Shown here: one piece after another, positions 1 to 64,000 of the stretch
Numbering within the stretch: the stretch's first letter is position 1
How the letters are laid out: the number at the start of each line of letters is the position of its first letter
From: Candidatus Poribacteria bacterium
GTDB lineage: Bacteria > Poribacteria > WGA-4E > WGA-3G
Assembly: GCA_963665235.2 (NCBI GenBank)
Contig: CAXXLX010000001.1
Location: 2,784,001 to 2,848,000, forward strand
Direction: 5' to 3'
DNA: 64,000 bases
Position numbers and translations under genes: made by a program
The notes under the pieces: model-generated
What the model was told of the DNA's origin: nothing
What the model saw: only the letters and a program-made list of their open reading frames with translations
The model's database searches: none

Positions 1-1517
1 TGGGCAACGTCTTTGCCCCCCAAGCAGAAGATATATCTATTATTTGAACCGATGTAAAGTTTACCGTTGGCGATAGCCGGTGAGGAAAGGAGTTCCGTGC
101 CACGTGCAACGGTGTTTGTATCATATTTCCACATAATGTCGCCATCATCAATTGCAAGGCAGTAAATCAGACCCGCTTCCGTTGCAGCGTAAACTGCATC
201 TTGTGTAACCGCCGGTGATGAGACTATACCGGAACCGAGCGGGGTTTTCCAATGGAGGTCGCCCCCCGTAGCTGTAAATGTGTAAACGTGTCCATCGCGA
301 GAGCCGAAGGTTACAAAACCGTCATGTACAACAATTGCTGTGAAAACAGCGTCCGCTGCTTCATATTCCCAGGCAATGTCTCCGTTTTCAGTGTTAAGTG
401 CGACAACCTTTCCTTTCGGAATGGGTGCGCTTTCAGAAAAATTGCCCCTACCGAGGCCAAAAAAGACAAGGTTTTCATAACCACCCGGCGTACCCCAAAC
501 AGGATACGGCATCGGTTTTGACCAGACTTCTGCACCTGTATGTTCATCCACAGCATAAACTTTATACTGTCCGTAACCGGTGCCGAAATAGACCTTGCCA
601 TTTTTGACTAAGGGGGACATGTCGGCATGCACGGCGGGAAAATGCCAAATCTGCTCACCAGCGAGGGCATCAATGCAATAGACCCCATCTGCCCCGGCGG
701 TGAAGTAAAGCCTGCCATGTGTTATGAATGGCGTTGACTCAACATGACTCGCGGTTCTAAAATTCCAGATAGGGTCGCCAGTCTTTGCGTCAAGGCATCG
801 GAGGCTGCATCCATCATCATAATGAAAACCTTCGCCGATGTAAACTCTACCGGCTACAACGGCGGGTGAAGAAACGATTGGGATTTTAGAATCGTGCCGC
901 CAGACAACCTCTTGTGTATCCGTATTAATACAGTAAGTTGCACCGCTAACAGAAAAAACTGCACCATGGGTGGCACCGATATAAAGACGATTGCCGATGA
1001 TTGCAGGTGACGACAAGAATTGAACCGTTTTCGCACCCTTCGATTTGAAAACCCATGCAGGGGTTCCATTTGTCGGACCGGGCAGGTCATCAACATGCCC
1101 AGTACGGTTTGCATCTGCGCGAAACGTCGGCCATGTTGTGTGCGTTCTCACATTTGCTTCATCAGCACGCTGAATGCCGGTATCAATCGGAGCGGTGTTC
1201 TTGGGGATGCTCTTTCCAACAAGTTGATAGGTTAGCACCGCTAGGCCAATTAGCACAATGAGACTCACGACAGAGACAAGGATTCTGCGGAAAGACAGCA
1301 GGTCTCTCAGTTTGTAAAAGAACATCTTGGTCGTATCACGGGCAAAGACAAAACAGGTCAGAATAGCAACACCGATAAAGGCAAGAATCTGCGGGATTAT
1401 GGCAAGCAGCGTTGTCAAAGGCCCGAGCAGTTGCGGTATTACCGCATGCGCGGTCGTCGTGAAACAGACAAAAACCGATATGAGGCTTAAGGTCAGTATT
1501 CGTGTGGATTTTCTCAT
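1..1517 (-). CDS. Membrane-anchored PQQ-like (BamB-type) beta-propeller repeat protein, truncated by the window edge
   Basis: Not in the ORF track because it has no stop inside the window. Manual translation from ATG 1517: MRKSTRILTLSLIS... hydrophobic N-terminus, WPTFRADANRTG, then repeated SSPA(I/V)..GR(L/V)Y(I/F)G and D..TG...W propeller blades. Confidence 0.8.
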   Translation of the reverse strand, partial: MRKSTRILTLSLISVFVCFTTTAHAVIPQLLGPLTTLLAIIPQILAFIGVAILTCFVFARDTTKMFFYKLRDLLSFRRILVSVVSLIVLIGLAVLTYQLVGKSIPKNTAPIDTGIQRADEANVRTHTTWPTFRADANRTGHVDDLPGPTNGTPAWVFKSKGAKTVQFLSSPAIIGNRLYIGATHGAVFSVSGATYCINTDTQEVVWRHDSKIPIVSSPAVVAGRVYIGEGFHYDDGCSLRCLDAKTGDPIWNFRTASHVESTPFITHGRLYFTAGADGVYCIDALAGEQIWHFPAVHADMSPLVKNGKVYFGTGYGQYKVYAVDEHTGAEVWSKPMPYPVWGTPGGYENLVFFGLGRGNFSESAPIPKGKVVALNTENGDIAWEYEAADAVFTAIVVHDGFVTFGSRDGHVYTFTATGGDLHWKTPLGSGIVSSPAVTQDAVYAATEAGLIYCLAIDDGDIMWKYDTNTVARGTELLSSPAIANGKLYIGSNNRYIFCLGGKDVA

Positions 1518-1535
1518 TGCTTAATAACCCCCGTC

Positions 1536-2714
1536 CTATTTGGATTTCTCTAGAAACGCTACGGCGAAATGCATCAAGTTTTCAAGCATCGGACGATTTT
1601 GAGCAACCTGTTCTTTTCTATTGTTGTGGAGGTTCGTGATGAGATACATGCCTTTACCGTATCTTAATTTAGCGACAACAATTTCTTTACCCTTGTTAGT
1701 TGTTGCGAGCACCTCAAATTTATCGTTCCACCCGTTCCAGGAGTCGTCAAGCGAGAGTTGTCCTGAGCGGATTCGGTGCGGTGCTTTGAAAAGCGTGCCT
1801 GCTTTGGATGTGGGTTGGAAATCATTTCTGTGTGCGCTTTCTACCCCCTTCAGCGGTTCAGGTAACCATCCACTGCCACACGGTTTTCCGGTGTCACTAT
1901 CTTGTCCGGAGACAATCACAATCCCCCCGTTTTTCACAAAATCTTTAATCCGTTTTTCGTGCTTGCTGTTGAGCCAATATCTGCCATCTCTGCCGATGGA
2001 GCGGCACCCAATCCACAAGATATGAGCCTTGCTGAGCCCAGGTAGTTCGCGATTCGTTGTCTGATGGTGGGCAATCCAACGTTCCTGCACCTTGTTGATT
2101 TCGGAGATAACAGGATGTTCAACCTGATATTCTTTCGTATTGAAAAGCAGGAGTTGGAGTGCGTTTTCACCGAGCATCGCGCTTAACTCTTTCTGGAATT
2201 CGGGGGTTGAATCTCTTTTTGAGACTTTGTCCCTATTCAGGTATTTCTCGAAATGTGTAAAACCCCACCATCCCCAATCGCCTCGCTGTTTTGTGGCTTG
2301 GGTCTGAAACCATTTGCCTCTTGTATGTGCGAGGCTGTCGATGCGTCCACCGTCTTTCCGATAGCAGACGACAATCGGTTCATCATTTCTCAGAAATCGG
2401 CTGAGCTCTTCCCGCTGGTCCGCCTCACCTTTGAATACATCGAAGCGAATTTTGATTTCATCAAAGTCTCTGGCACCTTTGAGGTATTTCTCAACCTTAA
2501 CCTTAACCGTCTTTCTCTTCGTGTTAAGTTCGGTGACAGTGCCAAAAAGCACGTTAGTGCTTTCGCTAACGATTTGCGGGATGGTGTAACGGGCAGCGAT
2601 GTAGGACTCCGCACTCAACTGGACCAACATTATAAGACTCACAACAAACAGCCCGATACAGTGATAACGTTTAACTTTAAAATTTGGATTGCTAACCGAT
2701 GTTAGTTTTTGCAT
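1536..2714 (-). CDS. Secreted hypothetical protein with a C-terminal class-I glutamine-amidotransferase-like fold
   Basis: N-terminal signal-like stretch; IKDFVKNGGIVIV and YGKGMYL..N..LENL motifs typical of non-catalytic GATase-like domains. Confidence 0.55.
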   Translation of the reverse strand: MQKLTSVSNPNFKVKRYHCIGLFVVSLIMLVQLSAESYIAARYTIPQIVSESTNVLFGTVTELNTKRKTVKVKVEKYLKGARDFDEIKIRFDVFKGEADQREELSRFLRNDEPIVVCYRKDGGRIDSLAHTRGKWFQTQATKQRGDWGWWGFTHFEKYLNRDKVSKRDSTPEFQKELSAMLGENALQLLLFNTKEYQVEHPVISEINKVQERWIAHHQTTNRELPGLSKAHILWIGCRSIGRDGRYWLNSKHEKRIKDFVKNGGIVIVSGQDSDTGKPCGSGWLPEPLKGVESAHRNDFQPTSKAGTLFKAPHRIRSGQLSLDDSWNGWNDKFEVLATTNKGKEIVVAKLRYGKGMYLITNLHNNRKEQVAQNRPMLENLMHFAVAFLEKSK

Positions 2715-2804
2715 TGAAGGCTTTTCTCCTTTTGTGTATGTTTTTTAGTAGGGGGATGCGTTTGTATTAAAACGTCCCGTATCGTGCGTTTCGTTGTGAT
2801 AACA

Positions 2805-3917
2805 CTATTGCGACCGTCCTCTTGCAGCGATGTTCCACACAGATTCGACAATCCCGTTTCGGATGCCGTAATACTTGTCGTGAAGGTTAACGGTTGTACA
2901 ACAGTGTGTCGGTAAAATTTCCAGTTTATCCCCCGGTGCGAGGGGAATGTTTGTGTCGGTAACCAGCACTGTTCCATGCTCTTCGGAAAGCCCGGTCATC
3001 TCTAAGCCTGCCATACCCACCGGTTGCGGGATGCCGAACTCTTTGGCGAGCACTTTCATACCTGTATCCACAATGAGGCGATTCCGTTCAGGACGACTCA
3101 CAACAGTTGCCAAAACTGACAGCGCACACGCAAATTGTTCACCGACCCCTTCAACGCTGCCGTAGGTTGAATCCATGAAAACGTATGAACCTGCCTGTAC
3201 CTCTGTCATTTCGGGGAGGCTGCCTGTGATATTAAAGGTGCCGGTACCGCCGCCGCTCATAATTGAAACCGCTACATCATGTTTTTCGAGGTAATGTTTC
3301 GTGTCAATCAAATGTTGCATAGCTTCGCGTGTGGCGGTTTCTCTTTCAACGCGGTTCGGTTTTGCAACCGTGTGTCCCTCATACCCCATAAGTCCTTCAA
3401 ATATCAGGTTTGGACTTTTGCATATCTGTTGTGCCAATGTAAGCGCCGGTTGCCCGGGTTCAACGCCACAGCGGTCCATTCCGATGTTGACTTCCACTAA
3501 CATTCTGATGTTTACCCCTTTTGCCGATGCTGCATCGGAGATAGCCTGCACGTTCTCTGAATTGTCCACTGCGACCATAATCTCTGAATGCTTTGCGAGG
3601 TTGATGAGCCGTGCTATTTTGTGTGTGCCGACAACCTGATTGGCAATAAGGACATCCCGGATGCCAGCGTGAATTACCGCTTCTGCCTCCCCTAATTTGG
3701 CACACGTAACCCCGATTGCTTCGCCTGCAGCAATCTGTTTATGTGCAATAATCGGCGTTTTATGTGTTTTGACGTGCGGTCTAAGCACCGCGTTGACATT
3801 CGTAAAATAATTCGCCATCTTCTCTATGTTGGCTTCCATTTTATCCAGGTCAATCAGCAGAGCCGGGGTATCTAATTCAGTTTTGGACCGCCCGATAAAG
3901 GTGTCATTGGATTGCAT
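2805..3917 (-). CDS. DSD1 / D-threonine-aldolase-family PLP-dependent enzyme (alanine racemase fold)
   Basis: DTPALLIDLD, RPHVKTHK (PLP Lys), GYEGH, SGGGTGT, SEEHG and HCCTTVN motifs. Confidence 0.9.
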   Translation of the reverse strand: MQSNDTFIGRSKTELDTPALLIDLDKMEANIEKMANYFTNVNAVLRPHVKTHKTPIIAHKQIAAGEAIGVTCAKLGEAEAVIHAGIRDVLIANQVVGTHKIARLINLAKHSEIMVAVDNSENVQAISDAASAKGVNIRMLVEVNIGMDRCGVEPGQPALTLAQQICKSPNLIFEGLMGYEGHTVAKPNRVERETATREAMQHLIDTKHYLEKHDVAVSIMSGGGTGTFNITGSLPEMTEVQAGSYVFMDSTYGSVEGVGEQFACALSVLATVVSRPERNRLIVDTGMKVLAKEFGIPQPVGMAGLEMTGLSEEHGTVLVTDTNIPLAPGDKLEILPTHCCTTVNLHDKYYGIRNGIVESVWNIAARGRSQ

Positions 3918-3929
3918 AGCTGTATCCCT

Positions 3930-4883
3930 TCAAAGTTGTTTTACAGGATTTGACAACGTGCCGAACCCCTCAATTTCGATGTGGACGATATCGCCTGGGG
4001 CAAGCGGTAAATCGTTTGGGATGATGATACCGGTGCCAGTAGAGACAACAGTGCCAAACGGAATAGGGTTATCACGTATCAGGAATTCGGTAAGTTGTTC
4101 AAACTTCCAATTAATTTGGGAGGTGTTAACCTCACCGGCATAGATTTCTTCATCGTTCCGAAGGATATTACAGGTTATCTTTAGGTTGTAAGGGTCATCA
4201 ACTTCGGAGGGGGTGATAAACATAGGACCGAGGGCACAGCATCCGTAAAAGATTTTGGATTGCACCAGATAGAGCGGGTTCTCGCGTTCGATATCCCAGG
4301 CGGATACATCGTTACAGAGGGTGTATCCGAGGATATCCCCATCTCTGCCGAGTATATATGCGAGTTCAGGTTCCGGTGCGGTTAGGACAGAGTCGCTGCG
4401 GATACCGATAAAATCGTTGGGGCCGACACATCGTTCAGGCGTAGCTTTGAAAAAGATTTCGGGCCGGTCTGCGTTGTAAACCCGGCTGTAGATATCCTGC
4501 TCGCTATCGTCGTCGCGCATGTCCGCGCTCCGTTTATAGGTAACGCCACATCCCCACACTTCGGGGGTGTCAATCGGTGTCAAGAGGTGTGGAACATTTT
4601 CAGCCGGTGCAACGTTTAGCTTCTCAAACGTCAGACCGTTCTCTTTCGTCAAATCCGGCTCATCGCCTGGGCGTGTCGGGAAGCGCATCGGTGGCGGTGT
4701 TGACACCTGCTCCTGTATGTCAGCGAGGAGCACACCGAGGCTCACGCGCTCTTCATTGGCAAGTGCGAGGACCTCTAACACGCCTGGGGATTCATCGCTC
4801 GTTACGTCGATGACCTCATGTTCGCGGGTAACAATCCCGACCCGTTTGCCTAAGTTCGGTAAGTGAAATTGAATCAGTTTCAT
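3930..4883 (-). CDS. Fumarylacetoacetate hydrolase family protein (2-keto-3-deoxy-pentonate dehydratase-like)
   Basis: EVWGCGVTYKRS, RPEIFFK, PEPEL, NDVSAWDIERENPLYL, STGTG. Confidence 0.85.
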   Translation of the reverse strand: MKLIQFHLPNLGKRVGIVTREHEVIDVTSDESPGVLEVLALANEERVSLGVLLADIQEQVSTPPPMRFPTRPGDEPDLTKENGLTFEKLNVAPAENVPHLLTPIDTPEVWGCGVTYKRSADMRDDDSEQDIYSRVYNADRPEIFFKATPERCVGPNDFIGIRSDSVLTAPEPELAYILGRDGDILGYTLCNDVSAWDIERENPLYLVQSKIFYGCCALGPMFITPSEVDDPYNLKITCNILRNDEEIYAGEVNTSQINWKFEQLTEFLIRDNPIPFGTVVSTGTGIIIPNDLPLAPGDIVHIEIEGFGTLSNPVKQL

Positions 4884-4918
4884 CGTTTTCCAAACATCTC
4901 TGTAGTTTGAGGTGCACG

Positions 4919-5536
4919 TTAATCTATCTCAGGAACCAGGGCAGTTTTCTCAAGAAGATTGATAACTTTCTGTGCACATTCCGTAATGGATAGGTCAGCC
5001 GTATTCACAATAACTTCTGCATTGTGCGGTGGTTCGTAGGGGGCACTGATACCCGTAAATTCCTTAATTTCTCCGGCGCGTGCTTTTTTGTATAACCCCT
5101 TCGGGTCACGTTCTTCGCAGACTTCAAGTGGACATTCAACGAAGACTTCAACGAATCTGCCTTCGGCGATGAGATGTCGTGCCTGAGCCCGATCGGCGCG
5201 ATAGGGGGAAATAAACGCTGTTATGACGACGGTCCCCGCATCTACGAAAAGTTTTGCGACTTCACCGACGCGCCGAATATTTTCCTCCCGGTCAGCGGGA
5301 GAGAAGCCTAAATTTTTGTTCAAACCGTGCCGTACATTGTCGCCATCTAGCACATACGTATGATGATTTCGCTGGTGTAAAAGGTATGCCACCGCGTTTG
5401 CTAATGTTGATTTGCCCGACCCGGAAAGCCCGGTGAACCAAATCACACAGCCTTTCTGGTTGAGCAGTTGTTCTCTGTCTTCCGCTGTGACAGTCGCTTG
5501 ATGCCACGTAATATTGGTCGCTTTCTGTTCTACCAA
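4919..5536 (-). CDS. cysC: Adenylyl-sulfate kinase
   Basis: [38 protein letters not shown]. Start moved to TTG 5536, behind a GAGGA RBS. Confidence 0.95.
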
Positions 5537-5670
5537 TCGATTATTCCTCGTGATTTCCTTAATTGCAATATATGTTCTGTAGGTTGCTCGTCTCAATTGG
5601 CGTGTTTCCCATAAAAAATAGTATACCAAAAATATAGCCGAGTGTGCAACCCTTTTTTCAGTTAATGTAT

Positions 5671-5700
5671 ATTATAACACTATCTCAACCTTAATTGCAA
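5671..5700 (-). promoter_or_regulatory. Sigma70-like promoter for the cysC-FAH-DSD1 run
   Basis: Minus strand TTGCAA-18 nt-TATAAT with an extended -10 TG. Confidence 0.55.
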
Positions 5701-5739
5701 AAATTTTTCACTGTGAGGGGGGTGTCAATAGTTTGCGAA

Positions 5740-6375
5740 TCATATAAGAATTTTCTTGTAGACAAAATCCAGCCATCTGTTTTGCGGGGGTATAATTTGC
5801 GGTTTCGGTGAAAGTGGAGTCCAATACGGCTGAAAAATATGCCCCAGATCACTTTTCAATTCCCATATATCTTCCGTTTTCTCTTGTGTGGACATAAGGA
5901 AAAAGTGTCTTTTTTTCTGTGCGCTAAGGTTTTCGTTCGGCACCCACCCCGTAATCTTATAGTCAATGCAGGTGGGATTAAAGTGTTTGTCGTATTCGTA
6001 TTCAGTATATGAAATATGTGTAAAATCTTCTTGTGTAGCACGGTAATCGACGGTAAGTCCCCTGGTTAATTTCCGTTTGTAGGGGATTGCGTTTAAGTCC
6101 GGGTTGATATAAACTTGAGTCGTCTCGGTGATAATTCTTTGGCGTTCACTCAATTCGTTTTCAATACAACCCAGATATTTTTCAATTTTTACGTTCTGTA
6201 ATCCGGTTTCTTCGGCTGTTTCTCGCTGGACGGCTGTTTCGATATCTTCATCCGCTTCAACGGAGCCCGCTGGGATTTGGATGCCTGCGGTGGGGTGTTT
6301 AAAGACGAGCAACATCTTGATACCGTTTCTTTCCTGTGTGATAAAGGCGGAAACCTTTTCAATGGGGTTGTTCAC
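5740..6375 (-). CDS. NUDIX hydrolase
   Basis: Nudix box PAGSVEADEDIETAVQRETAEETGL. Probable start GTG 6375 overlaps the hsdR 3' end. Confidence 0.85.
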   Translation of the reverse strand: MNNPIEKVSAFITQERNGIKMLLVFKHPTAGIQIPAGSVEADEDIETAVQRETAEETGLQNVKIEKYLGCIENELSERQRIITETTQVYINPDLNAIPYKRKLTRGLTVDYRATQEDFTHISYTEYEYDKHFNPTCIDYKITGWVPNENLSAQKKRHFFLMSTQEKTEDIWELKSDLGHIFQPYWTPLSPKPQIIPPQNRWLDFVYKKILI

Positions 6376-9300
6376 TATAAACGCTTCTCTCTTCACCATA
6401 GTAAGAATCATAGATATGCTGATAAACTGACTCAGATTTTTGATGGAACAGCTCTCGCGTGTAGCATTCGGGCAGGTCTTCACCAAGTATATTGTCAACG
6501 ACAAGTCTGACTTGTGCGCGTGTTTGTGTCTGTTTACGCCAATCCAAAACCAGCTTCTCTCGCTTGAGCGTCTCAAGCAATTTCCTCACAGTAGTTTTTA
6601 CCTCGTCTCTTTCAGGAACAGTGAGTTGGGGCTCGGGTTGTGTCAACAGATCGAACACCGCCAATTCCTCTTCAGAAAAGTTTTCAGCCTTGGCGCGTTG
6701 GTATTCCTGCTGAAGTTCGCCAGCGAAGTTGAAAAGCCCCTCAACGTAATTATCAATACTAAGAGTGCCTGCGTTGTATTCCGCAATCATCTGCTCAAAT
6801 TTCGTCTGATAATCCATCCGACTTCTGTTGAGGCGAATCATCGCGGCGAGTTCGCTGTTGAGCGCACCTCTGAGCCGTTCCGCCTCAACGCGTTTGTATT
6901 CCGTATTGAATTGTTCGCTTAACTGGTCAAAATCAATTTGGCTTAAATCTATCGGCCCTGTATCGTAGGCATCCGGCGGTACTTGAATGAGATAGGCTTC
7001 AGATGCAATGGACCGGTCGAGTAGGTCCTCTACTTGTGTCATCACCCCGGAGATGTCAGCGGGTGGCGTTAAATTCCTTATTTTCTGTGCGATAATATTG
7101 ATTAGTTGGCAAATTCTGGTAAACGCATACACATCGGGGTCGGGTAGAATCGCTCTGTAGAGTTTCGTGACGTTCGTTGCAAATTGCAGATAACGTTTTT
7201 TGGTTTCATCGTTAATCAGGATGCGTTCCATTAACTGGTTGATGTGACTGACCTTTTGCCAAGTGTCATCCGTTTGGGTTTCTGTCAAGTCAACACCGAG
7301 GCCTTCACAGAATGCGGTGATTTCGATGATTGCCTCTCTAAGTTTTTCAACCAATTCCGACTTATCTGCAATCGGTTTCTTGCCCTCCACATCGGGCCCA
7401 GTTGCATAAATCGCTAACGCCTTTTCAAGATTACGGAAGACCCCGATGTAGTCAACAATCAAACCGTTGTTTTTATCACCGAAGACGCGGTTGGCTCTGG
7501 CGATAGTTTGCATCAAGGTATGGTTTCGCTGCGGTTTGTCCAGATAGATTGTAGAACAGGATGGCACGTCAAAACCTGTAATCCACATTGCACAAAGGAA
7601 AACAATACGGAACGGAGCATCAGGGTCTTTAAATTTGGTCTCTAAATCCTCCGTGTTCATACGCCTGCGGTGCGGCGTGATGTCCACACCCTTTTGACTG
7701 AGGTCATCGATTTCATTTTGTCCCGGAGAAACTACAACCGCCATATCGGTCTCTTCCATGTAATGAATCCTTTCCTCTAAAAAGCCTCGCTTGCTACCGG
7801 TCTGTGTGGTTCGTTCCGATTTTAGACGTTCGGTCTCCCGTTTCCAATGTTTCTGTACCTTATCGTACATCTTGACAGCAGTCGCTTTGTCAATTGAGAT
7901 GACCATCGCTTTCCCCTGATACCCTCTGCCCATAAAGTGCTTAACGATATCTTCGGCGATGGTTTCCAATCGTTCATCACGTGTGATCAGATGATATTCT
8001 CTGGCAAACTCGTGTTCGAGCTTAGCCTCTTGTGCTTCGTCCAGCTCGGCATCTTCAAGAATCTGTTCCATGTCCTCGTTGAAGTTTTCATTTGTCAGTT
8101 GTAAGGCAGGCACACGGTTTTCATAATAGAGCGGGACAGTTGCACCGTCGAGGATAGATTGTTTAAAGTCATAAACGCTTACATAGTCCCCGAACACCGA
8201 TTTTGTTTTTTCTTCACCTGCTATAAGCGGCGTGCCGGTAAATGCAATGAACGCGGCATTGGGGAGCGCGGTACGCATATTCAACGCCAATGTATCGTAT
8301 TGACTGCGGTGCGCCTCATCGGTGATGACGACGATGTCTGACCGCTCCGAGAGAACGGGGTGCCGCTCGCCATCTCGCGTCTGGAACTTGTGAATCAGCG
8401 TAAAGATATAGCGATGGTCTTCACTGAGGAGTTGGCGAAGATGGCGGACACTTTCCGCATGAACTTCTTGCTGCATCAGGACACCACTTGCACTCGCGAA
8501 GGTCTTATAGATTTGATTGTCCAACTCCTTCCGATCGGTTACGACAACGAATGTCCAGTTTCCCGGTAGTTTTCTAAGCACCTTCTGTGCAAAGAGGAGC
8601 ATAGAGATACTTTTCCCGCTGCCCTGTGTATGCCAAAACACACCAAGTTTGCCTCGGTTATCTTCAATCTCCTTTAGCGATTGGATTGTGTTGTTGACAC
8701 CGAGGTATTGATGATTTTTGGCGAGAATTTTGACGGAGCCCCCTTGTGCTTCCATAAACAGGATAAAGTTCTCAACAACATCAAGTAATCTTTGGTGTTC
8801 ACAAAGTACCTGCAGCATCGTTGCCAAAGAGGCTTCGGGGGTTTCATCTTCACGATGCCTCCGCTTCCATTCAGCAAAGTGTTCCCAACTTGCTGTGAGG
8901 CTACCAACCTTACTGTCTGTGCCATTAGATAGGATAATGAAGCCGTTGTACCAGAAAAGGTGAGGGATTGTGTCTTTGTAGTCGCGGAGGTTGCCGTTAT
9001 AAGCCGCGTAGAGGTTCACGTCAATCCGTTTGAATTCCATCAGGACAAGTGGAAGCCCGTTGACGAAACAGACGAGGTCCGGACGTTTGGTATACATGTC
9101 ACCGGTAATCGAGAATTGCGATGCTGCGAAGAAATCATTATTCTCCGGCTGTTCCCAGTCTATAACCTGAAGGACTTCAACGGATTCAGCTTCAGCATTG
9201 GGCTCGGTTATAACCACCGTCACACCATCTTTCAGAAGACTATAAATCTCGCGATTGGCTTCAACAAGACTCATAGATTTGCGGGAGCGGGTGAGCTCTT

Positions 9301-9523
9301 CAATCGCAGCAGCGATGGCCTCCTGCGTCGCTTCAGGATTGAGCCGTTCCAATGCGGACTGAAGTCTGGCGGTTAGCACAACTTCGGATTTGGTTTCCCT
9401 ACCGACCGGACTTTCATCGCCGTGACTGAATTCGCTATAGCAGTTTCGCGTCTCCCACCCCATTTCTGCTAGCAGTGCAATTGCGGGTTGTTCTATGAGT
9501 TCATCTTCGCTGTATGCGTTCAT
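6359..9523 (-). CDS. hsdR: Type I restriction enzyme R subunit
   Basis: PD..MEFK nuclease motif, HTQGSGKS, DEAH, FTGTP, TGFD and QTIARANR helicase motifs; 1054 aa. Confidence 0.97.
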   Translation of the reverse strand: MNAYSEDELIEQPAIALLAEMGWETRNCYSEFSHGDESPVGRETKSEVVLTARLQSALERLNPEATQEAIAAAIEELTRSRKSMSLVEANREIYSLLKDGVTVVITEPNAEAESVEVLQVIDWEQPENNDFFAASQFSITGDMYTKRPDLVCFVNGLPLVLMEFKRIDVNLYAAYNGNLRDYKDTIPHLFWYNGFIILSNGTDSKVGSLTASWEHFAEWKRRHREDETPEASLATMLQVLCEHQRLLDVVENFILFMEAQGGSVKILAKNHQYLGVNNTIQSLKEIEDNRGKLGVFWHTQGSGKSISMLLFAQKVLRKLPGNWTFVVVTDRKELDNQIYKTFASASGVLMQQEVHAESVRHLRQLLSEDHRYIFTLIHKFQTRDGERHPVLSERSDIVVITDEAHRSQYDTLALNMRTALPNAAFIAFTGTPLIAGEEKTKSVFGDYVSVYDFKQSILDGATVPLYYENRVPALQLTNENFNEDMEQILEDAELDEAQEAKLEHEFAREYHLITRDERLETIAEDIVKHFMGRGYQGKAMVISIDKATAVKMYDKVQKHWKRETERLKSERTTQTGSKRGFLEERIHYMEETDMAVVVSPGQNEIDDLSQKGVDITPHRRRMNTEDLETKFKDPDAPFRIVFLCAMWITGFDVPSCSTIYLDKPQRNHTLMQTIARANRVFGDKNNGLIVDYIGVFRNLEKALAIYATGPDVEGKKPIADKSELVEKLREAIIEITAFCEGLGVDLTETQTDDTWQKVSHINQLMERILINDETKKRYLQFATNVTKLYRAILPDPDVYAFTRICQLINIIAQKIRNLTPPADISGVMTQVEDLLDRSIASEAYLIQVPPDAYDTGPIDLSQIDFDQLSEQFNTEYKRVEAERLRGALNSELAAMIRLNRSRMDYQTKFEQMIAEYNAGTLSIDNYVEGLFNFAGELQQEYQRAKAENFSEEELAVFDLLTQPEPQLTVPERDEVKTTVRKLLETLKREKLVLDWRKQTQTRAQVRLVVDNILGEDLPECYTRELFHQKSESVYQHIYDSYYGEERSVYSEQPH

Positions 9524-9633
9524 TTGTTCCGATTAGATTGCAGCTCTACCAACTGCTCGCGCTCAGCTTTGGGCAGTTGATGTATGAGTGATAATAGTTT
9601 TTCGAGGGTTATCGGTTCAGAAATTTGAATCAT
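9520..9633 (-). CDS. 37-aa small protein, antitoxin-like, translationally coupled to hsdR
   Basis: GGAGG RBS and ATG 9633: MIQISEPITLEKLLSLIHQLPKAEREQLVELQSNRNK. Its TGA overlaps the hsdR ATG (ATGA). Confidence 0.55.
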   Translation of the reverse strand: MIQISEPITLEKLLSLIHQLPKAEREQLVELQSNRNK

Positions 9634-9664
9634 TGCAATTTACCCTCCAAGAAGTTATCGGTTT

Positions 9665-10207
9665 TCAGGCGCGTTCACGCCTCACCTCTGCAAGTGCTTC
9701 CTCAAAATCACGTATTACCTCTTCCTCTGGCGTATCAGCAAACTTAGCGTGGAAATAGGCAAGGGTTTTATCCCACTCCTCCCGAAACTTTTTGCGCTCA
9801 CTCTCAACTTCGGTGCGGAAGCGCGAAACGATGTTCTGCCACTGCGTTGGTGTACCAGATTCGCCTTTCTGAATATCGGGTGCGAAAAACACCTTGTCAG
9901 ACAAATTACAATCTTTGACGATTCGTTTAACCTCACTAACAATAGGTTTTGACACATCCTGTCGTTGCTGATCGGAATCAACGATAAAAATAATATAGCT
10001 ATCTTGCTTGAGATAATGCCCAATTGCCTTCCTTAGGCTGCTGCTTATAAGTGTGCCTTTTCTATGGCACTTGCGAAGTGTACTTCTTCCGGCTGTTCGG
10101 ATACCGATATCCCCAACCTGTCTCAATCTGATAAATTCATTTTCCAAAAACTTGACTGCTTTGGCATCACAATCCGATAGTAAATTCCAAACTCGGACGC
10201 TTAGCAT
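9665..10207 (-). CDS. Degenerate TOPRIM/DUF4276-like protein with an antitoxin-like C-terminal tail (paralog B)
   Basis: GGAGGAG RBS and ATG 10207; VRVWNLLSDCDAK...IIFIVDSD; paralogous to 10228..10776. Confidence 0.6.
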   Translation of the reverse strand: MLSVRVWNLLSDCDAKAVKFLENEFIRLRQVGDIGIRTAGRSTLRKCHRKGTLISSSLRKAIGHYLKQDSYIIFIVDSDQQRQDVSKPIVSEVKRIVKDCNLSDKVFFAPDIQKGESGTPTQWQNIVSRFRTEVESERKKFREEWDKTLAYFHAKFADTPEEEVIRDFEEALAEVRRERA

Positions 10208-10227
10208 ACTGGCTCCTCCGTAAACAA

Positions 10228-10776
10228 CTACCGGGTGCATTCACGATCCTCGTGGATGAGATCGTCAACAAAATTTTCACGCTCGGTTTCAGTCATCGTG
10301 TCCCAATCTAAACCGCGCGAGGCACATAATTGTCGAAACCGCGTTTCGGCGTAAACCATACGTTTTGCTCGAGCGGGCTCTTCAATTCCCAGATGCACTT
10401 GCCACAACCGCGCTTCAAGTTCCGGAACCCCCAGCGCGAAAAACACTTTGCCCGCAAAGCTGGGGTCCGCAACAATCTGTTTAATCTGTTTAACAAGTGC
10501 TCCCGACTTTTGTAGTTGAGTCCCGTTCGGCACAGACTCTTGACTGTTAGCTATGAAAATAACGTAGTCATCTTGCTTGAGGTAATGCCGTACTGCCTTT
10601 TTCAGGTTGCCATTCAAAGATTCGACGCTCACATTAGGCATCGGGAACGCTTTGCTGCCAGCTGTTTGAATAGACAGATTACCGAGTTTCAAGTCTGTCG
10701 CTAAACGATTTCCCAAAGATTTAAGAACTTTAGCATCGTAATTAGATTCCACAGTCCAAATTCTTATGTTTGTCAT
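10228..10776 (-). CDS. Degenerate TOPRIM/DUF4276-like protein with an antitoxin-like C-terminal tail (paralog A)
   Basis: IRIWTVESNYDAK...VIFIANS...VPELEA; 4-nt overlap with the upstream ATPase. Confidence 0.6.
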   Translation of the reverse strand: MTNIRIWTVESNYDAKVLKSLGNRLATDLKLGNLSIQTAGSKAFPMPNVSVESLNGNLKKAVRHYLKQDDYVIFIANSQESVPNGTQLQKSGALVKQIKQIVADPSFAGKVFFALGVPELEARLWQVHLGIEEPARAKRMVYAETRFRQLCASRGLDWDTMTETERENFVDDLIHEDRECTR

Positions 10777-11945
10777 CCTGGTTCCTCCATTAAATCTTGT
10801 AGAAGTTCACTATGGAAAATGGCACTGCCGATTCCGAAATCCGCTATCCACCCCTCAAGTGCCTCACGTTTCTTACGGATATCCTCAAGGTTGAGGACTT
10901 CGGTGCCAAGTCCGGGGCGGTTGCGTAGAAGTAGAACGCCAAGCCAATCGGATAAATGCTCGGAGCTGAAGGTGTCAAGGAGTTGGGAACTATGCGTTGT
11001 AATTATCACCTGCGTTCGTTCCGCAAGACGCTCAAGTATGTACGCAATATCCTTCAGTGCCCCAGGGTGTAAACTTCGCTCCGGTTCCTCAATGGCAATC
11101 AGTGGCGGTAATTCAGATTGATTGAGTAAGGTGTTATATGCAAGAAGACGCGCTGTTCCATCAGAAGCAGCAAGTAAAGGTATTGGCTCCTTGTATCCTT
11201 CCAGAAGGCAGAGTTGGGATTCGCCATCAATTTTACGATAGTCTATATTGATATTCGTGGCAGCGGCTAAGGCTGCACTAACAGATCGGAAATCCTCTGG
11301 CGAATTCTCATACCACTCTCCGAGGATGGCCGGTACCCCTCCCCCATAACGATTAAGTTTTGGCAATTCAGGGATATTTTTTATACCAGAAAAAGTTCTA
11401 TCAGAATTAGTTCGTATGTAGCTTGGTTCAAAGTCATAAAATTCCCATCCTTGAATAAACTCTGTTAGCGCGCTCGTAACGGGTTTATGTCCATAATCAC
11501 CGGCAGATCTCAAAGCGAGTTTATTGGATGTGTATCTCGTTTCATTCTTACCATCTTCATCCTGAACTTGTCCTTCTCCATCCTGAATTGAGATGACTTT
11601 GACACTGTTAACCAATAATTCTTCGCCAACAGAAAGATCTTCATCTTTAGCTTTGAACACCAATGTATATTGCGCTAATTTCTCCTTCACTTTGGCGTGT
11701 AGTTCGTAGGTGATGTGGTCGGCTCCACCTGCCCAAAGGCGATCTCTGAGAAAATTCGCATGTGTAGGAGGGGTTTCAACACTCAGGATCCCTTTGAAAA
11801 GGTGTAATGTGTTCAAAGTATTTGATTTCCCACTTGCATTAGGACCAACAAGAATCGTCAGAGGCCTCAGGGGAAGCGTAATATTCCGCAAGCTCATATA
11901 GTTTTTGATATGAACTTTCTCTAAGAAGGATTTCACTTCAGACAT
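10773..11945 (-). CDS. ABC-type ATPase (AAA_21/AAA_15, OLD/PARIS-like)
   Basis: GPNASGKS Walker A, SDGT signature, IAIEEPE Walker B, TTHS H-loop. Confidence 0.9.
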   Translation of the reverse strand: MSEVKSFLEKVHIKNYMSLRNITLPLRPLTILVGPNASGKSNTLNTLHLFKGILSVETPPTHANFLRDRLWAGGADHITYELHAKVKEKLAQYTLVFKAKDEDLSVGEELLVNSVKVISIQDGEGQVQDEDGKNETRYTSNKLALRSAGDYGHKPVTSALTEFIQGWEFYDFEPSYIRTNSDRTFSGIKNIPELPKLNRYGGGVPAILGEWYENSPEDFRSVSAALAAATNINIDYRKIDGESQLCLLEGYKEPIPLLAASDGTARLLAYNTLLNQSELPPLIAIEEPERSLHPGALKDIAYILERLAERTQVIITTHSSQLLDTFSSEHLSDWLGVLLLRNRPGLGTEVLNLEDIRKKREALEGWIADFGIGSAIFHSELLQDLMEEPG

Positions 11946-12034
11946 AATTGTTTCCCTCTACTTAATCAATGTTAAATCGTAAACACCAATTATTTTAACA
12001 TAACACCGGTTTTTATGCAAAAGAAAATTCAAGG

Positions 12035-12120
12035 TTATTGAACACTAACGCTTGATTGTATGTAGTCAATGTCAAGTTCGGACACGTCAATCTCACCAGA
12101 GATGAGTTGGGGCGGAGAAG
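12035..12120 (-). pseudogene. Remnant copy of the hsdS 3' end (direct repeat of 12745..12796)
   Basis: Encodes PQLISGEIDVSELDIDYIQSSVSVQ*; nucleotide sequence is near-identical to the hsdS segment encoding PQLISGEIDVSELDIN. Confidence 0.8.
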
Positions 12121-12135
12121 GGCACTAATAGGGTA

Positions 12136-12501
12136 CTAATTTGGTATAGGTCTCTGTCGGATGTCATCTTCATCGTGAACAACAAAGAGGTGTCCTGTCC
12201 AATCTGCTCGACTTTCAACTGCGTTGATTATGATTTGTGCTACCTCCGAAGGTAAACGGTTATCACGTCGGACACGAAACAGAATAACGCCGAAAGGGGC
12301 TTTTAACTTGTCGCGAAAGACTAAATCACCGAAGTCCTTGTCGTATGTGAGGAGAATTCGTCCTTCGGCTGTGGCACGAGAAAGCACCATTTGGTCATCA
12401 ATCCCAGGCGTTTCTTCCTCTATCCACACGAGGTCATGACCACGCGAACGAAGCATTCCTACTTCTAATCTGTTGAAGTTTTCATCTGCTAACAGACGCA
12501 C
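12136..12501 (-). CDS. DUF5615-family PIN-like toxin
   Basis: MRLLADEN...DD..VL..A..EGRILLTYDKDFG...GVILFR. Confidence 0.88.
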   Translation of the reverse strand: MRLLADENFNRLEVGMLRSRGHDLVWIEEETPGIDDQMVLSRATAEGRILLTYDKDFGDLVFRDKLKAPFGVILFRVRRDNRLPSEVAQIIINAVESRADWTGHLFVVHDEDDIRQRPIPN

Positions 12502-13909
12502 GTGTCACCTTTTCTTGATACGTGCGACACGCCTCAATGTCCTCACGTGCAACGTTTGGGTAATTTTCAATAACTTCTTCCTCACTCCACCCCTGTTTCA
12601 GCAAGTCAAGGATAAACGCAACAGCTAAACGGGTCCCTTTGATAACAGGTTTGCCACCGAGTATCTTTTCGTCAGCATGTAAACGCTCTGTGAGCGGGTA
12701 TGGAATGTGTGTCCCGCCTTTTATGGGCTGCATTCCATCCACGTTAATGTCAAGTTCAGATACGTCAATCTCCCCAGAGATGAGTTGCGGGAGAAGTAGG
12801 TCTCGGGTTTGGCGGAGGTTTTGATTTCTTTGTTTAAGACTTTCCGTTTTTTGAAATATGCCAGTGGTGAAATCAGAGAATCGTTCACTTGTTTCAGAGT
12901 CAGCAACTGCAACTACTTTATTGTTAAGTTCTGTCCAGTACCGCTTGTATTCTCTTGTTTCAACAAGATTAAAAATTAAAAAAAATAAATATCCGACCGG
13001 CGTTTTATCTTTGGCGATAAAAGGGACTACGTTGGGGCCAAGAGAGAAAGGAGCAACCATTAATTGCATCTTACAAGTATGATCCCCAAAAATCACAATT
13101 GGGTCTTTTGGAGACGCATTGTGATCTGGTTCATTATCATGAAAACCTAAAAAGTCTGCACGAGACTGGTCAACCACAATAATCTTACCTGTTTGATCAA
13201 CATCAATCTCTCTATATGTTTTACCTGCTTTTAGACGTTTAACTATCTCTTTTACCTCCTTTACCTCCCATCCCTCTGGTATCGGTCCCAACGGTGATTC
13301 TACCATCGAGACATTCTCATGCCCCGGAAATCGGAAGTGGACGAACCATTCTCGGTAGAGGGTTTGTGCCATATCCTCAAGGATTTTGATGCGGCGGGTG
13401 TTGTTTGCAATCAGGTTGTCGTAAGCAGAGAGGACAGCGGCGATTTTGCGTTGGGTTTGAAGAGGAGGCACACACACCTCAAGGTTTGCAAACGTCGACT
13501 TTTTTACTATCGGAACTGCAACACCGGCAGCGATATTTTTCAGAACCGCTGTTTTGGTGCTAAGAAGGTAATAGACAAAGTATGGATCGTGCTTTCGTTG
13601 ATCCACTACAACGCTGTTGATTTGCTGATTTGTTACGCTGGGAACGGTTGTCATGCAAATTTTACCGATACTTGCAATGCAGACGACACAAACAGCATTA
13701 CAAGGAAGCAAGCGATTCTTATTGTATTCATATCCTTTCTGTGATAGAAATCGTTTGGTATGAACAAGGCGAGAATCTATTTCTATATCAGTTGGAGTGA
13801 TAAAAGGATACTTATTGCCGTAATACTCTGTTTTTTTAGTGGGCGGCGTAGACCCTGTGATTATTTGTCCCAAGTCATTGATAGTTACATTCCGCCATGT
13901 ATTCATCAT
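12482..13909 (-). CDS. hsdS: Type I R-M specificity subunit fused to a C-terminal DUF433 antitoxin domain
   Basis: TGSTP, TNQQIN, PPLQTQRKIA, IPEGW and RDLLLPQLISGEIDV; then ILGGKPVIKGTRLAV..ILDLL..GWSEEEVIENYP (DUF433). Confidence 0.92.
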   Translation of the reverse strand: MMNTWRNVTINDLGQIITGSTPPTKKTEYYGNKYPFITPTDIEIDSRLVHTKRFLSQKGYEYNKNRLLPCNAVCVVCIASIGKICMTTVPSVTNQQINSVVVDQRKHDPYFVYYLLSTKTAVLKNIAAGVAVPIVKKSTFANLEVCVPPLQTQRKIAAVLSAYDNLIANNTRRIKILEDMAQTLYREWFVHFRFPGHENVSMVESPLGPIPEGWEVKEVKEIVKRLKAGKTYREIDVDQTGKIIVVDQSRADFLGFHDNEPDHNASPKDPIVIFGDHTCKMQLMVAPFSLGPNVVPFIAKDKTPVGYLFFLIFNLVETREYKRYWTELNNKVVAVADSETSERFSDFTTGIFQKTESLKQRNQNLRQTRDLLLPQLISGEIDVSELDINVDGMQPIKGGTHIPYPLTERLHADEKILGGKPVIKGTRLAVAFILDLLKQGWSEEEVIENYPNVAREDIEACRTYQEKVTRASVSR

Positions 13910-13936
13910 ATTGCCTTCTCTAAGTTTTCTCCAAAA

Positions 13937-15068
13937 TCATGGGTTATTAACTTCTATCATATTTAGGTTATGCTCTGCAAAGAATTTTTTGAGATCGTCA
14001 GTGTATTCGGAAATTGGATCTTGATCGACTATGCGAAACAATTCGCGACCAACCCGGGAAAGTGCTACCCCTGACACCCTAAACTCAGGTTTATTATCCC
14101 AATCTGGCGAGGGAAATAAAGCCCAGAACTTGCCTTGGTGTTGAAAAGGCGAAGGAATTGGATTGTCTTCATATACTATGCACGAGTTGTAGTCATACAG
14201 AGAGCACAATTTGTAGTCAGGCAGAGGAATGTCCCCCGAAAAAATTAGATTGTATTCGTTTAATATATTAAGTTGATCGAGGCCTAATCCATATTTGCTG
14301 AGAGCATTAGATCCAAGACTGCTCCCTAAAGGCAGAACTCTAGCATCAATAACGAGTTCGCTGTTTGGAATTCTGAAAGGCCCAATGACTACACATACTG
14401 AACAGAATCTTTTGAACAAAGCAGCAGTATTTTGATCGAGCTCACCGAGAAGGTTTACAGCCTTAATTGAATACGAGCCCGGTTGCCTAATTTCGCCTGC
14501 CAAGATACGACCGAAACGAAGCTGCATCTCTTCAGTGCTTTTTTTCCGCGCTTCTGTATCGAAACTGTTAAGCCAATCGTCGTCGATTACCCTTTCCTCA
14601 CGACTATCTGTCCCCTGATTTGGCGAATCAGTAGATTGCCCTTCATTAGGGGCACTTGCACCTTGATTTGTTAAACTATCAGGTTCCCCGTTTTTAAGCT
14701 CATTTGCAGCAATAGCGGAAATTTTATCAAGATTGAGCTGCTCCCGAATTATTTTTTCTGCGAATTTGTGGCCTGCTCTCAACGCATATTCCGGGTCAAC
14801 TTGTATCTGTTGAACAATTTGGGCGGTAATCTCTTCCCTAATTTTAATGCGGGCTTCCGATTCTGCTCGTTTTTCGGCGGATCTCCGTTCAAGAGCTCCA
14901 ACTGGTACATCAATTAAAGCGGAGCAAAGTCGGTCGAAAGCCTTAAATGCGTTTCGCCTGATTGGGGCAGGGATAGTTGAATCTAACACAACATCAGTGA
15001 CAACGTCAAGTGCTGTGTGTGCTTCATCCTCAGTTGTTGAATGTAAATCAGGTTTTTTTGTCAGGCAT
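13937..15068 (-). CDS. DUF2806-like protein; the RBS-backed ATG at 15068 is frameshifted in an A7 tract (intact frame from GTG 14989)
   Basis: DDDWLNSF...S.EEMQ..FGRILAGEIRQPGSYS motif. Upstream AAGGA-ATG CCT GAC AAA AAA ACC TGA. Confidence 0.7.
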
Positions 15069-15097
15069 TATGAAATCCTTTTTTTGATAGACGCGCT

Positions 15098-15301
15098 CTA
15101 TTTTGTTATAGATATGTTAATACATTTAACTTGCTCATCCTCAATTGGTGTCAAGTTGTGACGTAATTTAAGACTGACCTGAATTTCCACTTCTTCGGTT
15201 TCGTCCCAATAATCGGCGAGGTCATGCGTGTCCCAAAATTCGCCGATCTCCTCTGGTGTTGCATCGGGAGGCGGCATTGGGTCTCGTTTTTTGTTTTTCA
15301 T
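15098..15301 (-). CDS. Orphan CopG/BrnA-type antitoxin, possibly truncated
   Basis: EEIGEFWDTHDLADYWDE motif; no toxin gene upstream. TATAAT at 15313..15308 sits 6 nt before the ATG (possible leaderless mRNA). Confidence 0.65.
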   Translation of the reverse strand: MKNKKRDPMPPPDATPEEIGEFWDTHDLADYWDETEEVEIQVSLKLRHNLTPIEDEQVKCINISITK

Positions 15302-15464
15302 ATTTTCATTATACCATGTTTTCCAGAATCTTTGCCAGATTGTTGCAATGTCTGGGGGTGCAAAGTTTTTGACAATCAGACCCCACCTCTTTTGTAGAAG
15401 GCGTTCAACCTCGATAGCACAGCAATGATTTCACAGTAGTCGGATTACCGATAGCCTTATCTAT

Positions 15465-15722
15465 CTATGTATCCAACCCTTGTAAGAAGGTTTCGAAGTT
15501 AGGTGTTTTCATAGCAGTGCGCAGGAGTTGCTGTAGGCGTTCCATGTCGTGAATAGTTTGTAGTCGCTGTTTTGCGGCCTCGGTGTCACTATTCGGAAAT
15601 CGCTCTGTGAGTAGCAGCAGGATATTTTCGATGGTGTTCTCGCGCGCACCTTGTTCGATACCTTGTTCGATACCTTGTTCGAAGCCTCGTTCAAGTAGTT
15701 CTTCAGCCATTGTTCGTGCCAT
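15465..15722 (-). CDS. Stand-alone duplicate of the Rpn C-terminal domain (RpnS-like), 85 aa
   Basis: Tandem duplication of the rpn 3' end, with GGAGG-TAGACCCC-ATG; 3 EQG repeats. Confidence 0.75.
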   Translation of the reverse strand: MARTMAEELLERGFEQGIEQGIEQGARENTIENILLLLTERFPNSDTEAAKQRLQTIHDMERLQQLLRTAMKTPNFETFLQGLDT

Positions 15723-15765
15723 GGGGTCTACCTCCTCCACTCGGATTACCGATAGTCTTGTCTAT

Positions 15766-16881
15766 CTATGTATCCAACCCTTGTAAGAAGGTTTCGAAGT
15801 TAGGTGTTTTCATAGCAGTGCGCAGGAGTTGCTGTAGGCGTTCCATGTCGTAAATAGTTTGTAGTCGCTGTTTTGCGGCCTCGGTGTCACTATTCGGAAA
15901 TCGCTCTGTGAGTAGCAGCAGGATATTTTCGATGGTGTTCTCGCGCGCACCTTGTTCGATACCTTGTTCGATACCTTGTTCGATACCTTGTTCGATACCT
16001 TGTTCGATACCTTGTTCGAAGCCTCGTTCAAGTAGTTCTTCAGCCATTGTTCGTGCCATGGGGTCTACCTCCACATTGTTTGTATGTCTGTCTACTAACC
16101 TTATCAATTCTTCGTGTTCCTCTGGGGAGCGGCGATGCAGGATAAGATCAAGGATATAACCGATTGCCTCACGCTTCTGTGCTGACTGTGCCTCAGGCAG
16201 TGCACCAAAGTGAATTAACGCCTCGATGAGAGCGTCGCGTATTTCCGCAGAGTCCGCTTTCTCTTTCTGTAGCACTGTGAGAATCCATCCTAACGGATGC
16301 GCTGTCTTTGTGAGGGTTGCCGCCTCTGTTTCTTTGACGCTGAGAAACAACGTGTCAAATTGTGGAACGAAACGTTCAAGCTCTTTGGGAAGGTCCATGA
16401 TAGCTTGTAGTGTCAGCGGGGTGTTCCATCGCCGGTCGCCTGTATAAAAGACTATCGGCAGAATTGGAGACAATCGCTGTTTATTTTTGGGAACATTGTC
16501 CGTTTTCCATCCTCTGCGTTGTTGGTCCCATATCAGCATCATGTAAAGCAGGAGGCGAAATCCCATCTCATCATCCACTGTCGATTGATGTTCAAGTAGG
16601 ATATAGATGAGTAGTTCGTCCGAATGCTCCTCTGTTTTAAAAGGTGCACGGAACAGCACGTCCGCTTCCCGTTCCTGTAGGATTTCAGAAATCAAATCAG
16701 GGTTGAGCGGGACGAGTTTGTTAAAATCTATAAGTTGCGCGAGGTCGTTAGCGATGATTTCTATCAGCCCGCGTATATTTTCCTTGTTTTGAAACAGGTG
16801 TCGGATACTCCTGTCAGGAAAGCGTCCGAGCTGTCTATTAAGAAAATCGCGGACCTTCTTCTCTTTTGTTTCTACTGTCAT
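15766..16881 (-). CDS. Rpn-family (YhgA / Transposase_31) PD-(D/E)XK nuclease
   Basis: ADVL...ILLEHQSTVD..MGFRLL.YM, PIVFYTG..W; C-terminal (I/F)EQG x6. Internal RBS plus ATG at 16059. Confidence 0.92.
   Translation of the reverse strand: MTVETKEKKVRDFLNRQLGRFPDRSIRHLFQNKENIRGLIEIIANDLAQLIDFNKLVPLNPDLISEILQEREADVLFRAPFKTEEHSDELLIYILLEHQSTVDDEMGFRLLLYMMLIWDQQRRGWKTDNVPKNKQRLSPILPIVFYTGDRRWNTPLTLQAIMDLPKELERFVPQFDTLFLSVKETEAATLTKTAHPLGWILTVLQKEKADSAEIRDALIEALIHFGALPEAQSAQKREAIGYILDLILHRRSPEEHEELIRLVDRHTNNVEVDPMARTMAEELLERGFEQGIEQGIEQGIEQGIEQGIEQGARENTIENILLLLTERFPNSDTEAAKQRLQTIYDMERLQQLLRTAMKTPNFETFLQGLDT
15950..16021. repeat. 12-nt tandem repeat (CCTTGTTCGATA)n encoding IEQG
   Basis: Six units in rpn, three in the duplicate at ~15648..15684. 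Confidence 0.9.
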
Positions 16882-17059
16882 GTCCTCCTCGATTCTGGGG
16901 GTACAGGATATGGTCTTCTCTGACCGGGGTCACCCATTATATTGAGTGTTTGTGAATTACCAAATTATTTGAAACTCTATAAGCAAACTGGGTAACGCTA
17001 CGTCACAAAAACGCGTTGGCGTTTGATGTTCCGTTTTGACTCTTCACCCATTTTTTTTA

Positions 17060-18628
17060 TTATACCCTATTTTCCAAAATCTTTGCAACATTCTCTGCAA
17101 TCCGCTCCTCTAACTGACGTGCCTCAGCGTTCAGATTCTCCAATTCTTCATTGAGTTTTCCGAATTGTTCTGTGAAGTCAAAATCGTCCGCGGTTTGCGT
17201 AGCGACACCGACATAACGTCCAGGGTTTAGGCTCCAACCTTGTGCTTCAATATCGGCAACGGCCGCCATTTTGCAAAGCCCGGGAACATCAATATATTCT
17301 GCATCGGGGAACTTTGTAGCGAGAAAATCCGAGCTGTCGTGTCGGTTTTCAGGAGATTCAGCTCGGTAGAGCCTAACAATATTGGCGAGGAATTCCAGCT
17401 GAAGCGGGGTGAATTGCCGATGCGCTCGGCTCACTTGTTGATAAAGGTGTCGGGCATCAATGAACAACACTTTATCGGCTCTTTCCGTATCCCGTTTAGC
17501 TTTGTCGAAAAACCAGAGGGTACACGGTAAAGTAACAGTATAGAAGAAATTTGAGGCTATGCTAACAATAACATCCACCGCGCCGGTCTCAATAAGCTGC
17601 TTACGAATTTGTAGTTCAGAGGCGCGTGCATCCGCAGCAGAGTTCGCCATGACAAACCCCGCGCGACCTGTCTCCAAAAGCGAACTATAAAAGAGTTGTA
17701 TCCAGAGGTAATTGGCGTTATCTACGCGAGGCATGCCGAACGGAAATCGCGGGTCATCTTTGAGCCGTTCCCTATCTACACGGTCCACATTGAAGGGTGG
17801 ATTTGCCATGACAAAGTCGAACCTCCCTAGACAGTTATGCGGGTCTTCGTAGTAGCTATTCGCCTGCTTTATATCCCCCTCCAGACCGTGTACCGCGAGG
17901 TTCATTTTACATAATCTGATAGTCTCCGCGACGCGTTCCACGCCGTAGATGCTAATGTTGTCACCCTGTTTTCCGTTTTGCTGGTGGTTACGAATGAATT
18001 CTGCACTTTGGACAAACATGCCGCCAGAGCCGCATGCAGGGTCAAGGATACGTCCATGAAAGGGTTGTAGAATTTCAACGATCAGTTTAACGAGTGAGGT
18101 TGGCGTGAAAAACTCACCCCCCCGTTGTCCTTCACTCATAGCAAAGTTGCCGAGGAAGTACTCATAGACCTTTCCGAAGGCATCCCCTTCAATATCCATC
18201 GGAATCTGTTGCATGATGCGGAGGAGTTCAAAGAGGGTACGTTTTTCGAGTTGATTGTAATTTTTGGGCAGCACCCCTTGAACCTGACTGTTTTCAGCTT
18301 CGATTGCGCGCATTGCGGCAGTGATAGCTTGCCCAATGTTCGCACTTTCCGGCAAATTGAGGAGATGCTGAAATCGCGCTTCCTCTGGTAGGTAAAAGAT
18401 ACCGCGTGCTTGGTATTGTATCTTTTTATCTGTTCGCCGTCGCGTGTTAGGGGACGATTCGCGTTCAAATTCGCGTTCCGCCTCTGTAAATTTATGGTCG
18501 GCGTATTTCAAGAAGATGAGCCCGAGTACCGGTGTTGAGTACTCCGATGCTTTAAGCTTTGAATTAGCTCTGAGTTCATCAGCAGCGTGCCACAGTTTGT
18601 TTTCTATGTCGGTTAGGTTTGTGTTCAT
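17060..18628 (-). CDS. hsdM: Type I R-M methyltransferase subunit
   Basis: [36 protein letters not shown]. Confidence 0.97.
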
Positions 18629-18657
18629 AATGTTCACTAAATTAGGAGGCAAAAGGA

Positions 18658-19116
18658 TTACCGGACAGAATCAACTCTCAACATAGAGTCGGGTCCTCTG
18701 ATACCATTTTGTGCCAATGTCCGCCGATATTTACCCCTTTTCACGTTTGATCCAGTTTTCCCACTGGAAATCCAGTGATAAGTACTGTGATGTTTTAAAT
18801 CTTCAAGAGGTTTTGCTACGTTTTTGCGCCACTGTTTTAGCCACTTTAATTTCGCGATGATGTTTTTTACTTCGCCAGCGCTTCCGGCGGGATGGATTTC
18901 GATATAGTAAACCCTATCTTTATAACCGAATACATAATCCCAACGGGGGTCATTCGGATAACGCTCGGCGACGCAGGCGTCGATATCGACACTGCCTTTT
19001 AATTCAGGAGTCTCAGGGACTTCTATCTTTCTACTATTTCTTTTTAATGCCTGTAACCCATGTCTGAGACACTCAGCAATTTCATGCGTATTCTGAACAG
19101 CATCTGTAAAACTCAC
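18658..19116 (-). CDS. Small basic protein with a putative PD-(D/E)XK-like motif, partner of the upstream ATPase
   Basis: RWDYVFG...YIEIHP; 4-nt overlap with 19113..20270. Confidence 0.55.
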
Positions 19117-20270
19117 GAATCACTCTCCCATACCGCTTTTGTGACAACATCCGCTGCCTTCGTGCTAAAGTGTGTGAGACCGCCCCAATCCGATATGGCT
19201 TCATCGGAATCTTCCGGATCCAAAGTTGAAATGTCTTTGACATTCACAACACTATCTTGCCGAGAGAAGTAATAGGTTTTGAATGTCTTTTCGGATAGGA
19301 CTGTTTTCACGAGCTTATTAGAAAAAGCATTGGGTTCCAAATCCAACAATTGCCTTAACCGTTTTGGTGCTTCTTTTGATTTCGCAATGAGCGGGATTGC
19401 CCATACCAATTCCAGCATTTGTGCCGAGTGTGTAGAAATAATGACTTTATAGTCTCGCCGCAAAAGTTCCATGAAAATTAGGAGGAGGGTTGAGATTGCT
19501 TTCGGATGTAGTCCCATTTCCGGTTCTTCAATAACAACCCAGTTTATACTGTTTCTCTTTTGTGCTCTCTTTGAAGGCATTAATCGATACAGTCCGAGTA
19601 AGAGCGGTGTGAATTCTCTTTGTCCGGTTGACCAGGTCATGAACGGCAATTGACTGCCCGCAACATCTAAAACGACGCGTTTACGCAATGTAGTTTTATC
19701 CAGTTTGACTTCGGCACCGCCAAAGACGTTTTCCCCGAGCGCGTCCCGGAGTGTCTTATTCATGCGACCTTCCTGCGGAAAAATAGCCCCTTTACTTGTG
19801 CCTAACCCAGCTTCCATAAGTAGACGCAACTTCTCGCTGAACTCTTTAACAACGTATGGGTCGCTACTTGTATAGTCTGTAAAAGCGCGAGGCCAGCCAT
19901 CTTTGAGCGTTATCACCCGGTGTGCGGGAATTAGAAAGAGGGATTCCGCTCTTTTCCTCCCTCTTTTGGACAGTGCTTCTGATAGTGTGAAATCTTGTTC
20001 ATCAGCGATAATTTTTATTCCGGTGGGTTTCCAAATCCCTTGCATTCCCTCACCGAAGTAGAGCGACAAAAAATTTTCGCTATTTCCGTGCCACTCGTAC
20101 CCGTGTTTTTTGAGGGTTTGGGTAATATCGCCGGTATCCAAAATTAATTTCACAAGCTGGAGCAGGATGCTTTTCCCACTCGCTTGTTCACCGACGAAGA
20201 TAGTCATATCGCCGAAGGTAATATCAGCTTCGCGGATTTGTCCGAGTGAACTTAATGTAAGCCGTTTCAT
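19113..20270 (-). CDS. ABC-type ATPase (AAA_21/AAA_15)
   Basis: GEQASGKS, WSTGQRE, VVIEEPE, STHS. Confidence 0.88.
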   Translation of the reverse strand: MKRLTLSSLGQIREADITFGDMTIFVGEQASGKSILLQLVKLILDTGDITQTLKKHGYEWHGNSENFLSLYFGEGMQGIWKPTGIKIIADEQDFTLSEALSKRGRKRAESLFLIPAHRVITLKDGWPRAFTDYTSSDPYVVKEFSEKLRLLMEAGLGTSKGAIFPQEGRMNKTLRDALGENVFGGAEVKLDKTTLRKRVVLDVAGSQLPFMTWSTGQREFTPLLLGLYRLMPSKRAQKRNSINWVVIEEPEMGLHPKAISTLLLIFMELLRRDYKVIISTHSAQMLELVWAIPLIAKSKEAPKRLRQLLDLEPNAFSNKLVKTVLSEKTFKTYYFSRQDSVVNVKDISTLDPEDSDEAISDWGGLTHFSTKAADVVTKAVWESDS

Positions 20271-20332
20271 TGAATAGCCCTCAGGGTTATTTAGTTATCC
20301 ACATTTTTCGCAGGTTGTTCAACAAACCTCTT

Positions 20333-20415
20333 CTAGTATTCGACCAAGCAGCCCGCTCCTGAGGAACGAGCTGTGCTAGCGATATTAAGGAGTGGGCTGC
20401 TTGCCCGAATATTGG
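20333..20415. repeat. Imperfect 28-nt inverted repeat (REP-like); a related arm occurs at 55537..55565
   Basis: TATTCGACCAAGCAGCCCGCTCCT ... AGGAGTGGGCTGCTTGCCCGAATA. Confidence 0.75.
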
Positions 20416-20434
20416 GACTAATGGGTTTACTATT

Positions 20435-21991
20435 TTACGCGTAGATATTCTGCATCTGCCACGCATCCAGCGATTTCAGTTCAGAGGGTTGCCCCTGCGA
20501 ACGTAGCGAAACCCCAACGCTGTCCTCCCTGTCAGGATAGACCCGCATTGCCACACACTGTTTTCCATTAGCGAACACCTCCACCACACTCTTATCAACG
20601 AATACCCGTAGTTTGAGCGTTTCGTCTGATGCGATGGAGACAGTGCCGGTTTCGGGAGCACGTGAACGCACATCAGGTGCAATTGATGAATACGAGGAAT
20701 CAATCGTTAGCAGACTGTTCCGGACGTTCGTGCTGGCGTTTAGGTTGCGCATACCGCGTTCTTTGAAGAAGGCAATCCGTGTGAATTCCTCTTTTTGCGG
20801 GGAACGGAGGACATTCAACTCAACCATAGGCGCACCTTTAACCTCTATTTCCAATTCCAGTTCCATAGCGTTGCCTGCGATGCCCTCTAGGACAACCTCC
20901 TCGTTTGCAGGAAGCGTCATTGCATTGACGTGCTGATGGTCATACCGCAACGATTCAATATCGCCAGCCGGTTCAACGCCTATTTCGTCTCTTGAGAGCA
21001 ACGTCAGACGGCGCGGCAACGTCATAATCTGGTTCCACCCTTTAGTGGGTTTCGCTGGATTCATGTTGTAGATAACGATGAGCCCGCCGTTGCCATCCGG
21101 TGTAGCGGAGGGTGCATGGACACCAGCGGGGGCTGCTGCGCCGAAGTTATTTTTCTCCCCTGCTGTCACGACGAACTTATCGCGTGCAGTGTCATAATCG
21201 CCGAGCAGATATTGTCCACCGCTCATGTGACTGAAAAATAGCAGGATGTGCCGGTCACCGATGGGCCAAAAATAGGGACACGCGCCATCATCACCTACCA
21301 ATGTATACTGATCATTTTCGACGAACGGGTGTAGATAAACCCAATTTGCCAAATCTGCTGAACGGAGCAGAAAGTTGGCACGCACCGGTTTACCCCCCGG
21401 ACCGTGCGGAAGTGTACCACCCGATAGCGAATAATACATATCACCCTTTTTCCAGATACACGGGTCGAAAACGCGATAGACAGGCGTTGTACCATCTGCG
21501 TGCCTTGAGGGTATTACCGCCTTGCCGGACACCTTCTCCCAGTTTAAAAGAAGCGGGTCGCTTGACACGGCCACCATGTTGCCGACAACTGTGCCGTGAT
21601 ACATGGCAATCACGCGGTCCTCTTCGACAAAGGTTGACCCGGAGAAACAGCAACGTTCCGGGTTCGGATAAATTGCATAAGGGAGGTCACGCCAGTGGAT
21701 GAGGTCGTCACTAACTGCGTGTCCCCAGTGCTGACGTGTATCTTCTGGTGGATATGCTTGATAGAAGAGATGCCACCGGCCCTGCCAGAAGCAGAGGCCA
21801 TTCGGATCATTGAGCATCGCTTCTGGGTTGATGTAGTGATAGATGGGCCGATGCGGGTCGCCTTCGTAAGTCTTCCGATAAGCGTTTAACCGTTCCATCA
21901 AAGGGTTCGTTTTTAACTGTTCTTCCTGTTCTTCCAACGTTTCCGCGAAGGTATAATGCGGAACTTTTGAGGTGAAGTCTTCGTTAGCCAT
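20435..21991 (-). CDS. GH32-like glycoside hydrolase (five-bladed propeller plus beta-sandwich), atypical catalytic motifs
   Basis: LNDPNG, WHLFYQ, WGHAVS.DL, FSGS, FDP, ACP, FVDKSVVEVF. Confidence 0.88.
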   Translation of the reverse strand: MANEDFTSKVPHYTFAETLEEQEEQLKTNPLMERLNAYRKTYEGDPHRPIYHYINPEAMLNDPNGLCFWQGRWHLFYQAYPPEDTRQHWGHAVSDDLIHWRDLPYAIYPNPERCCFSGSTFVEEDRVIAMYHGTVVGNMVAVSSDPLLLNWEKVSGKAVIPSRHADGTTPVYRVFDPCIWKKGDMYYSLSGGTLPHGPGGKPVRANFLLRSADLANWVYLHPFVENDQYTLVGDDGACPYFWPIGDRHILLFFSHMSGGQYLLGDYDTARDKFVVTAGEKNNFGAAAPAGVHAPSATPDGNGGLIVIYNMNPAKPTKGWNQIMTLPRRLTLLSRDEIGVEPAGDIESLRYDHQHVNAMTLPANEEVVLEGIAGNAMELELEIEVKGAPMVELNVLRSPQKEEFTRIAFFKERGMRNLNASTNVRNSLLTIDSSYSSIAPDVRSRAPETGTVSIASDETLKLRVFVDKSVVEVFANGKQCVAMRVYPDREDSVGVSLRSQGQPSELKSLDAWQMQNIYA

Positions 21992-22115
21992 AATTTCTCC
22001 TCTGCACAATGTTTATGAGATAATAATCTTTAGCATATCATACTATACGTTGTATGTCCAGAAAAAATTATGGTTTTTAGGAGAAATACTGATGAACAGC
22101 GGAGCTTAAAACAGC

Positions 22116-22643
22116 TCAGAATTGTGTGGGAAAATTGCCGCGTGCAGCATCCATCACTTCGCCAGTAATTTCAGTATGTCCGTTATCTTTCGCGAAACTT
22201 TCAATACCCATCTTTGCCATAGGACGGACAAAAGCGGGAATACGTTCTAAACGTTCCAGTGCCTCCGCTGTCCACGTGACTCCTTCAGGTACCGGCCCAG
22301 GTTTTTCCTCAAAAGCTTCGGAGATGACAGCAGTAAACGGACATTTGCCCCCCTCGGTGCTTTCACCTATAGCCGATTCGGCGGGCACCGTGCTAGGCAT
22401 CGGCGTAGTCTTAGCGGTCTCTAACTGTGAGCGCACCATTTGCATCGGTTGCGCCGTTTGATTGCTGCCCCCGAGTTGGAGGTCTAAGGATTTGAGCATC
22501 TGTGTTTCCCACGGATTGAGAAACATGGCAATTTCAGTGAAACAGTCGGGACATTCAAAAACAGCGGTGACGGAGCCCTGTTCAGGCCGGGTTACGTCTT
22601 TAAATTTCATCGCTGTGTCGCAATCTATGCATAAGAATTTCAT
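22116..22643 (-). CDS. Zn-ribbon (CxxC..CxxC) plus PCP_red (BchB C-terminal-like) domain protein
   Basis: CIDC...CPDC, GKCPF, WTAEALERLERIPAFVRPMAK..IE.FA. Confidence 0.75.
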   Translation of the reverse strand: MKFLCIDCDTAMKFKDVTRPEQGSVTAVFECPDCFTEIAMFLNPWETQMLKSLDLQLGGSNQTAQPMQMVRSQLETAKTTPMPSTVPAESAIGESTEGGKCPFTAVISEAFEEKPGPVPEGVTWTAEALERLERIPAFVRPMAKMGIESFAKDNGHTEITGEVMDAARGNFPTQF

Positions 22644-22704
22644 GGTTTAATCTCCATATCTTTTAGGGATGAGAAGGAATAAGGGACGTTAGTCTTTCCT
22701 CTCG

Positions 22705-23586
22705 TCATGTTTTAAAGAAGTCTTGAATCTTTTTTGCTATCTCTATGATTACGTTGCTTGCGGGTGTATCCGGATATTCATGGACATAAGGGGTGCCGCT
22801 GTCACTACACCGTGAGAGTTTCGGGTCAAAAGGAATTTTGCCGAGCGTTGTCGATTGGAACGCAACCTCAGAGGGTTCCACAGCAGCAAATAGAGATTCC
22901 TGTTCACCGCAGTGCGCGCATACATGAAATGCCATGTTTTCAACGACCCCAATAATTGGAACGTTGAGAACGTCTCTCGCCATCGTCACCGATTTTTTGA
23001 CAATCAATTGCGACACTTCGGAGGGGATTGTCACCACGATAACCCCGCCGAGGTTTGGGATGAGCTCAACTACATTCGGAAGTCTATCTGTTCCGGGCGG
23101 TAGGTCAAGCAGGAGGAAATCAAGATTTTTCCAGTGGGTGTCGGCGATGAACTCGCGCAGCGCGCCTACCTCCATTGTGCTACGCCATGTGAAAGCATCC
23201 TTTTGCGTGTGCGCGTTCCATAGCACCGGTGCATCATCTTCTGCCAGCAGGAGGTCCATTGAGATAAGCTTCGTACCGAGGGCAGTAATAGCGGGTTCGA
23301 CCCCAGTGGACGTGTATTCTAGCGTGGCATTCCGAACCCCCATCATCTTGGCGAGCGTTGGTCCATTGATATCAGCGTCAACGACACCGACGGTACACCC
23401 TGCTAGCGTGAGAGCGGTTGCGAGGTTAGCGGTTATCGCGCTTTTTCCGACCCCGCCTTTCCCGCTCATAATCGCGACCGTATGTTTTACAGCGGCGAGG
23501 CGTTTCTGGAGACGATTCGCCTGCGCGGTGACCTGCCCAATAATATTTGATCCGGCATCATCCGGAAGCTCCTGATAACTTTTCAC
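22705..23586 (-). CDS. apbC: Mrp/ApbC/NBP35 Fe-S cluster carrier ATPase
   Basis: SGKGGVGKS, DADINGP, DLPPGT, GVVENM..CAHC. Confidence 0.9.
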   Translation of the reverse strand: MKSYQELPDDAGSNIIGQVTAQANRLQKRLAAVKHTVAIMSGKGGVGKSAITANLATALTLAGCTVGVVDADINGPTLAKMMGVRNATLEYTSTGVEPAITALGTKLISMDLLLAEDDAPVLWNAHTQKDAFTWRSTMEVGALREFIADTHWKNLDFLLLDLPPGTDRLPNVVELIPNLGGVIVVTIPSEVSQLIVKKSVTMARDVLNVPIIGVVENMAFHVCAHCGEQESLFAAVEPSEVAFQSTTLGKIPFDPKLSRCSDSGTPYVHEYPDTPASNVIIEIAKKIQDFFKT

Positions 23587-24908
23587 TCTTTCTGACCGAT
23601 GGCGTATAAGGCATCGTAGCTACGCAGGTAAAGCGTGCCATTTGCAATAACAGGCGATGCAGCAACGGTTTCGTCAATTGAATTGGTTGCCACGATTCCA
23701 AATTCTCGGCCTGCTTTAACAACACTAACAACGCCGTTGCGCGCAGTTAAATAGATATAACCGTTGGCATAGATAGGTGAAGAGCGGTGCCGTTGTCGAT
23801 GTGTCCGCTTCCGATAGAGTTGTTCTCCTGTTTTAGCATCAAGGCAGATTAGGTCACCGTTTTCTCTGCACAGATAGACCAGTCCTTCGTGAATAAGTGG
23901 GGATGGAACATCAGGTGTACCTTGTGGAAGTTTCCAGATTTGCCATGGGGTGTTTGTAATATCACCTGTTCCGGAGGGGTCTAACCCCACAACGGGTCCA
24001 TTTTTTGCCGTAGGAACGACAATGAGCCCTTCTGTCGCTACCGGAGAAGCAACGAGTCGGAATGAGGGGTTATATCTATTCGGGGGATTCAAACCGCCAC
24101 ATCGCCAGATTTCGCTGCCATCTTCAAGGCTATGTGCCGTGACATAGTCCGCGCCATGCACGACAAGGAATTCACGTTCCGCATCCCGGTAAAGGATTGG
24201 GGAGGTATAGGCGTGTTCACATTCTCTCGTTGCATCGCTTTTACGGTCGTGTTTCCAAATTTCTTCACCTGTCATCTTGTCAAGTGCAAGGACTAACCAG
24301 GCGTTGCTATGGATAAGTTGAAGGTATAGTTTATCCTTGTAGAGCAGCGGTGTCATGGACATAATAAAGCCGAGTCTAAATTTACCGTAGCGTTCCTCCA
24401 GATTTGTGTGCCAGACCGGATTCCCTTCAAAATCGTAACAAGCGAGGTCACCGGTGCCTAAAAACGCCCAAACGTGCTTACCATCAGTTGTTGGAGAGGG
24501 TGCTGCAGAATTGACCTCATCGCCACGTGCGGAACGGTTGCCGCTTGCCACTGTGCGTTTCCATAGTTCCTCGCCTTCCGTGCTAATGCACATCAGAACA
24601 AGCGCCCTTTCTTCCGCGGATGTCAGAAAAATTCTATCATCCCACACAACCGGTGTAGATGCGCCTTCTCCCGGAAGTGGTAACCGCCATCGGACATTCT
24701 CGGTTTGGCTCCACTGGATTGGTACATCGGTTTCGGAACTGATACCGTCGTTGTTTGGGCCTCGCCACTGGTGCCAGTTTTTAGAGGCTTTGGTCATCGG
24801 AGCTGTATTTGTATCGGATAGATTTTGGGCACAGCTGCTTATAGAAAAAATAAGTGCTGCTATGCCCAGAATCATAGTTATCCCATTTTTAAAAACCCTG
24901 TTTTTCAT
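23583..24908 (-). CDS. PQQ-like beta-propeller protein, possibly a lipoprotein
   Basis: Signal with ISSC, WHQWRGP, STPVV, SPxxxG..Y repeats. Confidence 0.85.
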   Translation of the reverse strand: MKNRVFKNGITMILGIAALIFSISSCAQNLSDTNTAPMTKASKNWHQWRGPNNDGISSETDVPIQWSQTENVRWRLPLPGEGASTPVVWDDRIFLTSAEERALVLMCISTEGEELWKRTVASGNRSARGDEVNSAAPSPTTDGKHVWAFLGTGDLACYDFEGNPVWHTNLEERYGKFRLGFIMSMTPLLYKDKLYLQLIHSNAWLVLALDKMTGEEIWKHDRKSDATRECEHAYTSPILYRDAEREFLVVHGADYVTAHSLEDGSEIWRCGGLNPPNRYNPSFRLVASPVATEGLIVVPTAKNGPVVGLDPSGTGDITNTPWQIWKLPQGTPDVPSPLIHEGLVYLCRENGDLICLDAKTGEQLYRKRTHRQRHRSSPIYANGYIYLTARNGVVSVVKAGREFGIVATNSIDETVAASPVIANGTLYLRSYDALYAIGQKE

Positions 24909-25011
24909 GCTGTCCCTCCGTTTCGGTTAACCGTGTTGAGATTTCGCTGTTGTGTCATGTAAATTTCGTGCTTTTGTATGAAGTATGAGACAAGTTTCCG
25001 TATTGTCAAAT

Positions 25012-25440
25012 TCAACGCTTTTCGTCTGTCCATAAACCTCGAGCTGGACCGTTCAACTGGTAGGGGGTTATTTTTGATAAAGTGCCTACCCTATATTCAG
25101 GGAACTTATATCCTATCTCTATAACGTAGCCTTCGTTTGTAAAAATCGGCAATGCAAGTTTAGCAAGAGAAGCGACGGGTTCGATTTCCAGCTGTACGTC
25201 ATCTGCTCCGACCACTGTTTTGTAAAAAAAGTCCGCGGAGTGGCTTTCATGTTTTAGAATCATGATTGCGCCGGCGTGTTTAACCTCTCCGTTAGCCGTG
25301 CATACTTTCAAAGCTACTACTAAATCGTCCGTTGGCGTTGGCTCTGATTTTAATTTAAACCATAAACCGTGATGTGAACCCTCCGCAACACCCTCATTTG
25401 GACCGAGAATCTGGAAAGTAATTGTCGGGATTTCTGCCAT
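25012..25440 (-). CDS. Hypothetical protein
   Basis: AAGGAG RBS, 142 aa. A fragment of it recurs at ~26188..26246. Confidence 0.55.
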   Translation of the reverse strand: MAEIPTITFQILGPNEGVAEGSHHGLWFKLKSEPTPTDDLVVALKVCTANGEVKHAGAIMILKHESHSADFFYKTVVGADDVQLEIEPVASLAKLALPIFTNEGYVIEIGYKFPEYRVGTLSKITPYQLNGPARGLWTDEKR

Positions 25441-25473
25441 AATCTCTCCTTCAAAAGTGAAATGCCGTTGGCC

Positions 25474-25947
25474 TCAATTTTGCATATCGTTCAGGTTTTG
25501 AGGGGGTTCAGGTGGGGGTTCATTGAACGGTATACCTTTAATTTCAGCGCCCATTCTGCGTTCGTTCCATGCTGCCCACAGTTGATAGTTTTCGGCTCTA
25601 CCTTTTGCTTCACCTTCGGCTCTGCCTTTTGCTTCTGCTGCTTCGACCTGTTTTTTTACTTTCATTTTAAACTTACTTGTCAAATACATAGCAATATCTC
25701 CGATTTGAATAATGGCAATCATAACGACACCCTCTACGATACTGAACCCAGCGAGGTGTGCCCAAATTCCCTCTAATCTATCCTCCAATATCTTGCTGCT
25801 GTTGAGAAACTTTCGTATGAAAATCCAGGCTGCATACCCCAAAAAGAGGATTGAGTAGACTTTTGACGCTATATTTACGTATTTTCGCTGGATGCCGATA
25901 AAAGGAACAATTTCGTTATCCCTATCGTAGTCTTTTTGATTGTCCAT
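25474..25947 (-). CDS. Two-TM hypothetical protein with an AEGEAKGR repeat tail (copy 1)
   Basis: Near-identical to 26265..26762. Confidence 0.7.
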   Translation of the reverse strand: MDNQKDYDRDNEIVPFIGIQRKYVNIASKVYSILFLGYAAWIFIRKFLNSSKILEDRLEGIWAHLAGFSIVEGVVMIAIIQIGDIAMYLTSKFKMKVKKQVEAAEAKGRAEGEAKGRAENYQLWAAWNERRMGAEIKGIPFNEPPPEPPQNLNDMQN

Positions 25948-25974
25948 CTATGATGCTCTTTTGTTATATATTAT

Positions 25975-26003
25975 GATAGCATATTCTACGCGAATATGCT
26001 ATC
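25975..26003. promoter_or_regulatory. 12-bp palindrome upstream of the duplicated gene (operator-like); imperfect copy at 26790..26818
   Basis: GATAGCATATTC-TACGC-GAATATGCTATC, ~28 nt upstream of the ATG. Confidence 0.5.
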
Positions 26004-26264
26004 TTTTTTAATTTAAACTATATTGATAGGGATTGCCTCGACTCGCGTTTGCAGGTGTCTGCCCACGTATAAAAAAATAGTCGCGTCTACACATCAATAC
26101 CAAAAATAAGGACAGGAATATCAATGTGAGCAACGTCCCGCTGCTCTAAATTCCACACAAAAGGTAACGTTTAATACTTTCCGACTGCTGGTTCGATTTC
26201 CAGCTGTACGTCATGCACTCCGACCACTGTTTTGTAAAAAAGTCCACAGAAGCGAACGTTGGCA

Positions 26265-26762
26265 TTAATCTTGTATATCGTTCGAGTTTTGAGGGGGTTC
26301 GGGTGGTGGTTCATTGAACGGTATGCCTTTGATTTCAGCTTCCATTCTGCGTTCGTTCCATGCTGCCCACAGTCTATAGCTTTCGGCTCTGCCTTTTGCT
26401 TCACCTTCGGCTCTACCTTTTGCTTCACCTTCGGCTCTGCCTTTTGCTTCTGCTGCTTCGACCTGTTTTTTTACTTTCATTTTGAACTTACTTGTCAAAT
26501 ACATAGCAATATCTCCGATTTGAATAATGGCAATCATAACGACACCCTCTACGATACTGAACCCAGCGAGGTGTGCCCAAATTCCCTCTAATCTATCCTC
26601 CAATATTTTGCTGCTGTTGAGGAACTTGCGTGTGAAAATCCAGGCTGCATACCCCAAAAAGAGGATTGAGTAGACTTTTGACGCTATATTTACATATTTT
26701 CGCTGGATGCCGATAAAAGGAACAATTTCGTTATCCCTATCGTAGTCTTTTTGATTATCCAT
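26265..26762 (-). CDS. Two-TM hypothetical protein with an AEGEAKGR repeat tail (copy 2, one extra 24-nt repeat)
   Basis: Tandem paralog with mostly synonymous differences in the 5' part. Confidence 0.7.
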   Translation of the reverse strand: MDNQKDYDRDNEIVPFIGIQRKYVNIASKVYSILFLGYAAWIFTRKFLNSSKILEDRLEGIWAHLAGFSIVEGVVMIAIIQIGDIAMYLTSKFKMKVKKQVEAAEAKGRAEGEAKGRAEGEAKGRAESYRLWAAWNERRMEAEIKGIPFNEPPPEPPQNSNDIQD

Positions 26763-26862
26763 CTATGATGCTCTTCTGTTATATATCATGATAGCATATT
26801 CTACGCGAATATGTCATCTTTTTTTTTATGGAGGGAGCACTAGAGACCTTCTTGAAGGGTTT

Positions 26863-28773
26863 CTATTTCGGCACCGTTGGTTGTGTCCCTTGATAATATT
26901 CCCCTAGCACTTCATTGGCAAGACTTCTACCGTCCTCTATGACCTGTGCGGCGAAATCAAGCGTAACCTGTGCAATACCCGCCTCTTGTGCACGTTGTTC
27001 GATGCGCGTTTGGGTAATATTTCGCATAAACCCGGCAGGCACTAACGCCAAACGTTCCATCGCTTCATCTGTCCATTGCAGGGAACTGTTAAAGGCCTCG
27101 CCTGTTTCAGCGTTTTGGGATTTAGTTTGTGCTTGCATGGCTCTGAGTTCAGGGGCATCTTCTCGGACAGCTGCAGCTTCCCCCATGCTATCATTGATAA
27201 TCTGCGTTGCGAACGCGTTTGTAATAGTTGCAATTTTCTGGGCACGTGCGGATTTTTCAATTCGGGCTTTCACGTTACGCCGCATATAGCCCCGGGGCAC
27301 CGTCCGCAGTGCTTTTTTCGACTGCTCCGACCATTGCAAGCGGACACCGTCAAACGTTTCCTCTTCTGCTGTACCGCCTTCATTAATAGCGATGTGTTCA
27401 AGTGAATTTTTGTCAACCATCTGAAAACGTTCAGGGGGTGAACTACAGACAGGACATTTTATGGGTTGTTGATTATGCGCAGCGTAACCACATTCACCAC
27501 AGATATAGGTCTGCACTGCCCCCGCCTCTAAGACCTTCTGCTCCGCAATTTCTTTAGCAACGCGAGTCAATTTTTCGGAGGCGCGTTGCGGCATAATTGC
27601 CTCCATCGCTTTGTCGATGACGCTCTCGGTAATTACCGAATGGCCACGCTCAATGGCAAAACGGTGAACTGCTGTCTTCGCTATACCGCGGACGAGTGGG
27701 GGGGCTTTCTCCATCCGGTCCAACGCCTCTTGTGTCCACACAAGCGTCTCCTCCGCTTTTACATCAATCTGCGGAAAATAACGTTGACTTGACAGCAAGA
27801 CATTGCAAGGTGCAAGCCGTAAAAGGTTTTCAGCATTGCTACCGATGTCCATATCCTGCTCACTGTGGACACCGATTCTGCCTAAGACGAGTAGCCACGG
27901 TTCTGTTTTTCGTGTATATTGTAGAATCTTTTCGTAAGCTTTTCCATCAAGTAGGGTAATTTTTAGGGTGTAGTCGTGCTCCTCTTTCGCAATAGAACGG
28001 GCAACCTCTAGATGCGACTGATAGATTTTCGCTAACCCCGTATCAATCACCTCTTCGTGTAGCTGTTCCTGCTCTTTAAATCTGAAAGTTCTCGCAGCAC
28101 GTTCCGTTAGCACGTTGACGACAGAATTAAAGACGATATAATGCAGATACGGGTCATAGACACCAACCGCTTCGACCTGTTTGTTGAACGCTTGCCCGAG
28201 GCGGATAGCGGTTTTCAATCCTGAGAAGGATTCGGGGCTACCATCAATTCCGACCAGAATATTGCCGGGCTGTTCTGCTACAGGTTCCAGGTTTCGAACA
28301 ACGAGCGTATCGGTGTTGATACGGCGTACCACGCGTTCACAGACACCGCCGATTAGACTATCCTTAACTGCCCCCATGCCAAGCGCACCCATAATCACAA
28401 GGTCATAGTCGCTCGCCTGAATGTCCTCCACGAGTTTGATAAAGTGTTTGCCTTCAGGCATTTTCGCTTCGAACGGAATATTAAATTCAGTGCACTTCTG
28501 TTTCATCACCTCAAGGTAGGAATCCGAAATCAGTTGCAAACCCATCGTAATGAGCGTATCGTGGATGCGGCGTTGTTTTTCAAGTTCAACTTCGTCCTGA
28601 TATTCCTCTGGTAAGGTGTACTCCATCTGTTTGAACCGCACATCGTGCATTTTCGCCGCGTAGACATGAGACCCTACCAGCTGCGAACCAAATTTCTTAG
28701 CGAATTCCACAGCTAAGGCGATACTTGCATCTGAATAGTCCGAATTATCAACGGGCACGTAAATGTTTTTCAT
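26863..28773 (-). CDS. Multidomain protein: 2x universal stress domain, 3x PCP_red, rubredoxin-like Zn/Fe ribbon
   Basis: IYVPVDNS, DLVIMGALG..GGVCERVV, ILVGIDGS; three W(T/S)xE/Q...P..(V/M)R repeats; CGEC...CPVC. Confidence 0.85.
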   Translation of the reverse strand: MKNIYVPVDNSDYSDASIALAVEFAKKFGSQLVGSHVYAAKMHDVRFKQMEYTLPEEYQDEVELEKQRRIHDTLITMGLQLISDSYLEVMKQKCTEFNIPFEAKMPEGKHFIKLVEDIQASDYDLVIMGALGMGAVKDSLIGGVCERVVRRINTDTLVVRNLEPVAEQPGNILVGIDGSPESFSGLKTAIRLGQAFNKQVEAVGVYDPYLHYIVFNSVVNVLTERAARTFRFKEQEQLHEEVIDTGLAKIYQSHLEVARSIAKEEHDYTLKITLLDGKAYEKILQYTRKTEPWLLVLGRIGVHSEQDMDIGSNAENLLRLAPCNVLLSSQRYFPQIDVKAEETLVWTQEALDRMEKAPPLVRGIAKTAVHRFAIERGHSVITESVIDKAMEAIMPQRASEKLTRVAKEIAEQKVLEAGAVQTYICGECGYAAHNQQPIKCPVCSSPPERFQMVDKNSLEHIAINEGGTAEEETFDGVRLQWSEQSKKALRTVPRGYMRRNVKARIEKSARAQKIATITNAFATQIINDSMGEAAAVREDAPELRAMQAQTKSQNAETGEAFNSSLQWTDEAMERLALVPAGFMRNITQTRIEQRAQEAGIAQVTLDFAAQVIEDGRSLANEVLGEYYQGTQPTVPK

Positions 28774-28807
28774 GAAATTTTCCTCACTTGTCGTTAAAAG
28801 AGAGAGC

Positions 28808-29074
28808 TCACTCTGTCTCCATATTATTATCAGCAGGTTTGTGACGAGCCCCTAGCAAACCTCCGAGGACATGGGCAAGCAGGGTTGCCGGCCATAAGTA
28901 CACCATCGCGGTTTGCCATTCCCAGTGGAGGATGAAACGGCGCACGACGATGTTGAGCACAATCGGGATATAGAGGCATCTGCCCCAGGGGCGGCTGAAT
29001 CTTTTAAACCGTACGCGAAAAAATCCGAACGGAAAATGAATCAGAAATGCCGCAATCGAAATTAAAAAATTCAA
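28808..29074 (-). CDS. Small membrane protein
   Basis: Hydrophobic, 88 aa, 4-nt overlap with the SCO gene. Confidence 0.6.
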   Translation of the reverse strand: MNFLISIAAFLIHFPFGFFRVRFKRFSRPWGRCLYIPIVLNIVVRRFILHWEWQTAMVYLWPATLLAHVLGGLLGARHKPADNNMETE

Positions 29075-29709
29075 ATCCGCTGTTTTCCAAGGAGTAGTTT
29101 GATATCTTTACGTAAACGTTTCAGCGCGGCTTTACTACGGCTGTCGTAGTAGTTGTAAATGTTTCCATCTGATGAGACGAGAGCAAACCTTGTGCTATGC
29201 GGAAATGCTCCGCTGTGATGGGCAGCCGATAATTTAAAACCTGCGTTAGCCAGTTGATAAATCTGTTCCTTTTCCCCTGTCAAGAAATGCCATCGCTGCG
29301 CGTCTGCCCCATATTGCAACGCATAACGCGAGAGAACAGCTGACGTATCTCGCTCCGGGTCAACTGTGAAAGAGACGAAATTCACCTGTTCTGAGTCAAA
29401 TTCCGATTGGAGACGTGCCATCTCCTGCGTCATTATAGGACATATCGTTGGACAGTGGGTGAAGATAAAATCCGCAACCCAGATTTTTCCCGCCAAATCG
29501 GATAAATCTAACGAATGCCCATCCTGATTAGTTAAACTGAAATCTGGAACAGAAGCAACCTCTGACGCAGGCTCCGGTTTTTTATCGAAAACTAACCACA
29601 AATTGAGCACCGCAATACCGATTACGATAATACCCAACACAATCCAAGGGAGGGTGCTCTTTTGAAGCTTCTGCTCATCAGGCTTGAGGTTGTTAGACCG
29701 ATTCTCCAT
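29071..29709 (-). CDS. SCO1/SenC copper chaperone
   Basis: N-terminal TM, FIFTHCPTICP (CxxxC), VDPERD, HS. Confidence 0.93.
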   Translation of the reverse strand: MENRSNNLKPDEQKLQKSTLPWIVLGIIVIGIAVLNLWLVFDKKPEPASEVASVPDFSLTNQDGHSLDLSDLAGKIWVADFIFTHCPTICPIMTQEMARLQSEFDSEQVNFVSFTVDPERDTSAVLSRYALQYGADAQRWHFLTGEKEQIYQLANAGFKLSAAHHSGAFPHSTRFALVSSDGNIYNYYDSRSKAALKRLRKDIKLLLGKQRI

Positions 29710-29756
29710 ATTTGTCCACGCATATAATTGGAACAGATGTTACACCCGCCCAGGTC

Positions 29757-30095
29757 CTAGTCCGCCGTGGTATTAACAACCTCTACTGCCGATTTCTCTA
29801 TGCCTTTGTGCCGCGCATCTGATGTCAAATCGGGCATTAACATAATGACAAGGAAAACACAGATAAGAAAAGGCGTAATGACGATAGTTGCCAACGTACG
29901 CTTTTCAAATTTTAAATGCATGAAATAGATAGCAACCAAGGCCGCCTTAGAGCAGGCCAATCCGACAAGCAATATCCCTTTGAGCAAAAGGGAATATTCA
30001 GGGATTGCTACGCCAATTTCAACAGCGGTCAGCACAGCAAGCCACACGAAAATAATCATGTACTTTGGATGTTCTTTGTGTCCATCTTGAGCCAT
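29757..30095 (-). CDS. Cytochrome c oxidase subunit IV family
   Basis: LAVLTAVEI, KAALVAIYFMHLKFE. Confidence 0.9.
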   Translation of the reverse strand: MAQDGHKEHPKYMIIFVWLAVLTAVEIGVAIPEYSLLLKGILLVGLACSKAALVAIYFMHLKFEKRTLATIVITPFLICVFLVIMLMPDLTSDARHKGIEKSAVEVVNTTAD

Positions 30096-30107
30096 ATTTA
30101 TGTCCTC

Positions 30108-30758
30108 CTAGAGTAGATAGATGAAGGTGAAAACCATAATCCAGATAAGGTCAACGAAGTGCCAGTAAAGTCCCACAATTTCCACTTCATGGTTAAACTC
30201 AGCTGTATACCGGCCTGACCATCCATTTCTCAATATGACAGCGAGGTAGATAACACCGCCAGTTACGTGTAACCCGTGGAAACCCGTAATAGCATAAAAA
30301 GTGGGGCCGAAAAGTGTTGAACCGCTAATTGCATCTCCGGATAGACCGTGCTCCGGAATTCCTGTAAGTGTCAACCCATGGTGAATCAGATGATACCATT
30401 CATAAGCTTGTAACCCAAGGAAGATAACACCCCCTAAAATTGTCAACCCCAGAAAGTCACACATTCTTCCAACATCACCTTTCTGAATTGACTCCAATGC
30501 TTTCACCATCGTGACACTACTGCATATCAGCAGGAACGTCATAAAAGCGGTCAGGTTAATACCGAGTATCGCGCTTGGCGGCACCCATCCGATTACACCT
30601 GCACCCGCCCGGAGTGCCGCGTAAGCCGCGAGCAGGGCACCGAACGACATGGTATCCCCAACGAGGAAAATCCACATGCCGAGCTTACCGAGGCTATCAG
30701 GCGTAAGCGACGGTTCGTATACGTCTTCAGTATGTTCTAAAGTGGTAGCATGTTCCAC
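30108..30758 (-). CDS. ctaE: Cytochrome c oxidase subunit III (copy 2)
   Basis: GMWIFL, TGFHGLHV, GLYWHFVD. Confidence 0.92.
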   Translation of the reverse strand: MEHATTLEHTEDVYEPSLTPDSLGKLGMWIFLVGDTMSFGALLAAYAALRAGAGVIGWVPPSAILGINLTAFMTFLLICSSVTMVKALESIQKGDVGRMCDFLGLTILGGVIFLGLQAYEWYHLIHHGLTLTGIPEHGLSGDAISGSTLFGPTFYAITGFHGLHVTGGVIYLAVILRNGWSGRYTAEFNHEVEIVGLYWHFVDLIWIMVFTFIYLL

Positions 30759-30810
30759 TATACTAAACTCCTTTTCTGTTTATTGTCTAAAATTAATTGG
30801 GGAGTGTACG

Positions 30811-31026
30811 TCACGTCTTCAGTGCTCTATAATGGTAGAAGACGCTGCCCCCGATGATACCGAAAACCGTAAACGGCATCGCCATCATAAAAAGCACACT
30901 CCAATTAAAACCCCGCGCAATCGGTTCGTCAAGATTCTTGCATGCAGGGCATGCTTCAAGGCTGACAGGCACAAGCGAAACGAGCAAACCGATTACGAAA
31001 ATCCAAAAGAGAATCTGACGAAGCAT
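30811..31026 (-). CDS. Small membrane protein with an ACPAC (CxxC) motif
   Basis: Signal-like N-terminus, EACPACK, C-terminal TM; start reassigned to ATG 31026. Confidence 0.7.
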   Translation of the reverse strand: MLRQILFWIFVIGLLVSLVPVSLEACPACKNLDEPIARGFNWSVLFMMAMPFTVFGIIGGSVFYHYRALKT

Positions 31027-31037
31027 AAGTCTCTCCC

Positions 31038-31628
31038 TTAAGCGAAATATACCAAAAAATAGAGGACTGGCCACAGGGCAACCACAAAAATCCAATAAAT
31101 CGTGCATGTTTCAACACCGGTATACCGGACCGATGAAAACCTGCCCGCTATTGCCATACCCGCGACAATCATCAACCAAATTACCGCACCTAACACGTGA
31201 ACCGCGTGGCACCCGATAAGCACATAAAATATCCCGCCATACACCCCAGATTGGAGCGTCAGCCCTTTGTGAACGAGTTGCACCCATTCGCTTCCCTGTA
31301 TTACGAGGAAAAGCAAACCTAATGTACCCGTGAATATTAACCAATTGCGGAGCTGCGTGACCTGGTCTCTCCGAATCGCGCGCAGGGCCTGAAACATCGT
31401 GTATCCGCTCAGTAGCAGAAGGACCGTATTGATGCCTGTTACCGCACGCGGCAGTTGAATGTCAGCGTGAGACAGCGGCGGCCACATGACATTTCCCATC
31501 CGAAATACGAGAAACGCACCGATAAGTCCGACGAATAACATCGTCTCAGCACCGAGTAGAACGAGTATACCCAAGCGGGCGTTGCTCATTGGACGACTTT
31601 GCGTAATTTCGGAATCGCTATATGCCAT
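31038..31628 (-). CDS. Cytochrome c oxidase subunit III family (copy 1)
   Basis: AETMLF, NTVLLLLS, GCHAVHV, YWIFV. Confidence 0.88.
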   Translation of the reverse strand: MAYSDSEITQSRPMSNARLGILVLLGAETMLFVGLIGAFLVFRMGNVMWPPLSHADIQLPRAVTGINTVLLLLSGYTMFQALRAIRRDQVTQLRNWLIFTGTLGLLFLVIQGSEWVQLVHKGLTLQSGVYGGIFYVLIGCHAVHVLGAVIWLMIVAGMAIAGRFSSVRYTGVETCTIYWIFVVALWPVLYFLVYFA

Positions 31629-31629
31629 C

Positions 31630-31866
31630 TCATGCACCTTTTTTGATAATCCTAAGAATAATCTCAACAATCGCTGAGCCTATCAGCAAAAACCCCGCAG
31701 TACCGGCAATCGCTATGATAATATAGGTAACAATTTTCTTGACAGATGGCGCAGCTTCAAACCCTGAAACAAATCCCAATATAGAAAGGGTGAACAATCC
31801 TATAAACAGTAAAACCAATAGGGCACCAACTATACGATTTCGCTTGCGATGTTTCTGCATGTTCAT
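31630..31866 (-). CDS. Small two-TM hypothetical protein
   Basis: GGAGG RBS, two hydrophobic helices, fills the operon gap. Confidence 0.6.
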   Translation of the reverse strand: MNMQKHRKRNRIVGALLVLLFIGLFTLSILGFVSGFEAAPSVKKIVTYIIIAIAGTAGFLLIGSAIVEIILRIIKKGA

Positions 31867-31885
31867 GAGGCCTCCGATAGCTAAA

Positions 31886-32812
31886 CTAAATTTTGTCAAT
31901 TGCCATCGTAATAAATATCAGCGGTAAGTACAGCAGGGACGCGTGCAAAACGTACCGTGCCGCTTTCACAGAGCGGCTTTTCTCTAAATAGATGCCACTT
32001 GCCAAAAACATACCGCCCATGAGAAGTGCTGCGAAAAAATAGATGCTACCTGCAATGTTGAACAGTGTCGGAAGAAGTCCGATACCCAATAACGCGACGC
32101 AGTTGATTACAATCTGACGACGTGTGCTCTTCCCATCCGGATGGATAACAGGCAACAACTTTAATCCTGCGTTCGCGTAGTCCTCACGATAGATATACGC
32201 TATTGCAAGGGAATGCGGAAGTTGCCATAGAAAGAGAATCGCAAATAACACCCATGCCGGGCCCGAAATCTGACCTTGTGCCGCAACCCATCCGACGACA
32301 GGCGGCAGGGCCCCCGGAACCGCCCCGATGAGCGTACACAACGAGGTTTTCCGTTTGAGCGGGGTATAGAGAAACAGATAACTCACCACTATAACCGAAA
32401 TCACAAACCCGCTGAGCGGATTGACAATCAGTGTCAGGTAAAGCATGCCACTTCCTGTTAAGCTTGCACTGAAGCAGAGTGCTATTATTGGGAGCATCCT
32501 GCCATCTGGAAGTGGCCTTTCCCGAGTCCGCTTCATCTGTGCATCTATATCGCGTTCAAGGTATTGATTCAATCCTAAAACCCCGGCGGCGGTCAGACCT
32601 GCCCCAATAAGTGTGTGCAGGCAACGAAACCAATCGACCGGCTGCTGCGAGCCGATATAAAACCCTGCTGCCGTTGTAATCAGAATCATCAATACCAACC
32701 GGGGTTTGACAAGTTCTATATAGGCGACAGCACGTCTCGTTAAAACCGAGTGCCACGACGGCGGTTTTACCTCCTCCGTGTTGTTGGATACCGTTACCGT
32801 TGTTGAACGCAT
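31886..32812 (-). CDS. ctaB: Protoheme IX farnesyltransferase (heme O synthase)
   Basis: LVKPR, ERDIDAQMKRTRERPLP, YTPLKR, WQLPH. Confidence 0.95.
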   Translation of the reverse strand: MRSTTVTVSNNTEEVKPPSWHSVLTRRAVAYIELVKPRLVLMILITTAAGFYIGSQQPVDWFRCLHTLIGAGLTAAGVLGLNQYLERDIDAQMKRTRERPLPDGRMLPIIALCFSASLTGSGMLYLTLIVNPLSGFVISVIVVSYLFLYTPLKRKTSLCTLIGAVPGALPPVVGWVAAQGQISGPAWVLFAILFLWQLPHSLAIAYIYREDYANAGLKLLPVIHPDGKSTRRQIVINCVALLGIGLLPTLFNIAGSIYFFAALLMGGMFLASGIYLEKSRSVKAARYVLHASLLYLPLIFITMAIDKI

Positions 32813-32821
32813 AATTTCATC

Positions 32822-33769
32822 TCATTCCGTGGCGAGTGCACTGCTATCAGACACATTAACAGATGCTGGGGTATCAGTGAGCCGATAAATTTTCAGGGTT
32901 ATCACGAAACTGATAACCAACAAAAGGGCACCTACCGCAACGTGTGCAGTGGTAATTGTCACTGTAAGTGCTGCTGCCATCGTGTCACCAAAGGTGGTAA
33001 GTTTTGCCAAAAACGCCCCGGTGCCGAGCAGTAATTGAACAGCCAGCAGCACTATCAAGGACATCGTCAACCGAAACATATTTTCCACCTGCAATATTCG
33101 CCTTGCCAAGAGAAAGATATGGAGTGTAACCAAAAATGCCAAGAGAAGATGGGCATCAAGTCTGTTTCCCGTATGCCGTAGAATCGCCCCGAAGATAAGC
33201 TGCACATAAATTAAACCTGTTGTAATTAGGCTTAACCGCCGTAATTTCCCCGCAGCAAGGTTTATTGGCACACGTTTACCGTTCTGACTGTCCCACCACT
33301 CGCGAGAGGTGAACCAAGCAATGCCCCCTAGCAAAGCAAAAAACGCTTGTGCAAGACATGCATGAACTATCGCGAAGTTGAGATTCAGCTCGGTAACCCG
33401 AAGTCCCCCGAGAACGCCTTGCACGATAACACCAATGAGGGCAGCTACGCCAAGCCATTTTAACCACCTGCGTGAGTCTGTCGCGAGCAGCATGATAAAC
33501 AAACCAACCGTTAAGAGGCCAACTATCGACCCCATTAAACGGTGACTATGCTCATAAAGGATACCGCCCACCATCTCCGATAACGGATATAGAAACATGT
33601 TATACCCGAAGGTTGTCGGCCAATCGGGGACAGCCAGTCCGGAGTCAGTACTTGTGACAATGCCGCCGATGACAATCAGCAGAAAGGTTGCACCTGCGGT
33701 GAGGTATGCCATTCTGTATCGCCAGGGGCTATAACTAGCGTGATTCTTCTCTTCATGCTGTGTTTCCAT
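32822..33769 (-). CDS. ctaA: Heme A synthase (COX15/CtaA)
   Basis: GLAVPDWP, EHSHR, QGVLGG..V, multiple His-bearing TMs. Confidence 0.9.
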   Translation of the reverse strand: METQHEEKNHASYSPWRYRMAYLTAGATFLLIVIGGIVTSTDSGLAVPDWPTTFGYNMFLYPLSEMVGGILYEHSHRLMGSIVGLLTVGLFIMLLATDSRRWLKWLGVAALIGVIVQGVLGGLRVTELNLNFAIVHACLAQAFFALLGGIAWFTSREWWDSQNGKRVPINLAAGKLRRLSLITTGLIYVQLIFGAILRHTGNRLDAHLLLAFLVTLHIFLLARRILQVENMFRLTMSLIVLLAVQLLLGTGAFLAKLTTFGDTMAAALTVTITTAHVAVGALLLVISFVITLKIYRLTDTPASVNVSDSSALATE

Positions 33770-33841
33770 GGGTGAGCGGATATTTCCTCCAAATGGCACG
33801 GTTTAAAGACCGTGCCGATTGTTATGACAGGCTTCCTTTAC

Positions 33842-35848
33842 CTAATCGCCAGCACTTGCCGGGGCGTGCTCAGGTTGCGCTTGCGGAATCCAATCAGATT
33901 CTTCACCAGGTACACTGTATTCATAGGGACCACGGTACACAGTCGGAATTTGAGCAAAATTACCGTGCGGCACAGGTGTAGGTGCCTCCCATTCCAACGT
34001 GTTGACCTGCCACGGATTCTTCTCGGCAACCTTCCCGCGATATATGCTCCAGAAGAAATTGAAGACAAGTATCAATTGTGTAAAACCGAGGGTAAACGCA
34101 CTCATTGTGATAAAAATGTTCATACCTTCAAACCCTTGTAAGAACGTATACTCCATCGGATTGGAAATTCTCCGCATGTGCCCGCCTACACCGAGAATAT
34201 GCATCGGGAAGAAGGTGCAGTTAAAGGCGATGAACGTCAACCAAAAATGAATTTTGGACAACGTATCGTTCATATAGCGGCCGTACATCTTCGGAAACCA
34301 GAAAATGATACCGCCAAAGATAGCGAACAGACTCCCGCCAAAGACCACGTAGTGAATATGGGCTACAATGTAGTACGTATCGTGAATGTAAATGTCCACC
34401 GGCGTATTTGCCATATAAATACCGCTCAACCCGCCGATTACGAACATTGACACAAACGCGATAGCGTGAAGCATCGGGGTCGTAAATCGGATTGAACCCC
34501 GGTACATTGTCCCAAGCCAGTTAAATGTCTTAATAGCCGAAGGCACAGCGATAAGCATCGTTGTCGTCATAAAGAAGGCACCCATTCCCGGACGCATTCC
34601 ACTTTGGAACATGTGGTGTCCCCAGACAACCCATCCCAAAAACGCAATCGCAATCATCGCGTAGACCATAGAACGGTAGCCGAAAACCGGTTTCCGAGAG
34701 AAAACTGTTACCAATTCGGAAGCAATGCCCATCCCCGGTAAAATCAGAATATACACCTCGGGGTGCCCAAAAAACCAAAATAGGTGTTGCCAGAGAAGCG
34801 GGTCGCCTCCACCTTCAGTTGTCGCCGTGAAGAACGTTGTACCCGCAAGCCTATCAAAGATAAGTAGTGCCAACGCGGAAGATAACACAGGGAAAGCAAG
34901 AAGCAACAGAATCGCTACAATAAAAAGGGACCAGATGACCAAAGGCAGTCTAAAGAACGTCATCCCTGGGGCCCGCATATTGATAATTGTGGTGATGTAG
35001 TTAATAGACCCCACTAATGAGGAAAACCCTTGAATCAGCAAGCTTATTGCCCATAAGTTTAGTCCCCAGCCAACCCCTGTCCACTGCGCATCACTGGATA
35101 GCGGCGCGTAACCTGTCCAACCAGCTGAAGCATGCCCGCCAGGAATGAAAAATCCAGCTGCCATTACAATTGCTGCAAGCACGGCAAGCCAAAAAGAGAG
35201 CATATTCAGAACAGGAAACGCCATATCTCGGGTACCAATCATCAGCGGAATTAAGAAATTTCCGAACGCACCAACCAAGATAGGCACAACAACGAAAAAC
35301 ACCATAATAGTGGCGTGCATCGTAAACAGCATGTTGTAAAATGATGGGGTCATAATACCCGCAGGCATATTTACTTCAAGCCACTCCTCTTTTTCGGATT
35401 CATAAATGCCTTCCCACATCCGGTCAGCCCACGTTACGACCTCACCGTCCTCTAAATATTCGGGGGAAACACCAATAAAAGGCAGCGGTTTAGCTTCCTT
35501 GGCAGCCTTTCCACCTTCCAATTCAGGGATGCCGGGATAAGCGAGTTGCCATCTAAAGAGCAGCGCAAGCCCACCCCCGAGAAACAGCATAATCAGACCG
35601 TAGATTAAGAACTGCTTCCCAATCATCTTGTGGTCGAGCGAGAAGATGTACTTCCTAAAAAAACCTTCTTCATGATGATGTGCATGGGCATCGTGATGTT
35701 CTCCGTTATGCTCGTGCTCATGCTCATGCTCGTGCTCATGCTCGTGCTCATGCTCGTGCTCATGCGTTTCTGCGTCGTTATCTTCATGTGCATCAACACG
35801 GTTTTCGTCAGTGTCGTGTTCATGTGACATATTTTCGTTTTCTTGCAT
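33842..35848 (-). CDS. ctaD: Heme-copper oxidase subunit I, A1 type, with a His/Glu-rich N-terminus
   Basis: DHKMIG, HATIM, WFFGHPEVY, WGHHMF, HDTYYIVAHIHY, MRR. Start ATG 35848 after AAGGAG. Confidence 0.97.
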   Translation of the reverse strand: MQENENMSHEHDTDENRVDAHEDNDAETHEHEHEHEHEHEHEHEHEHNGEHHDAHAHHHEEGFFRKYIFSLDHKMIGKQFLIYGLIMLFLGGGLALLFRWQLAYPGIPELEGGKAAKEAKPLPFIGVSPEYLEDGEVVTWADRMWEGIYESEKEEWLEVNMPAGIMTPSFYNMLFTMHATIMVFFVVVPILVGAFGNFLIPLMIGTRDMAFPVLNMLSFWLAVLAAIVMAAGFFIPGGHASAGWTGYAPLSSDAQWTGVGWGLNLWAISLLIQGFSSLVGSINYITTIINMRAPGMTFFRLPLVIWSLFIVAILLLLAFPVLSSALALLIFDRLAGTTFFTATTEGGGDPLLWQHLFWFFGHPEVYILILPGMGIASELVTVFSRKPVFGYRSMVYAMIAIAFLGWVVWGHHMFQSGMRPGMGAFFMTTTMLIAVPSAIKTFNWLGTMYRGSIRFTTPMLHAIAFVSMFVIGGLSGIYMANTPVDIYIHDTYYIVAHIHYVVFGGSLFAIFGGIIFWFPKMYGRYMNDTLSKIHFWLTFIAFNCTFFPMHILGVGGHMRRISNPMEYTFLQGFEGMNIFITMSAFTLGFTQLILVFNFFWSIYRGKVAEKNPWQVNTLEWEAPTPVPHGNFAQIPTVYRGPYEYSVPGEESDWIPQAQPEHAPASAGD
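35708..35764 (-). repeat. Hexamer repeat encoding H(EH)9
   Basis: (CAY GAG)n in frame within the ctaD 5' end. Confidence 0.9.
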
Positions 35849-35909
35849 GGTTGTTTTTACTCCTTTCGCGACCCCCAAATTCGGTTTATTCAGGCCGCTC
35901 TAATGTTCC

Positions 35910-36569
35910 TTACTCAGGCCACTGTTCTTGAACCCATGCATCATATTCTTCTTGCGTTTTCACATTGAGATATCCGCGCATGGTTGAGTGTCCGAATCCA
36001 CAGAGTTCGGCACATGCAATTTCGTAACGTCCTATTTTTGCCGCTTTAAACTTGACGTTGTCAATAGTTCGATTCGGCAGTGCGTCCTGTTTCAGTCGCA
36101 AATTAGGTATAAAAAAACTGTGAATCACATCTTTAGAAGTTAACACGATATGCACGACCTTGTCGATAGGGACATGCAACTCGTTTTCCAATTCCAGATC
36201 ATCCGCTGTGTCGAATTCACCATCCGGCCCGGGGTAAATCATATACCAGTTAAACTGTTCACCTCGAACCTGAACCACATAATCCGGATTTTCAGGTGGT
36301 GATTTGAGATTGTTCCACTGCGGGAAGCTGAGCATTGCCAGGCCAAATACAATCACCGTTGTTACTGCGGTCCAGGTGATTTCAAGCTTCGTACTTCCTT
36401 CAATGTATTCAGCACGGTGTCCTTCTCGATGGCGATATTTAATGAGAAACACTATCAGCGTCGCCATCACAAGGACAAACACTATCGCGGTAATCCAATA
36501 GATGAGTGTAAAGAGGTCATCAATACCTTGCCCGAATGTTGATATATTCTCTGGGAGCCATTGAAGCAT
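35910..36569 (-). CDS. ctaC: Cytochrome c oxidase subunit II (CuA), no cytochrome c fusion
   Basis: LEITWT, DVIHSF, CAELCGFGHSTM. Confidence 0.96.
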   Translation of the reverse strand: MLQWLPENISTFGQGIDDLFTLIYWITAIVFVLVMATLIVFLIKYRHREGHRAEYIEGSTKLEITWTAVTTVIVFGLAMLSFPQWNNLKSPPENPDYVVQVRGEQFNWYMIYPGPDGEFDTADDLELENELHVPIDKVVHIVLTSKDVIHSFFIPNLRLKQDALPNRTIDNVKFKAAKIGRYEIACAELCGFGHSTMRGYLNVKTQEEYDAWVQEQWPE

Positions 36570-36624
36570 TCATTCCTCCTTTTTCCAAAAAATCGTAGGC
36601 AAAATATTCGTTAAGTGCAATATC

Positions 36625-37404
36625 TTAAGTCGTTTCTGCTGAAGCAGTAAACATTGCACCCAAGTAGGTCAAGATACAAAACAGAGTCGTAATCAATATA
36701 GAAAGTGTCCACGGCGGCATGCTGCCGGCTGTAGTTACGGTACCAGAATAGAGGCTGTGCCGAAAAGCGGCGAGCCCATAAGTTAAAGGGTTCAATTTCA
36801 TTACCCACTCCAACCAAGGCGGTGCCCCCGCACTCGGAAAAAACGCACCGGACAACAGCCAAATCGGAATAAGTAAAAGGTTCATAATCGCATGAAAACC
36901 TTGCGTCGAATCCATCCGCCAAGCAAGCAGCAACCCAAGGTTTGTCAAACCAAAAGCCAGAAGCACCATCACGCCCAACGTCAAAGTCAGGGACAGAATA
37001 CCGAAGCGGATACCAACCAGCGGTGCTAGAACCAGTAGCAGCACGCCTTGTAGAAGTGCCAATGTCGTTCCGCCTAAGGCTTGTCCAAGAACAATCCCCC
37101 ACCTCGGCACTGGAGCAACGAGGACACCTTGTAAAAATCCCGTGTGCCGCTCATTCACAACCGAAATTGTAGCAAAAATGGCGGTAAAAAGCAAAACTAA
37201 AATGACGATGCCCGGATAAAAGTACTCAATATACCCGATTTCTGCCGAAGTACCAGCGGGTCGAAAAGAGGCATCCAAACCACTCCCAATCAGAAGCCAG
37301 AATACCAAAGGTTGCGCAATTGCACTGAAAAGTCTGCTCCGTTGGCGATAAAACCGAATGATTTCACGCCACCATATCGTTATAACCGGTAGCAAAACGC
37401 TCAT
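36625..37404 (-). CDS. ABC-2 type transporter permease
   Basis: Six TMs, ERHTGFL, LSGAFFP, NPLTY. Confidence 0.9.
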   Translation of the reverse strand: MSVLLPVITIWWREIIRFYRQRSRLFSAIAQPLVFWLLIGSGLDASFRPAGTSAEIGYIEYFYPGIVILVLLFTAIFATISVVNERHTGFLQGVLVAPVPRWGIVLGQALGGTTLALLQGVLLLVLAPLVGIRFGILSLTLTLGVMVLLAFGLTNLGLLLAWRMDSTQGFHAIMNLLLIPIWLLSGAFFPSAGAPPWLEWVMKLNPLTYGLAAFRHSLYSGTVTTAGSMPPWTLSILITTLFCILTYLGAMFTASAETT

Positions 37405-37419
37405 CGCTCCGCACCTCCC

Positions 37420-38340
37420 TTACACGAACGGGGTGCCTGTCAGCTTTATGAAAACGTCCGCCAATGTCGGTTTCCCGAAACGGACCGCCTGAATCTCATC
37501 AGGAAATGTCGCAACCGCGTCCCTCACAAACTCGTGACCGCGCTCACATTCAACCCGGAGGCAATTGTCAGCTACTACTACTGAAATGCCAAACTTATCT
37601 GTAAGAGCAGTCCTAAGTGTCTCACAGTTCCTGCTCTCTATCATGACAACATCACCCCCGATTTCCGACTTGAGTTGGTCAGGGATTCCGAGGGCAACTA
37701 ACCTACCGCTCTCCAAAATGCCTACTCGGTTAGCCAACTCCGCCTCATCCAAAAGGTGTGTTGTCCGGAGCACAAGAATATTTTCCGTTTTTGCAAGTAA
37801 ACGCAGATAATCACCTAGTTGTCTTCTTACACCGATGTCCAATCCACTGCTCGGTTCATCTAGAAGCAAAACCCGCGGCGAATGGAGCATCGCTTTCGCA
37901 ATTTCAACCCGTCTCTGTAACCCGCCGGACAACTCTTCGACAAGGTCATTCGCTCTATTTTTAATGTCAAACCTTTCCAGCAGTTCCGAAATTCTATGGT
38001 GTAAACGTTTCCCGCTCAAACCGTAGAGATGCCCGTGATGGCGCAAATTTTCAGTAACACTCAGCTTGACATCTAACCCGGGATGTTGAAAAACAACCCC
38101 TAATAATTTCCGAATCGCCTTCGCATCGGTACGCAAATCAAATCCGAGAATGTTCACACTTCCGGACGTTGGCGGGAGCAGCGTAGACAAAATCTTAAAA
38201 AGCGTTGTTTTGCCACTACCGTTCGGTCCGAGAAAACAGAGAATCTCACCACATGTTACGGTGAAATGGACATCGGCCAACGCACGCCGTGTACCGTAAG
38301 TGTGTGTTAGATTTTCAACCGTAAGCTTGTTCTTACTCAC
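37420..38340 (-). CDS. ABC transporter ATP-binding protein
   Basis: GPNGSGKT, LSGG, LLLDEP. Confidence 0.93.
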   Translation of the reverse strand: MSKNKLTVENLTHTYGTRRALADVHFTVTCGEILCFLGPNGSGKTTLFKILSTLLPPTSGSVNILGFDLRTDAKAIRKLLGVVFQHPGLDVKLSVTENLRHHGHLYGLSGKRLHHRISELLERFDIKNRANDLVEELSGGLQRRVEIAKAMLHSPRVLLLDEPSSGLDIGVRRQLGDYLRLLAKTENILVLRTTHLLDEAELANRVGILESGRLVALGIPDQLKSEIGGDVVMIESRNCETLRTALTDKFGISVVVADNCLRVECERGHEFVRDAVATFPDEIQAVRFGKPTLADVFIKLTGTPFV

Positions 38341-39148
38341 TGCTCTCTTTAAGTTTCAGCGTGAAATCCTGCTTGACTTCGCCACCTGCAGCAACCGTAA
38401 CAGCAGCTGGTGCCTTGTTATTCGTACCACACGCTTCATGCCAATAGCCTAATTTATAGGTGCCGGGGGGAACATTTTCAATTGTGAACTCACCCTTTTC
38501 GTTTGTCACAGCAAAGTAAGGATGCGGTACATAAGCAATCCACGCCGACATCCACCCGTGAATGTCACATTTCACATTGACCGGGCCTTCTGCTTTCTTA
38601 GCGACACCTTCACGGGACAGCCGCATCTTTTTCCGCGTCTTCGGCTGCTGTTTGTTCACAGACGTGTTGTTTTTCTTACTACCGAAGATATGCACATTGT
38701 GTGTCGCCTTATCGCTATTCAACACCGTCAAGGTTGCACCAACAGGAACGATCTGCACATGCGGCTCAAATCGGCACTCCTTCTGGTCAATTTCTGGTTT
38801 TTTCGCTTTCGCGTCAAAATCCTTACCTTCTGAAATGTCCATCAGATAAACAATCGTATTTTTCACGACCTTCCCTTCGCCAACGACGAGGGTTTCATCG
38901 TGCTTATCCGTAGCACCACAAACCGCCTGATCTTTCGTAATTTCCAGCTTTTTCATCTCAGGCGCGTCGCCTTCAAACTTAACAACACCGCTAATTTTCC
39001 CACCGTTGCTAACCGACATCGTTTTATACGATTCCGGAAAAACAAGTTTATTCATTTTTTCCTCTTCCTCGTGGTTGTCTGCAAACACAATGAATCCGAA
39101 GCAGCACACGAGAAGAGCTGTGAGATATCCCAACATTTTAGTTTTCAT
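38333..39148 (-). CDS. Secreted carboxypeptidase-regulatory-like / cupredoxin-like protein (paralog 1)
   Basis: Signal peptide, DQKECRF.PHV, HNVH, CDIHGWM, WHE. Confidence 0.75.
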   Translation of the reverse strand: MKTKMLGYLTALLVCCFGFIVFADNHEEEEKMNKLVFPESYKTMSVSNGGKISGVVKFEGDAPEMKKLEITKDQAVCGATDKHDETLVVGEGKVVKNTIVYLMDISEGKDFDAKAKKPEIDQKECRFEPHVQIVPVGATLTVLNSDKATHNVHIFGSKKNNTSVNKQQPKTRKKMRLSREGVAKKAEGPVNVKCDIHGWMSAWIAYVPHPYFAVTNEKGEFTIENVPPGTYKLGYWHEACGTNNKAPAAVTVAAGGEVKQDFTLKLKESSE

Positions 39149-39252
39149 TTTTATCTCCTTTATTGACGCACCTAATCCGATGGCGCGCCTTAGTAAAATT
39201 CAGAGTTTAAGGAGCATCGCTGCCCCCAATTATTTTTATTTTTACTATAGAA

Positions 39253-40959
39253 TTACGTATTTCTTCGTTGTATAAACCCGCGTAAACCTATCAACAAACC
39301 GACAGACAGAAGTGCCACCAAAGGCGGGTAGATAAACCTTTTTGAAGACGGAACCGGTTCCAACACAAAAGTATACCAACTTGAGATAGCACGTTTCGTC
39401 TCAACGTCACCATTTCCACCATCCCATGCTGAAAAAGCGATAGGCACAAAGACACCCGGTTCAAGCTGAAGGTCTTTGTTATCCGAGGTTTCTAAGGCAC
39501 GTTTAACCCATAGTCTGTATTGTCCATCGGTATATTCACCTTCTACCTGGAGGTCGCTCTGTTTTTCCTGTATCTCTGCGTTGTTTATACCTTTAGCCGT
39601 AAGTTCTGTCACCTGCTGCGGTGCGGAAGCCTTCCAGTGCCACAGGTAAACAGCCATCCTACCCCCCCAAAGGAAATACGGTTTCGGAGCTGTCGGACCC
39701 TTCGGCACCTTCACCGGAAATTGAATCGCTATTGCGTCCTCAAACGTTTTACCCGACTCTTCGTCACCTTCAACTGCAGTATTATGCGTACGGTCATCCC
39801 ATATAAACAGAAACGCCACCTCGGTATCGTTATAAAACGATTTGACATTAACCGAGTCAATTGATGGATTGAACTGCCGCGGCTCAATGATAACCTGCCC
39901 CACAAGCGGAAAATAGCTCGCTTCAAGCGTCTCCCAAGCCGCATCCGCTAACGCTGGCAAATCACCCGCTGTCCATTGTGACCGAAGCACGTTGTTACCA
40001 ATCGCTGCAGCTGGACGTTTTTCTGGAGAAAGTGATTTCACATAGTTCGCCAGATGCCAGCTCTTACTATAAAACGCTTGCATCGCTTTATCATACATCT
40101 GCTTCTGTTCTTCAGTCGCACTGCCTTCCGCTACCAAGTCTAAAACGTCGAAAGCATTTCCCATTTTTTCATCGAGTTGTGCATATTCCTCTTCTTCCTC
40201 CGCTGTCATTTCCGATTTACTATCCAATTCGGTATAACGTGTCGCTTCCTCCACCGTTAAGCCGAAAGAAGCGTCCTCAAACATAGGCATTGCAGAACCA
40301 GCGATGCCACCGATAAACCGTCTGAAAATGTCCGCCGTGTCGCTGCCACCTCTGAAATTCCAGCTTTCGGTCAGATTCGCCGGCCAGCTCTTAAAACCCC
40401 ATTCATCCTCCAGGGTTGGAGCGGACGTCCCATCACCGCGCCCTACCTCACCGTGACATTCAAAACAGGCGAATTGTGTATAAAGCGATTTACCAATTTC
40501 AACGCTCTCTGCGGAATAAGCAATTTTACCCGACAAACTGATTTGCCGTAGCGGGGTCTCACTCGTCTTAAAACCCTCATAGAACGTCTTAATATAGGCT
40601 ACCACTTCCCAACGCTCGTCTGCGCTCAGCGAAGTTTCCCAGCCAGGCATAGATGAACCGGGCATCCCTTCCGTAATAATGTCAAACAAATCCCGATCGG
40701 TTGGAAGCTCACCACCCTCTGTAGACCGGATTTTATACAAACCACGGGTGAAATCCCTCGGCCTCGGCAAAAGGTTTTCCGCCGCACTCCCATCGCCCCG
40801 GCCCTCAACACCGTGACAGTGTGCACAGCTTTTCTCATAAACCGTCTTCCCTTCTTCGGAGGCTTCTGGAGCGTTCTGAGCATGTGTTAACGAAACCCAG
40901 CAGAGTGTACCTACTATTCCCAAAATTAACACGAAGAGGGCAACATGTTTTGTTCTCAT
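39253..40959 (-). CDS. Membrane-anchored diheme cytochrome c fused to an EB_dh/DOMON-like heme-b domain
   Basis: CAHCH and CFECH; PRDFT.G.YK.RST; C-terminal DAIAIQFP...FSAWDG..E..R..S.W and TM. Start ATG 40959 after a GGAGG RBS. Confidence 0.82.
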   Translation of the reverse strand: MRTKHVALFVLILGIVGTLCWVSLTHAQNAPEASEEGKTVYEKSCAHCHGVEGRGDGSAAENLLPRPRDFTRGLYKIRSTEGGELPTDRDLFDIITEGMPGSSMPGWETSLSADERWEVVAYIKTFYEGFKTSETPLRQISLSGKIAYSAESVEIGKSLYTQFACFECHGEVGRGDGTSAPTLEDEWGFKSWPANLTESWNFRGGSDTADIFRRFIGGIAGSAMPMFEDASFGLTVEEATRYTELDSKSEMTAEEEEEYAQLDEKMGNAFDVLDLVAEGSATEEQKQMYDKAMQAFYSKSWHLANYVKSLSPEKRPAAAIGNNVLRSQWTAGDLPALADAAWETLEASYFPLVGQVIIEPRQFNPSIDSVNVKSFYNDTEVAFLFIWDDRTHNTAVEGDEESGKTFEDAIAIQFPVKVPKGPTAPKPYFLWGGRMAVYLWHWKASAPQQVTELTAKGINNAEIQEKQSDLQVEGEYTDGQYRLWVKRALETSDNKDLQLEPGVFVPIAFSAWDGGNGDVETKRAISSWYTFVLEPVPSSKRFIYPPLVALLSVGLLIGLRGFIQRRNT

Positions 40960-40961
40960 CT

Positions 40962-41738
40962 TTAGTGTCCCTCCCCAAAGGTTCGTGGCTGATAACCGGT
41001 ATAATCCGACAGAAAGAGGATAACATCCCAAATCTCTTCCTGTGTTAGATAATCTTCCCAAATAGGCATTGCCGAATTCCACGGCGTGCCAGCTGCGGGT
41101 AACCCCGGACCGCCCTTCGCTATCCGCCAAAAGAAGAAAGATTCTTGGAAATTGGGAATAATCCCTGGGTCTTGGAAATTAGCGGGGAGCGGTTGGAGAT
41201 AGGGGGCAAAATGCCCCTGCCCATCCAAATGATCGCCGTGGCAATAAAAGCAGTTCTGATAATAAACGCGTCTACCGTTCTCCACATGTGCCTTAAATTT
41301 CTCCAGATCATCTTTTTCATAGTGACGGTGCGGATTTACAACATCCTGCATCGACCCGATAACCTCATCTTTATAGGTCAACTCAAGCGGCGGCGATGGG
41401 TGTGCATCACGCGGGTCACCAGGCGGGTTTGCTCGTTGTGCAATAATCGAGTAGGTATACCCAAGCAGGAGAAGTGGAATCAACACGAATAACACGCGGC
41501 GGCGCATCCGGCGATTGTCATCAACTAAAGTTTCGTGGATAGGACGTAAAAATTCCCGAAATCGTGAATCCTCAACGGAGATATGCACCAAGATAGCGAT
41601 GAAAATCAACCCCATATACATCGCAATCACACTGCCCGGTATGGGGACTGAAATAACGTTACCAACGACAAATCGCAGGAACACCCAGCATCCAACGAAA
41701 ATTATAGCACATACTGTGAAAAGAGATGGCTTTTTCAT
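40962..41738 (-). CDS. Membrane-bound monoheme cytochrome c
   Basis: Three N-terminal TMs, CFYCH, SAMP. Confidence 0.88.
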   Translation of the reverse strand: MKKPSLFTVCAIIFVGCWVFLRFVVGNVISVPIPGSVIAMYMGLIFIAILVHISVEDSRFREFLRPIHETLVDDNRRMRRRVLFVLIPLLLLGYTYSIIAQRANPPGDPRDAHPSPPLELTYKDEVIGSMQDVVNPHRHYEKDDLEKFKAHVENGRRVYYQNCFYCHGDHLDGQGHFAPYLQPLPANFQDPGIIPNFQESFFFWRIAKGGPGLPAAGTPWNSAMPIWEDYLTQEEIWDVILFLSDYTGYQPRTFGEGH

Positions 41739-41753
41739 AGTTTACCCCCTTAG

Positions 41754-43286
41754 TTATTCCGTTGTAGTTTCTGCCGTATCAGCCGATTCAGCCTCAGCTG
41801 TCGCTGTTTCACCGGTCAATGTGCTTAAAAAAGCGAGCAAATTCGCCATATCCGCTACCGATAAAATTATCGGAAAGTTCTCAGGCATCGGCGACTTGAC
41901 GAGCAACCTTTTGCCAGAAGCGAGTGTCAAAATAGCCTCTTGCAGATCAAAAACATCGAAAAGCTCTTCGCTGCCATCCACTATTATAACAATTTCATCA
42001 TCGTCCATCGTCCCAGACACGTGTTCCCCAACAATCTGTTCATCCTCATAGTCTGTAAGGGTCATCTGCTTTTTCACATCCGTTTTAGACAACGTTTGCG
42101 TTTCCTCACCGACTTTGAGCGTCACAGTGCCCTCTGTTTCCGAAACGAGTTCGCCACTTACGGGGGCATCCGCATCTAAAGGCGTTAGCGTCAATGTGAA
42201 ATACCCCTTAGCCTTGAGATTTGACAGCTCCTCTATCGGTTCCTCGTCAAAATCACTCAGCAACAGGGTGTATTCCTCCTCTGTACCATCAGCGGCTTTT
42301 GTACGGACGACAATCTTTTCCGTATCTTGCGAGACAAGCGTCCCTTCATAAGTTACGCCTTTCACTTTTACCTTAACTGTTCCGTAGCCGCTAACAATTT
42401 CGGCATCCGGTTTTAGGATAGATTCCTCAAGATAACGTAACTCGTTAAAGGCTGCAATTTCGGTTAGTTCGGGGGCAGTGACAATTTCAAAGTCTTCACT
42501 CACTTCTCCCGCCTTCGGGTCTTCTAGACCTTTTATCACGTGGCACGAAATACATGCAGCCGAGATAAAGACCTCTTTCCCAAGCTCAGGGTCGCCAGTA
42601 AGCAGCGGGGGAAGTGCTTCCGCTGTTGCTCCTACGTCTGTTCTATCAATCGGTTCAGTAAACGGCTCTGGGTCAATTTCACCACCTTGACTTTGTAGAA
42701 AAGCGATGACCGCTTGAATCTCCACCTTTGTGAGTGCAATCGGGTTTTTCCACACCTCCGGCATAATCTTACCGTACCCGGGGACTAAATACTTACTCGG
42801 TTCATACAGCGATTCAATTAGATATGTCTTTGCATCTACACCGGGCTGACGGGTTGCAGCGTTTATACCGATATCTGTCAAATCCGGACATCTACCTTTC
42901 GGAGCGGAGGTATCCAACGTGTGACAAGCAGCACACTGCCCCTTTCCGTTAAAAATTGCTGCACCTAGCTCGGCTACCGCATCCGGATCGCTCCAATCCA
43001 ACTCTGTTAAAGTCCCCACAGCTGTCGACGTTTCTGGAACAAGCCCCGCTACAAAGGCGTAAAACCAGATAACAGCAAGCGAGAACGTCAACAATTTCAT
43101 GACGTTGGACCACAAAACGATATTCACCACCACTGATACGATAAACCAGACCGACCACGGCAGTAATTGCTCCGAAGCAATTGGGAATGCAGGGGCCCCA
43201 GCAATATAGGCGATGAAACTCACCACCATAACGATGAGACTTGCAACTTTTATGAGCGTGTTTTTTGACATTTTGGTCTCTTCCAT
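41754..43286 (-). CDS. Membrane-bound diheme cytochrome c
   Basis: N-terminal TMs, CAACH, CISCH, IMP/PMP axial Met regions, acidic beta-rich inserts. Confidence 0.88.
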   Translation of the reverse strand: MEETKMSKNTLIKVASLIVMVVSFIAYIAGAPAFPIASEQLLPWSVWFIVSVVVNIVLWSNVMKLLTFSLAVIWFYAFVAGLVPETSTAVGTLTELDWSDPDAVAELGAAIFNGKGQCAACHTLDTSAPKGRCPDLTDIGINAATRQPGVDAKTYLIESLYEPSKYLVPGYGKIMPEVWKNPIALTKVEIQAVIAFLQSQGGEIDPEPFTEPIDRTDVGATAEALPPLLTGDPELGKEVFISAACISCHVIKGLEDPKAGEVSEDFEIVTAPELTEIAAFNELRYLEESILKPDAEIVSGYGTVKVKVKGVTYEGTLVSQDTEKIVVRTKAADGTEEEYTLLLSDFDEEPIEELSNLKAKGYFTLTLTPLDADAPVSGELVSETEGTVTLKVGEETQTLSKTDVKKQMTLTDYEDEQIVGEHVSGTMDDDEIVIIVDGSEELFDVFDLQEAILTLASGKRLLVKSPMPENFPIILSVADMANLLAFLSTLTGETATAEAESADTAETTTE

Positions 43287-43361
43287 ATCTGTCCTTGCCG
43301 CCAGATGTTTTGCACGTTGCGTAGACTTGCATGTCCGCGAGTGTCTGTTCCTATCTGTCCG

Positions 43362-45281
43362 TTAATCGTCACCCTCTACAGCGGCCGCTTCTTCCACAAC
43401 CGCCGCTTTCTGCTTCCGCTTTTCACCCCACAAACCGAGCCAGAAGATAAACCCAACCAGAGCGAAGAAGATAACCATAATAATCGCTACCATGTTCACC
43501 GCCTCGCCGAGAAGGGGTGTAAAGGCATCAGGCGATGTATCCTTCATGACTCCGAAGATATGCCACGCTTCTCTAAGGCCCGAGCGTGCATACCCCATCA
43601 ATCCCATAAGCGATGTAAACGTAACCGCAATCAGGATTAAAACGTATTGTGAACGCTCCGTCATCTCACCCCACTTAATAGTGCCAGATGTCGTCGCTTT
43701 GCGGTACATAAAAATATCCACAACAGTCACAACCGCCATCACCGCAAGCGCAATTAAGACCTGATAGGGGGTCAGAATATTGACACGCAAATCTGTCGGA
43801 ACAGAAAATCCAACGATGCCAATAACCACAATCGAAATCACAGCGAGAAAAAGAACCGCGGAAATCGTAACGTTACCAACCTTTTTCCAACTCGCCGTAG
43901 GTGTCTTCCCTGAACGCCGATAAAATAGAAAACTCAAAAAAGTCGTCAGAATAATGATGTTAACAGCCGTATTTTTGGCGGTCATCAACCCAAAAAGACC
44001 GAGGTGTGGATGATTTGCACCGCCCATCGCACTCAGTTCGCTTGCAGTTGAAATCTTAGAGAGCGTCCGCGGCGTCATCCAAATAGCAACACAGATAATG
44101 ATAATCGTAATCATATACGGACGATACCGCGCATAAATCTCCGCACCTTGGATACGTCCCATGCCTGACCACAGATAATAGTTCGCACCAATAAACAGCA
44201 CACCAATCATCACAGCTTGAATGATAAACAGCCACGAAAACAGACTACCCATCATGTTGATGCCCATCGTATTATTGAACATGTAGATTTCTCTACCGAG
44301 CCAATAACCGAGAAAGGGCAGCGGAATAAGACCACACAGCGCGATAAAGTTACCAGTATACCCCATCCAATCGTAATGTGCTTTATCCTCTTTCGTCTTC
44401 GCAACGAGGAAACGGAACGCAGCATACGCGGCCACAATTGAACCACCGAACGCTATATTACCAACCAGCCGGTGGATATTTACAGGCATCCACGTGAAAT
44501 TGTTGACAGCATCCCAAACAGTTCCCATGAACTCGCCGGTCGTCTCGTTATGGAGTGGAACCATTGTATGACTCGTAACCCCCTCCATGGCCGTTTCAGG
44601 CGTTAGCGATGGGTCTGCCTCCAATTTCTCCGCTATCCAAGACTTACGCCGCCCTTCAGAGAGCACGCCGTATTGGGTTGCAGGACTGGTTTGGTAACTT
44701 AACCATGAATTAGAGACAAACATAATCGCTGTGCCGAACACGTTTAAAAGCACGCCGAGAAACAGGTGCCATCCTTTGTGCCTACCCTGCATCTTATCCC
44801 AACCGTAGGAGTAGAGATAGAGCGTAAACGTCTCCCCAAAGAACAGCAGCACATAGAAAAACATTGTCGGCCCGAAGATACCGCTCAACTTGCTCATCAC
44901 CTTCGGATAACACCATATAAGGATAAAAACGAGAACGCCGCCGAGCAAGGCTGTTGTCGAAAACGCCCCCATACAGAGTTTGATAAATTCTTGTGCCATC
45001 CGGTCATATCGCTCGTCCTTTGTTTTCCAACCGATAAATTCAATGATAACAGCGAACATCGGCACACCGAGGATAAAAGAGCCAAACAACAGGTGTAGTT
45101 GTGCAGCAATCCACGCCGCGCTTCGGCTACCAATCTTCGGAAACGGACGGTATTCAGCCTCAGTCAGGTCCTTCGTCTCCTGCGCGAACCCAGGAACAAC
45201 AACCAATAACGCCAAACCGAGCAGCATAAAACCGAGGATGAGGAAAAGTCTCTTTTTCGTTAGAGAAGGGCAACAACGCAT
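43362..45281 (-). CDS. Cytochrome bd-like oxidase subunit I (CydA-like), no CydB partner
   Basis: AQLHL.F..F..G (His19-like), SWLSYQTSP, NIHR (His186-like), GLMGYARSGLREAW replacing GRQPW; about 13-14 TMs. Confidence 0.8.
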   Translation of the reverse strand: MRCCPSLTKKRLFLILGFMLLGLALLVVVPGFAQETKDLTEAEYRPFPKIGSRSAAWIAAQLHLLFGSFILGVPMFAVIIEFIGWKTKDERYDRMAQEFIKLCMGAFSTTALLGGVLVFILIWCYPKVMSKLSGIFGPTMFFYVLLFFGETFTLYLYSYGWDKMQGRHKGWHLFLGVLLNVFGTAIMFVSNSWLSYQTSPATQYGVLSEGRRKSWIAEKLEADPSLTPETAMEGVTSHTMVPLHNETTGEFMGTVWDAVNNFTWMPVNIHRLVGNIAFGGSIVAAYAAFRFLVAKTKEDKAHYDWMGYTGNFIALCGLIPLPFLGYWLGREIYMFNNTMGINMMGSLFSWLFIIQAVMIGVLFIGANYYLWSGMGRIQGAEIYARYRPYMITIIIICVAIWMTPRTLSKISTASELSAMGGANHPHLGLFGLMTAKNTAVNIIILTTFLSFLFYRRSGKTPTASWKKVGNVTISAVLFLAVISIVVIGIVGFSVPTDLRVNILTPYQVLIALAVMAVVTVVDIFMYRKATTSGTIKWGEMTERSQYVLILIAVTFTSLMGLMGYARSGLREAWHIFGVMKDTSPDAFTPLLGEAVNMVAIIMVIFFALVGFIFWLGLWGEKRKQKAAVVEEAAAVEGDD

Positions 45282-45304
45282 TCTTTCGTTTCTCTCAAAA
45301 TGTT

Positions 45305-45327
45305 AGTAGTAGGGCAATTCATTGCCC
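45305..45327. repeat. GTAG-type REP-like hairpin; related copy at ~55455..55479
   Basis: GTAGTA-GGGCAAT-TC-ATTGCCC. Confidence 0.55.
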
Positions 45328-45359
45328 GTTCCGTTTCACTAGCCTTAAAACACAGGCAC

Positions 45360-46124
45360 CTATTTTTTCGGCTTAGGTTTCTTAAAGTCCGTGCTTTTGA
45401 AGCTGACAGCAACGTCACCACTTTCAGGCACGTCAACGGTTTTATTCGCCGAGCCGAGTTCTTCATGCCATGCAATCACGCGTGCCTTACCAGCAGGCAC
45501 ATCTTTCAACGTATATTTGCCAGTGTCCGCAGACTTTTCGTATGCATCCGGACTAATCCACTTACCTTTATCATCTTTCTGCCCGGTTACCGTAAAATAG
45601 TTGCTATTCACAGCGACAATGTAACCGCTCATCCAGGAATGGATATCGCATGTCAACTTAATCGGTTCCGCTTTCGTAATTTTGTACGGGATAATTATCC
45701 CCGGTTCCGGGACCTGAAAGTTTGGCGCGTCGTTCTTCGTAGCGTGAGAGTGGACATTGTGTGCAACCGGGTCACTGGAGGTCACATCAACGGTAACGCC
45801 TACAGGCACTGCAAGGACATGCGGAAGATACCGGCAGCCTTTTTGGTCCATCACAAACTTTTTCTTTGGCACTGTGACTTTAGCCCCGCGAACGCGAACA
45901 GAAATCACAACGTTCTGGATACCTTTGCCTTTTGAAACAACAAGCACTTCAGATTTCTTCCCCTTTACTGCGTCGACACAGTGTTGGTCCTTAGTAGCCT
46001 TTAGCATTGCCCGTGCTGGTGCATCACCTTCATACAGGACGGTGCCAGTGATATTCCCAGCAAGTGCTACACTCGCCACTGTTCCAAAAACAAATAAAAT
46101 CGTTAGGATTTTTAAGGTTTTCAT
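45360..46124 (-). CDS. Secreted carboxypeptidase-regulatory-like / cupredoxin-like protein (paralog 2)
   Basis: Signal peptide, DQKGCRY.PHV, HNVH, CDIHSWM, WHE. Confidence 0.75.
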   Translation of the reverse strand: MKTLKILTILFVFGTVASVALAGNITGTVLYEGDAPARAMLKATKDQHCVDAVKGKKSEVLVVSKGKGIQNVVISVRVRGAKVTVPKKKFVMDQKGCRYLPHVLAVPVGVTVDVTSSDPVAHNVHSHATKNDAPNFQVPEPGIIIPYKITKAEPIKLTCDIHSWMSGYIVAVNSNYFTVTGQKDDKGKWISPDAYEKSADTGKYTLKDVPAGKARVIAWHEELGSANKTVDVPESGDVAVSFKSTDFKKPKPKK

Positions 46125-46223
46125 AATTTTTTTCTCCTTAATATAGTTTTCTCTTATATGTTAACACCCTAGGAATTGGGAATGCAACCGTGAAAAAACA
46201 AACGTCACGGATATCCGTGTCCA

Positions 46224-46589
46224 TTACGGGCGGAACATCTCCTTAATATAGGCAAGAAGCTCCCGTTGTTCTGCTTCATTGAGGTAGTAGTAAAATGCAG
46301 GCATATCGTTTTTACCGGTGTTGATGCTCTCAAGCAGCTCTTCATCGTTGTGCACTTCCCACAAAGTGGTATCCGTTAAATCGGCAGGGTCTAATTTTTT
46401 GAAGCGACCAATCCGTCCGTTGCCCATTCCATCGTTACCGTGGCATCCAGCACAATATCTTGCATATTTATACTCCACCTCTGACTGATACTTCGTGCTC
46501 GGGTCAACCTGCTTCCCTAACCATATTAATCCGTTCAGCCACACAGCAATCATGATGATTACGATGACAAGGTGTTTCATAATACCCAC
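46224..46589 (-). CDS. Monoheme cytochrome c
   Basis: N-terminal TM, CAGCH, MPAF. Confidence 0.88.
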   Translation of the reverse strand: MGIMKHLVIVIIMIAVWLNGLIWLGKQVDPSTKYQSEVEYKYARYCAGCHGNDGMGNGRIGRFKKLDPADLTDTTLWEVHNDEELLESINTGKNDMPAFYYYLNEAEQRELLAYIKEMFRP

Positions 46590-46635
46590 TCCTCAGCCAG
46601 CGTAAAAATGGGCAAATCGCACTTCTGGGCAGACA

Positions 46636-49600
46636 CTATTGCCCAAGTGAAATTAGGTAATCCCGAACCAATTGTATCTGTCTTTCAGCGTCATTATCAG
46701 CATAACCTTCAACAGCCATGTGTTTTCCATCTATGAGCGGCCATGCCTGTGGCATCGCAGTACCACGTTGGAACGACTGCGGGTCTTTCATCCAATCAAT
46801 TAACCAATCCACCTTAAGCCGGTCCTTCGCCAAAGAGAGGTCTGGCCTGCCCGCTTTATCACTACCATCTGGAATGACTTCACCTTTTGCAGGGTGACAC
46901 GAGATACACTGTAGTTTGTCAAAAATTTGTTTACCCACTATCAAATCTGCTCGCGTTGGGGTTGGCGATTCAAGCGTTTCGTAAGGGAACGGTTCATCAT
47001 CCAGAGCAGAGAAATATTTAACAAGCGTGGTCGCTTCATCATCCGATAGCCCGAAAGTCGGCATCCGCACCTTCAGTCCATAGCGGATATCGGAGGGATT
47101 CTTAAGGAACGCAAACAGCCACTCCGGATAGACTCGTGCCCCTTCAGCTTGCAAAGGCGGCGGCGAGAACTGCTTCGCAGTCGTCTGATCGAGTCCTTCA
47201 TGGGCTATAATGACATCCCGATAATCGCCACCTTCACCTTCAATCTCGTGGCATCCGGTACAGTTATATTTTTTTACCAAACGTCTACCCGCATCAATCT
47301 GGTTCTGTTTCTCCACCTGCATCGGTTGCGCTGCATGCTTATAGATATAGTTGAGCGGATACTTCTCCGGTTGGAAACTCTTTAGGAGCACAGCCAGAGC
47401 TCTTGCCTCCGCGTCGTTAACCTGAAAAACAGGCATGCGCGACATAATCCGCCGGGTTTGATACCGGCGCGGGTTAGTAATCTTCCCAATTGTCCAACCG
47501 TGCCAACTGTGCTCAACATCCGCCGCCACCGTGTCCCCGAAATCAAACTCTTCGGTCATTTTTGCCCCAAATTCTCCGAGGTCCGCCCCGACTTTGGATT
47601 CATTCTCAAAACCCGGAATTTCGTGACATCCGAAACACCCGTAAGTCCTGACGAGCTTCTCACCCTCTGCTACGTCCACCTCTCCGACTGACTCCGTAAC
47701 AACGTTAAGTGTTTCCTTTTGCAGGCTCATCAGATACGCAACGACGTTGTCAACCTCACGCGTGCTCAACCGCAAGCTCGGCATAGCTGTATCAGGGTCA
47801 TAAGCTTTCGGGTCGATAATCCATTGGCGCAGATAGTTCGGTGTAACCTTTGTACCGACGCTGTCAAGTGCCGGCCCGAAATCACTGCCCAGGTCACCCA
47901 CGGTGTGGCACGTTAGACAGCCCACCGTTTTCACTGTCTCTTCACCCGCTCTAATTGCCCTTTCAGATGTAGAATATGTTCCTGAGGCTTCGTCCAACGT
48001 TGTATCTGTCCGCTCAGCAAGATAGGCAGCGATAGATTTGACCTCATCAACGACCCGCGCCACAGCATCCTCCGCGTACGGATACGTCGTCCCATCGTCC
48101 GCTCTAACGACATAGCCGGTCTCAGTTTTCGTAACTGCACCGGTCCGCTGTCCACCATTTTTGAGATAAACAATTTGGCTCATGCCATCAGCAGGGAAGA
48201 AATTCGGCATTGTCGTCTCAGGCAGATACGCCTCCGGTTTCTTAATCCAACTCTCAAGCCATGCCGTATCTTTTACCTTACTTCCAACTTTTTCGAGTGA
48301 TGGACCAACTTTACCAATCGTGTCAATCGCGCTGTAACCCTCAACCGCGTGACATCCATGGCAACCGAGGTCTTCAAACAGAGCGAGGCCCTCGGTAAGA
48401 TTCGGAGCGTAGTCCTCCGGGGCATTTGTGTCAGGGTTCACACCGTAATCTAACTTCATCACACCATCGTGGCAGCGGCGACAATTAGACTCCATGTACC
48501 CCTTCGTCTCTTCAGATGCACTGCCGGTGTGTTCATCTAATCCTAAAACAGGCGTGAGCCAATATTCTGCGTGCGTTAAAGCATGCGCAGCTTTCTCTGT
48601 CAATGCCTGTCCTTGCCCACCATGGCACGGAGTACATCCGAATCTATCAACCGGGTGTTTTGCAAGGAGCACATCCCGATGCGAATGCGTTCGAAGCACT
48701 GAGGCGTAGTCAGTTTCATAAGCAATTTCAACTACCCCGAAAACATCCGGATCTGTGAACGTGAGCGTACCATCCCCCGCCAATGTGTATTCTTCCGTCT
48801 CCGCCTCAAAATCGTCAATTAAAATTGACTCGCTGCCCACTTTAACCCTCGGATGCTTGAGTTGAACGACAACAAGGTTGTCACCATCACCCTCTATCTC
48901 AAACGTCTCCTGCGCAGCATGGTCGTACCCACTTTTGTCTATCGCGAAATGGCATGTCGTACACCTATCCGCCGTATAGGCGAAATCTTCAAGATAGTAT
49001 TGAACAATACTACGGGTTTTCCGAAATGGGTTTTCTAACAGACTCCCGAGGAAATTCCGCTTGATACCGCCCACATCATGCAGCTTTTCTTGCAGCCGCG
49101 TGACTGCCTCATGACGCGCTTTGTTTGCCTGAACCGTTGCCAATTCCGCTTGTGCCGCGCTAATACCACTCTGGATATCTGCATCGGCGGGTTTATATTT
49201 CTGGGCAACTAGATAAATACTCAGTGCTTCCTCTGGGTTACCGTTTTCTTGATGGAACGCTGCTAACGCCTTATTTGCCTCTGCAAAGGTAGCTTGTGCT
49301 TCTATAATAGCAGCTGTCAGCTCACCTTCAATCTGGGATTCCAGAGCATCCAATTCCTTCTTCCATTTTTTGACTTTTGCATCCTGCTCACCCGAGCCCT
49401 GTTCCTTGGCTTCATGGAGACTATGCTGGTATTTATAGTTAATCGCATCTGATTCGCTCTGCCGGAACTTCCGTTCTTGGAGGGCCTCATCAAGCGTAAC
49501 TTGCTTGTTTCTTACCTCCTTCTCTAATTCCCGAAGTTCTTTGGTATCAACCTCTCGCGCCTCCGGGATATCGGGCAGGTCTTGCATGGCAATTTCCAAT

Positions 49601-49782
49601 TCTGCCTTCGTCTTTTCATATTCATATTGATAAAACTGTTGTTGAATCTCTTTCCAAGGTCGACGCGTAATCATTTCGCTCCAAAACCCCCATACGGTTA
49701 CCAACCCCAGCAATCCGGAGAGAATAAAGAACAGCGCGGAATACGATTTACTTTCAGCGGGAATTTCTTTTTTGCTCCTCAC
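46636..49782 (-). CDS. Membrane-anchored octaheme cytochrome c of the Rieske/cytochrome b complex
   Basis: CTTCH, CTPCH, CRRCH, CHGCH, CLTCH, CFGCH, CTGCH, CISCH; N-terminal TM and coiled coil. Confidence 0.9.
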   Translation of the reverse strand: MRSKKEIPAESKSYSALFFILSGLLGLVTVWGFWSEMITRRPWKEIQQQFYQYEYEKTKAELEIAMQDLPDIPEAREVDTKELRELEKEVRNKQVTLDEALQERKFRQSESDAINYKYQHSLHEAKEQGSGEQDAKVKKWKKELDALESQIEGELTAAIIEAQATFAEANKALAAFHQENGNPEEALSIYLVAQKYKPADADIQSGISAAQAELATVQANKARHEAVTRLQEKLHDVGGIKRNFLGSLLENPFRKTRSIVQYYLEDFAYTADRCTTCHFAIDKSGYDHAAQETFEIEGDGDNLVVVQLKHPRVKVGSESILIDDFEAETEEYTLAGDGTLTFTDPDVFGVVEIAYETDYASVLRTHSHRDVLLAKHPVDRFGCTPCHGGQGQALTEKAAHALTHAEYWLTPVLGLDEHTGSASEETKGYMESNCRRCHDGVMKLDYGVNPDTNAPEDYAPNLTEGLALFEDLGCHGCHAVEGYSAIDTIGKVGPSLEKVGSKVKDTAWLESWIKKPEAYLPETTMPNFFPADGMSQIVYLKNGGQRTGAVTKTETGYVVRADDGTTYPYAEDAVARVVDEVKSIAAYLAERTDTTLDEASGTYSTSERAIRAGEETVKTVGCLTCHTVGDLGSDFGPALDSVGTKVTPNYLRQWIIDPKAYDPDTAMPSLRLSTREVDNVVAYLMSLQKETLNVVTESVGEVDVAEGEKLVRTYGCFGCHEIPGFENESKVGADLGEFGAKMTEEFDFGDTVAADVEHSWHGWTIGKITNPRRYQTRRIMSRMPVFQVNDAEARALAVLLKSFQPEKYPLNYIYKHAAQPMQVEKQNQIDAGRRLVKKYNCTGCHEIEGEGGDYRDVIIAHEGLDQTTAKQFSPPPLQAEGARVYPEWLFAFLKNPSDIRYGLKVRMPTFGLSDDEATTLVKYFSALDDEPFPYETLESPTPTRADLIVGKQIFDKLQCISCHPAKGEVIPDGSDKAGRPDLSLAKDRLKVDWLIDWMKDPQSFQRGTAMPQAWPLIDGKHMAVEGYADNDAERQIQLVRDYLISLGQ

Positions 49783-49823
49783 GAAACCTTAACCTCCAAG
49801 TCAAAAAATAGACATTACTACTG

Positions 49824-50690
49824 TTAAATGTTGAACCACGGTGATACCCAAATATATTTCACATTAAAGCCTAAGCGGAGAATCATTTTGATAGGTAGGG
49901 CAAGCATCGTCAAAAACAGAAAAGAGACGATGACATATCGGATAAGTCCAAGTTCCTGTAAAAAACGGCTACTTTGCCTGCGCCATACATAGAGAACCGG
50001 CCCAAGAGCATAATACGCGGCTACCACGAAAAATCCGAAAAAGTTCGCCGTCGACGCATCTCTAATTCCAAACAGATAAGACAGGTCCACATTCGTTAGC
50101 GGCACAACAAGGTGCGGATCCCATTTCTGCCACGGCCAAAACAGATTCCACCCAGGGCCCCTAAGAAACGTGCCAACCACCATCAACACAATCCACAGAA
50201 TCAGAAAACCGAAACAGAACACAGCCAGTGCAAACGGACGCTCTTTTATCGTGTAATACCCCTTGCCTTTTTGGTTAATGTCTATATACGGAATAGCAAT
50301 AAGACCAGCGATAATCAACCCAGGAAGCACTACACCAGCAATCCACGGATCGAAATAAACCAGCATCTCCTGCAACGCAAGAAAATACCATGGAGCTTTC
50401 GATGGATTCGGTGTCTTCGCCGGATTGCTCGGCTCTTCAAGCGGGGCATCAATCATTATTGACCAAACCCCAAGCACCAGCATCACGATAATCGCACAGA
50501 TAAATTCGTTCCGACACAAATACGGCCAGACATAAACCTTATCGTTCAGCGCAGCATCCGACGGCACCCCTGCAAGGTCCGTCTGACGTGCCTGCCGATA
50601 CGCAAGCCACATAAAATAAGGTATCAAAAAGAGAATAGCGACAATCGGAACATTATCAGGTTTCGATACTAGAGCTAAAAAATTCTCCAT
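49824..50690 (-). CDS. Cytochrome b C-terminal part (subunit IV / PetD-like)
   Basis: APLEEP.NP..TPNPSKAPWYF..LQE, IPYID. Confidence 0.88.
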   Translation of the reverse strand: MENFLALVSKPDNVPIVAILFLIPYFMWLAYRQARQTDLAGVPSDAALNDKVYVWPYLCRNEFICAIIVMLVLGVWSIMIDAPLEEPSNPAKTPNPSKAPWYFLALQEMLVYFDPWIAGVVLPGLIIAGLIAIPYIDINQKGKGYYTIKERPFALAVFCFGFLILWIVLMVVGTFLRGPGWNLFWPWQKWDPHLVVPLTNVDLSYLFGIRDASTANFFGFFVVAAYYALGPVLYVWRRQSSRFLQELGLIRYVIVSFLFLTMLALPIKMILRLGFNVKYIWVSPWFNI

Positions 50691-50760
50691 ATCTTAATCT
50701 CATCTCCTTCCTAATTCCCTGAAGAGCATAGTTGCACAACGCATTCCAAGACAGGGTGTA

Positions 50761-51531
50761 TTAGAGCGGGCCAGAAATCCCACCATCCTTACGCACACGC
50801 CAAAAATGCAGCGCCATCAGCAGACTCGCCAACAGCGGCACAGCGATACAGTGCAAGATATAGAAGCGTAACAACGTGGACTCTCCGACCATTGTACCCC
50901 CTAACAGCGCAAACCGCACATCGTTTGCCTGCGTAATATCTTGTGGCGCAAACGGGCCCTCATGTCCTAAAACTGGGGTAGCACGTGCCATATTCGTTCC
51001 AACCGTAACCGCCCACAGTGCAAGCTGGTCCCAGGGCAACAGATACCCTGTAAAACTCAGGAAAAATGTCACAAGCAGCAGGATAACACCGACCGCCCAA
51101 TTAAACTCCCGCGGTTTTTTGTAGGAACCTGTCAAAAAAACCCGGAACATGTGAAGCATCACCGAAATAACCATACCGTGCGCTGCCCACCGGTGCATAT
51201 TCCGCAACAGCATCCCAAATGGAATGTCAAACTCAAGATATTGCACATCATGGAAAGCATACTCCGCCGTCGGACGGTAATAGAACATCAGCAGCACACC
51301 CGTCACAGCTGTCACCAAAAACATCAGGAAGGTAATGCCCCCCATACACCAAGTGAACCGGAAGTTCAGCGCATGCCGAGAAACCCGAGGCGGATGCAGA
51401 TGCAACCACACATTCTGTAGAATTTGTAAGGTATACCGGCGCCCTGTATCTTCGTAACCGTGCCGAAAAATAGAACGCCAAATATCGGAATTGGTAATCT
51501 TCTCTTTAAGCCCTTTACGTTCTTCGTTCAT
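50761..51531 (-). CDS. qcrB: Cytochrome b6-like N-terminal part
   Basis: WCMGGIT, TGVLLMFYY.P, MHRWAAH..V..LHM, FTGYLLPWDQ, RFYILH. Confidence 0.93.
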   Translation of the reverse strand: MNEERKGLKEKITNSDIWRSIFRHGYEDTGRRYTLQILQNVWLHLHPPRVSRHALNFRFTWCMGGITFLMFLVTAVTGVLLMFYYRPTAEYAFHDVQYLEFDIPFGMLLRNMHRWAAHGMVISVMLHMFRVFLTGSYKKPREFNWAVGVILLLVTFFLSFTGYLLPWDQLALWAVTVGTNMARATPVLGHEGPFAPQDITQANDVRFALLGGTMVGESTLLRFYILHCIAVPLLASLLMALHFWRVRKDGGISGPL

Positions 51532-51544
51532 TTATATCCCTTCT

Positions 51545-52033
51545 TTAAACTTTCAGAGATGCACCAGGGTCGCCCCATTGCCCTTTTTCACCCAAAAATT
51601 TCACCGATTTATCAATTTCAAGCTGACCATCTTCTGCCAAAGCAATCTTCACCCGCTCAAGAGGCCGAGGGGCCGGCCCCTCATAGTTGATACCGTCACG
51701 GTCAAAACCGCTACCGTGGCATGGACACTTGAACTTATTTTCCGAACCGAGCCAACGCGGGGTGCAACCCAAATGCGTACAGGTTGCTAACAGCGCGTAA
51801 AACTCACCATCTTCACGCCGAACAATCCAAACGCCAAACGGCTCCTTCTTATATTTTTCGCTAACGCTCCCCGGCGGATATTCCCCAGGAAAGCCCGCTT
51901 TAAAGATAGACGACGGTTCAAACAGCACACGCGGGTAGAGGTATCGCACCAGCCCAGGACCGAAACACAATCCCAATGCTGCCGTGAAGTTCCCCCAACC
52001 GAGAAATTTGAAAAATTTACGTCGAGATAACAC
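51545..52033 (-). CDS. qcrA: Rieske iron-sulfur subunit
   Basis: Tat motif SRRKFF, CTHLGC, CPCHGS. Confidence 0.95.
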   Translation of the reverse strand: MLSRRKFFKFLGWGNFTAALGLCFGPGLVRYLYPRVLFEPSSIFKAGFPGEYPPGSVSEKYKKEPFGVWIVRREDGEFYALLATCTHLGCTPRWLGSENKFKCPCHGSGFDRDGINYEGPAPRPLERVKIALAEDGQLEIDKSVKFLGEKGQWGDPGASLKV

Positions 52034-52193
52034 GTCTGCCCCCTAATCTACAAAATCACAATTATTGCTTTAAACTTTGCGTATCAAGTATATCATAAAT
52101 TATAGAATTGTCTAGCATAAATTGCATGTCTAAAAATTACCATATCACGGATATCCGTGAATTTTTCCCTAATTCGATAAACCCCTACTCTCT

Positions 52194-52485
52194 GTAGGAG
52201 CGTGCTGTGCACGCGATATTGTGTAGGTGCGTGCTGTGTTTGTGATACTCTTCTGTCGTGCTGTGCACGCGATATTGTGTAGGTGTGTGCTGTGCACGCG
52301 ATATTGTGTAGGTGTGTGCTGTGTTTGCGATACTCTTCTGTAGGAGCGTGCTGTGCACGCGATATTGTGTAGGTGTGTGCTGTGTTTGCGATACTCTTCT
52401 GTAGGAGCGTGCTGTGCACGCGATATTGTGTAGGTGTGTGCTGTGTTTGCGATTTTCTGTAGGAGCGTGCACAACACGCGATAGA
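52194..52485. repeat. Tandem array of ~10 alternating 29/32-nt GTAG-headed REP-like units
   Basis: A unit GTAGGAGCGTGCTGTGCACGCGATATTGT (hairpin GCGTGC-TGT-GCACGC); B unit GTAGGTGTGTGCTGTGTTTGCGATACTCTTCT. Confidence 0.9.
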
Positions 52486-52674
52486 TATACTATAGTTTGG
52501 ACAATTTCTGTGAGATAGATGCCCGATTTCAAAGCATTTCTGATTTTTCTCACAGTTGCTCACACAAGGGCAAATAGGAGAAAAATAGGATAGGATGTGC
52601 GAAAACGCAGCCCCAGCGGGGCGGAATGTTTATAGCATGTTGGAAACCATTGGAAACCTATGGAAACCGTTGGC

Positions 52675-52756
52675 ATTTAGCAAGAAGGTTGTGATGCTAA
52701 GTATATCTCTGCCGCGCGTCAGAGTCCTCTTCCTCTTGCCAATTGCTTAATTGCCA
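52675..52756. repeat. MITE-like intergenic element, copy 1
   Basis: TTAGCAAGAAGGTTGTGATGCTAAG...GCGCGTCAGAG...CTCTTGCC; homologous to 55720 and (inverted) 57305. Confidence 0.8.
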
Positions 52757-52824
52757 AAGAGATTGTTACGCACCGGACACTCCGCGTTCTCCGCGCCTTC
52801 CGCGATTCAGACAACACACGCGAA

Positions 52825-52900
52825 ATCCAATCTTCCACCCTTCCACCCTTTCCCCCTTCCATTCTCCCAATCTTCCACCCTTCCAATCTTCCACCCTTCC
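52825..52900. repeat. Pyrimidine-rich octamer repeat (CTTCCACC / CTTCCAAT)
   Basis: About 9 degenerate units directly after the PPC gene stop. Confidence 0.75.
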
Positions 52901-52904
52901 GTCA

Positions 52905-55403
52905 TTAACGGATAATCTTCACATTAATAGCCGGACTATCCTGTTGAAACTGTTGACCGTTGATTATCGCTGAAGCGCGGAACCTAACCTGATACGTTTT
53001 CGGCTCCAGAGAACTCAGTGCCTCCAATGGAAACTTCACATCCATCCCATTAACAGGAATCGTAACAGGAGAAACAGTAATACCCTCCGGTATACCTATA
53101 GGCGTAATGGTAACAACATCCGTGAACCCACCCCGCCGTACCACACTCACCGTAAGCGTAGCCGACTTCGTAATCGGTTCACTTTTTGGCGGAGATTCAA
53201 CCTCTTCCTCAGCAGCTGCAGCCGGTGCCGGATTTGCAATAGCGACCGTCTCACCTTCACCTGTTAGCGTAGCATCATCTTTCGCTGCCGAGGCAGCTTC
53301 CTCCTCAGTTTCTGTTTTAGGGAAAACAATACTAAACCGCAAAGGCTCCACCGTTACAATGAAAGGCGCAGCGACAACATTTAGCGGAATAGCAGGAGCC
53401 GCCTCCGTCACATTTTCGCGGTCGACATTTGCTGTACCGGTAACCGAAATATAGGCAGTACCCGGCGTAGGCACAACAGAGAATTGTTCCCGCCGTTCAA
53501 CAGTACCCGCCCGCAGTGAAATCACCGCACTATTTTGCCCCGCTGGAATTGTCGCCTTTCCTCCCGAAATACGGGGCGGAACTCCTTGTGTCGAAAGCGC
53601 AATAGGACCATTAAAACCGGCGCGTCGATTCGCAATAACGTGGAAGCTCATAGATTTATTGTGAACAACCCTTAAATCAACATCAGCAAATGAGAGCGTA
53701 AAGGCAGGTGCCTCCATCACAGTCAACAGAATCCCCTTCGGTGACCCAGTCGATTCTATACGTTGACCCCCAATAGCTCCAACCCCAACGATAGAGAACG
53801 GGTGCAGCCCAAGCGGCGCGTCCGAAGGTGCAGTTATCGTCAACACTGCTTGATTTTGACCGGGGTATAAAATTGTCGGACTGACTATAAATCCTTTCGG
53901 AAGGTCCGGGGAATAGAAGCGAAGCGCACCATTAAACCCATCCAAACGTGCTACAGAAACCGTCGTCATCAGAGTCCCACCTCGACTAATACGCGGGTTA
54001 TCGGCACCCACATTCACCCGAAAACCCGGGTTAAGTGGACGAATCGTCAGTCGATATGGATAATCTCCGCCACCGGCACCGTTTAGGTCACGCACCGAAA
54101 TAGCGTAATCGCCTGCCTCCGGAAATGCAAAACTGAGCCGGGCATCCGTTCCACTAGCATCATCGTTGATACTTAATATCTGTTCTTCAACGCTGCCCTC
54201 GGCTTCCCCTTTTTTATGAGAATAGAGCGTAAGCAACGGATCGAGTTTAGATTGAAAACCGCGCGCCGCAACATCAAAGACAAAACGCGTCCCTTTCTCT
54301 ACCTTGAAAGAAAACCTATCGATATCGCCAGCCTTCTCTATCTTTCCGTTGACAGTTATCGGCGTTCCGATTTTGTTCTCTTTCGTTAGCGCGTTATTCG
54401 GCTCATTCTCAGCTGTTTCGTTAAATTCACCGATAGCGAACGGATGCGGATTAGTCTCAAGGCCACCGGGCGTACTCACCCGTAGCTCCTGACTGCCTAA
54501 TGGCGTTTCAGCACCAATGTCAAGTTGTATTGCATTGACCGAGCCCAAGTTTGCACCTGTCACATTCACGGTCGTAGCGGTACCCCGCTTTGCACCGAGT
54601 GGAAAAATGCTCTGAAGATACGGCAACTCACCGATACTTAACCGATATAGATAATTCCCGCCACCTTGATAGCGAATGTCCCGCAGCTGAAGCGTATACT
54701 CACCCGCTTGTGCCGTTGTGTAGTTAATAAATGAATCTAACCCGTTCCCGAGGCCACTTTCCACAACCTCTGCACCGTTCGGGTCAAGGAGAACGAAGTA
54801 CGAATCCAAAGCGGACCCAATACGTTGCGCGCTTATGTCACAGATAAGCTGTGCCCCTTTTCTTAATTTAAAACGGAACAGATCAGCATCTTCAATGGAG
54901 GAAACCACACCGCTTACGGTAACAGGCAACTCAAGCATTTGTGCCTCATCCATTGTAGAATTCGGCTCCTGTTCCGCTATCTCAGGCAGATTACCGACAA
55001 TGAAATTTTGCGGATTGGAAACACCATTCGGCGTGATGAGCCGCACCTGATGCGTACCGAGCGGTGCATCCGCCGCAATTTGGAACGATACAACCAGACG
55101 CGGGTTGTTCGGAATGTTACCGGAGATGCCTGAACCGTTAAAACGGACAGTCGCCACCGGCGACTTTTTCGTAATTTCCGCGTTAATCCCCGTTTTATTG
55201 AACCAGACCTCTGCTGTCTCACTGATGTTTTTACCATCCAGTATAATTTCAATAGTTTGTCCGCGTTGTGCACCACGCGGCGATATACCTGTCAACTGCG
55301 GTGCAACCTGTGCATGAACTAAACCGACAACCAAAAACAGAATCAAGGTTATCTGACTCAAAAACCATCTTTGTCTTTTATGTTCTAATAATATATCAGG
55401 CAT
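52905..55403 (-). CDS. Planctomycete-type pre-peptidase C-terminal (PPC) domain protein
   Basis: Signal peptide, PRGAQRG, EQEPN/ENEPN, D.D.F.F, DSYF/DPLL repeats; DUF1501 cluster context. Confidence 0.82.
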   Translation of the reverse strand: MPDILLEHKRQRWFLSQITLILFLVVGLVHAQVAPQLTGISPRGAQRGQTIEIILDGKNISETAEVWFNKTGINAEITKKSPVATVRFNGSGISGNIPNNPRLVVSFQIAADAPLGTHQVRLITPNGVSNPQNFIVGNLPEIAEQEPNSTMDEAQMLELPVTVSGVVSSIEDADLFRFKLRKGAQLICDISAQRIGSALDSYFVLLDPNGAEVVESGLGNGLDSFINYTTAQAGEYTLQLRDIRYQGGGNYLYRLSIGELPYLQSIFPLGAKRGTATTVNVTGANLGSVNAIQLDIGAETPLGSQELRVSTPGGLETNPHPFAIGEFNETAENEPNNALTKENKIGTPITVNGKIEKAGDIDRFSFKVEKGTRFVFDVAARGFQSKLDPLLTLYSHKKGEAEGSVEEQILSINDDASGTDARLSFAFPEAGDYAISVRDLNGAGGGDYPYRLTIRPLNPGFRVNVGADNPRISRGGTLMTTVSVARLDGFNGALRFYSPDLPKGFIVSPTILYPGQNQAVLTITAPSDAPLGLHPFSIVGVGAIGGQRIESTGSPKGILLTVMEAPAFTLSFADVDLRVVHNKSMSFHVIANRRAGFNGPIALSTQGVPPRISGGKATIPAGQNSAVISLRAGTVERREQFSVVPTPGTAYISVTGTANVDRENVTEAAPAIPLNVVAAPFIVTVEPLRFSIVFPKTETEEEAASAAKDDATLTGEGETVAIANPAPAAAAEEEVESPPKSEPITKSATLTVSVVRRGGFTDVVTITPIGIPEGITVSPVTIPVNGMDVKFPLEALSSLEPKTYQVRFRASAIINGQQFQQDSPAINVKIIR

Positions 55404-55579
55404 CTCTATTACCTCTTATGAAAATGGGGTGTTTATAACGTGAGTTAAGTGTTCGTAGTAGGGAAACCATTCATTGCCCATCGATACCGAACTATTTATT
55501 TAACGTGAGTTTGAAAAAAAGTTTTCCCCTAGTATGAGGAGCGGGCTGGTTGCCCGAATACTGGGCGAGAAGTCTGCTT

Positions 55580-55704
55580 CTTAGGGACGATATCTTTATA
55601 GAAAGCCGTTTCTGTCCCAGCTCTTAGTCCCGTAGGGACGATATCTTTATAGAAGCACGCAACCGGTCCAGACTTAGCCCCGTAGGGGCGATATCTTTAT
55701 AGAA
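55580..55704. repeat. Three ~50-nt-period REP-like repeats
   Basis: TTAG(T/C)CCCGTAGGG(A/G)CGATATCTTTATAGAA; related single copy at ~52608..52637. Confidence 0.8.
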
Positions 55705-55719
55705 TGTTGGCTTATAGAA

Positions 55720-55803
55720 ATTTAGCAAGAAGGTTGTGATGCTAAGCATATCTCTGCTGCGCGTCAAAACCCTCTTGCCAATCGCCAATCGCCAATCGCC
55801 ATC
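55720..55803. repeat. MITE-like intergenic element, copy 2, with an (AATCGCC)n tail
   Basis: Near-identical to 52675..52756. Confidence 0.8.
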
Positions 55804-57249
55804 CTAGAATATCCCGGTAATCACTTCACCTTTAACCAACTCACGAGGCTGGTCTAAGTGATTCATCACGATAGTGTGCGGGTCAATACCAAGCGTATGA
55901 TAGACCGTCGCCAGAATATCCCGCGGATGCACCGGTTTTTCAAGCGGGGTTGAACCCGTCGCATCAGATTTACCGTAAACCTGACCACCCTTCACACCAG
56001 CACCAGCGATTAGACCGGTATAGCAATACGGCCAGTGGTCCCGACCATCCGGAGCGTTCCCGTTGCCTGACGTGCTGATACCCATACGAGGCGAACGTCC
56101 GAATTCACCGATAGCAAGCACAAGCGTATCCTCTAACATACCGCGCTGAGCTAAATCCTCCAGCAGCGAAGATACCGCACTATCCAACTTCGGACAGTGT
56201 AGATTTTTCAACGGACCGAAATTCGCAGCGTGCGTATCCCATGCCGTCGTATTCGGATTACCGTTCGCAACTGAGGGCCAGTTCACCTGAACAAAACGCG
56301 TACCAGCCTCAACCAATCGGCGAGCGAGCAGCACACTCTGTCCAAATGTGTGCCGACCGTAGCGGTCACGCATCTCATCCGGCTCCTGTGACAAATCAAA
56401 CGCGTTTCGTGCCTTCTGCGACAGGATAAGGTCATACGCCTTCTCATAATGCTCATTCAGCGCATAAGAATCCGCCACCTTGTCAATTTCTGGCATACTT
56501 GCATTAATCGTTTCAAGGAGCGTCTTCCGCCGCTGCAACCGCACCGGGGGCACCTCTGGACGGAGCGTCAAATCGTCAAGTTTCACCTCTTTATTCGGGT
56601 CTTGGAAGAGGAAATACGGGTCATACGCTCTACCGAGGAAACCAGCGTTTCCACCTTTACCGATGATATTACTCTCCTGCATCGGGCGTGGAAGTTGCAC
56701 AGCAGCCAACATCGCTTCGGCTGGCGGCTTGAGCTTCGCAATATGCGCCGCCGCATTCGGATGATCGGCTGGAGACGGCGGATCCAGTTGGCCCGAAGGC
56801 GCAACCTTGTCCGGCGTTTCACCGGTAACCATCTGATACATCGCCGCAGTGTGATTGAAAAGTCCCGCTGGCGTATAACTTACGGAACGGATAAGACACG
56901 CCTTATCCATCTGTTTCGCCAAAAGCGGCATCGTTTCTGATAACTGAATACCCGGAACATTCGTCGGAATCGGGTTAAATTCTCCACGGATATTAGAGGG
57001 TGCATCCGGCTTCGGATCCCAGATGTCAATATGGCTCGGGCCGCCTTGTAAGAAAAGCAGAATAACTGAATTCGCTTTGCCCCAACCACTTACAGCCGGT
57101 GCCACATCAACTGCCGTACTCGCCTTCGCTTGAAGTGACAAGACTTGGGGTAGGCTAATGCCCAGCATCGCCGCGCCCCCCACGCGGAGAAATTCTCGAC
57201 GCGAGAACCCGTCACATAATCTTCCAGGGGCTTGTGGTAATGATAACAT
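55804..57249 (-). CDS. DUF1501 family protein
   Basis: SRREFL (Tat-like), GGPSHIDIWDPKP, LARRLVEAG, WDTH, GEFGRSP, GRDHW. Confidence 0.93.
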   Translation of the reverse strand: MLSLPQAPGRLCDGFSRREFLRVGGAAMLGISLPQVLSLQAKASTAVDVAPAVSGWGKANSVILLFLQGGPSHIDIWDPKPDAPSNIRGEFNPIPTNVPGIQLSETMPLLAKQMDKACLIRSVSYTPAGLFNHTAAMYQMVTGETPDKVAPSGQLDPPSPADHPNAAAHIAKLKPPAEAMLAAVQLPRPMQESNIIGKGGNAGFLGRAYDPYFLFQDPNKEVKLDDLTLRPEVPPVRLQRRKTLLETINASMPEIDKVADSYALNEHYEKAYDLILSQKARNAFDLSQEPDEMRDRYGRHTFGQSVLLARRLVEAGTRFVQVNWPSVANGNPNTTAWDTHAANFGPLKNLHCPKLDSAVSSLLEDLAQRGMLEDTLVLAIGEFGRSPRMGISTSGNGNAPDGRDHWPYCYTGLIAGAGVKGGQVYGKSDATGSTPLEKPVHPRDILATVYHTLGIDPHTIVMNHLDQPRELVKGEVITGIF

Positions 57250-57304
57250 CCTTGTTAATTCCTCCTAAAATAGTGGTAACACGGGCAGATAACGTATCTA
57301 CCTG

Positions 57305-57420
57305 TTGGCAATTGGCTTATGGCTTATAGCAAGAGAAAGAAAACTCTGACGCGCTTCAGATATGTTATTAGAAGCACAAACCTCTTGCTAATTGCTAATC
57401 GCCAATAGCCATTTGCCAAT
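57305..57420. repeat. MITE-like intergenic element, copy 3 (inverted), flanked by heptamer repeats
   Basis: Reverse complement TTAGCAAGAGGTTTGTG...GCGCGTCAGAG...CTCTTGCTA. Confidence 0.72.
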
Positions 57421-57422
57421 AA

Positions 57423-59921
57423 CTAACGATTGAATAAAAACGCTGGACTATTAATCAACGCCCACAGCAAATCTTGTGCGCCTTCCTCTTTAGATTCTGC
57501 TGCAGCGATATGCTCTGCCGCCTTTGCAGCTTCAGCTTCCGATGGCAACCGAGCAAGCGTCGCAAGATATAATTCTTCAACGATGGCACCAGCATCCGCA
57601 TCCACTTTTGTAAGTTTTGCAATTCGTCCCGCAGGGTCTATGAGCGCATCCGCGACTGTCGGCCCGTTAAGCAGGTTCATTGCATGTGCAAGACTCACCT
57701 CACCGGTCCGCTCACATTCACAAGAAGACTCACGTTCTGGCCTCCCGAAAAGTTTCAAGAAACCGTCATCTTTTACCTGACTATCGGGCAACTGAACCGC
57801 GCGGAAGTTTTTCGGCACCGCTTGGAATTTCGGGCGGCTCCCCGTCGCTATGCCGATGGCATCTAGCAACTGCTCCGCTGTCAAACGCCGCGCAGTCCCG
57901 TGCGAGAAGTTAATTTCATCGTCTTGATTCCACTTATTCGTCTTAATACTCTGCTGATAAGTTCTGGAACGGGCAATCGTTTTCATGATATGTTTCATAT
58001 TAAACCCGTTCTCAACAAAATCCTTCGTCAGCGCATCAAGCAGTTCCGGATTGCTCGGCGGATTGCTCGTTCGAATATCGTCTACTGGCTCGATGATACC
58101 GCGCCCCATGAAATAACTCCAGAGACGGTTCACACCCGCCCGCGCGAACATCGGATTCTCCGGGGCAGTAAGCCACGTAGCAAACGCTTGCCGCCGGTCG
58201 TTTGTACCTGAATCCACCTCGCCGAACGGAACGGAAGGTTCAACTACCGCTAATGTCCGTGGATGTTTCACAGGACTGTCCGTATAACTTGCATAAACGA
58301 TTTCATCCCCAGGCAATTGCCCACGTTTTACCTTAACATCCGCGAAAAACGCCCCCAATTCATAATATTGATTCTGAGTCCATTTTTCAAACGGATGGTC
58401 ATGACACTTATTGCAGGAGAAGCGAACACCGAGAAAAAGCTGTGTCGTATTTTCTACAACCGCCGTATATTCGCGCGACACCCGAAAATAACTCGCCGCC
58501 GGATTCGTGTACGCACTTCCCGAAGCTGTCAACAGTTCCCTGACAAACCGGTCATAAGGCCGGTTCTCCTTAATCGCATCGTGAATCCACTCCTGGAACA
58601 GCCAAACCCCGCGCTCACCGAGAAACTTACGATTAGACTGAAGCAGGTCCGCCCACTTATGCGTCCAATGGTCAACAAACTCCGGTGTTTCTATCAACAC
58701 ATCAATTAACTTTTCCCGTTTCGCCTTCGAGTCGGTGTCATCCTTCAGGAAACTGCGCACCTGCTCAGGTGTCGGCGGAAGCCCGGTCAAGTCTAGATAA
58801 ATGCGACGCACAAATTCTTCATCGGTACACAACGCTGACGGTAGAATTTTCAACCGCTGAAGCTTATTGTGAACGTGCGTATCAATATAGTTATATTCAG
58901 GGGTTTCAACCCATTCGTAACCGCTCCGGTCCCCCATAACGATAATGCCGTTTGTGCTATATGTCCCTTCGTAACGGGTGAGAATAGCCGTTTCGCCACG
59001 ACGTGCAGCAGTGACCACCCCCGCATCCGTTACAGTTGCAACATCGTTAACACTACTTGTGAACTTCGCCTCACGGGTAACATCCCGCGTCGTGCCATCC
59101 GCATAGTGTGCGATGACGACCAGCTGTTGCATCATCCCGGGCATCGCCAATTCAGCGGAGTCCGGTAGCACCTCTATCCGTTTCACACGGTCGATGCGGC
59201 CAACGTCAGAAATCGCGCCTTCCGCTATCCATTGCCGAAGGAGCTTATAATAGCGGGCCCCTGGCACTATCACCTGCCCGCCTTTGTGCGGCACCTCTGA
59301 TGTCGGTTTGAGCAACATCAGGCTCTGCTCAGGGAACGCCCTATTGAAACGTCGTCCAGAAATGTCCTCGATTAACAGCTCATAATCGAACTCTGGGTCA
59401 TAACCGCGTAAGGAAAGCTTGAAACCATTTTTGCCCTTCGCTCCACCGTGACATGTGCCGTTATTACACCCCGCATGACTCAGGGTAGGCATCACATCCC
59501 GAACAAAACTTACAGGCGGCGCGTCTATACTTTCGACCGTTACCGGGAGCTCAGCACTAAGCCCTTTCGCTTTAACAACAACTTTTGTTGAACCGACCGC
59601 TATCGGAACAATATACCCCGATTCGTTAATTTCTACACTATTAGATGCGGACGTTAGCGTTGCGCGATGCGTTACATCGACCCATGCTCCATCCGCTGTT
59701 TGTCCAGAAACGAGGATACGGCGTTCATCGCGCGCATGCGACAACGTCAACGCCTCTGGATGAACCTTCAACGCTTTTAGGGCAATGCTTTCAAGCCCAT
59801 CTTGCGCCGCTGATACCTCTACACTCGCCGCGGGATTCTCCATCTCACTTGAAACCTCAAGCAGAAAACACATGGAAAATACGATAAGGAGCGTAGCAAA
59901 CAAATGAACACTGCGTTCCAT
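57423..59921 (-). CDS. DUF1549/DUF1553 (PSD1-type) protein with Ig-like (Big_2) domains
   Basis: GCNNGTCHG, FVRRIYLDLTG, CNKCHDHP, NRLW..FMGRG, FGRP.R...CECER, WALINS..F.FNR. Start ATG 59921 after GGAGG. Confidence 0.92.
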   Translation of the reverse strand: MERSVHLFATLLIVFSMCFLLEVSSEMENPAASVEVSAAQDGLESIALKALKVHPEALTLSHARDERRILVSGQTADGAWVDVTHRATLTSASNSVEINESGYIVPIAVGSTKVVVKAKGLSAELPVTVESIDAPPVSFVRDVMPTLSHAGCNNGTCHGGAKGKNGFKLSLRGYDPEFDYELLIEDISGRRFNRAFPEQSLMLLKPTSEVPHKGGQVIVPGARYYKLLRQWIAEGAISDVGRIDRVKRIEVLPDSAELAMPGMMQQLVVIAHYADGTTRDVTREAKFTSSVNDVATVTDAGVVTAARRGETAILTRYEGTYSTNGIIVMGDRSGYEWVETPEYNYIDTHVHNKLQRLKILPSALCTDEEFVRRIYLDLTGLPPTPEQVRSFLKDDTDSKAKREKLIDVLIETPEFVDHWTHKWADLLQSNRKFLGERGVWLFQEWIHDAIKENRPYDRFVRELLTASGSAYTNPAASYFRVSREYTAVVENTTQLFLGVRFSCNKCHDHPFEKWTQNQYYELGAFFADVKVKRGQLPGDEIVYASYTDSPVKHPRTLAVVEPSVPFGEVDSGTNDRRQAFATWLTAPENPMFARAGVNRLWSYFMGRGIIEPVDDIRTSNPPSNPELLDALTKDFVENGFNMKHIMKTIARSRTYQQSIKTNKWNQDDEINFSHGTARRLTAEQLLDAIGIATGSRPKFQAVPKNFRAVQLPDSQVKDDGFLKLFGRPERESSCECERTGEVSLAHAMNLLNGPTVADALIDPAGRIAKLTKVDADAGAIVEELYLATLARLPSEAEAAKAAEHIAAAESKEEGAQDLLWALINSPAFLFNR

Positions 59922-59992
59922 ATTAACCTCCGGATGTGATATGAAACTTACTTTTTTAAAGGAGCGATGAAAACCGCCCTGATATTTTGGGT

Positions 59993-60817
59993 TTACCACC
60001 GATTTTTCAGATGTCCCCACACCACCGGCAACTTGCCGCCGGGGGATACATCTGCATATTCCGATTCATTCGCCAACCAATTGATAACATTTTCTGTGAG
60101 TTGTTCTAATTGGTCAATGTCTTTGTTATTCTTATGATAGTTCGGCAGCCGCCAATTCATATTGAACACCTTACCGCTACCAGCTTTCCAATAACCGAAC
60201 GCGGCAATTTGGTCTTTCCAATCGTTTGCAGGCGGCCCCCAAGCGTTCGCAAGCGTCCTAAAATTCTTCCAAAGCTTGTTATAATAATCGCCACTCTTTG
60301 GGAATCCTGTGGAATTGACCTGAATCCTATCGCCGACTGTCGGTGCCTTGCCCTCAATATTCTTCAATCCCTCAACTAGACCAAGGTCTAGTGTCTCTTG
60401 CAGTACCGTGATACCGACGTTTTGGCCGTCGTCTAAAACGGCATTGTATTGGCGAGCGACAGCGTTTTCCAATCCCATCGGTGTAGCATAACGGATTGCC
60501 CATGCTGTCAGAAGCACTGCACCCCCACTTTCCGCGTAGTCCAGGAACGCATCAATTTCCGCATCCGACAAAGCCCCGGGGTCGCTATCCCCTTCATGCC
60601 ACCACACAACGCCATACTGCTTAAACGTCGCACTCTTCAGATCATTTTTGCCCAATACCGTCGTTTCAAACGTCTCTTTTGCGAAATCCAGTGCAGGGGT
60701 TGTAAACGGACCATCCTCCCCGAGATAGAGAAAACCCACATTCAACTTTGCTGCATTTCCTATATTTAAACCACATATCAACATTAAAGTCAAGAAAAAT
60801 AGAACTTTTCGATACAT
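59993..60817 (-). CDS. Secreted protein with a GATase-like fold and a Poribacteria-type C-terminal motif
   Basis: Signal peptide; C-terminus ADVSPGGKLPVVWGHLK. Confidence 0.7.
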   Translation of the reverse strand: MYRKVLFFLTLMLICGLNIGNAAKLNVGFLYLGEDGPFTTPALDFAKETFETTVLGKNDLKSATFKQYGVVWWHEGDSDPGALSDAEIDAFLDYAESGGAVLLTAWAIRYATPMGLENAVARQYNAVLDDGQNVGITVLQETLDLGLVEGLKNIEGKAPTVGDRIQVNSTGFPKSGDYYNKLWKNFRTLANAWGPPANDWKDQIAAFGYWKAGSGKVFNMNWRLPNYHKNNKDIDQLEQLTENVINWLANESEYADVSPGGKLPVVWGHLKNRW

Positions 60818-60858
60818 TTTTGCTCATCCTCTGAATTTTTTGGCAATTTTTGTGAGTT

Positions 60859-61632
60859 TCACGACGTATGTTCGCGAAGCCGCCCCTCACCTAATTTCAC
60901 AAACTCCGGCTCCATCTCAAACGCAATGAAATCTCGCCGATGCCGCTTACACACTATTGGGCAGGTACCCACCCCAGCAAACGGATCCAAAACCAAATCG
61001 CCCGGCAACGAACTCGCTAACACCAACCTCTCAATTAACCTCTCAGGTTTCTGAATCGTGTTAAGGGCCTCTCTACACACCAACTCTTGTGACCTATACG
61101 TCAGTTGTTTTATATCGCCCCAAACATCACCAGGATTCTTACCTTTCGGGTTATACTTTGTTTTTCCGAACTTACCGTTTTTGACAGATGGAACGTTTTC
61201 ACAACGTTGTCTCTGTTCCAACTCAACAAGTTGTCCTACTCTTATAGCGTCAAGGTTATAGCACCTTGGACGCTTGCCCTTAATAAAATAGCAGATAACA
61301 TCGTAGTTATTCGTATAATTGATTCTGCCTTGGGCAAGGCGACTCGGTTGATACCACACAATCTTTGAACGGAGGGTTAAGAACTCCCGATAGTCTATAA
61401 AGTCGATGCAGTCCGGTTTCCCGAACAGATAGAGCGCACCGCCCTCCTTCAATTTTGGTGTAAAACTTCTAATAAGCCCGAAATTAAATTCCTGAATTGA
61501 GGAAATCTTATCCCACGCCGCCGTTGTTACGCCATACGGACCATCACACACAATCAGATCGATTGAGGCATCTTCCACCGATTTCAGTAGCGTAAATGCG
61601 TCTCCGCAATGGATAGTGTTACGTTCAAGCAT
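60859..61632 (-). CDS. Orphan N6A/N4C DNA methyltransferase (beta class)
   Basis: DLIVCDGPY (motif IV variant), QKPERL, LDPFAGVGT (motif I). Confidence 0.88.
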   Translation of the reverse strand: MLERNTIHCGDAFTLLKSVEDASIDLIVCDGPYGVTTAAWDKISSIQEFNFGLIRSFTPKLKEGGALYLFGKPDCIDFIDYREFLTLRSKIVWYQPSRLAQGRINYTNNYDVICYFIKGKRPRCYNLDAIRVGQLVELEQRQRCENVPSVKNGKFGKTKYNPKGKNPGDVWGDIKQLTYRSQELVCREALNTIQKPERLIERLVLASSLPGDLVLDPFAGVGTCPIVCKRHRRDFIAFEMEPEFVKLGEGRLREHTS

Positions 61633-61681
61633 GATTCTGTTTTACAATGGGACCAACCCATAAATCACTTAGCTTGGTGAT

Positions 61682-61711
61682 ATTATACAACAATTTTTCG
61701 TAACAGGTCAA
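61682..61711 (-). promoter_or_regulatory. Sigma70-like promoter of the methyltransferase
   Basis: TTGACC-18 nt-TATAAT on the minus strand. Confidence 0.6.
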
Positions 61712-61733
61712 CAATTTATGGTAAAACTCTACT

Positions 61734-63188
61734 TTACATCGGACCAACCCGCTCCGGTCCCATATCCATCGCAAACATAGACGCATCAAAGCTTCTTTTC
61801 AGCAGCTCCAATTTGAGACCCTGCATCTCTTGTGTATGCCAAAGGTTATCAAACTCATCGGGGTCATTCACTAAATCGTAGAGCTCACCCTCTTCGTGAC
61901 CGTGATAAACAACCAATTTGTGATGCTTATCGCGATACATTGTGCCGAAAGTATGGTCTCGTAAATTAACGGCATCATAGTACTCACATCGCACGAAATC
62001 ACGATGATGATTCGCATCCGCTTCACCCCGCAGAATAGGAAGTAATGAACGTCCATGCATCTGCTCAGGAACAGCCAGCCCGGCTAATTCTAAAAGTGTC
62101 GGTGTTTTGTCAACTAGCTCAACAAGTGCATCGCTTTTCAAACCGCCTACAAATTGCCCCGGCCACGAGAAAATCAGCGGCACTCTCACCAATCCCTCGT
62201 AAAACCGGCACCCCTTTTGGATAAGACCGTGGTCGCCAAGTGTTTCGCCATGGTCACTTGTAAAAATAACAACCGTGTTTTCACGTTGCCCGGTCTCCTC
62301 AAGCGTTTCCAGAATCCTGCCCAACTGCTCGTCAATCAGTTGAACCATTGCATAATATGCCGCTTTGAGTGTCTTTGCATCTCTTTCCCCAACAATTTCG
62401 GAGGCAGGTTTACCGCGTGGTGGCTGCGGTAAAATCGGACTCCGGATGTCTAATTCATTGGGATGCTGTCCTTTCGACTGAAAGTCAACCTGGCGTAACC
62501 GATGCTGCTGTTCCAGGTCGCTTTCTCTGAAGAGCGGTTCCGGCATATCCTTCGGCTCGAATCTTTCCCGATGTGTCTGTGGCGGGTTGAACGGTGGATG
62601 CGGGTCATAGATATTGACACTTGCAAGCCACGGGCCATCCCGTTCCTCACGAATAAACGCAATTGTTTTTTCAGCACACCAGGTCGTTTGATGTAGCTCC
62701 GCTGGCACCCCTTCCGGATTCCGATTGAGTTCACCGAGGATATACCCTTTTGAGCGGACCCAATCCGCGTAGTCGTGCCCCACCTTCCAATCATCGCGCG
62801 GCGCATGACTATACTGCCAATAGCGGTAACCGTCAGCTGCGCGCGGTTCAACTCGGCGATAAGCACTTGCGAGGTGAAGTTTACCAATTAACCCGCAATC
62901 GTACCCGACATCTGCCAGCATTCGTGTCACAAGCGGATACGTTTCCGGAAAGAAATCGTTTCCGTTCCGCATCGCGTGTGTCGCGCTGGGGTACATCCCC
63001 GTCAGAAAGCTGGCTCGACTCGGTGTGCAAATAGGACTTTGGCAATAGGCATGCGTAAATGCCACACCCTCCGCAACCAAACTATCAATATTCGGTGTTG
63101 ACACGTACGGATTCCCTAGCGCGCCTATCGTATCATAACGCTGCTGGTCGGTACAGACCCAGAGGATATTCGGAGCTTCAACAGCCAT
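61734..63188 (-). CDS. Formylglycine-dependent sulfatase
   Basis: PNIL...DQQR, CTPSRASFLTG, GKLH, SDHG, GELYDL..DP.E. Confidence 0.95.
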   Translation of the reverse strand: MAVEAPNILWVCTDQQRYDTIGALGNPYVSTPNIDSLVAEGVAFTHAYCQSPICTPSRASFLTGMYPSATHAMRNGNDFFPETYPLVTRMLADVGYDCGLIGKLHLASAYRRVEPRAADGYRYWQYSHAPRDDWKVGHDYADWVRSKGYILGELNRNPEGVPAELHQTTWCAEKTIAFIREERDGPWLASVNIYDPHPPFNPPQTHRERFEPKDMPEPLFRESDLEQQHRLRQVDFQSKGQHPNELDIRSPILPQPPRGKPASEIVGERDAKTLKAAYYAMVQLIDEQLGRILETLEETGQRENTVVIFTSDHGETLGDHGLIQKGCRFYEGLVRVPLIFSWPGQFVGGLKSDALVELVDKTPTLLELAGLAVPEQMHGRSLLPILRGEADANHHRDFVRCEYYDAVNLRDHTFGTMYRDKHHKLVVYHGHEEGELYDLVNDPDEFDNLWHTQEMQGLKLELLKRSFDASMFAMDMGPERVGPM

Positions 63189-63194
63189 CGGTCC

Positions 63195-64000
63195 TTACTC
63201 TTCAATTGCTGCACTAAATCCTGCTGCTTTAATAACGTTTGCTAGTTCATCCGTACTCACAGCATTTTTTCGTACCTTAATCACCGCCAGAGCCGGGAGA
63301 GAAACCGCCGCGCTGATAACGTTTTGGTGTTGTGAAAGTGCATCCTGCACTTTAGTTACACAGCCACCTCACGTCATACCTGTCACTGTGAAAGTGACCT
63401 CCACACTTGCAGTTGCCTCAATAGGTACCGACATAAACGCGTTCAACAGCTTTCCGGATTCGGTATCGAACACCCGAATTTTTCCATCAAATCCGCCTGC
63501 GGCAAGTTGTTTACCGTTCGGGTGAAAGGCAACAGCAAAAACGCCTACTGTATCGCCTTGCATCGTTGCCAACCGTTTCCCATCTGCCACGTTATAGATG
63601 CGAACTTCACCGGCAGAACTTCCCACTGCAAACCGACTGCCATCCGCTGAAAACGTCACAACCTCAATCGAACCGGACTGTGCTTCGTAAGCACGGATAA
63701 GATTAAAATCTGTGTTGCCAACGTCTCTGCGCGTTTGACGGAAAATTCTGTAGAGCCGCGGAATCCGATCTTCTCCTGCACTCAAAACCTGGTCCGCAGT
63801 CGGATGCCGAGCAATCGTGTTCAACCCCCCATATCCTTTATTACTGGAGTTTACATCGTCCACAAAAGACCCGGTTTCGACCTCAACCAATTTCAGTGCT
63901 GAATCGCGACCACAACTTACAAAATGCGTCCCATCCAAGGAGAAAAGCGTCCCGAAAACCCAATCGCTGTGATTATCAAACTTAACCAATTCCTTCTCAT
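63195..64000 (-). CDS. WD40-repeat protein (5' part outside the window) with a C-terminal HMA domain containing in-frame UGA (putative selenocysteine, GMT-U-GGC)
   Basis: WD40 repeats, then VTFTVTGMT-TGA(63371..63369)-GGCVTKVQDAL...IKAAGF..*; 57 further open codons to TAA 63197..63195. Confidence 0.85.
63326..63368 (-). promoter_or_regulatory. Bacterial SECIS-like stem-loop immediately 3' of the UGA
   Basis: UGA-GGUG GC UGUG UAACU AAAGUGCA[GGA]UGCACUUU CACA A CACC: 8-bp upper stem, G-first loop 23 nt after the UGA. Confidence 0.75.

Follow-up and report, generated by a model that had tools for sequence, protein, structure and literature searches.

The window analysed here, a 64,000-nt stretch of a Candidatus Poribacteria genome, ends within a minus-strand gene of 541 codons, whose product comprises an N-terminal signal peptide, a haem-c domain of the PSCyt1 type, a WD40 propeller and a C-terminal HMA domain. 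The last 268 codons, stop included, occupy 63195..64000; the start lies beyond the window end, and the full gene spans G000:C1:2847195-2848820. Pfam assigned the PSCyt1 domain (PF07635) with an E-value of 2.7e-9, together with WD40 families. A single in-frame TGA interrupts the gene at 63369..63371 (minus-strand text ...GGT ATG ACG TGA GGT GGC TGT...), on the codon for the first Cys of a G-M-T-C-x-x-C metal-binding loop. Read as selenocysteine (Sec), it would be residue 484, and the metal loop of the predicted product would be G-M-T-U-G-G-C. Past the TGA the frame stays open for 57 codons and closes with a TAA at 63195..63197, 6 nt upstream of the ATG of a sulfatase gene at 63188. Haem-c CxxCH sites are matured outside the cytoplasm. 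Since the protein has an N-terminal signal peptide and such a site, we infer that it is exported, the mono-haem cytochrome c domain being followed by the propeller and then by the C-terminal HMA domain.

The gene stands beside a known cluster. Directly downstream on the same strand lie the sulfatase (61734..63188, PF00884), a N6/N4 DNA methylase (60859..61632, PF01555) and a 274-aa protein without a Pfam family (59993..60817) that is conserved by synteny beside the cluster in Poribacteria. These are followed by a PSCyt2/PSD1 (DUF1549/DUF1553) protein (57423..60020), a DUF1501 protein (55804..57249, PF07394, E 5.6e-105) and a PPC-domain protein (52905..55403, PF04151). In the available part of Kamneva et al. 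2012 (PMC3542564), a four-gene module of PVC bacteria is described as DUF1501, PPC, PSCyt1/Big_2/PSCyt2/PSD1 and PSCyt1/WD40, with a proposed role in electron transport. With its DUF1501, PPC and PSCyt2/PSD1 neighbours at 52905-60020, the gene under study is the PSCyt1/WD40 member of this module; it shares with the PVC protein the domain order to the end of the propeller as well as the neighbours, whereas the PVC proteins as described in that part of the paper have neither an HMA tail nor Sec. The Poribacteria module also differs from the PVC one in that three unrelated genes are inserted within it, the sulfatase and the methylase separating the WD40 gene from the rest. A DUF1553 homolog was present in the retrieved downstream flank of 50 of 57 Poribacteria loci. 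Cytochrome bc-type genes adjoin the WD40-HMA gene, and no copper or mercury genes were found beside it.

Immediately 3' of the TGA, the RNA can fold into a SECIS-like element of two lower stems and an apical hairpin (63326..63368, minus strand). The apical hairpin, AAAGUGCA-GGA-UGCACUUU at 63335..63353, has an 8-bp stem and a GGA loop; it begins 15 nt past the TGA and its loop begins 23 nt past it. The lower stems UGUG/CACA and GGUG/CACC are both present in the minimum-energy fold. The 43-nt element has a fold energy of -15.4 kcal/mol, reached by 2 of 200 shuffled sequences, and a 71-nt stretch has -24 kcal/mol (z = -3.3), reached by none of 200; the 19-nt hairpin by itself gives -7.3. According to the Fig. 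2 legend of PMC13188914, a bSECIS has an apical loop of 3-9 nt, an upper stem of 4-16 bp, a G in the first two loop positions, a UGA-to-loop distance of 16-37 nt and an MFE of -7.5 kcal/mol or lower. The element has a 3-nt loop, an 8-bp stem, G at loop positions 1 and 2, a spacing of 23 nt and, over its 43 nt, -15.4 kcal/mol, so that every published constraint is satisfied. A sequence-only reading of this DNA had placed the TGA exactly on the first Cys of the HMA motif, with 57 open codons and an 8-bp hairpin on lower stems behind it, in a cluster with DUF1549/1553, DUF1501 and PPC genes; the frame and the fold came out as it described, Pfam confirmed the neighbours, and their arrangement is conserved. 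Rfam has no matching family for the hairpin region (63150-63500); a mir-17 match there was dismissed as chance (E = 1).

The hairpin recurs elsewhere in the genome. Its 13-mer GTGCAGGNTGCAC occurs four times in 5.3 Mb against 0.52 expected, and three of the four copies lie exactly 21 nt past an in-frame TGA that falls on the first Cys of an HMA motif. Two further exported Sec-HMA genes, both encoding lipoproteins with GMT-U-G-x-C, carry the same hairpin at the same 21-nt distance; one of these paralogs is 48% identical to the WD40-HMA tail. No metal-homeostasis genes were found among the neighbours of the two.

Can this organism insert selenocysteine? All four genes of the machinery for which the sequence-only reading had proposed a search were found. 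SelA (601 bits) and SelB (357 bits) exceed their curated cut-offs, a tRNA-Sec (selC) with the anticodon tca/UCA lies directly downstream of selB (ARAGORN; 78 bits), and selD, also over its curated cut-off, has an in-frame TGA of its own; the hairpin behind that TGA has 6 bp and a GGG loop, of the type also seen in the WD40-HMA gene. Recoding of UGA is textbook bacterial biology: by the standard mechanism, SelB carrying Sec-tRNA(Sec) would bind the GGA-loop hairpin 15 nt past UGA-484, Sec would be inserted, and 57 more codons would be translated.

A scan of the phylum found orthologs in 133 of 176 Poribacteria genomes. In 112 of them the match passes through a single TGA and reaches at least residue 536; it is full-length without a stop in 9 and ends near residue 470 in 12. 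Those of the nine stop-free matches for which the sequence was obtained have Cys at the TGA codon, and the hairpin is mostly absent from them. For the pairing of Sec with Cys, 110 loci were retrieved and 14 duplicates left out; the remainder comprised 67 loci with TGA at this codon, 4 where it is TGC or TGT, and 25 without an HMA tail, counts that are not independent because the orthologs come from related MAGs. Among the 71 distinct HMA-bearing loci, therefore, either TGA (67) or a Cys codon (4) is found at this position, the conserved or alternating codon that the sequence-only reading had proposed to look for. The downstream frame is kept as a complete HMA fold in all 67 distinct TGA loci, at whole-protein identities down to 52%.

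The hairpin is conserved along with the frame. Its core, A-GUGCA-GGN-UGCAC-U, is unchanged in 66 of the 67 TGA orthologs, and the conservation is confined to the apical 6 bp, the lower stems being variable. In these orthologs the mean normalised codon entropy is 0.09 for the 7 hairpin codons and 0.72 for the 113 others; four of the seven have zero entropy as compared with none of the 113, and the hairpin has the lowest value among 114 sliding windows. Synonymous change in the hairpin codons is almost absent, which points to selection at the RNA level. Covariation, which the sequence-only reading had also looked to, was not found: RNAalifold on the 67 sequences gave compensatory changes at none of 6 consensus pairs because the stem does not vary. 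The structural support is therefore one of invariance, not of covariation.

Taken with the sequence evidence, we consider it highly probable that this is a genuine selenoprotein gene cut short by gene callers; the TGA is very probably read as selenocysteine, with the product continuing into a small metal-binding-type domain. Two other accounts have to be weighed against this. The TGA could be a true stop, with a decaying remnant behind it or a separate small gene starting from the GTG at 63350. Gene callers do end the protein there: the public protein sets hold only forms ending at the TGA, 51 of 53 database matches are 439-490 aa long and confined to the part before it, and in a collection of 5.8 billion proteins all 51 WD40-type matches end at the TGA, seven of them named only "WD40 repeat protein". 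A 51-codon GTG ORF does exist at 63195..63350, but its product would be without strand 1 and both metal ligands. Moreover, a stop at this codon would split the metal-binding motif itself, the HMA fold downstream is complete and conserved in the 67 distinct loci, and the Cys homologs are continuous, which together make a true stop very unlikely. The other account, in which the TGA stems from faulty sequencing or assembly or from a nonsense mutation that arose recently in this one genome, is scarcely credible when 112 genomes have a match that continues through one TGA and every one of the 67 distinct loci examined has that TGA at the same codon. In addition, contigs from three DNA-type runs and one RNA-library run, from three studies, list no differing letter at the TGA, which is kept even in a strain that departs from the stretch in 55 other places. 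The RNA-library contig (63345-63568) spans the TGA and was considered as a sign of expression; it was set aside, as DNA carry-over is possible and few words are common to the run and the stretch.

Returning to the product that Sec insertion would yield, the read-through tail (63216..63395, minus strand) matches Pfam PF00403 with an E-value of 4.3e-10 and 40.3 bits against a gathering cut-off of 24.8. AlphaFold2 predicts a ferredoxin-like beta-alpha-beta-beta-alpha-beta fold with pLDDT of 85-92, with strands at 472-480, 501-507, 511-517 and 536-539 and helices at 485-496 and 523-532; G-M-T-U occupies 481-484, in the metal loop that connects strand 1 to helix 1. For the cytochrome domain the same model is of poor quality, with a pLDDT of about 30. 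The nearest solved sequences to the tail are the copper-binding domains of ATP7B and CopA, the metal-binding domains of Cu-ATPases.

None of the curated NCBIfam metal-chaperone or HMA-selenoprotein models reaches its cut-off on the tail. MerP and CopZ, HMA-type metal carriers of the periplasm and the cytoplasm, have the same fold and the same G-M-T-C-x-x-C loop but use Cys and stand alone, whereas the tail would carry Sec and is fused; its scores are 22.5-24.7 bits for MerP (TIGR02052, cut-off 92.55) and 41 bits for CopZ (cut-off 95). MerP is likewise exported. Among the best NCBIfam matches is NF041115 (UxxU_metal_bind), an HMA-type domain with Sec in the metal loop. It differs in standing alone, at about 74 aa, and in having two Sec (UxxU) instead of U-G-G-C, and the tail reaches 31-37 bits on it against a cut-off of 95; the available portions of the reviews list this entry as a putative mercuric reductase. 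The MerT/CopZ fusion selenoprotein model NF045683 did not match the tail at E <= 0.01, and the lipoprotein paralogs score 33-34 bits on it, below the cut-off of 375. That U-for-C HMA/MerP-like domains occur in other bacteria, as the sequence-only reading had stated, agrees with the portions of PMC9312934 and PMC13188914 at hand, which list UxxC P-type ATPases and UxxU proteins as Sec-containing HMA-type proteins. The UxxC P-type ATPase (E1-E2) selenoprotein of these portions is, like the present case, a heavy-metal transport protein with Sec for Cys in UxxC, which on our reading sits in its HMA domain; the protein studied here in contrast has no ATPase domains; it is an exported cytochrome-c/WD40 protein with the HMA domain at its C-terminal end. 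A search of the literature found no description of a PSCyt1-WD40-HMA(Sec) fusion, and the words WD40, propeller, Planctomyc, Poribacteria and sponge are absent from one 2026 review. When 1.84 billion representatives were searched exhaustively with the whole protein, giant WD40 proteins took up most of the list; none of 12 matches retrieved had the HMA tail, and this search has no bearing on whether the fusion exists elsewhere.

What would such a domain do? Judging from its family, the U-x-x-C pair is probably a binding site for a soft metal ion, with Cu(I) the likeliest and Hg(II) a possibility, and a metal-handling site would thereby be added to the PSCyt1/WD40 subunit of the DUF1501, PPC, PSCyt2/PSD1 and PSCyt1/WD40 module. 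This role is not certain because most UxxC selenoproteins are redox proteins; in a real selenoprotein the pair could instead be a redox centre, a selenylsulfide in electron exchange with a substrate or with the haem of the same protein. The UxxC entries in the portions of the review tables at hand are mostly thioredoxin-like or other redox proteins, a haem-c domain lies in the same protein, cytochrome bc-type genes are next to it, and electron transport is the role proposed for the module in PMC3542564. We nevertheless consider a redox centre unlikely: the fold and the G-M-T-C-x-x-C loop are of the metal-binding HMA type, the sequence is matched best by metal-binding domains of copper ATPases and by CopZ/MerP-type models, and no thioredoxin-like family was matched.

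A broader reading joins these results, and we offer it as speculation that is unlikely to hold in full. The exported HMA domains of Poribacteria may be Sec-containing by rule: three in this genome would share one hairpin, and the only cytoplasmic HMA domain, that of a P-type ATPase, uses Cys (GMHCEGC). One of the three would have been fused to the module's PSCyt1/WD40 subunit, and selenium supply would set how much of the short, ancestral-type product is made relative to the long, metal-binding one. If this were true, the module would handle a soft metal or pass electrons through a selenol beside the haem. The gene models ending at the TGA represent a systematic annotation error that the present analysis corrects, adding to the catalogue a phylum-wide selenoprotein family and two lipoprotein relatives. 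For the DUF1501/PSCyt/PSD1 module, the role of which has been a question from 2012 or earlier (PMC3542564), the result also offers a first tangible clue: the WD40 subunit of one lineage has a recognisable predicted metal-binding or redox site that is amenable to expression and assay. It further suggests that selenium supply matters to Poribacteria, a dominant group of sponge symbionts.

The tail was probably acquired within Poribacteria, where it is paralogous to the two exported Sec-HMA lipoproteins of the same genome. Homologs in Verrucomicrobiota and Armatimonadota MAGs are 44-51% identical, and in each of the 22 loci examined from outside Poribacteria the protein stops after the propeller. 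One lineage carries two Sec-HMA domains in tandem. The UGA might be a selected selenium-dependent switch, with low selenium giving the ancestral WD40-only protein, selenium giving the HMA form, and the ratio being functional. The non-Poribacteria homologs end a few residues past the last propeller blade, about at the TGA, so the TGA-ended product resembles a natural full-length protein except that it still carries the first HMA strand; the tandem pair is a further point in favour. We find a switch rather improbable, more so than a redox centre, as a truncated product at scarce selenium is common to every selenoprotein gene, and as Cys forms exist in genomes that keep selA and tRNA-Sec, so that the tail can be made constitutively. 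The Cys forms, which belong to one clade, were also considered as a consequence of loss of the Sec trait. This was rejected: of 5 Cys-form genomes tested, 4 have selA above its cut-off and all 5 have tRNA-Sec above its own, the remaining genome being fragmented, with a piece of selA at a contig end beside its tRNA-Sec. The tree leaves the base of the Poribacteria clade without a branching order and gives no direction for the change between Sec and Cys; the hairpin common to three U lineages is what suggests that Cys was derived from Sec. When three distinct Cys-form sequences were folded, two had no hairpin at the site and the third retained a weak 5-bp hairpin relic, seen in the MFE structure only.

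At the end of the window the minus strand reads ...GGT ATG ACG TGA GGT GGC TGT..., in which the TGA occupies 63371..63369. Translation with table 11 closes the frame at this codon; when the TGA is read through, 57 more codons follow up to a TAA at 63197..63195, which precedes the ATG of a sulfatase gene (63188) by 6 nt. The window (G000:C1:2784001-2848000, G000 being its own genome and C1 its contig) ends inside the gene, which in full covers G000:C1:2847195-2848820 on the minus strand and has 541 codons, with the TGA as codon 484. Pfam places a PSCyt1 (planctomycete cytochrome c) domain near the N-terminus (E 2.7e-9), a WD40 propeller matched by many families at residues 160-480 and an HMA domain (PF00403) in the read-through tail (E 4.3e-10, 40.3 bits versus a cut-off of 24.8). 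The N-terminus, with basic residues, a hydrophobic run and then L-Y-A, looks like a Sec-type signal peptide. HMA metal sites are defined by a G-M-T-C-x-x-C loop, and the TGA falls on the position of its first Cys. The sequence-only reading, which had put the TGA on the first Cys of an HMA motif and had the frame open for 57 codons, was thus confirmed by the read-through translation and the Pfam HMA match. The gene is very probably a real selenoprotein whose last domain was missed by annotation.

The comparison with relatives was carried out on Candidatus Poribacteria MAGs. In a scan of 41 genomes, G000 and every one of the 24 other members of its family had an ortholog (71-79% identity), each with exactly one TGA and a match reaching residue 537-540. 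In the scan of the phylum, 133 of 176 genomes had matches at E <= 1e-100. The match crossed one TGA to at least residue 536 in 112 genomes, namely 110 of the 112 members of the window's family (G000 counted) plus G064 and G027; it was of full length without a stop in nine and stopped at residue 468-477 in 12. Four of these 12 were inspected: G036 and G030 have, by tblastn, a diverged linker and then a U-HMA domain, and G039 and G033 have no tail. At the codon level, 110 fetched loci were inspected, 14 of which were removed as duplicates (same genome fetched twice). The G-M-T-[ ]-x-x-C position holds TGA in 67 loci and Cys in four (two TGC, two TGT), and the HMA tail is missing from 25, three of them from Poribacteria and 22 from Verrucomicrobiota, Chthonomonadales/Armatimonadota, Haliangiales and Limnocylindria MAGs. 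Sec/Cys pairing serves to define selenoprotein genes, and the 67 TGA versus four Cys loci are, as judged from the aligned codons, such a pairing. The proposed search for TGA/TGY alternation and a conserved downstream frame therefore turned out positive on both counts. A partial second copy of the gene (G010:C53:7073-7648, in locus L037; residues 347-538, 71% identity, one TGA) sits about 450 nt past the full copy in G010.

The RNA downstream of the UGA forms an apical hairpin, AAAGUGCA-GGA-UGCACUUU (63353..63335, minus strand), which begins 15 nt past the UGA; below it are two further stems, UGUG/CACA and GGUG/CACC. By folding, the 71-nt stretch had -24 kcal/mol (z = -3.3) with none of 200 shuffles equally good; the 43-nt element had -15.4 kcal/mol (2/200) and the 19-nt hairpin by itself -7.3 kcal/mol (1/200). 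According to the legend of Fig. 2 in PMC13188914, a bacterial SECIS has an apical loop of 3-9 nt with at least one G among its first two bases, an upper stem of 4-16 bp, a UGA-to-loop distance of 16-37 nt and an MFE <= -7.5 kcal/mol. Here the loop is 3 nt (GGA) with G at both of the first two positions, the upper stem is 8 bp, the spacing is 23 nt and the MFE of the 43-nt element is -15.4 kcal/mol, all within the constraints of that legend, so the SECIS proposed directly 3' of the UGA is supported.

The core A-GUGCA-GGN-UGCAC-U is unchanged in 66 of the 67 TGA sequences, the third loop base being A, G or C; the exception, in locus L105, is GUGC-AGGUC-GCAC, with G still at loop position 2. RNAalifold on the 67 sequences retained just a 6-bp apical stem and found no compensatory change, so the covariation that had been looked for is uninformative for the hairpin. 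Synonymous change was measured over 120 codon columns around the TGA, with codons +6 to +12 as the hairpin and the adjacent columns of that alignment as control. The mean normalised codon entropy was 0.09 in the seven hairpin columns versus 0.72 in the 113 others, and zero entropy was seen in four of the seven versus none of the 113, although the sequences, being related, are not independent trials. The hairpin was the lowest-entropy one of 114 sliding windows. The Cys forms are altered at these very codons; on folding, the hairpin was absent from two of three distinct sequences, and the third kept a weak 5-bp relic that was present in the MFE and absent from the centroid. In each of four sequencing runs, the summed depth of contigs rose several-fold at the TGA and hairpin (window 63307-63380), which fits a stretch near-identical among strains and paralogs.

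Profile searches of G000 for the Sec machinery, a check proposed earlier, found every component above its cut-off: selA (601 bits versus 268), selB (357 versus 242), selD (359 versus 125) and, immediately after selB, tRNA-Sec (78 versus 47; ARAGORN anticodon tca). The selD gene (G000:C1:3841015-3841941, plus strand; locus L011) has its own in-frame TGA at C1:3841045 and, 11 nt beyond it, a hairpin of 6 bp whose loop is GGG; SelD is therefore itself a selenoprotein here, and the loop type recurs at a second Sec codon of the genome. Recoding follows the ordinary bacterial mechanism. Closure of the frame at the TGA would give a short product beside the long one, and use of their ratio as a switch is quite improbable.

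G000 carries four HMA domains: the tail, two in small tandem genes that are probably for lipoproteins and one in a P-type ATPase. The lipoprotein paralogs (G000:C1:2948914-2949198 and 2949266-2949691, plus strand; L135:1333-1710 and 1772-2200) have 125 and 142 codons and predicted lipoprotein-like signal peptides. Both genes read G-M-T-U-G-x-C, and in both the GUGCAGGAUGCAC core recurs 21 nt past the TGA; no NCBIfam model scored over cut-off on them, and their neighbour genes gave no hint of function. The 13-mer core occurs four times in the genome versus 0.52 expected, three times at Sec-HMA sites. The tail shares 48% identity with a lipoprotein paralog versus 31% with the ATPase HMA domain. 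Of the 176 phylum genomes, 154 have homologs of the lipoproteins (E <= 1e-8), and among the 150 matches listed, beyond which there are 165 more, all have one TGA. The fourth HMA domain is N-terminal and of Cys type (GMHCEGC; L133:2-1686, minus strand, near G000:C1 2259523); its 110-codon ORF and a P-type ATPase ORF of 487 codons overlap in different frames, so that either the copper ATPase gene is frameshifted or the assembly is wrong. The ortholog at L105:6001-7770, from a Poribacteria MAG, has two Sec-HMA domains in tandem; both carry a TGA and a hairpin (GUGC-AGGUC-GCAC) of their own, and a third TGA is the true stop.

A quick maximum-likelihood tree, built on 96 rows of the cytochrome and propeller region, put all HMA-bearing forms in one Poribacteria clade (SH-aLRT 99; 67 U, four C and three rows without tail), with the four Cys forms as a single clade (support 100) and all 22 outgroup rows tail-less. 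The tree does not resolve the deepest branching among Poribacteria and so gives no direction of Sec/Cys change. A single origin of Sec together with SECIS is favoured by the hairpin, which three U lineages and the paralogs have in common. Among the Cys-form genomes, selA is over cut-off in four of five and tRNA-Sec in five of five.

Sec in HMA-type domains is already known, since a UxxC cation-transporting ATPase and a UxxU metal-binding protein (NF041115) are listed as selenoproteins in passages of PMC9312934 and PMC13188914 and NCBIfam holds a model for a MerT/CopZ fusion selenoprotein. Sec-containing hydrogenase variants in Poribacteria are noted in a passage of a 2026 paper. In a collection of 5.8 billion proteins, 53 match residues 440-541, none combining WD40 with HMA: 51 are of 439-490 aa, cover just the 43% of the query before the TGA and, where named, are "WD40 repeat protein", and two are copper ATPases. 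The text of a 2026 selenoprotein review has no WD40, propeller, Planctomyc, Poribacteria or sponge, and no published WD40/Sec-HMA fusion was found in a search that had subscription journals and supplements outside its scope. What is new is the selenoprotein family with its architecture, its conservation across this whole phylum of sponge symbionts and a recognisable metal or redox site on one subunit of a module of unknown function.

The AlphaFold2 model built from 25 aligned orthologs (mean pLDDT 75.9) has a confidently modelled propeller and a poor cytochrome domain. Residues 472-539 form beta-alpha-beta-beta-alpha-beta (pLDDT 85-92), with G-M-T-U in the loop joining strand 1 and helix 1. 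The closest solved sequences to the tail are the copper-binding domains of ATP7B and CopA, next MerA and CopZ, and, judged by its family, the tail would rather probably bind Cu(I) or another soft metal. In the 3' direction on the same strand follow the sulfatase, an N6/N4 DNA methylase, a 274-aa protein without a Pfam family, PSCyt2/PSD1 (DUF1549/DUF1553), DUF1501 and PPC-domain genes, and then Rieske, cytochrome b and multi-haem cytochrome c; Pfam thereby upheld the claimed DUF1549-1553/DUF1501/PPC cluster. The module genes match exactly the four-gene set (DUF1501, PPC, PSCyt1/Big_2/PSCyt2/PSD1 and PSCyt1/WD40) described in passages of Kamneva et al. 2012 (PMC3542564), where the function is given as unknown and electron transport is suggested. 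That the Sec-HMA tail would be a redox centre and not a metal site seems unlikely, and soft-metal binding is the preferred reading.

A DUF1553 homolog is in the fetched downstream flank at 50 of 57 Poribacteria loci, and of the 22 loci that belong to other phyla, 14 have at least one module gene nearby. The WD40 and DUF1553 genes are next to each other in other Poribacteria families, but the window's family has them separated by the sulfatase, the 274-aa gene and, in most cases, the methylase (window 59993-63188, minus strand). Locus L069 (13.6 kb) has the TGA ortholog and, unlike other long loci, no module or inserted genes in its flanks. The Rieske, split cytochrome b and 1048-aa multi-haem cytochrome c genes (window 46636-52033, minus strand) lie on one strand and resemble the gene set of a bc-type complex. 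The gene's immediate upstream neighbour encodes a 677-aa membrane protein without a Pfam family and with a His-rich tail at its end (L022:3111-5580, minus strand), preceded by an ORF of 170 aa whose N-terminal part gave an STT3-like match; the two may be one split glycosyltransferase-like gene.
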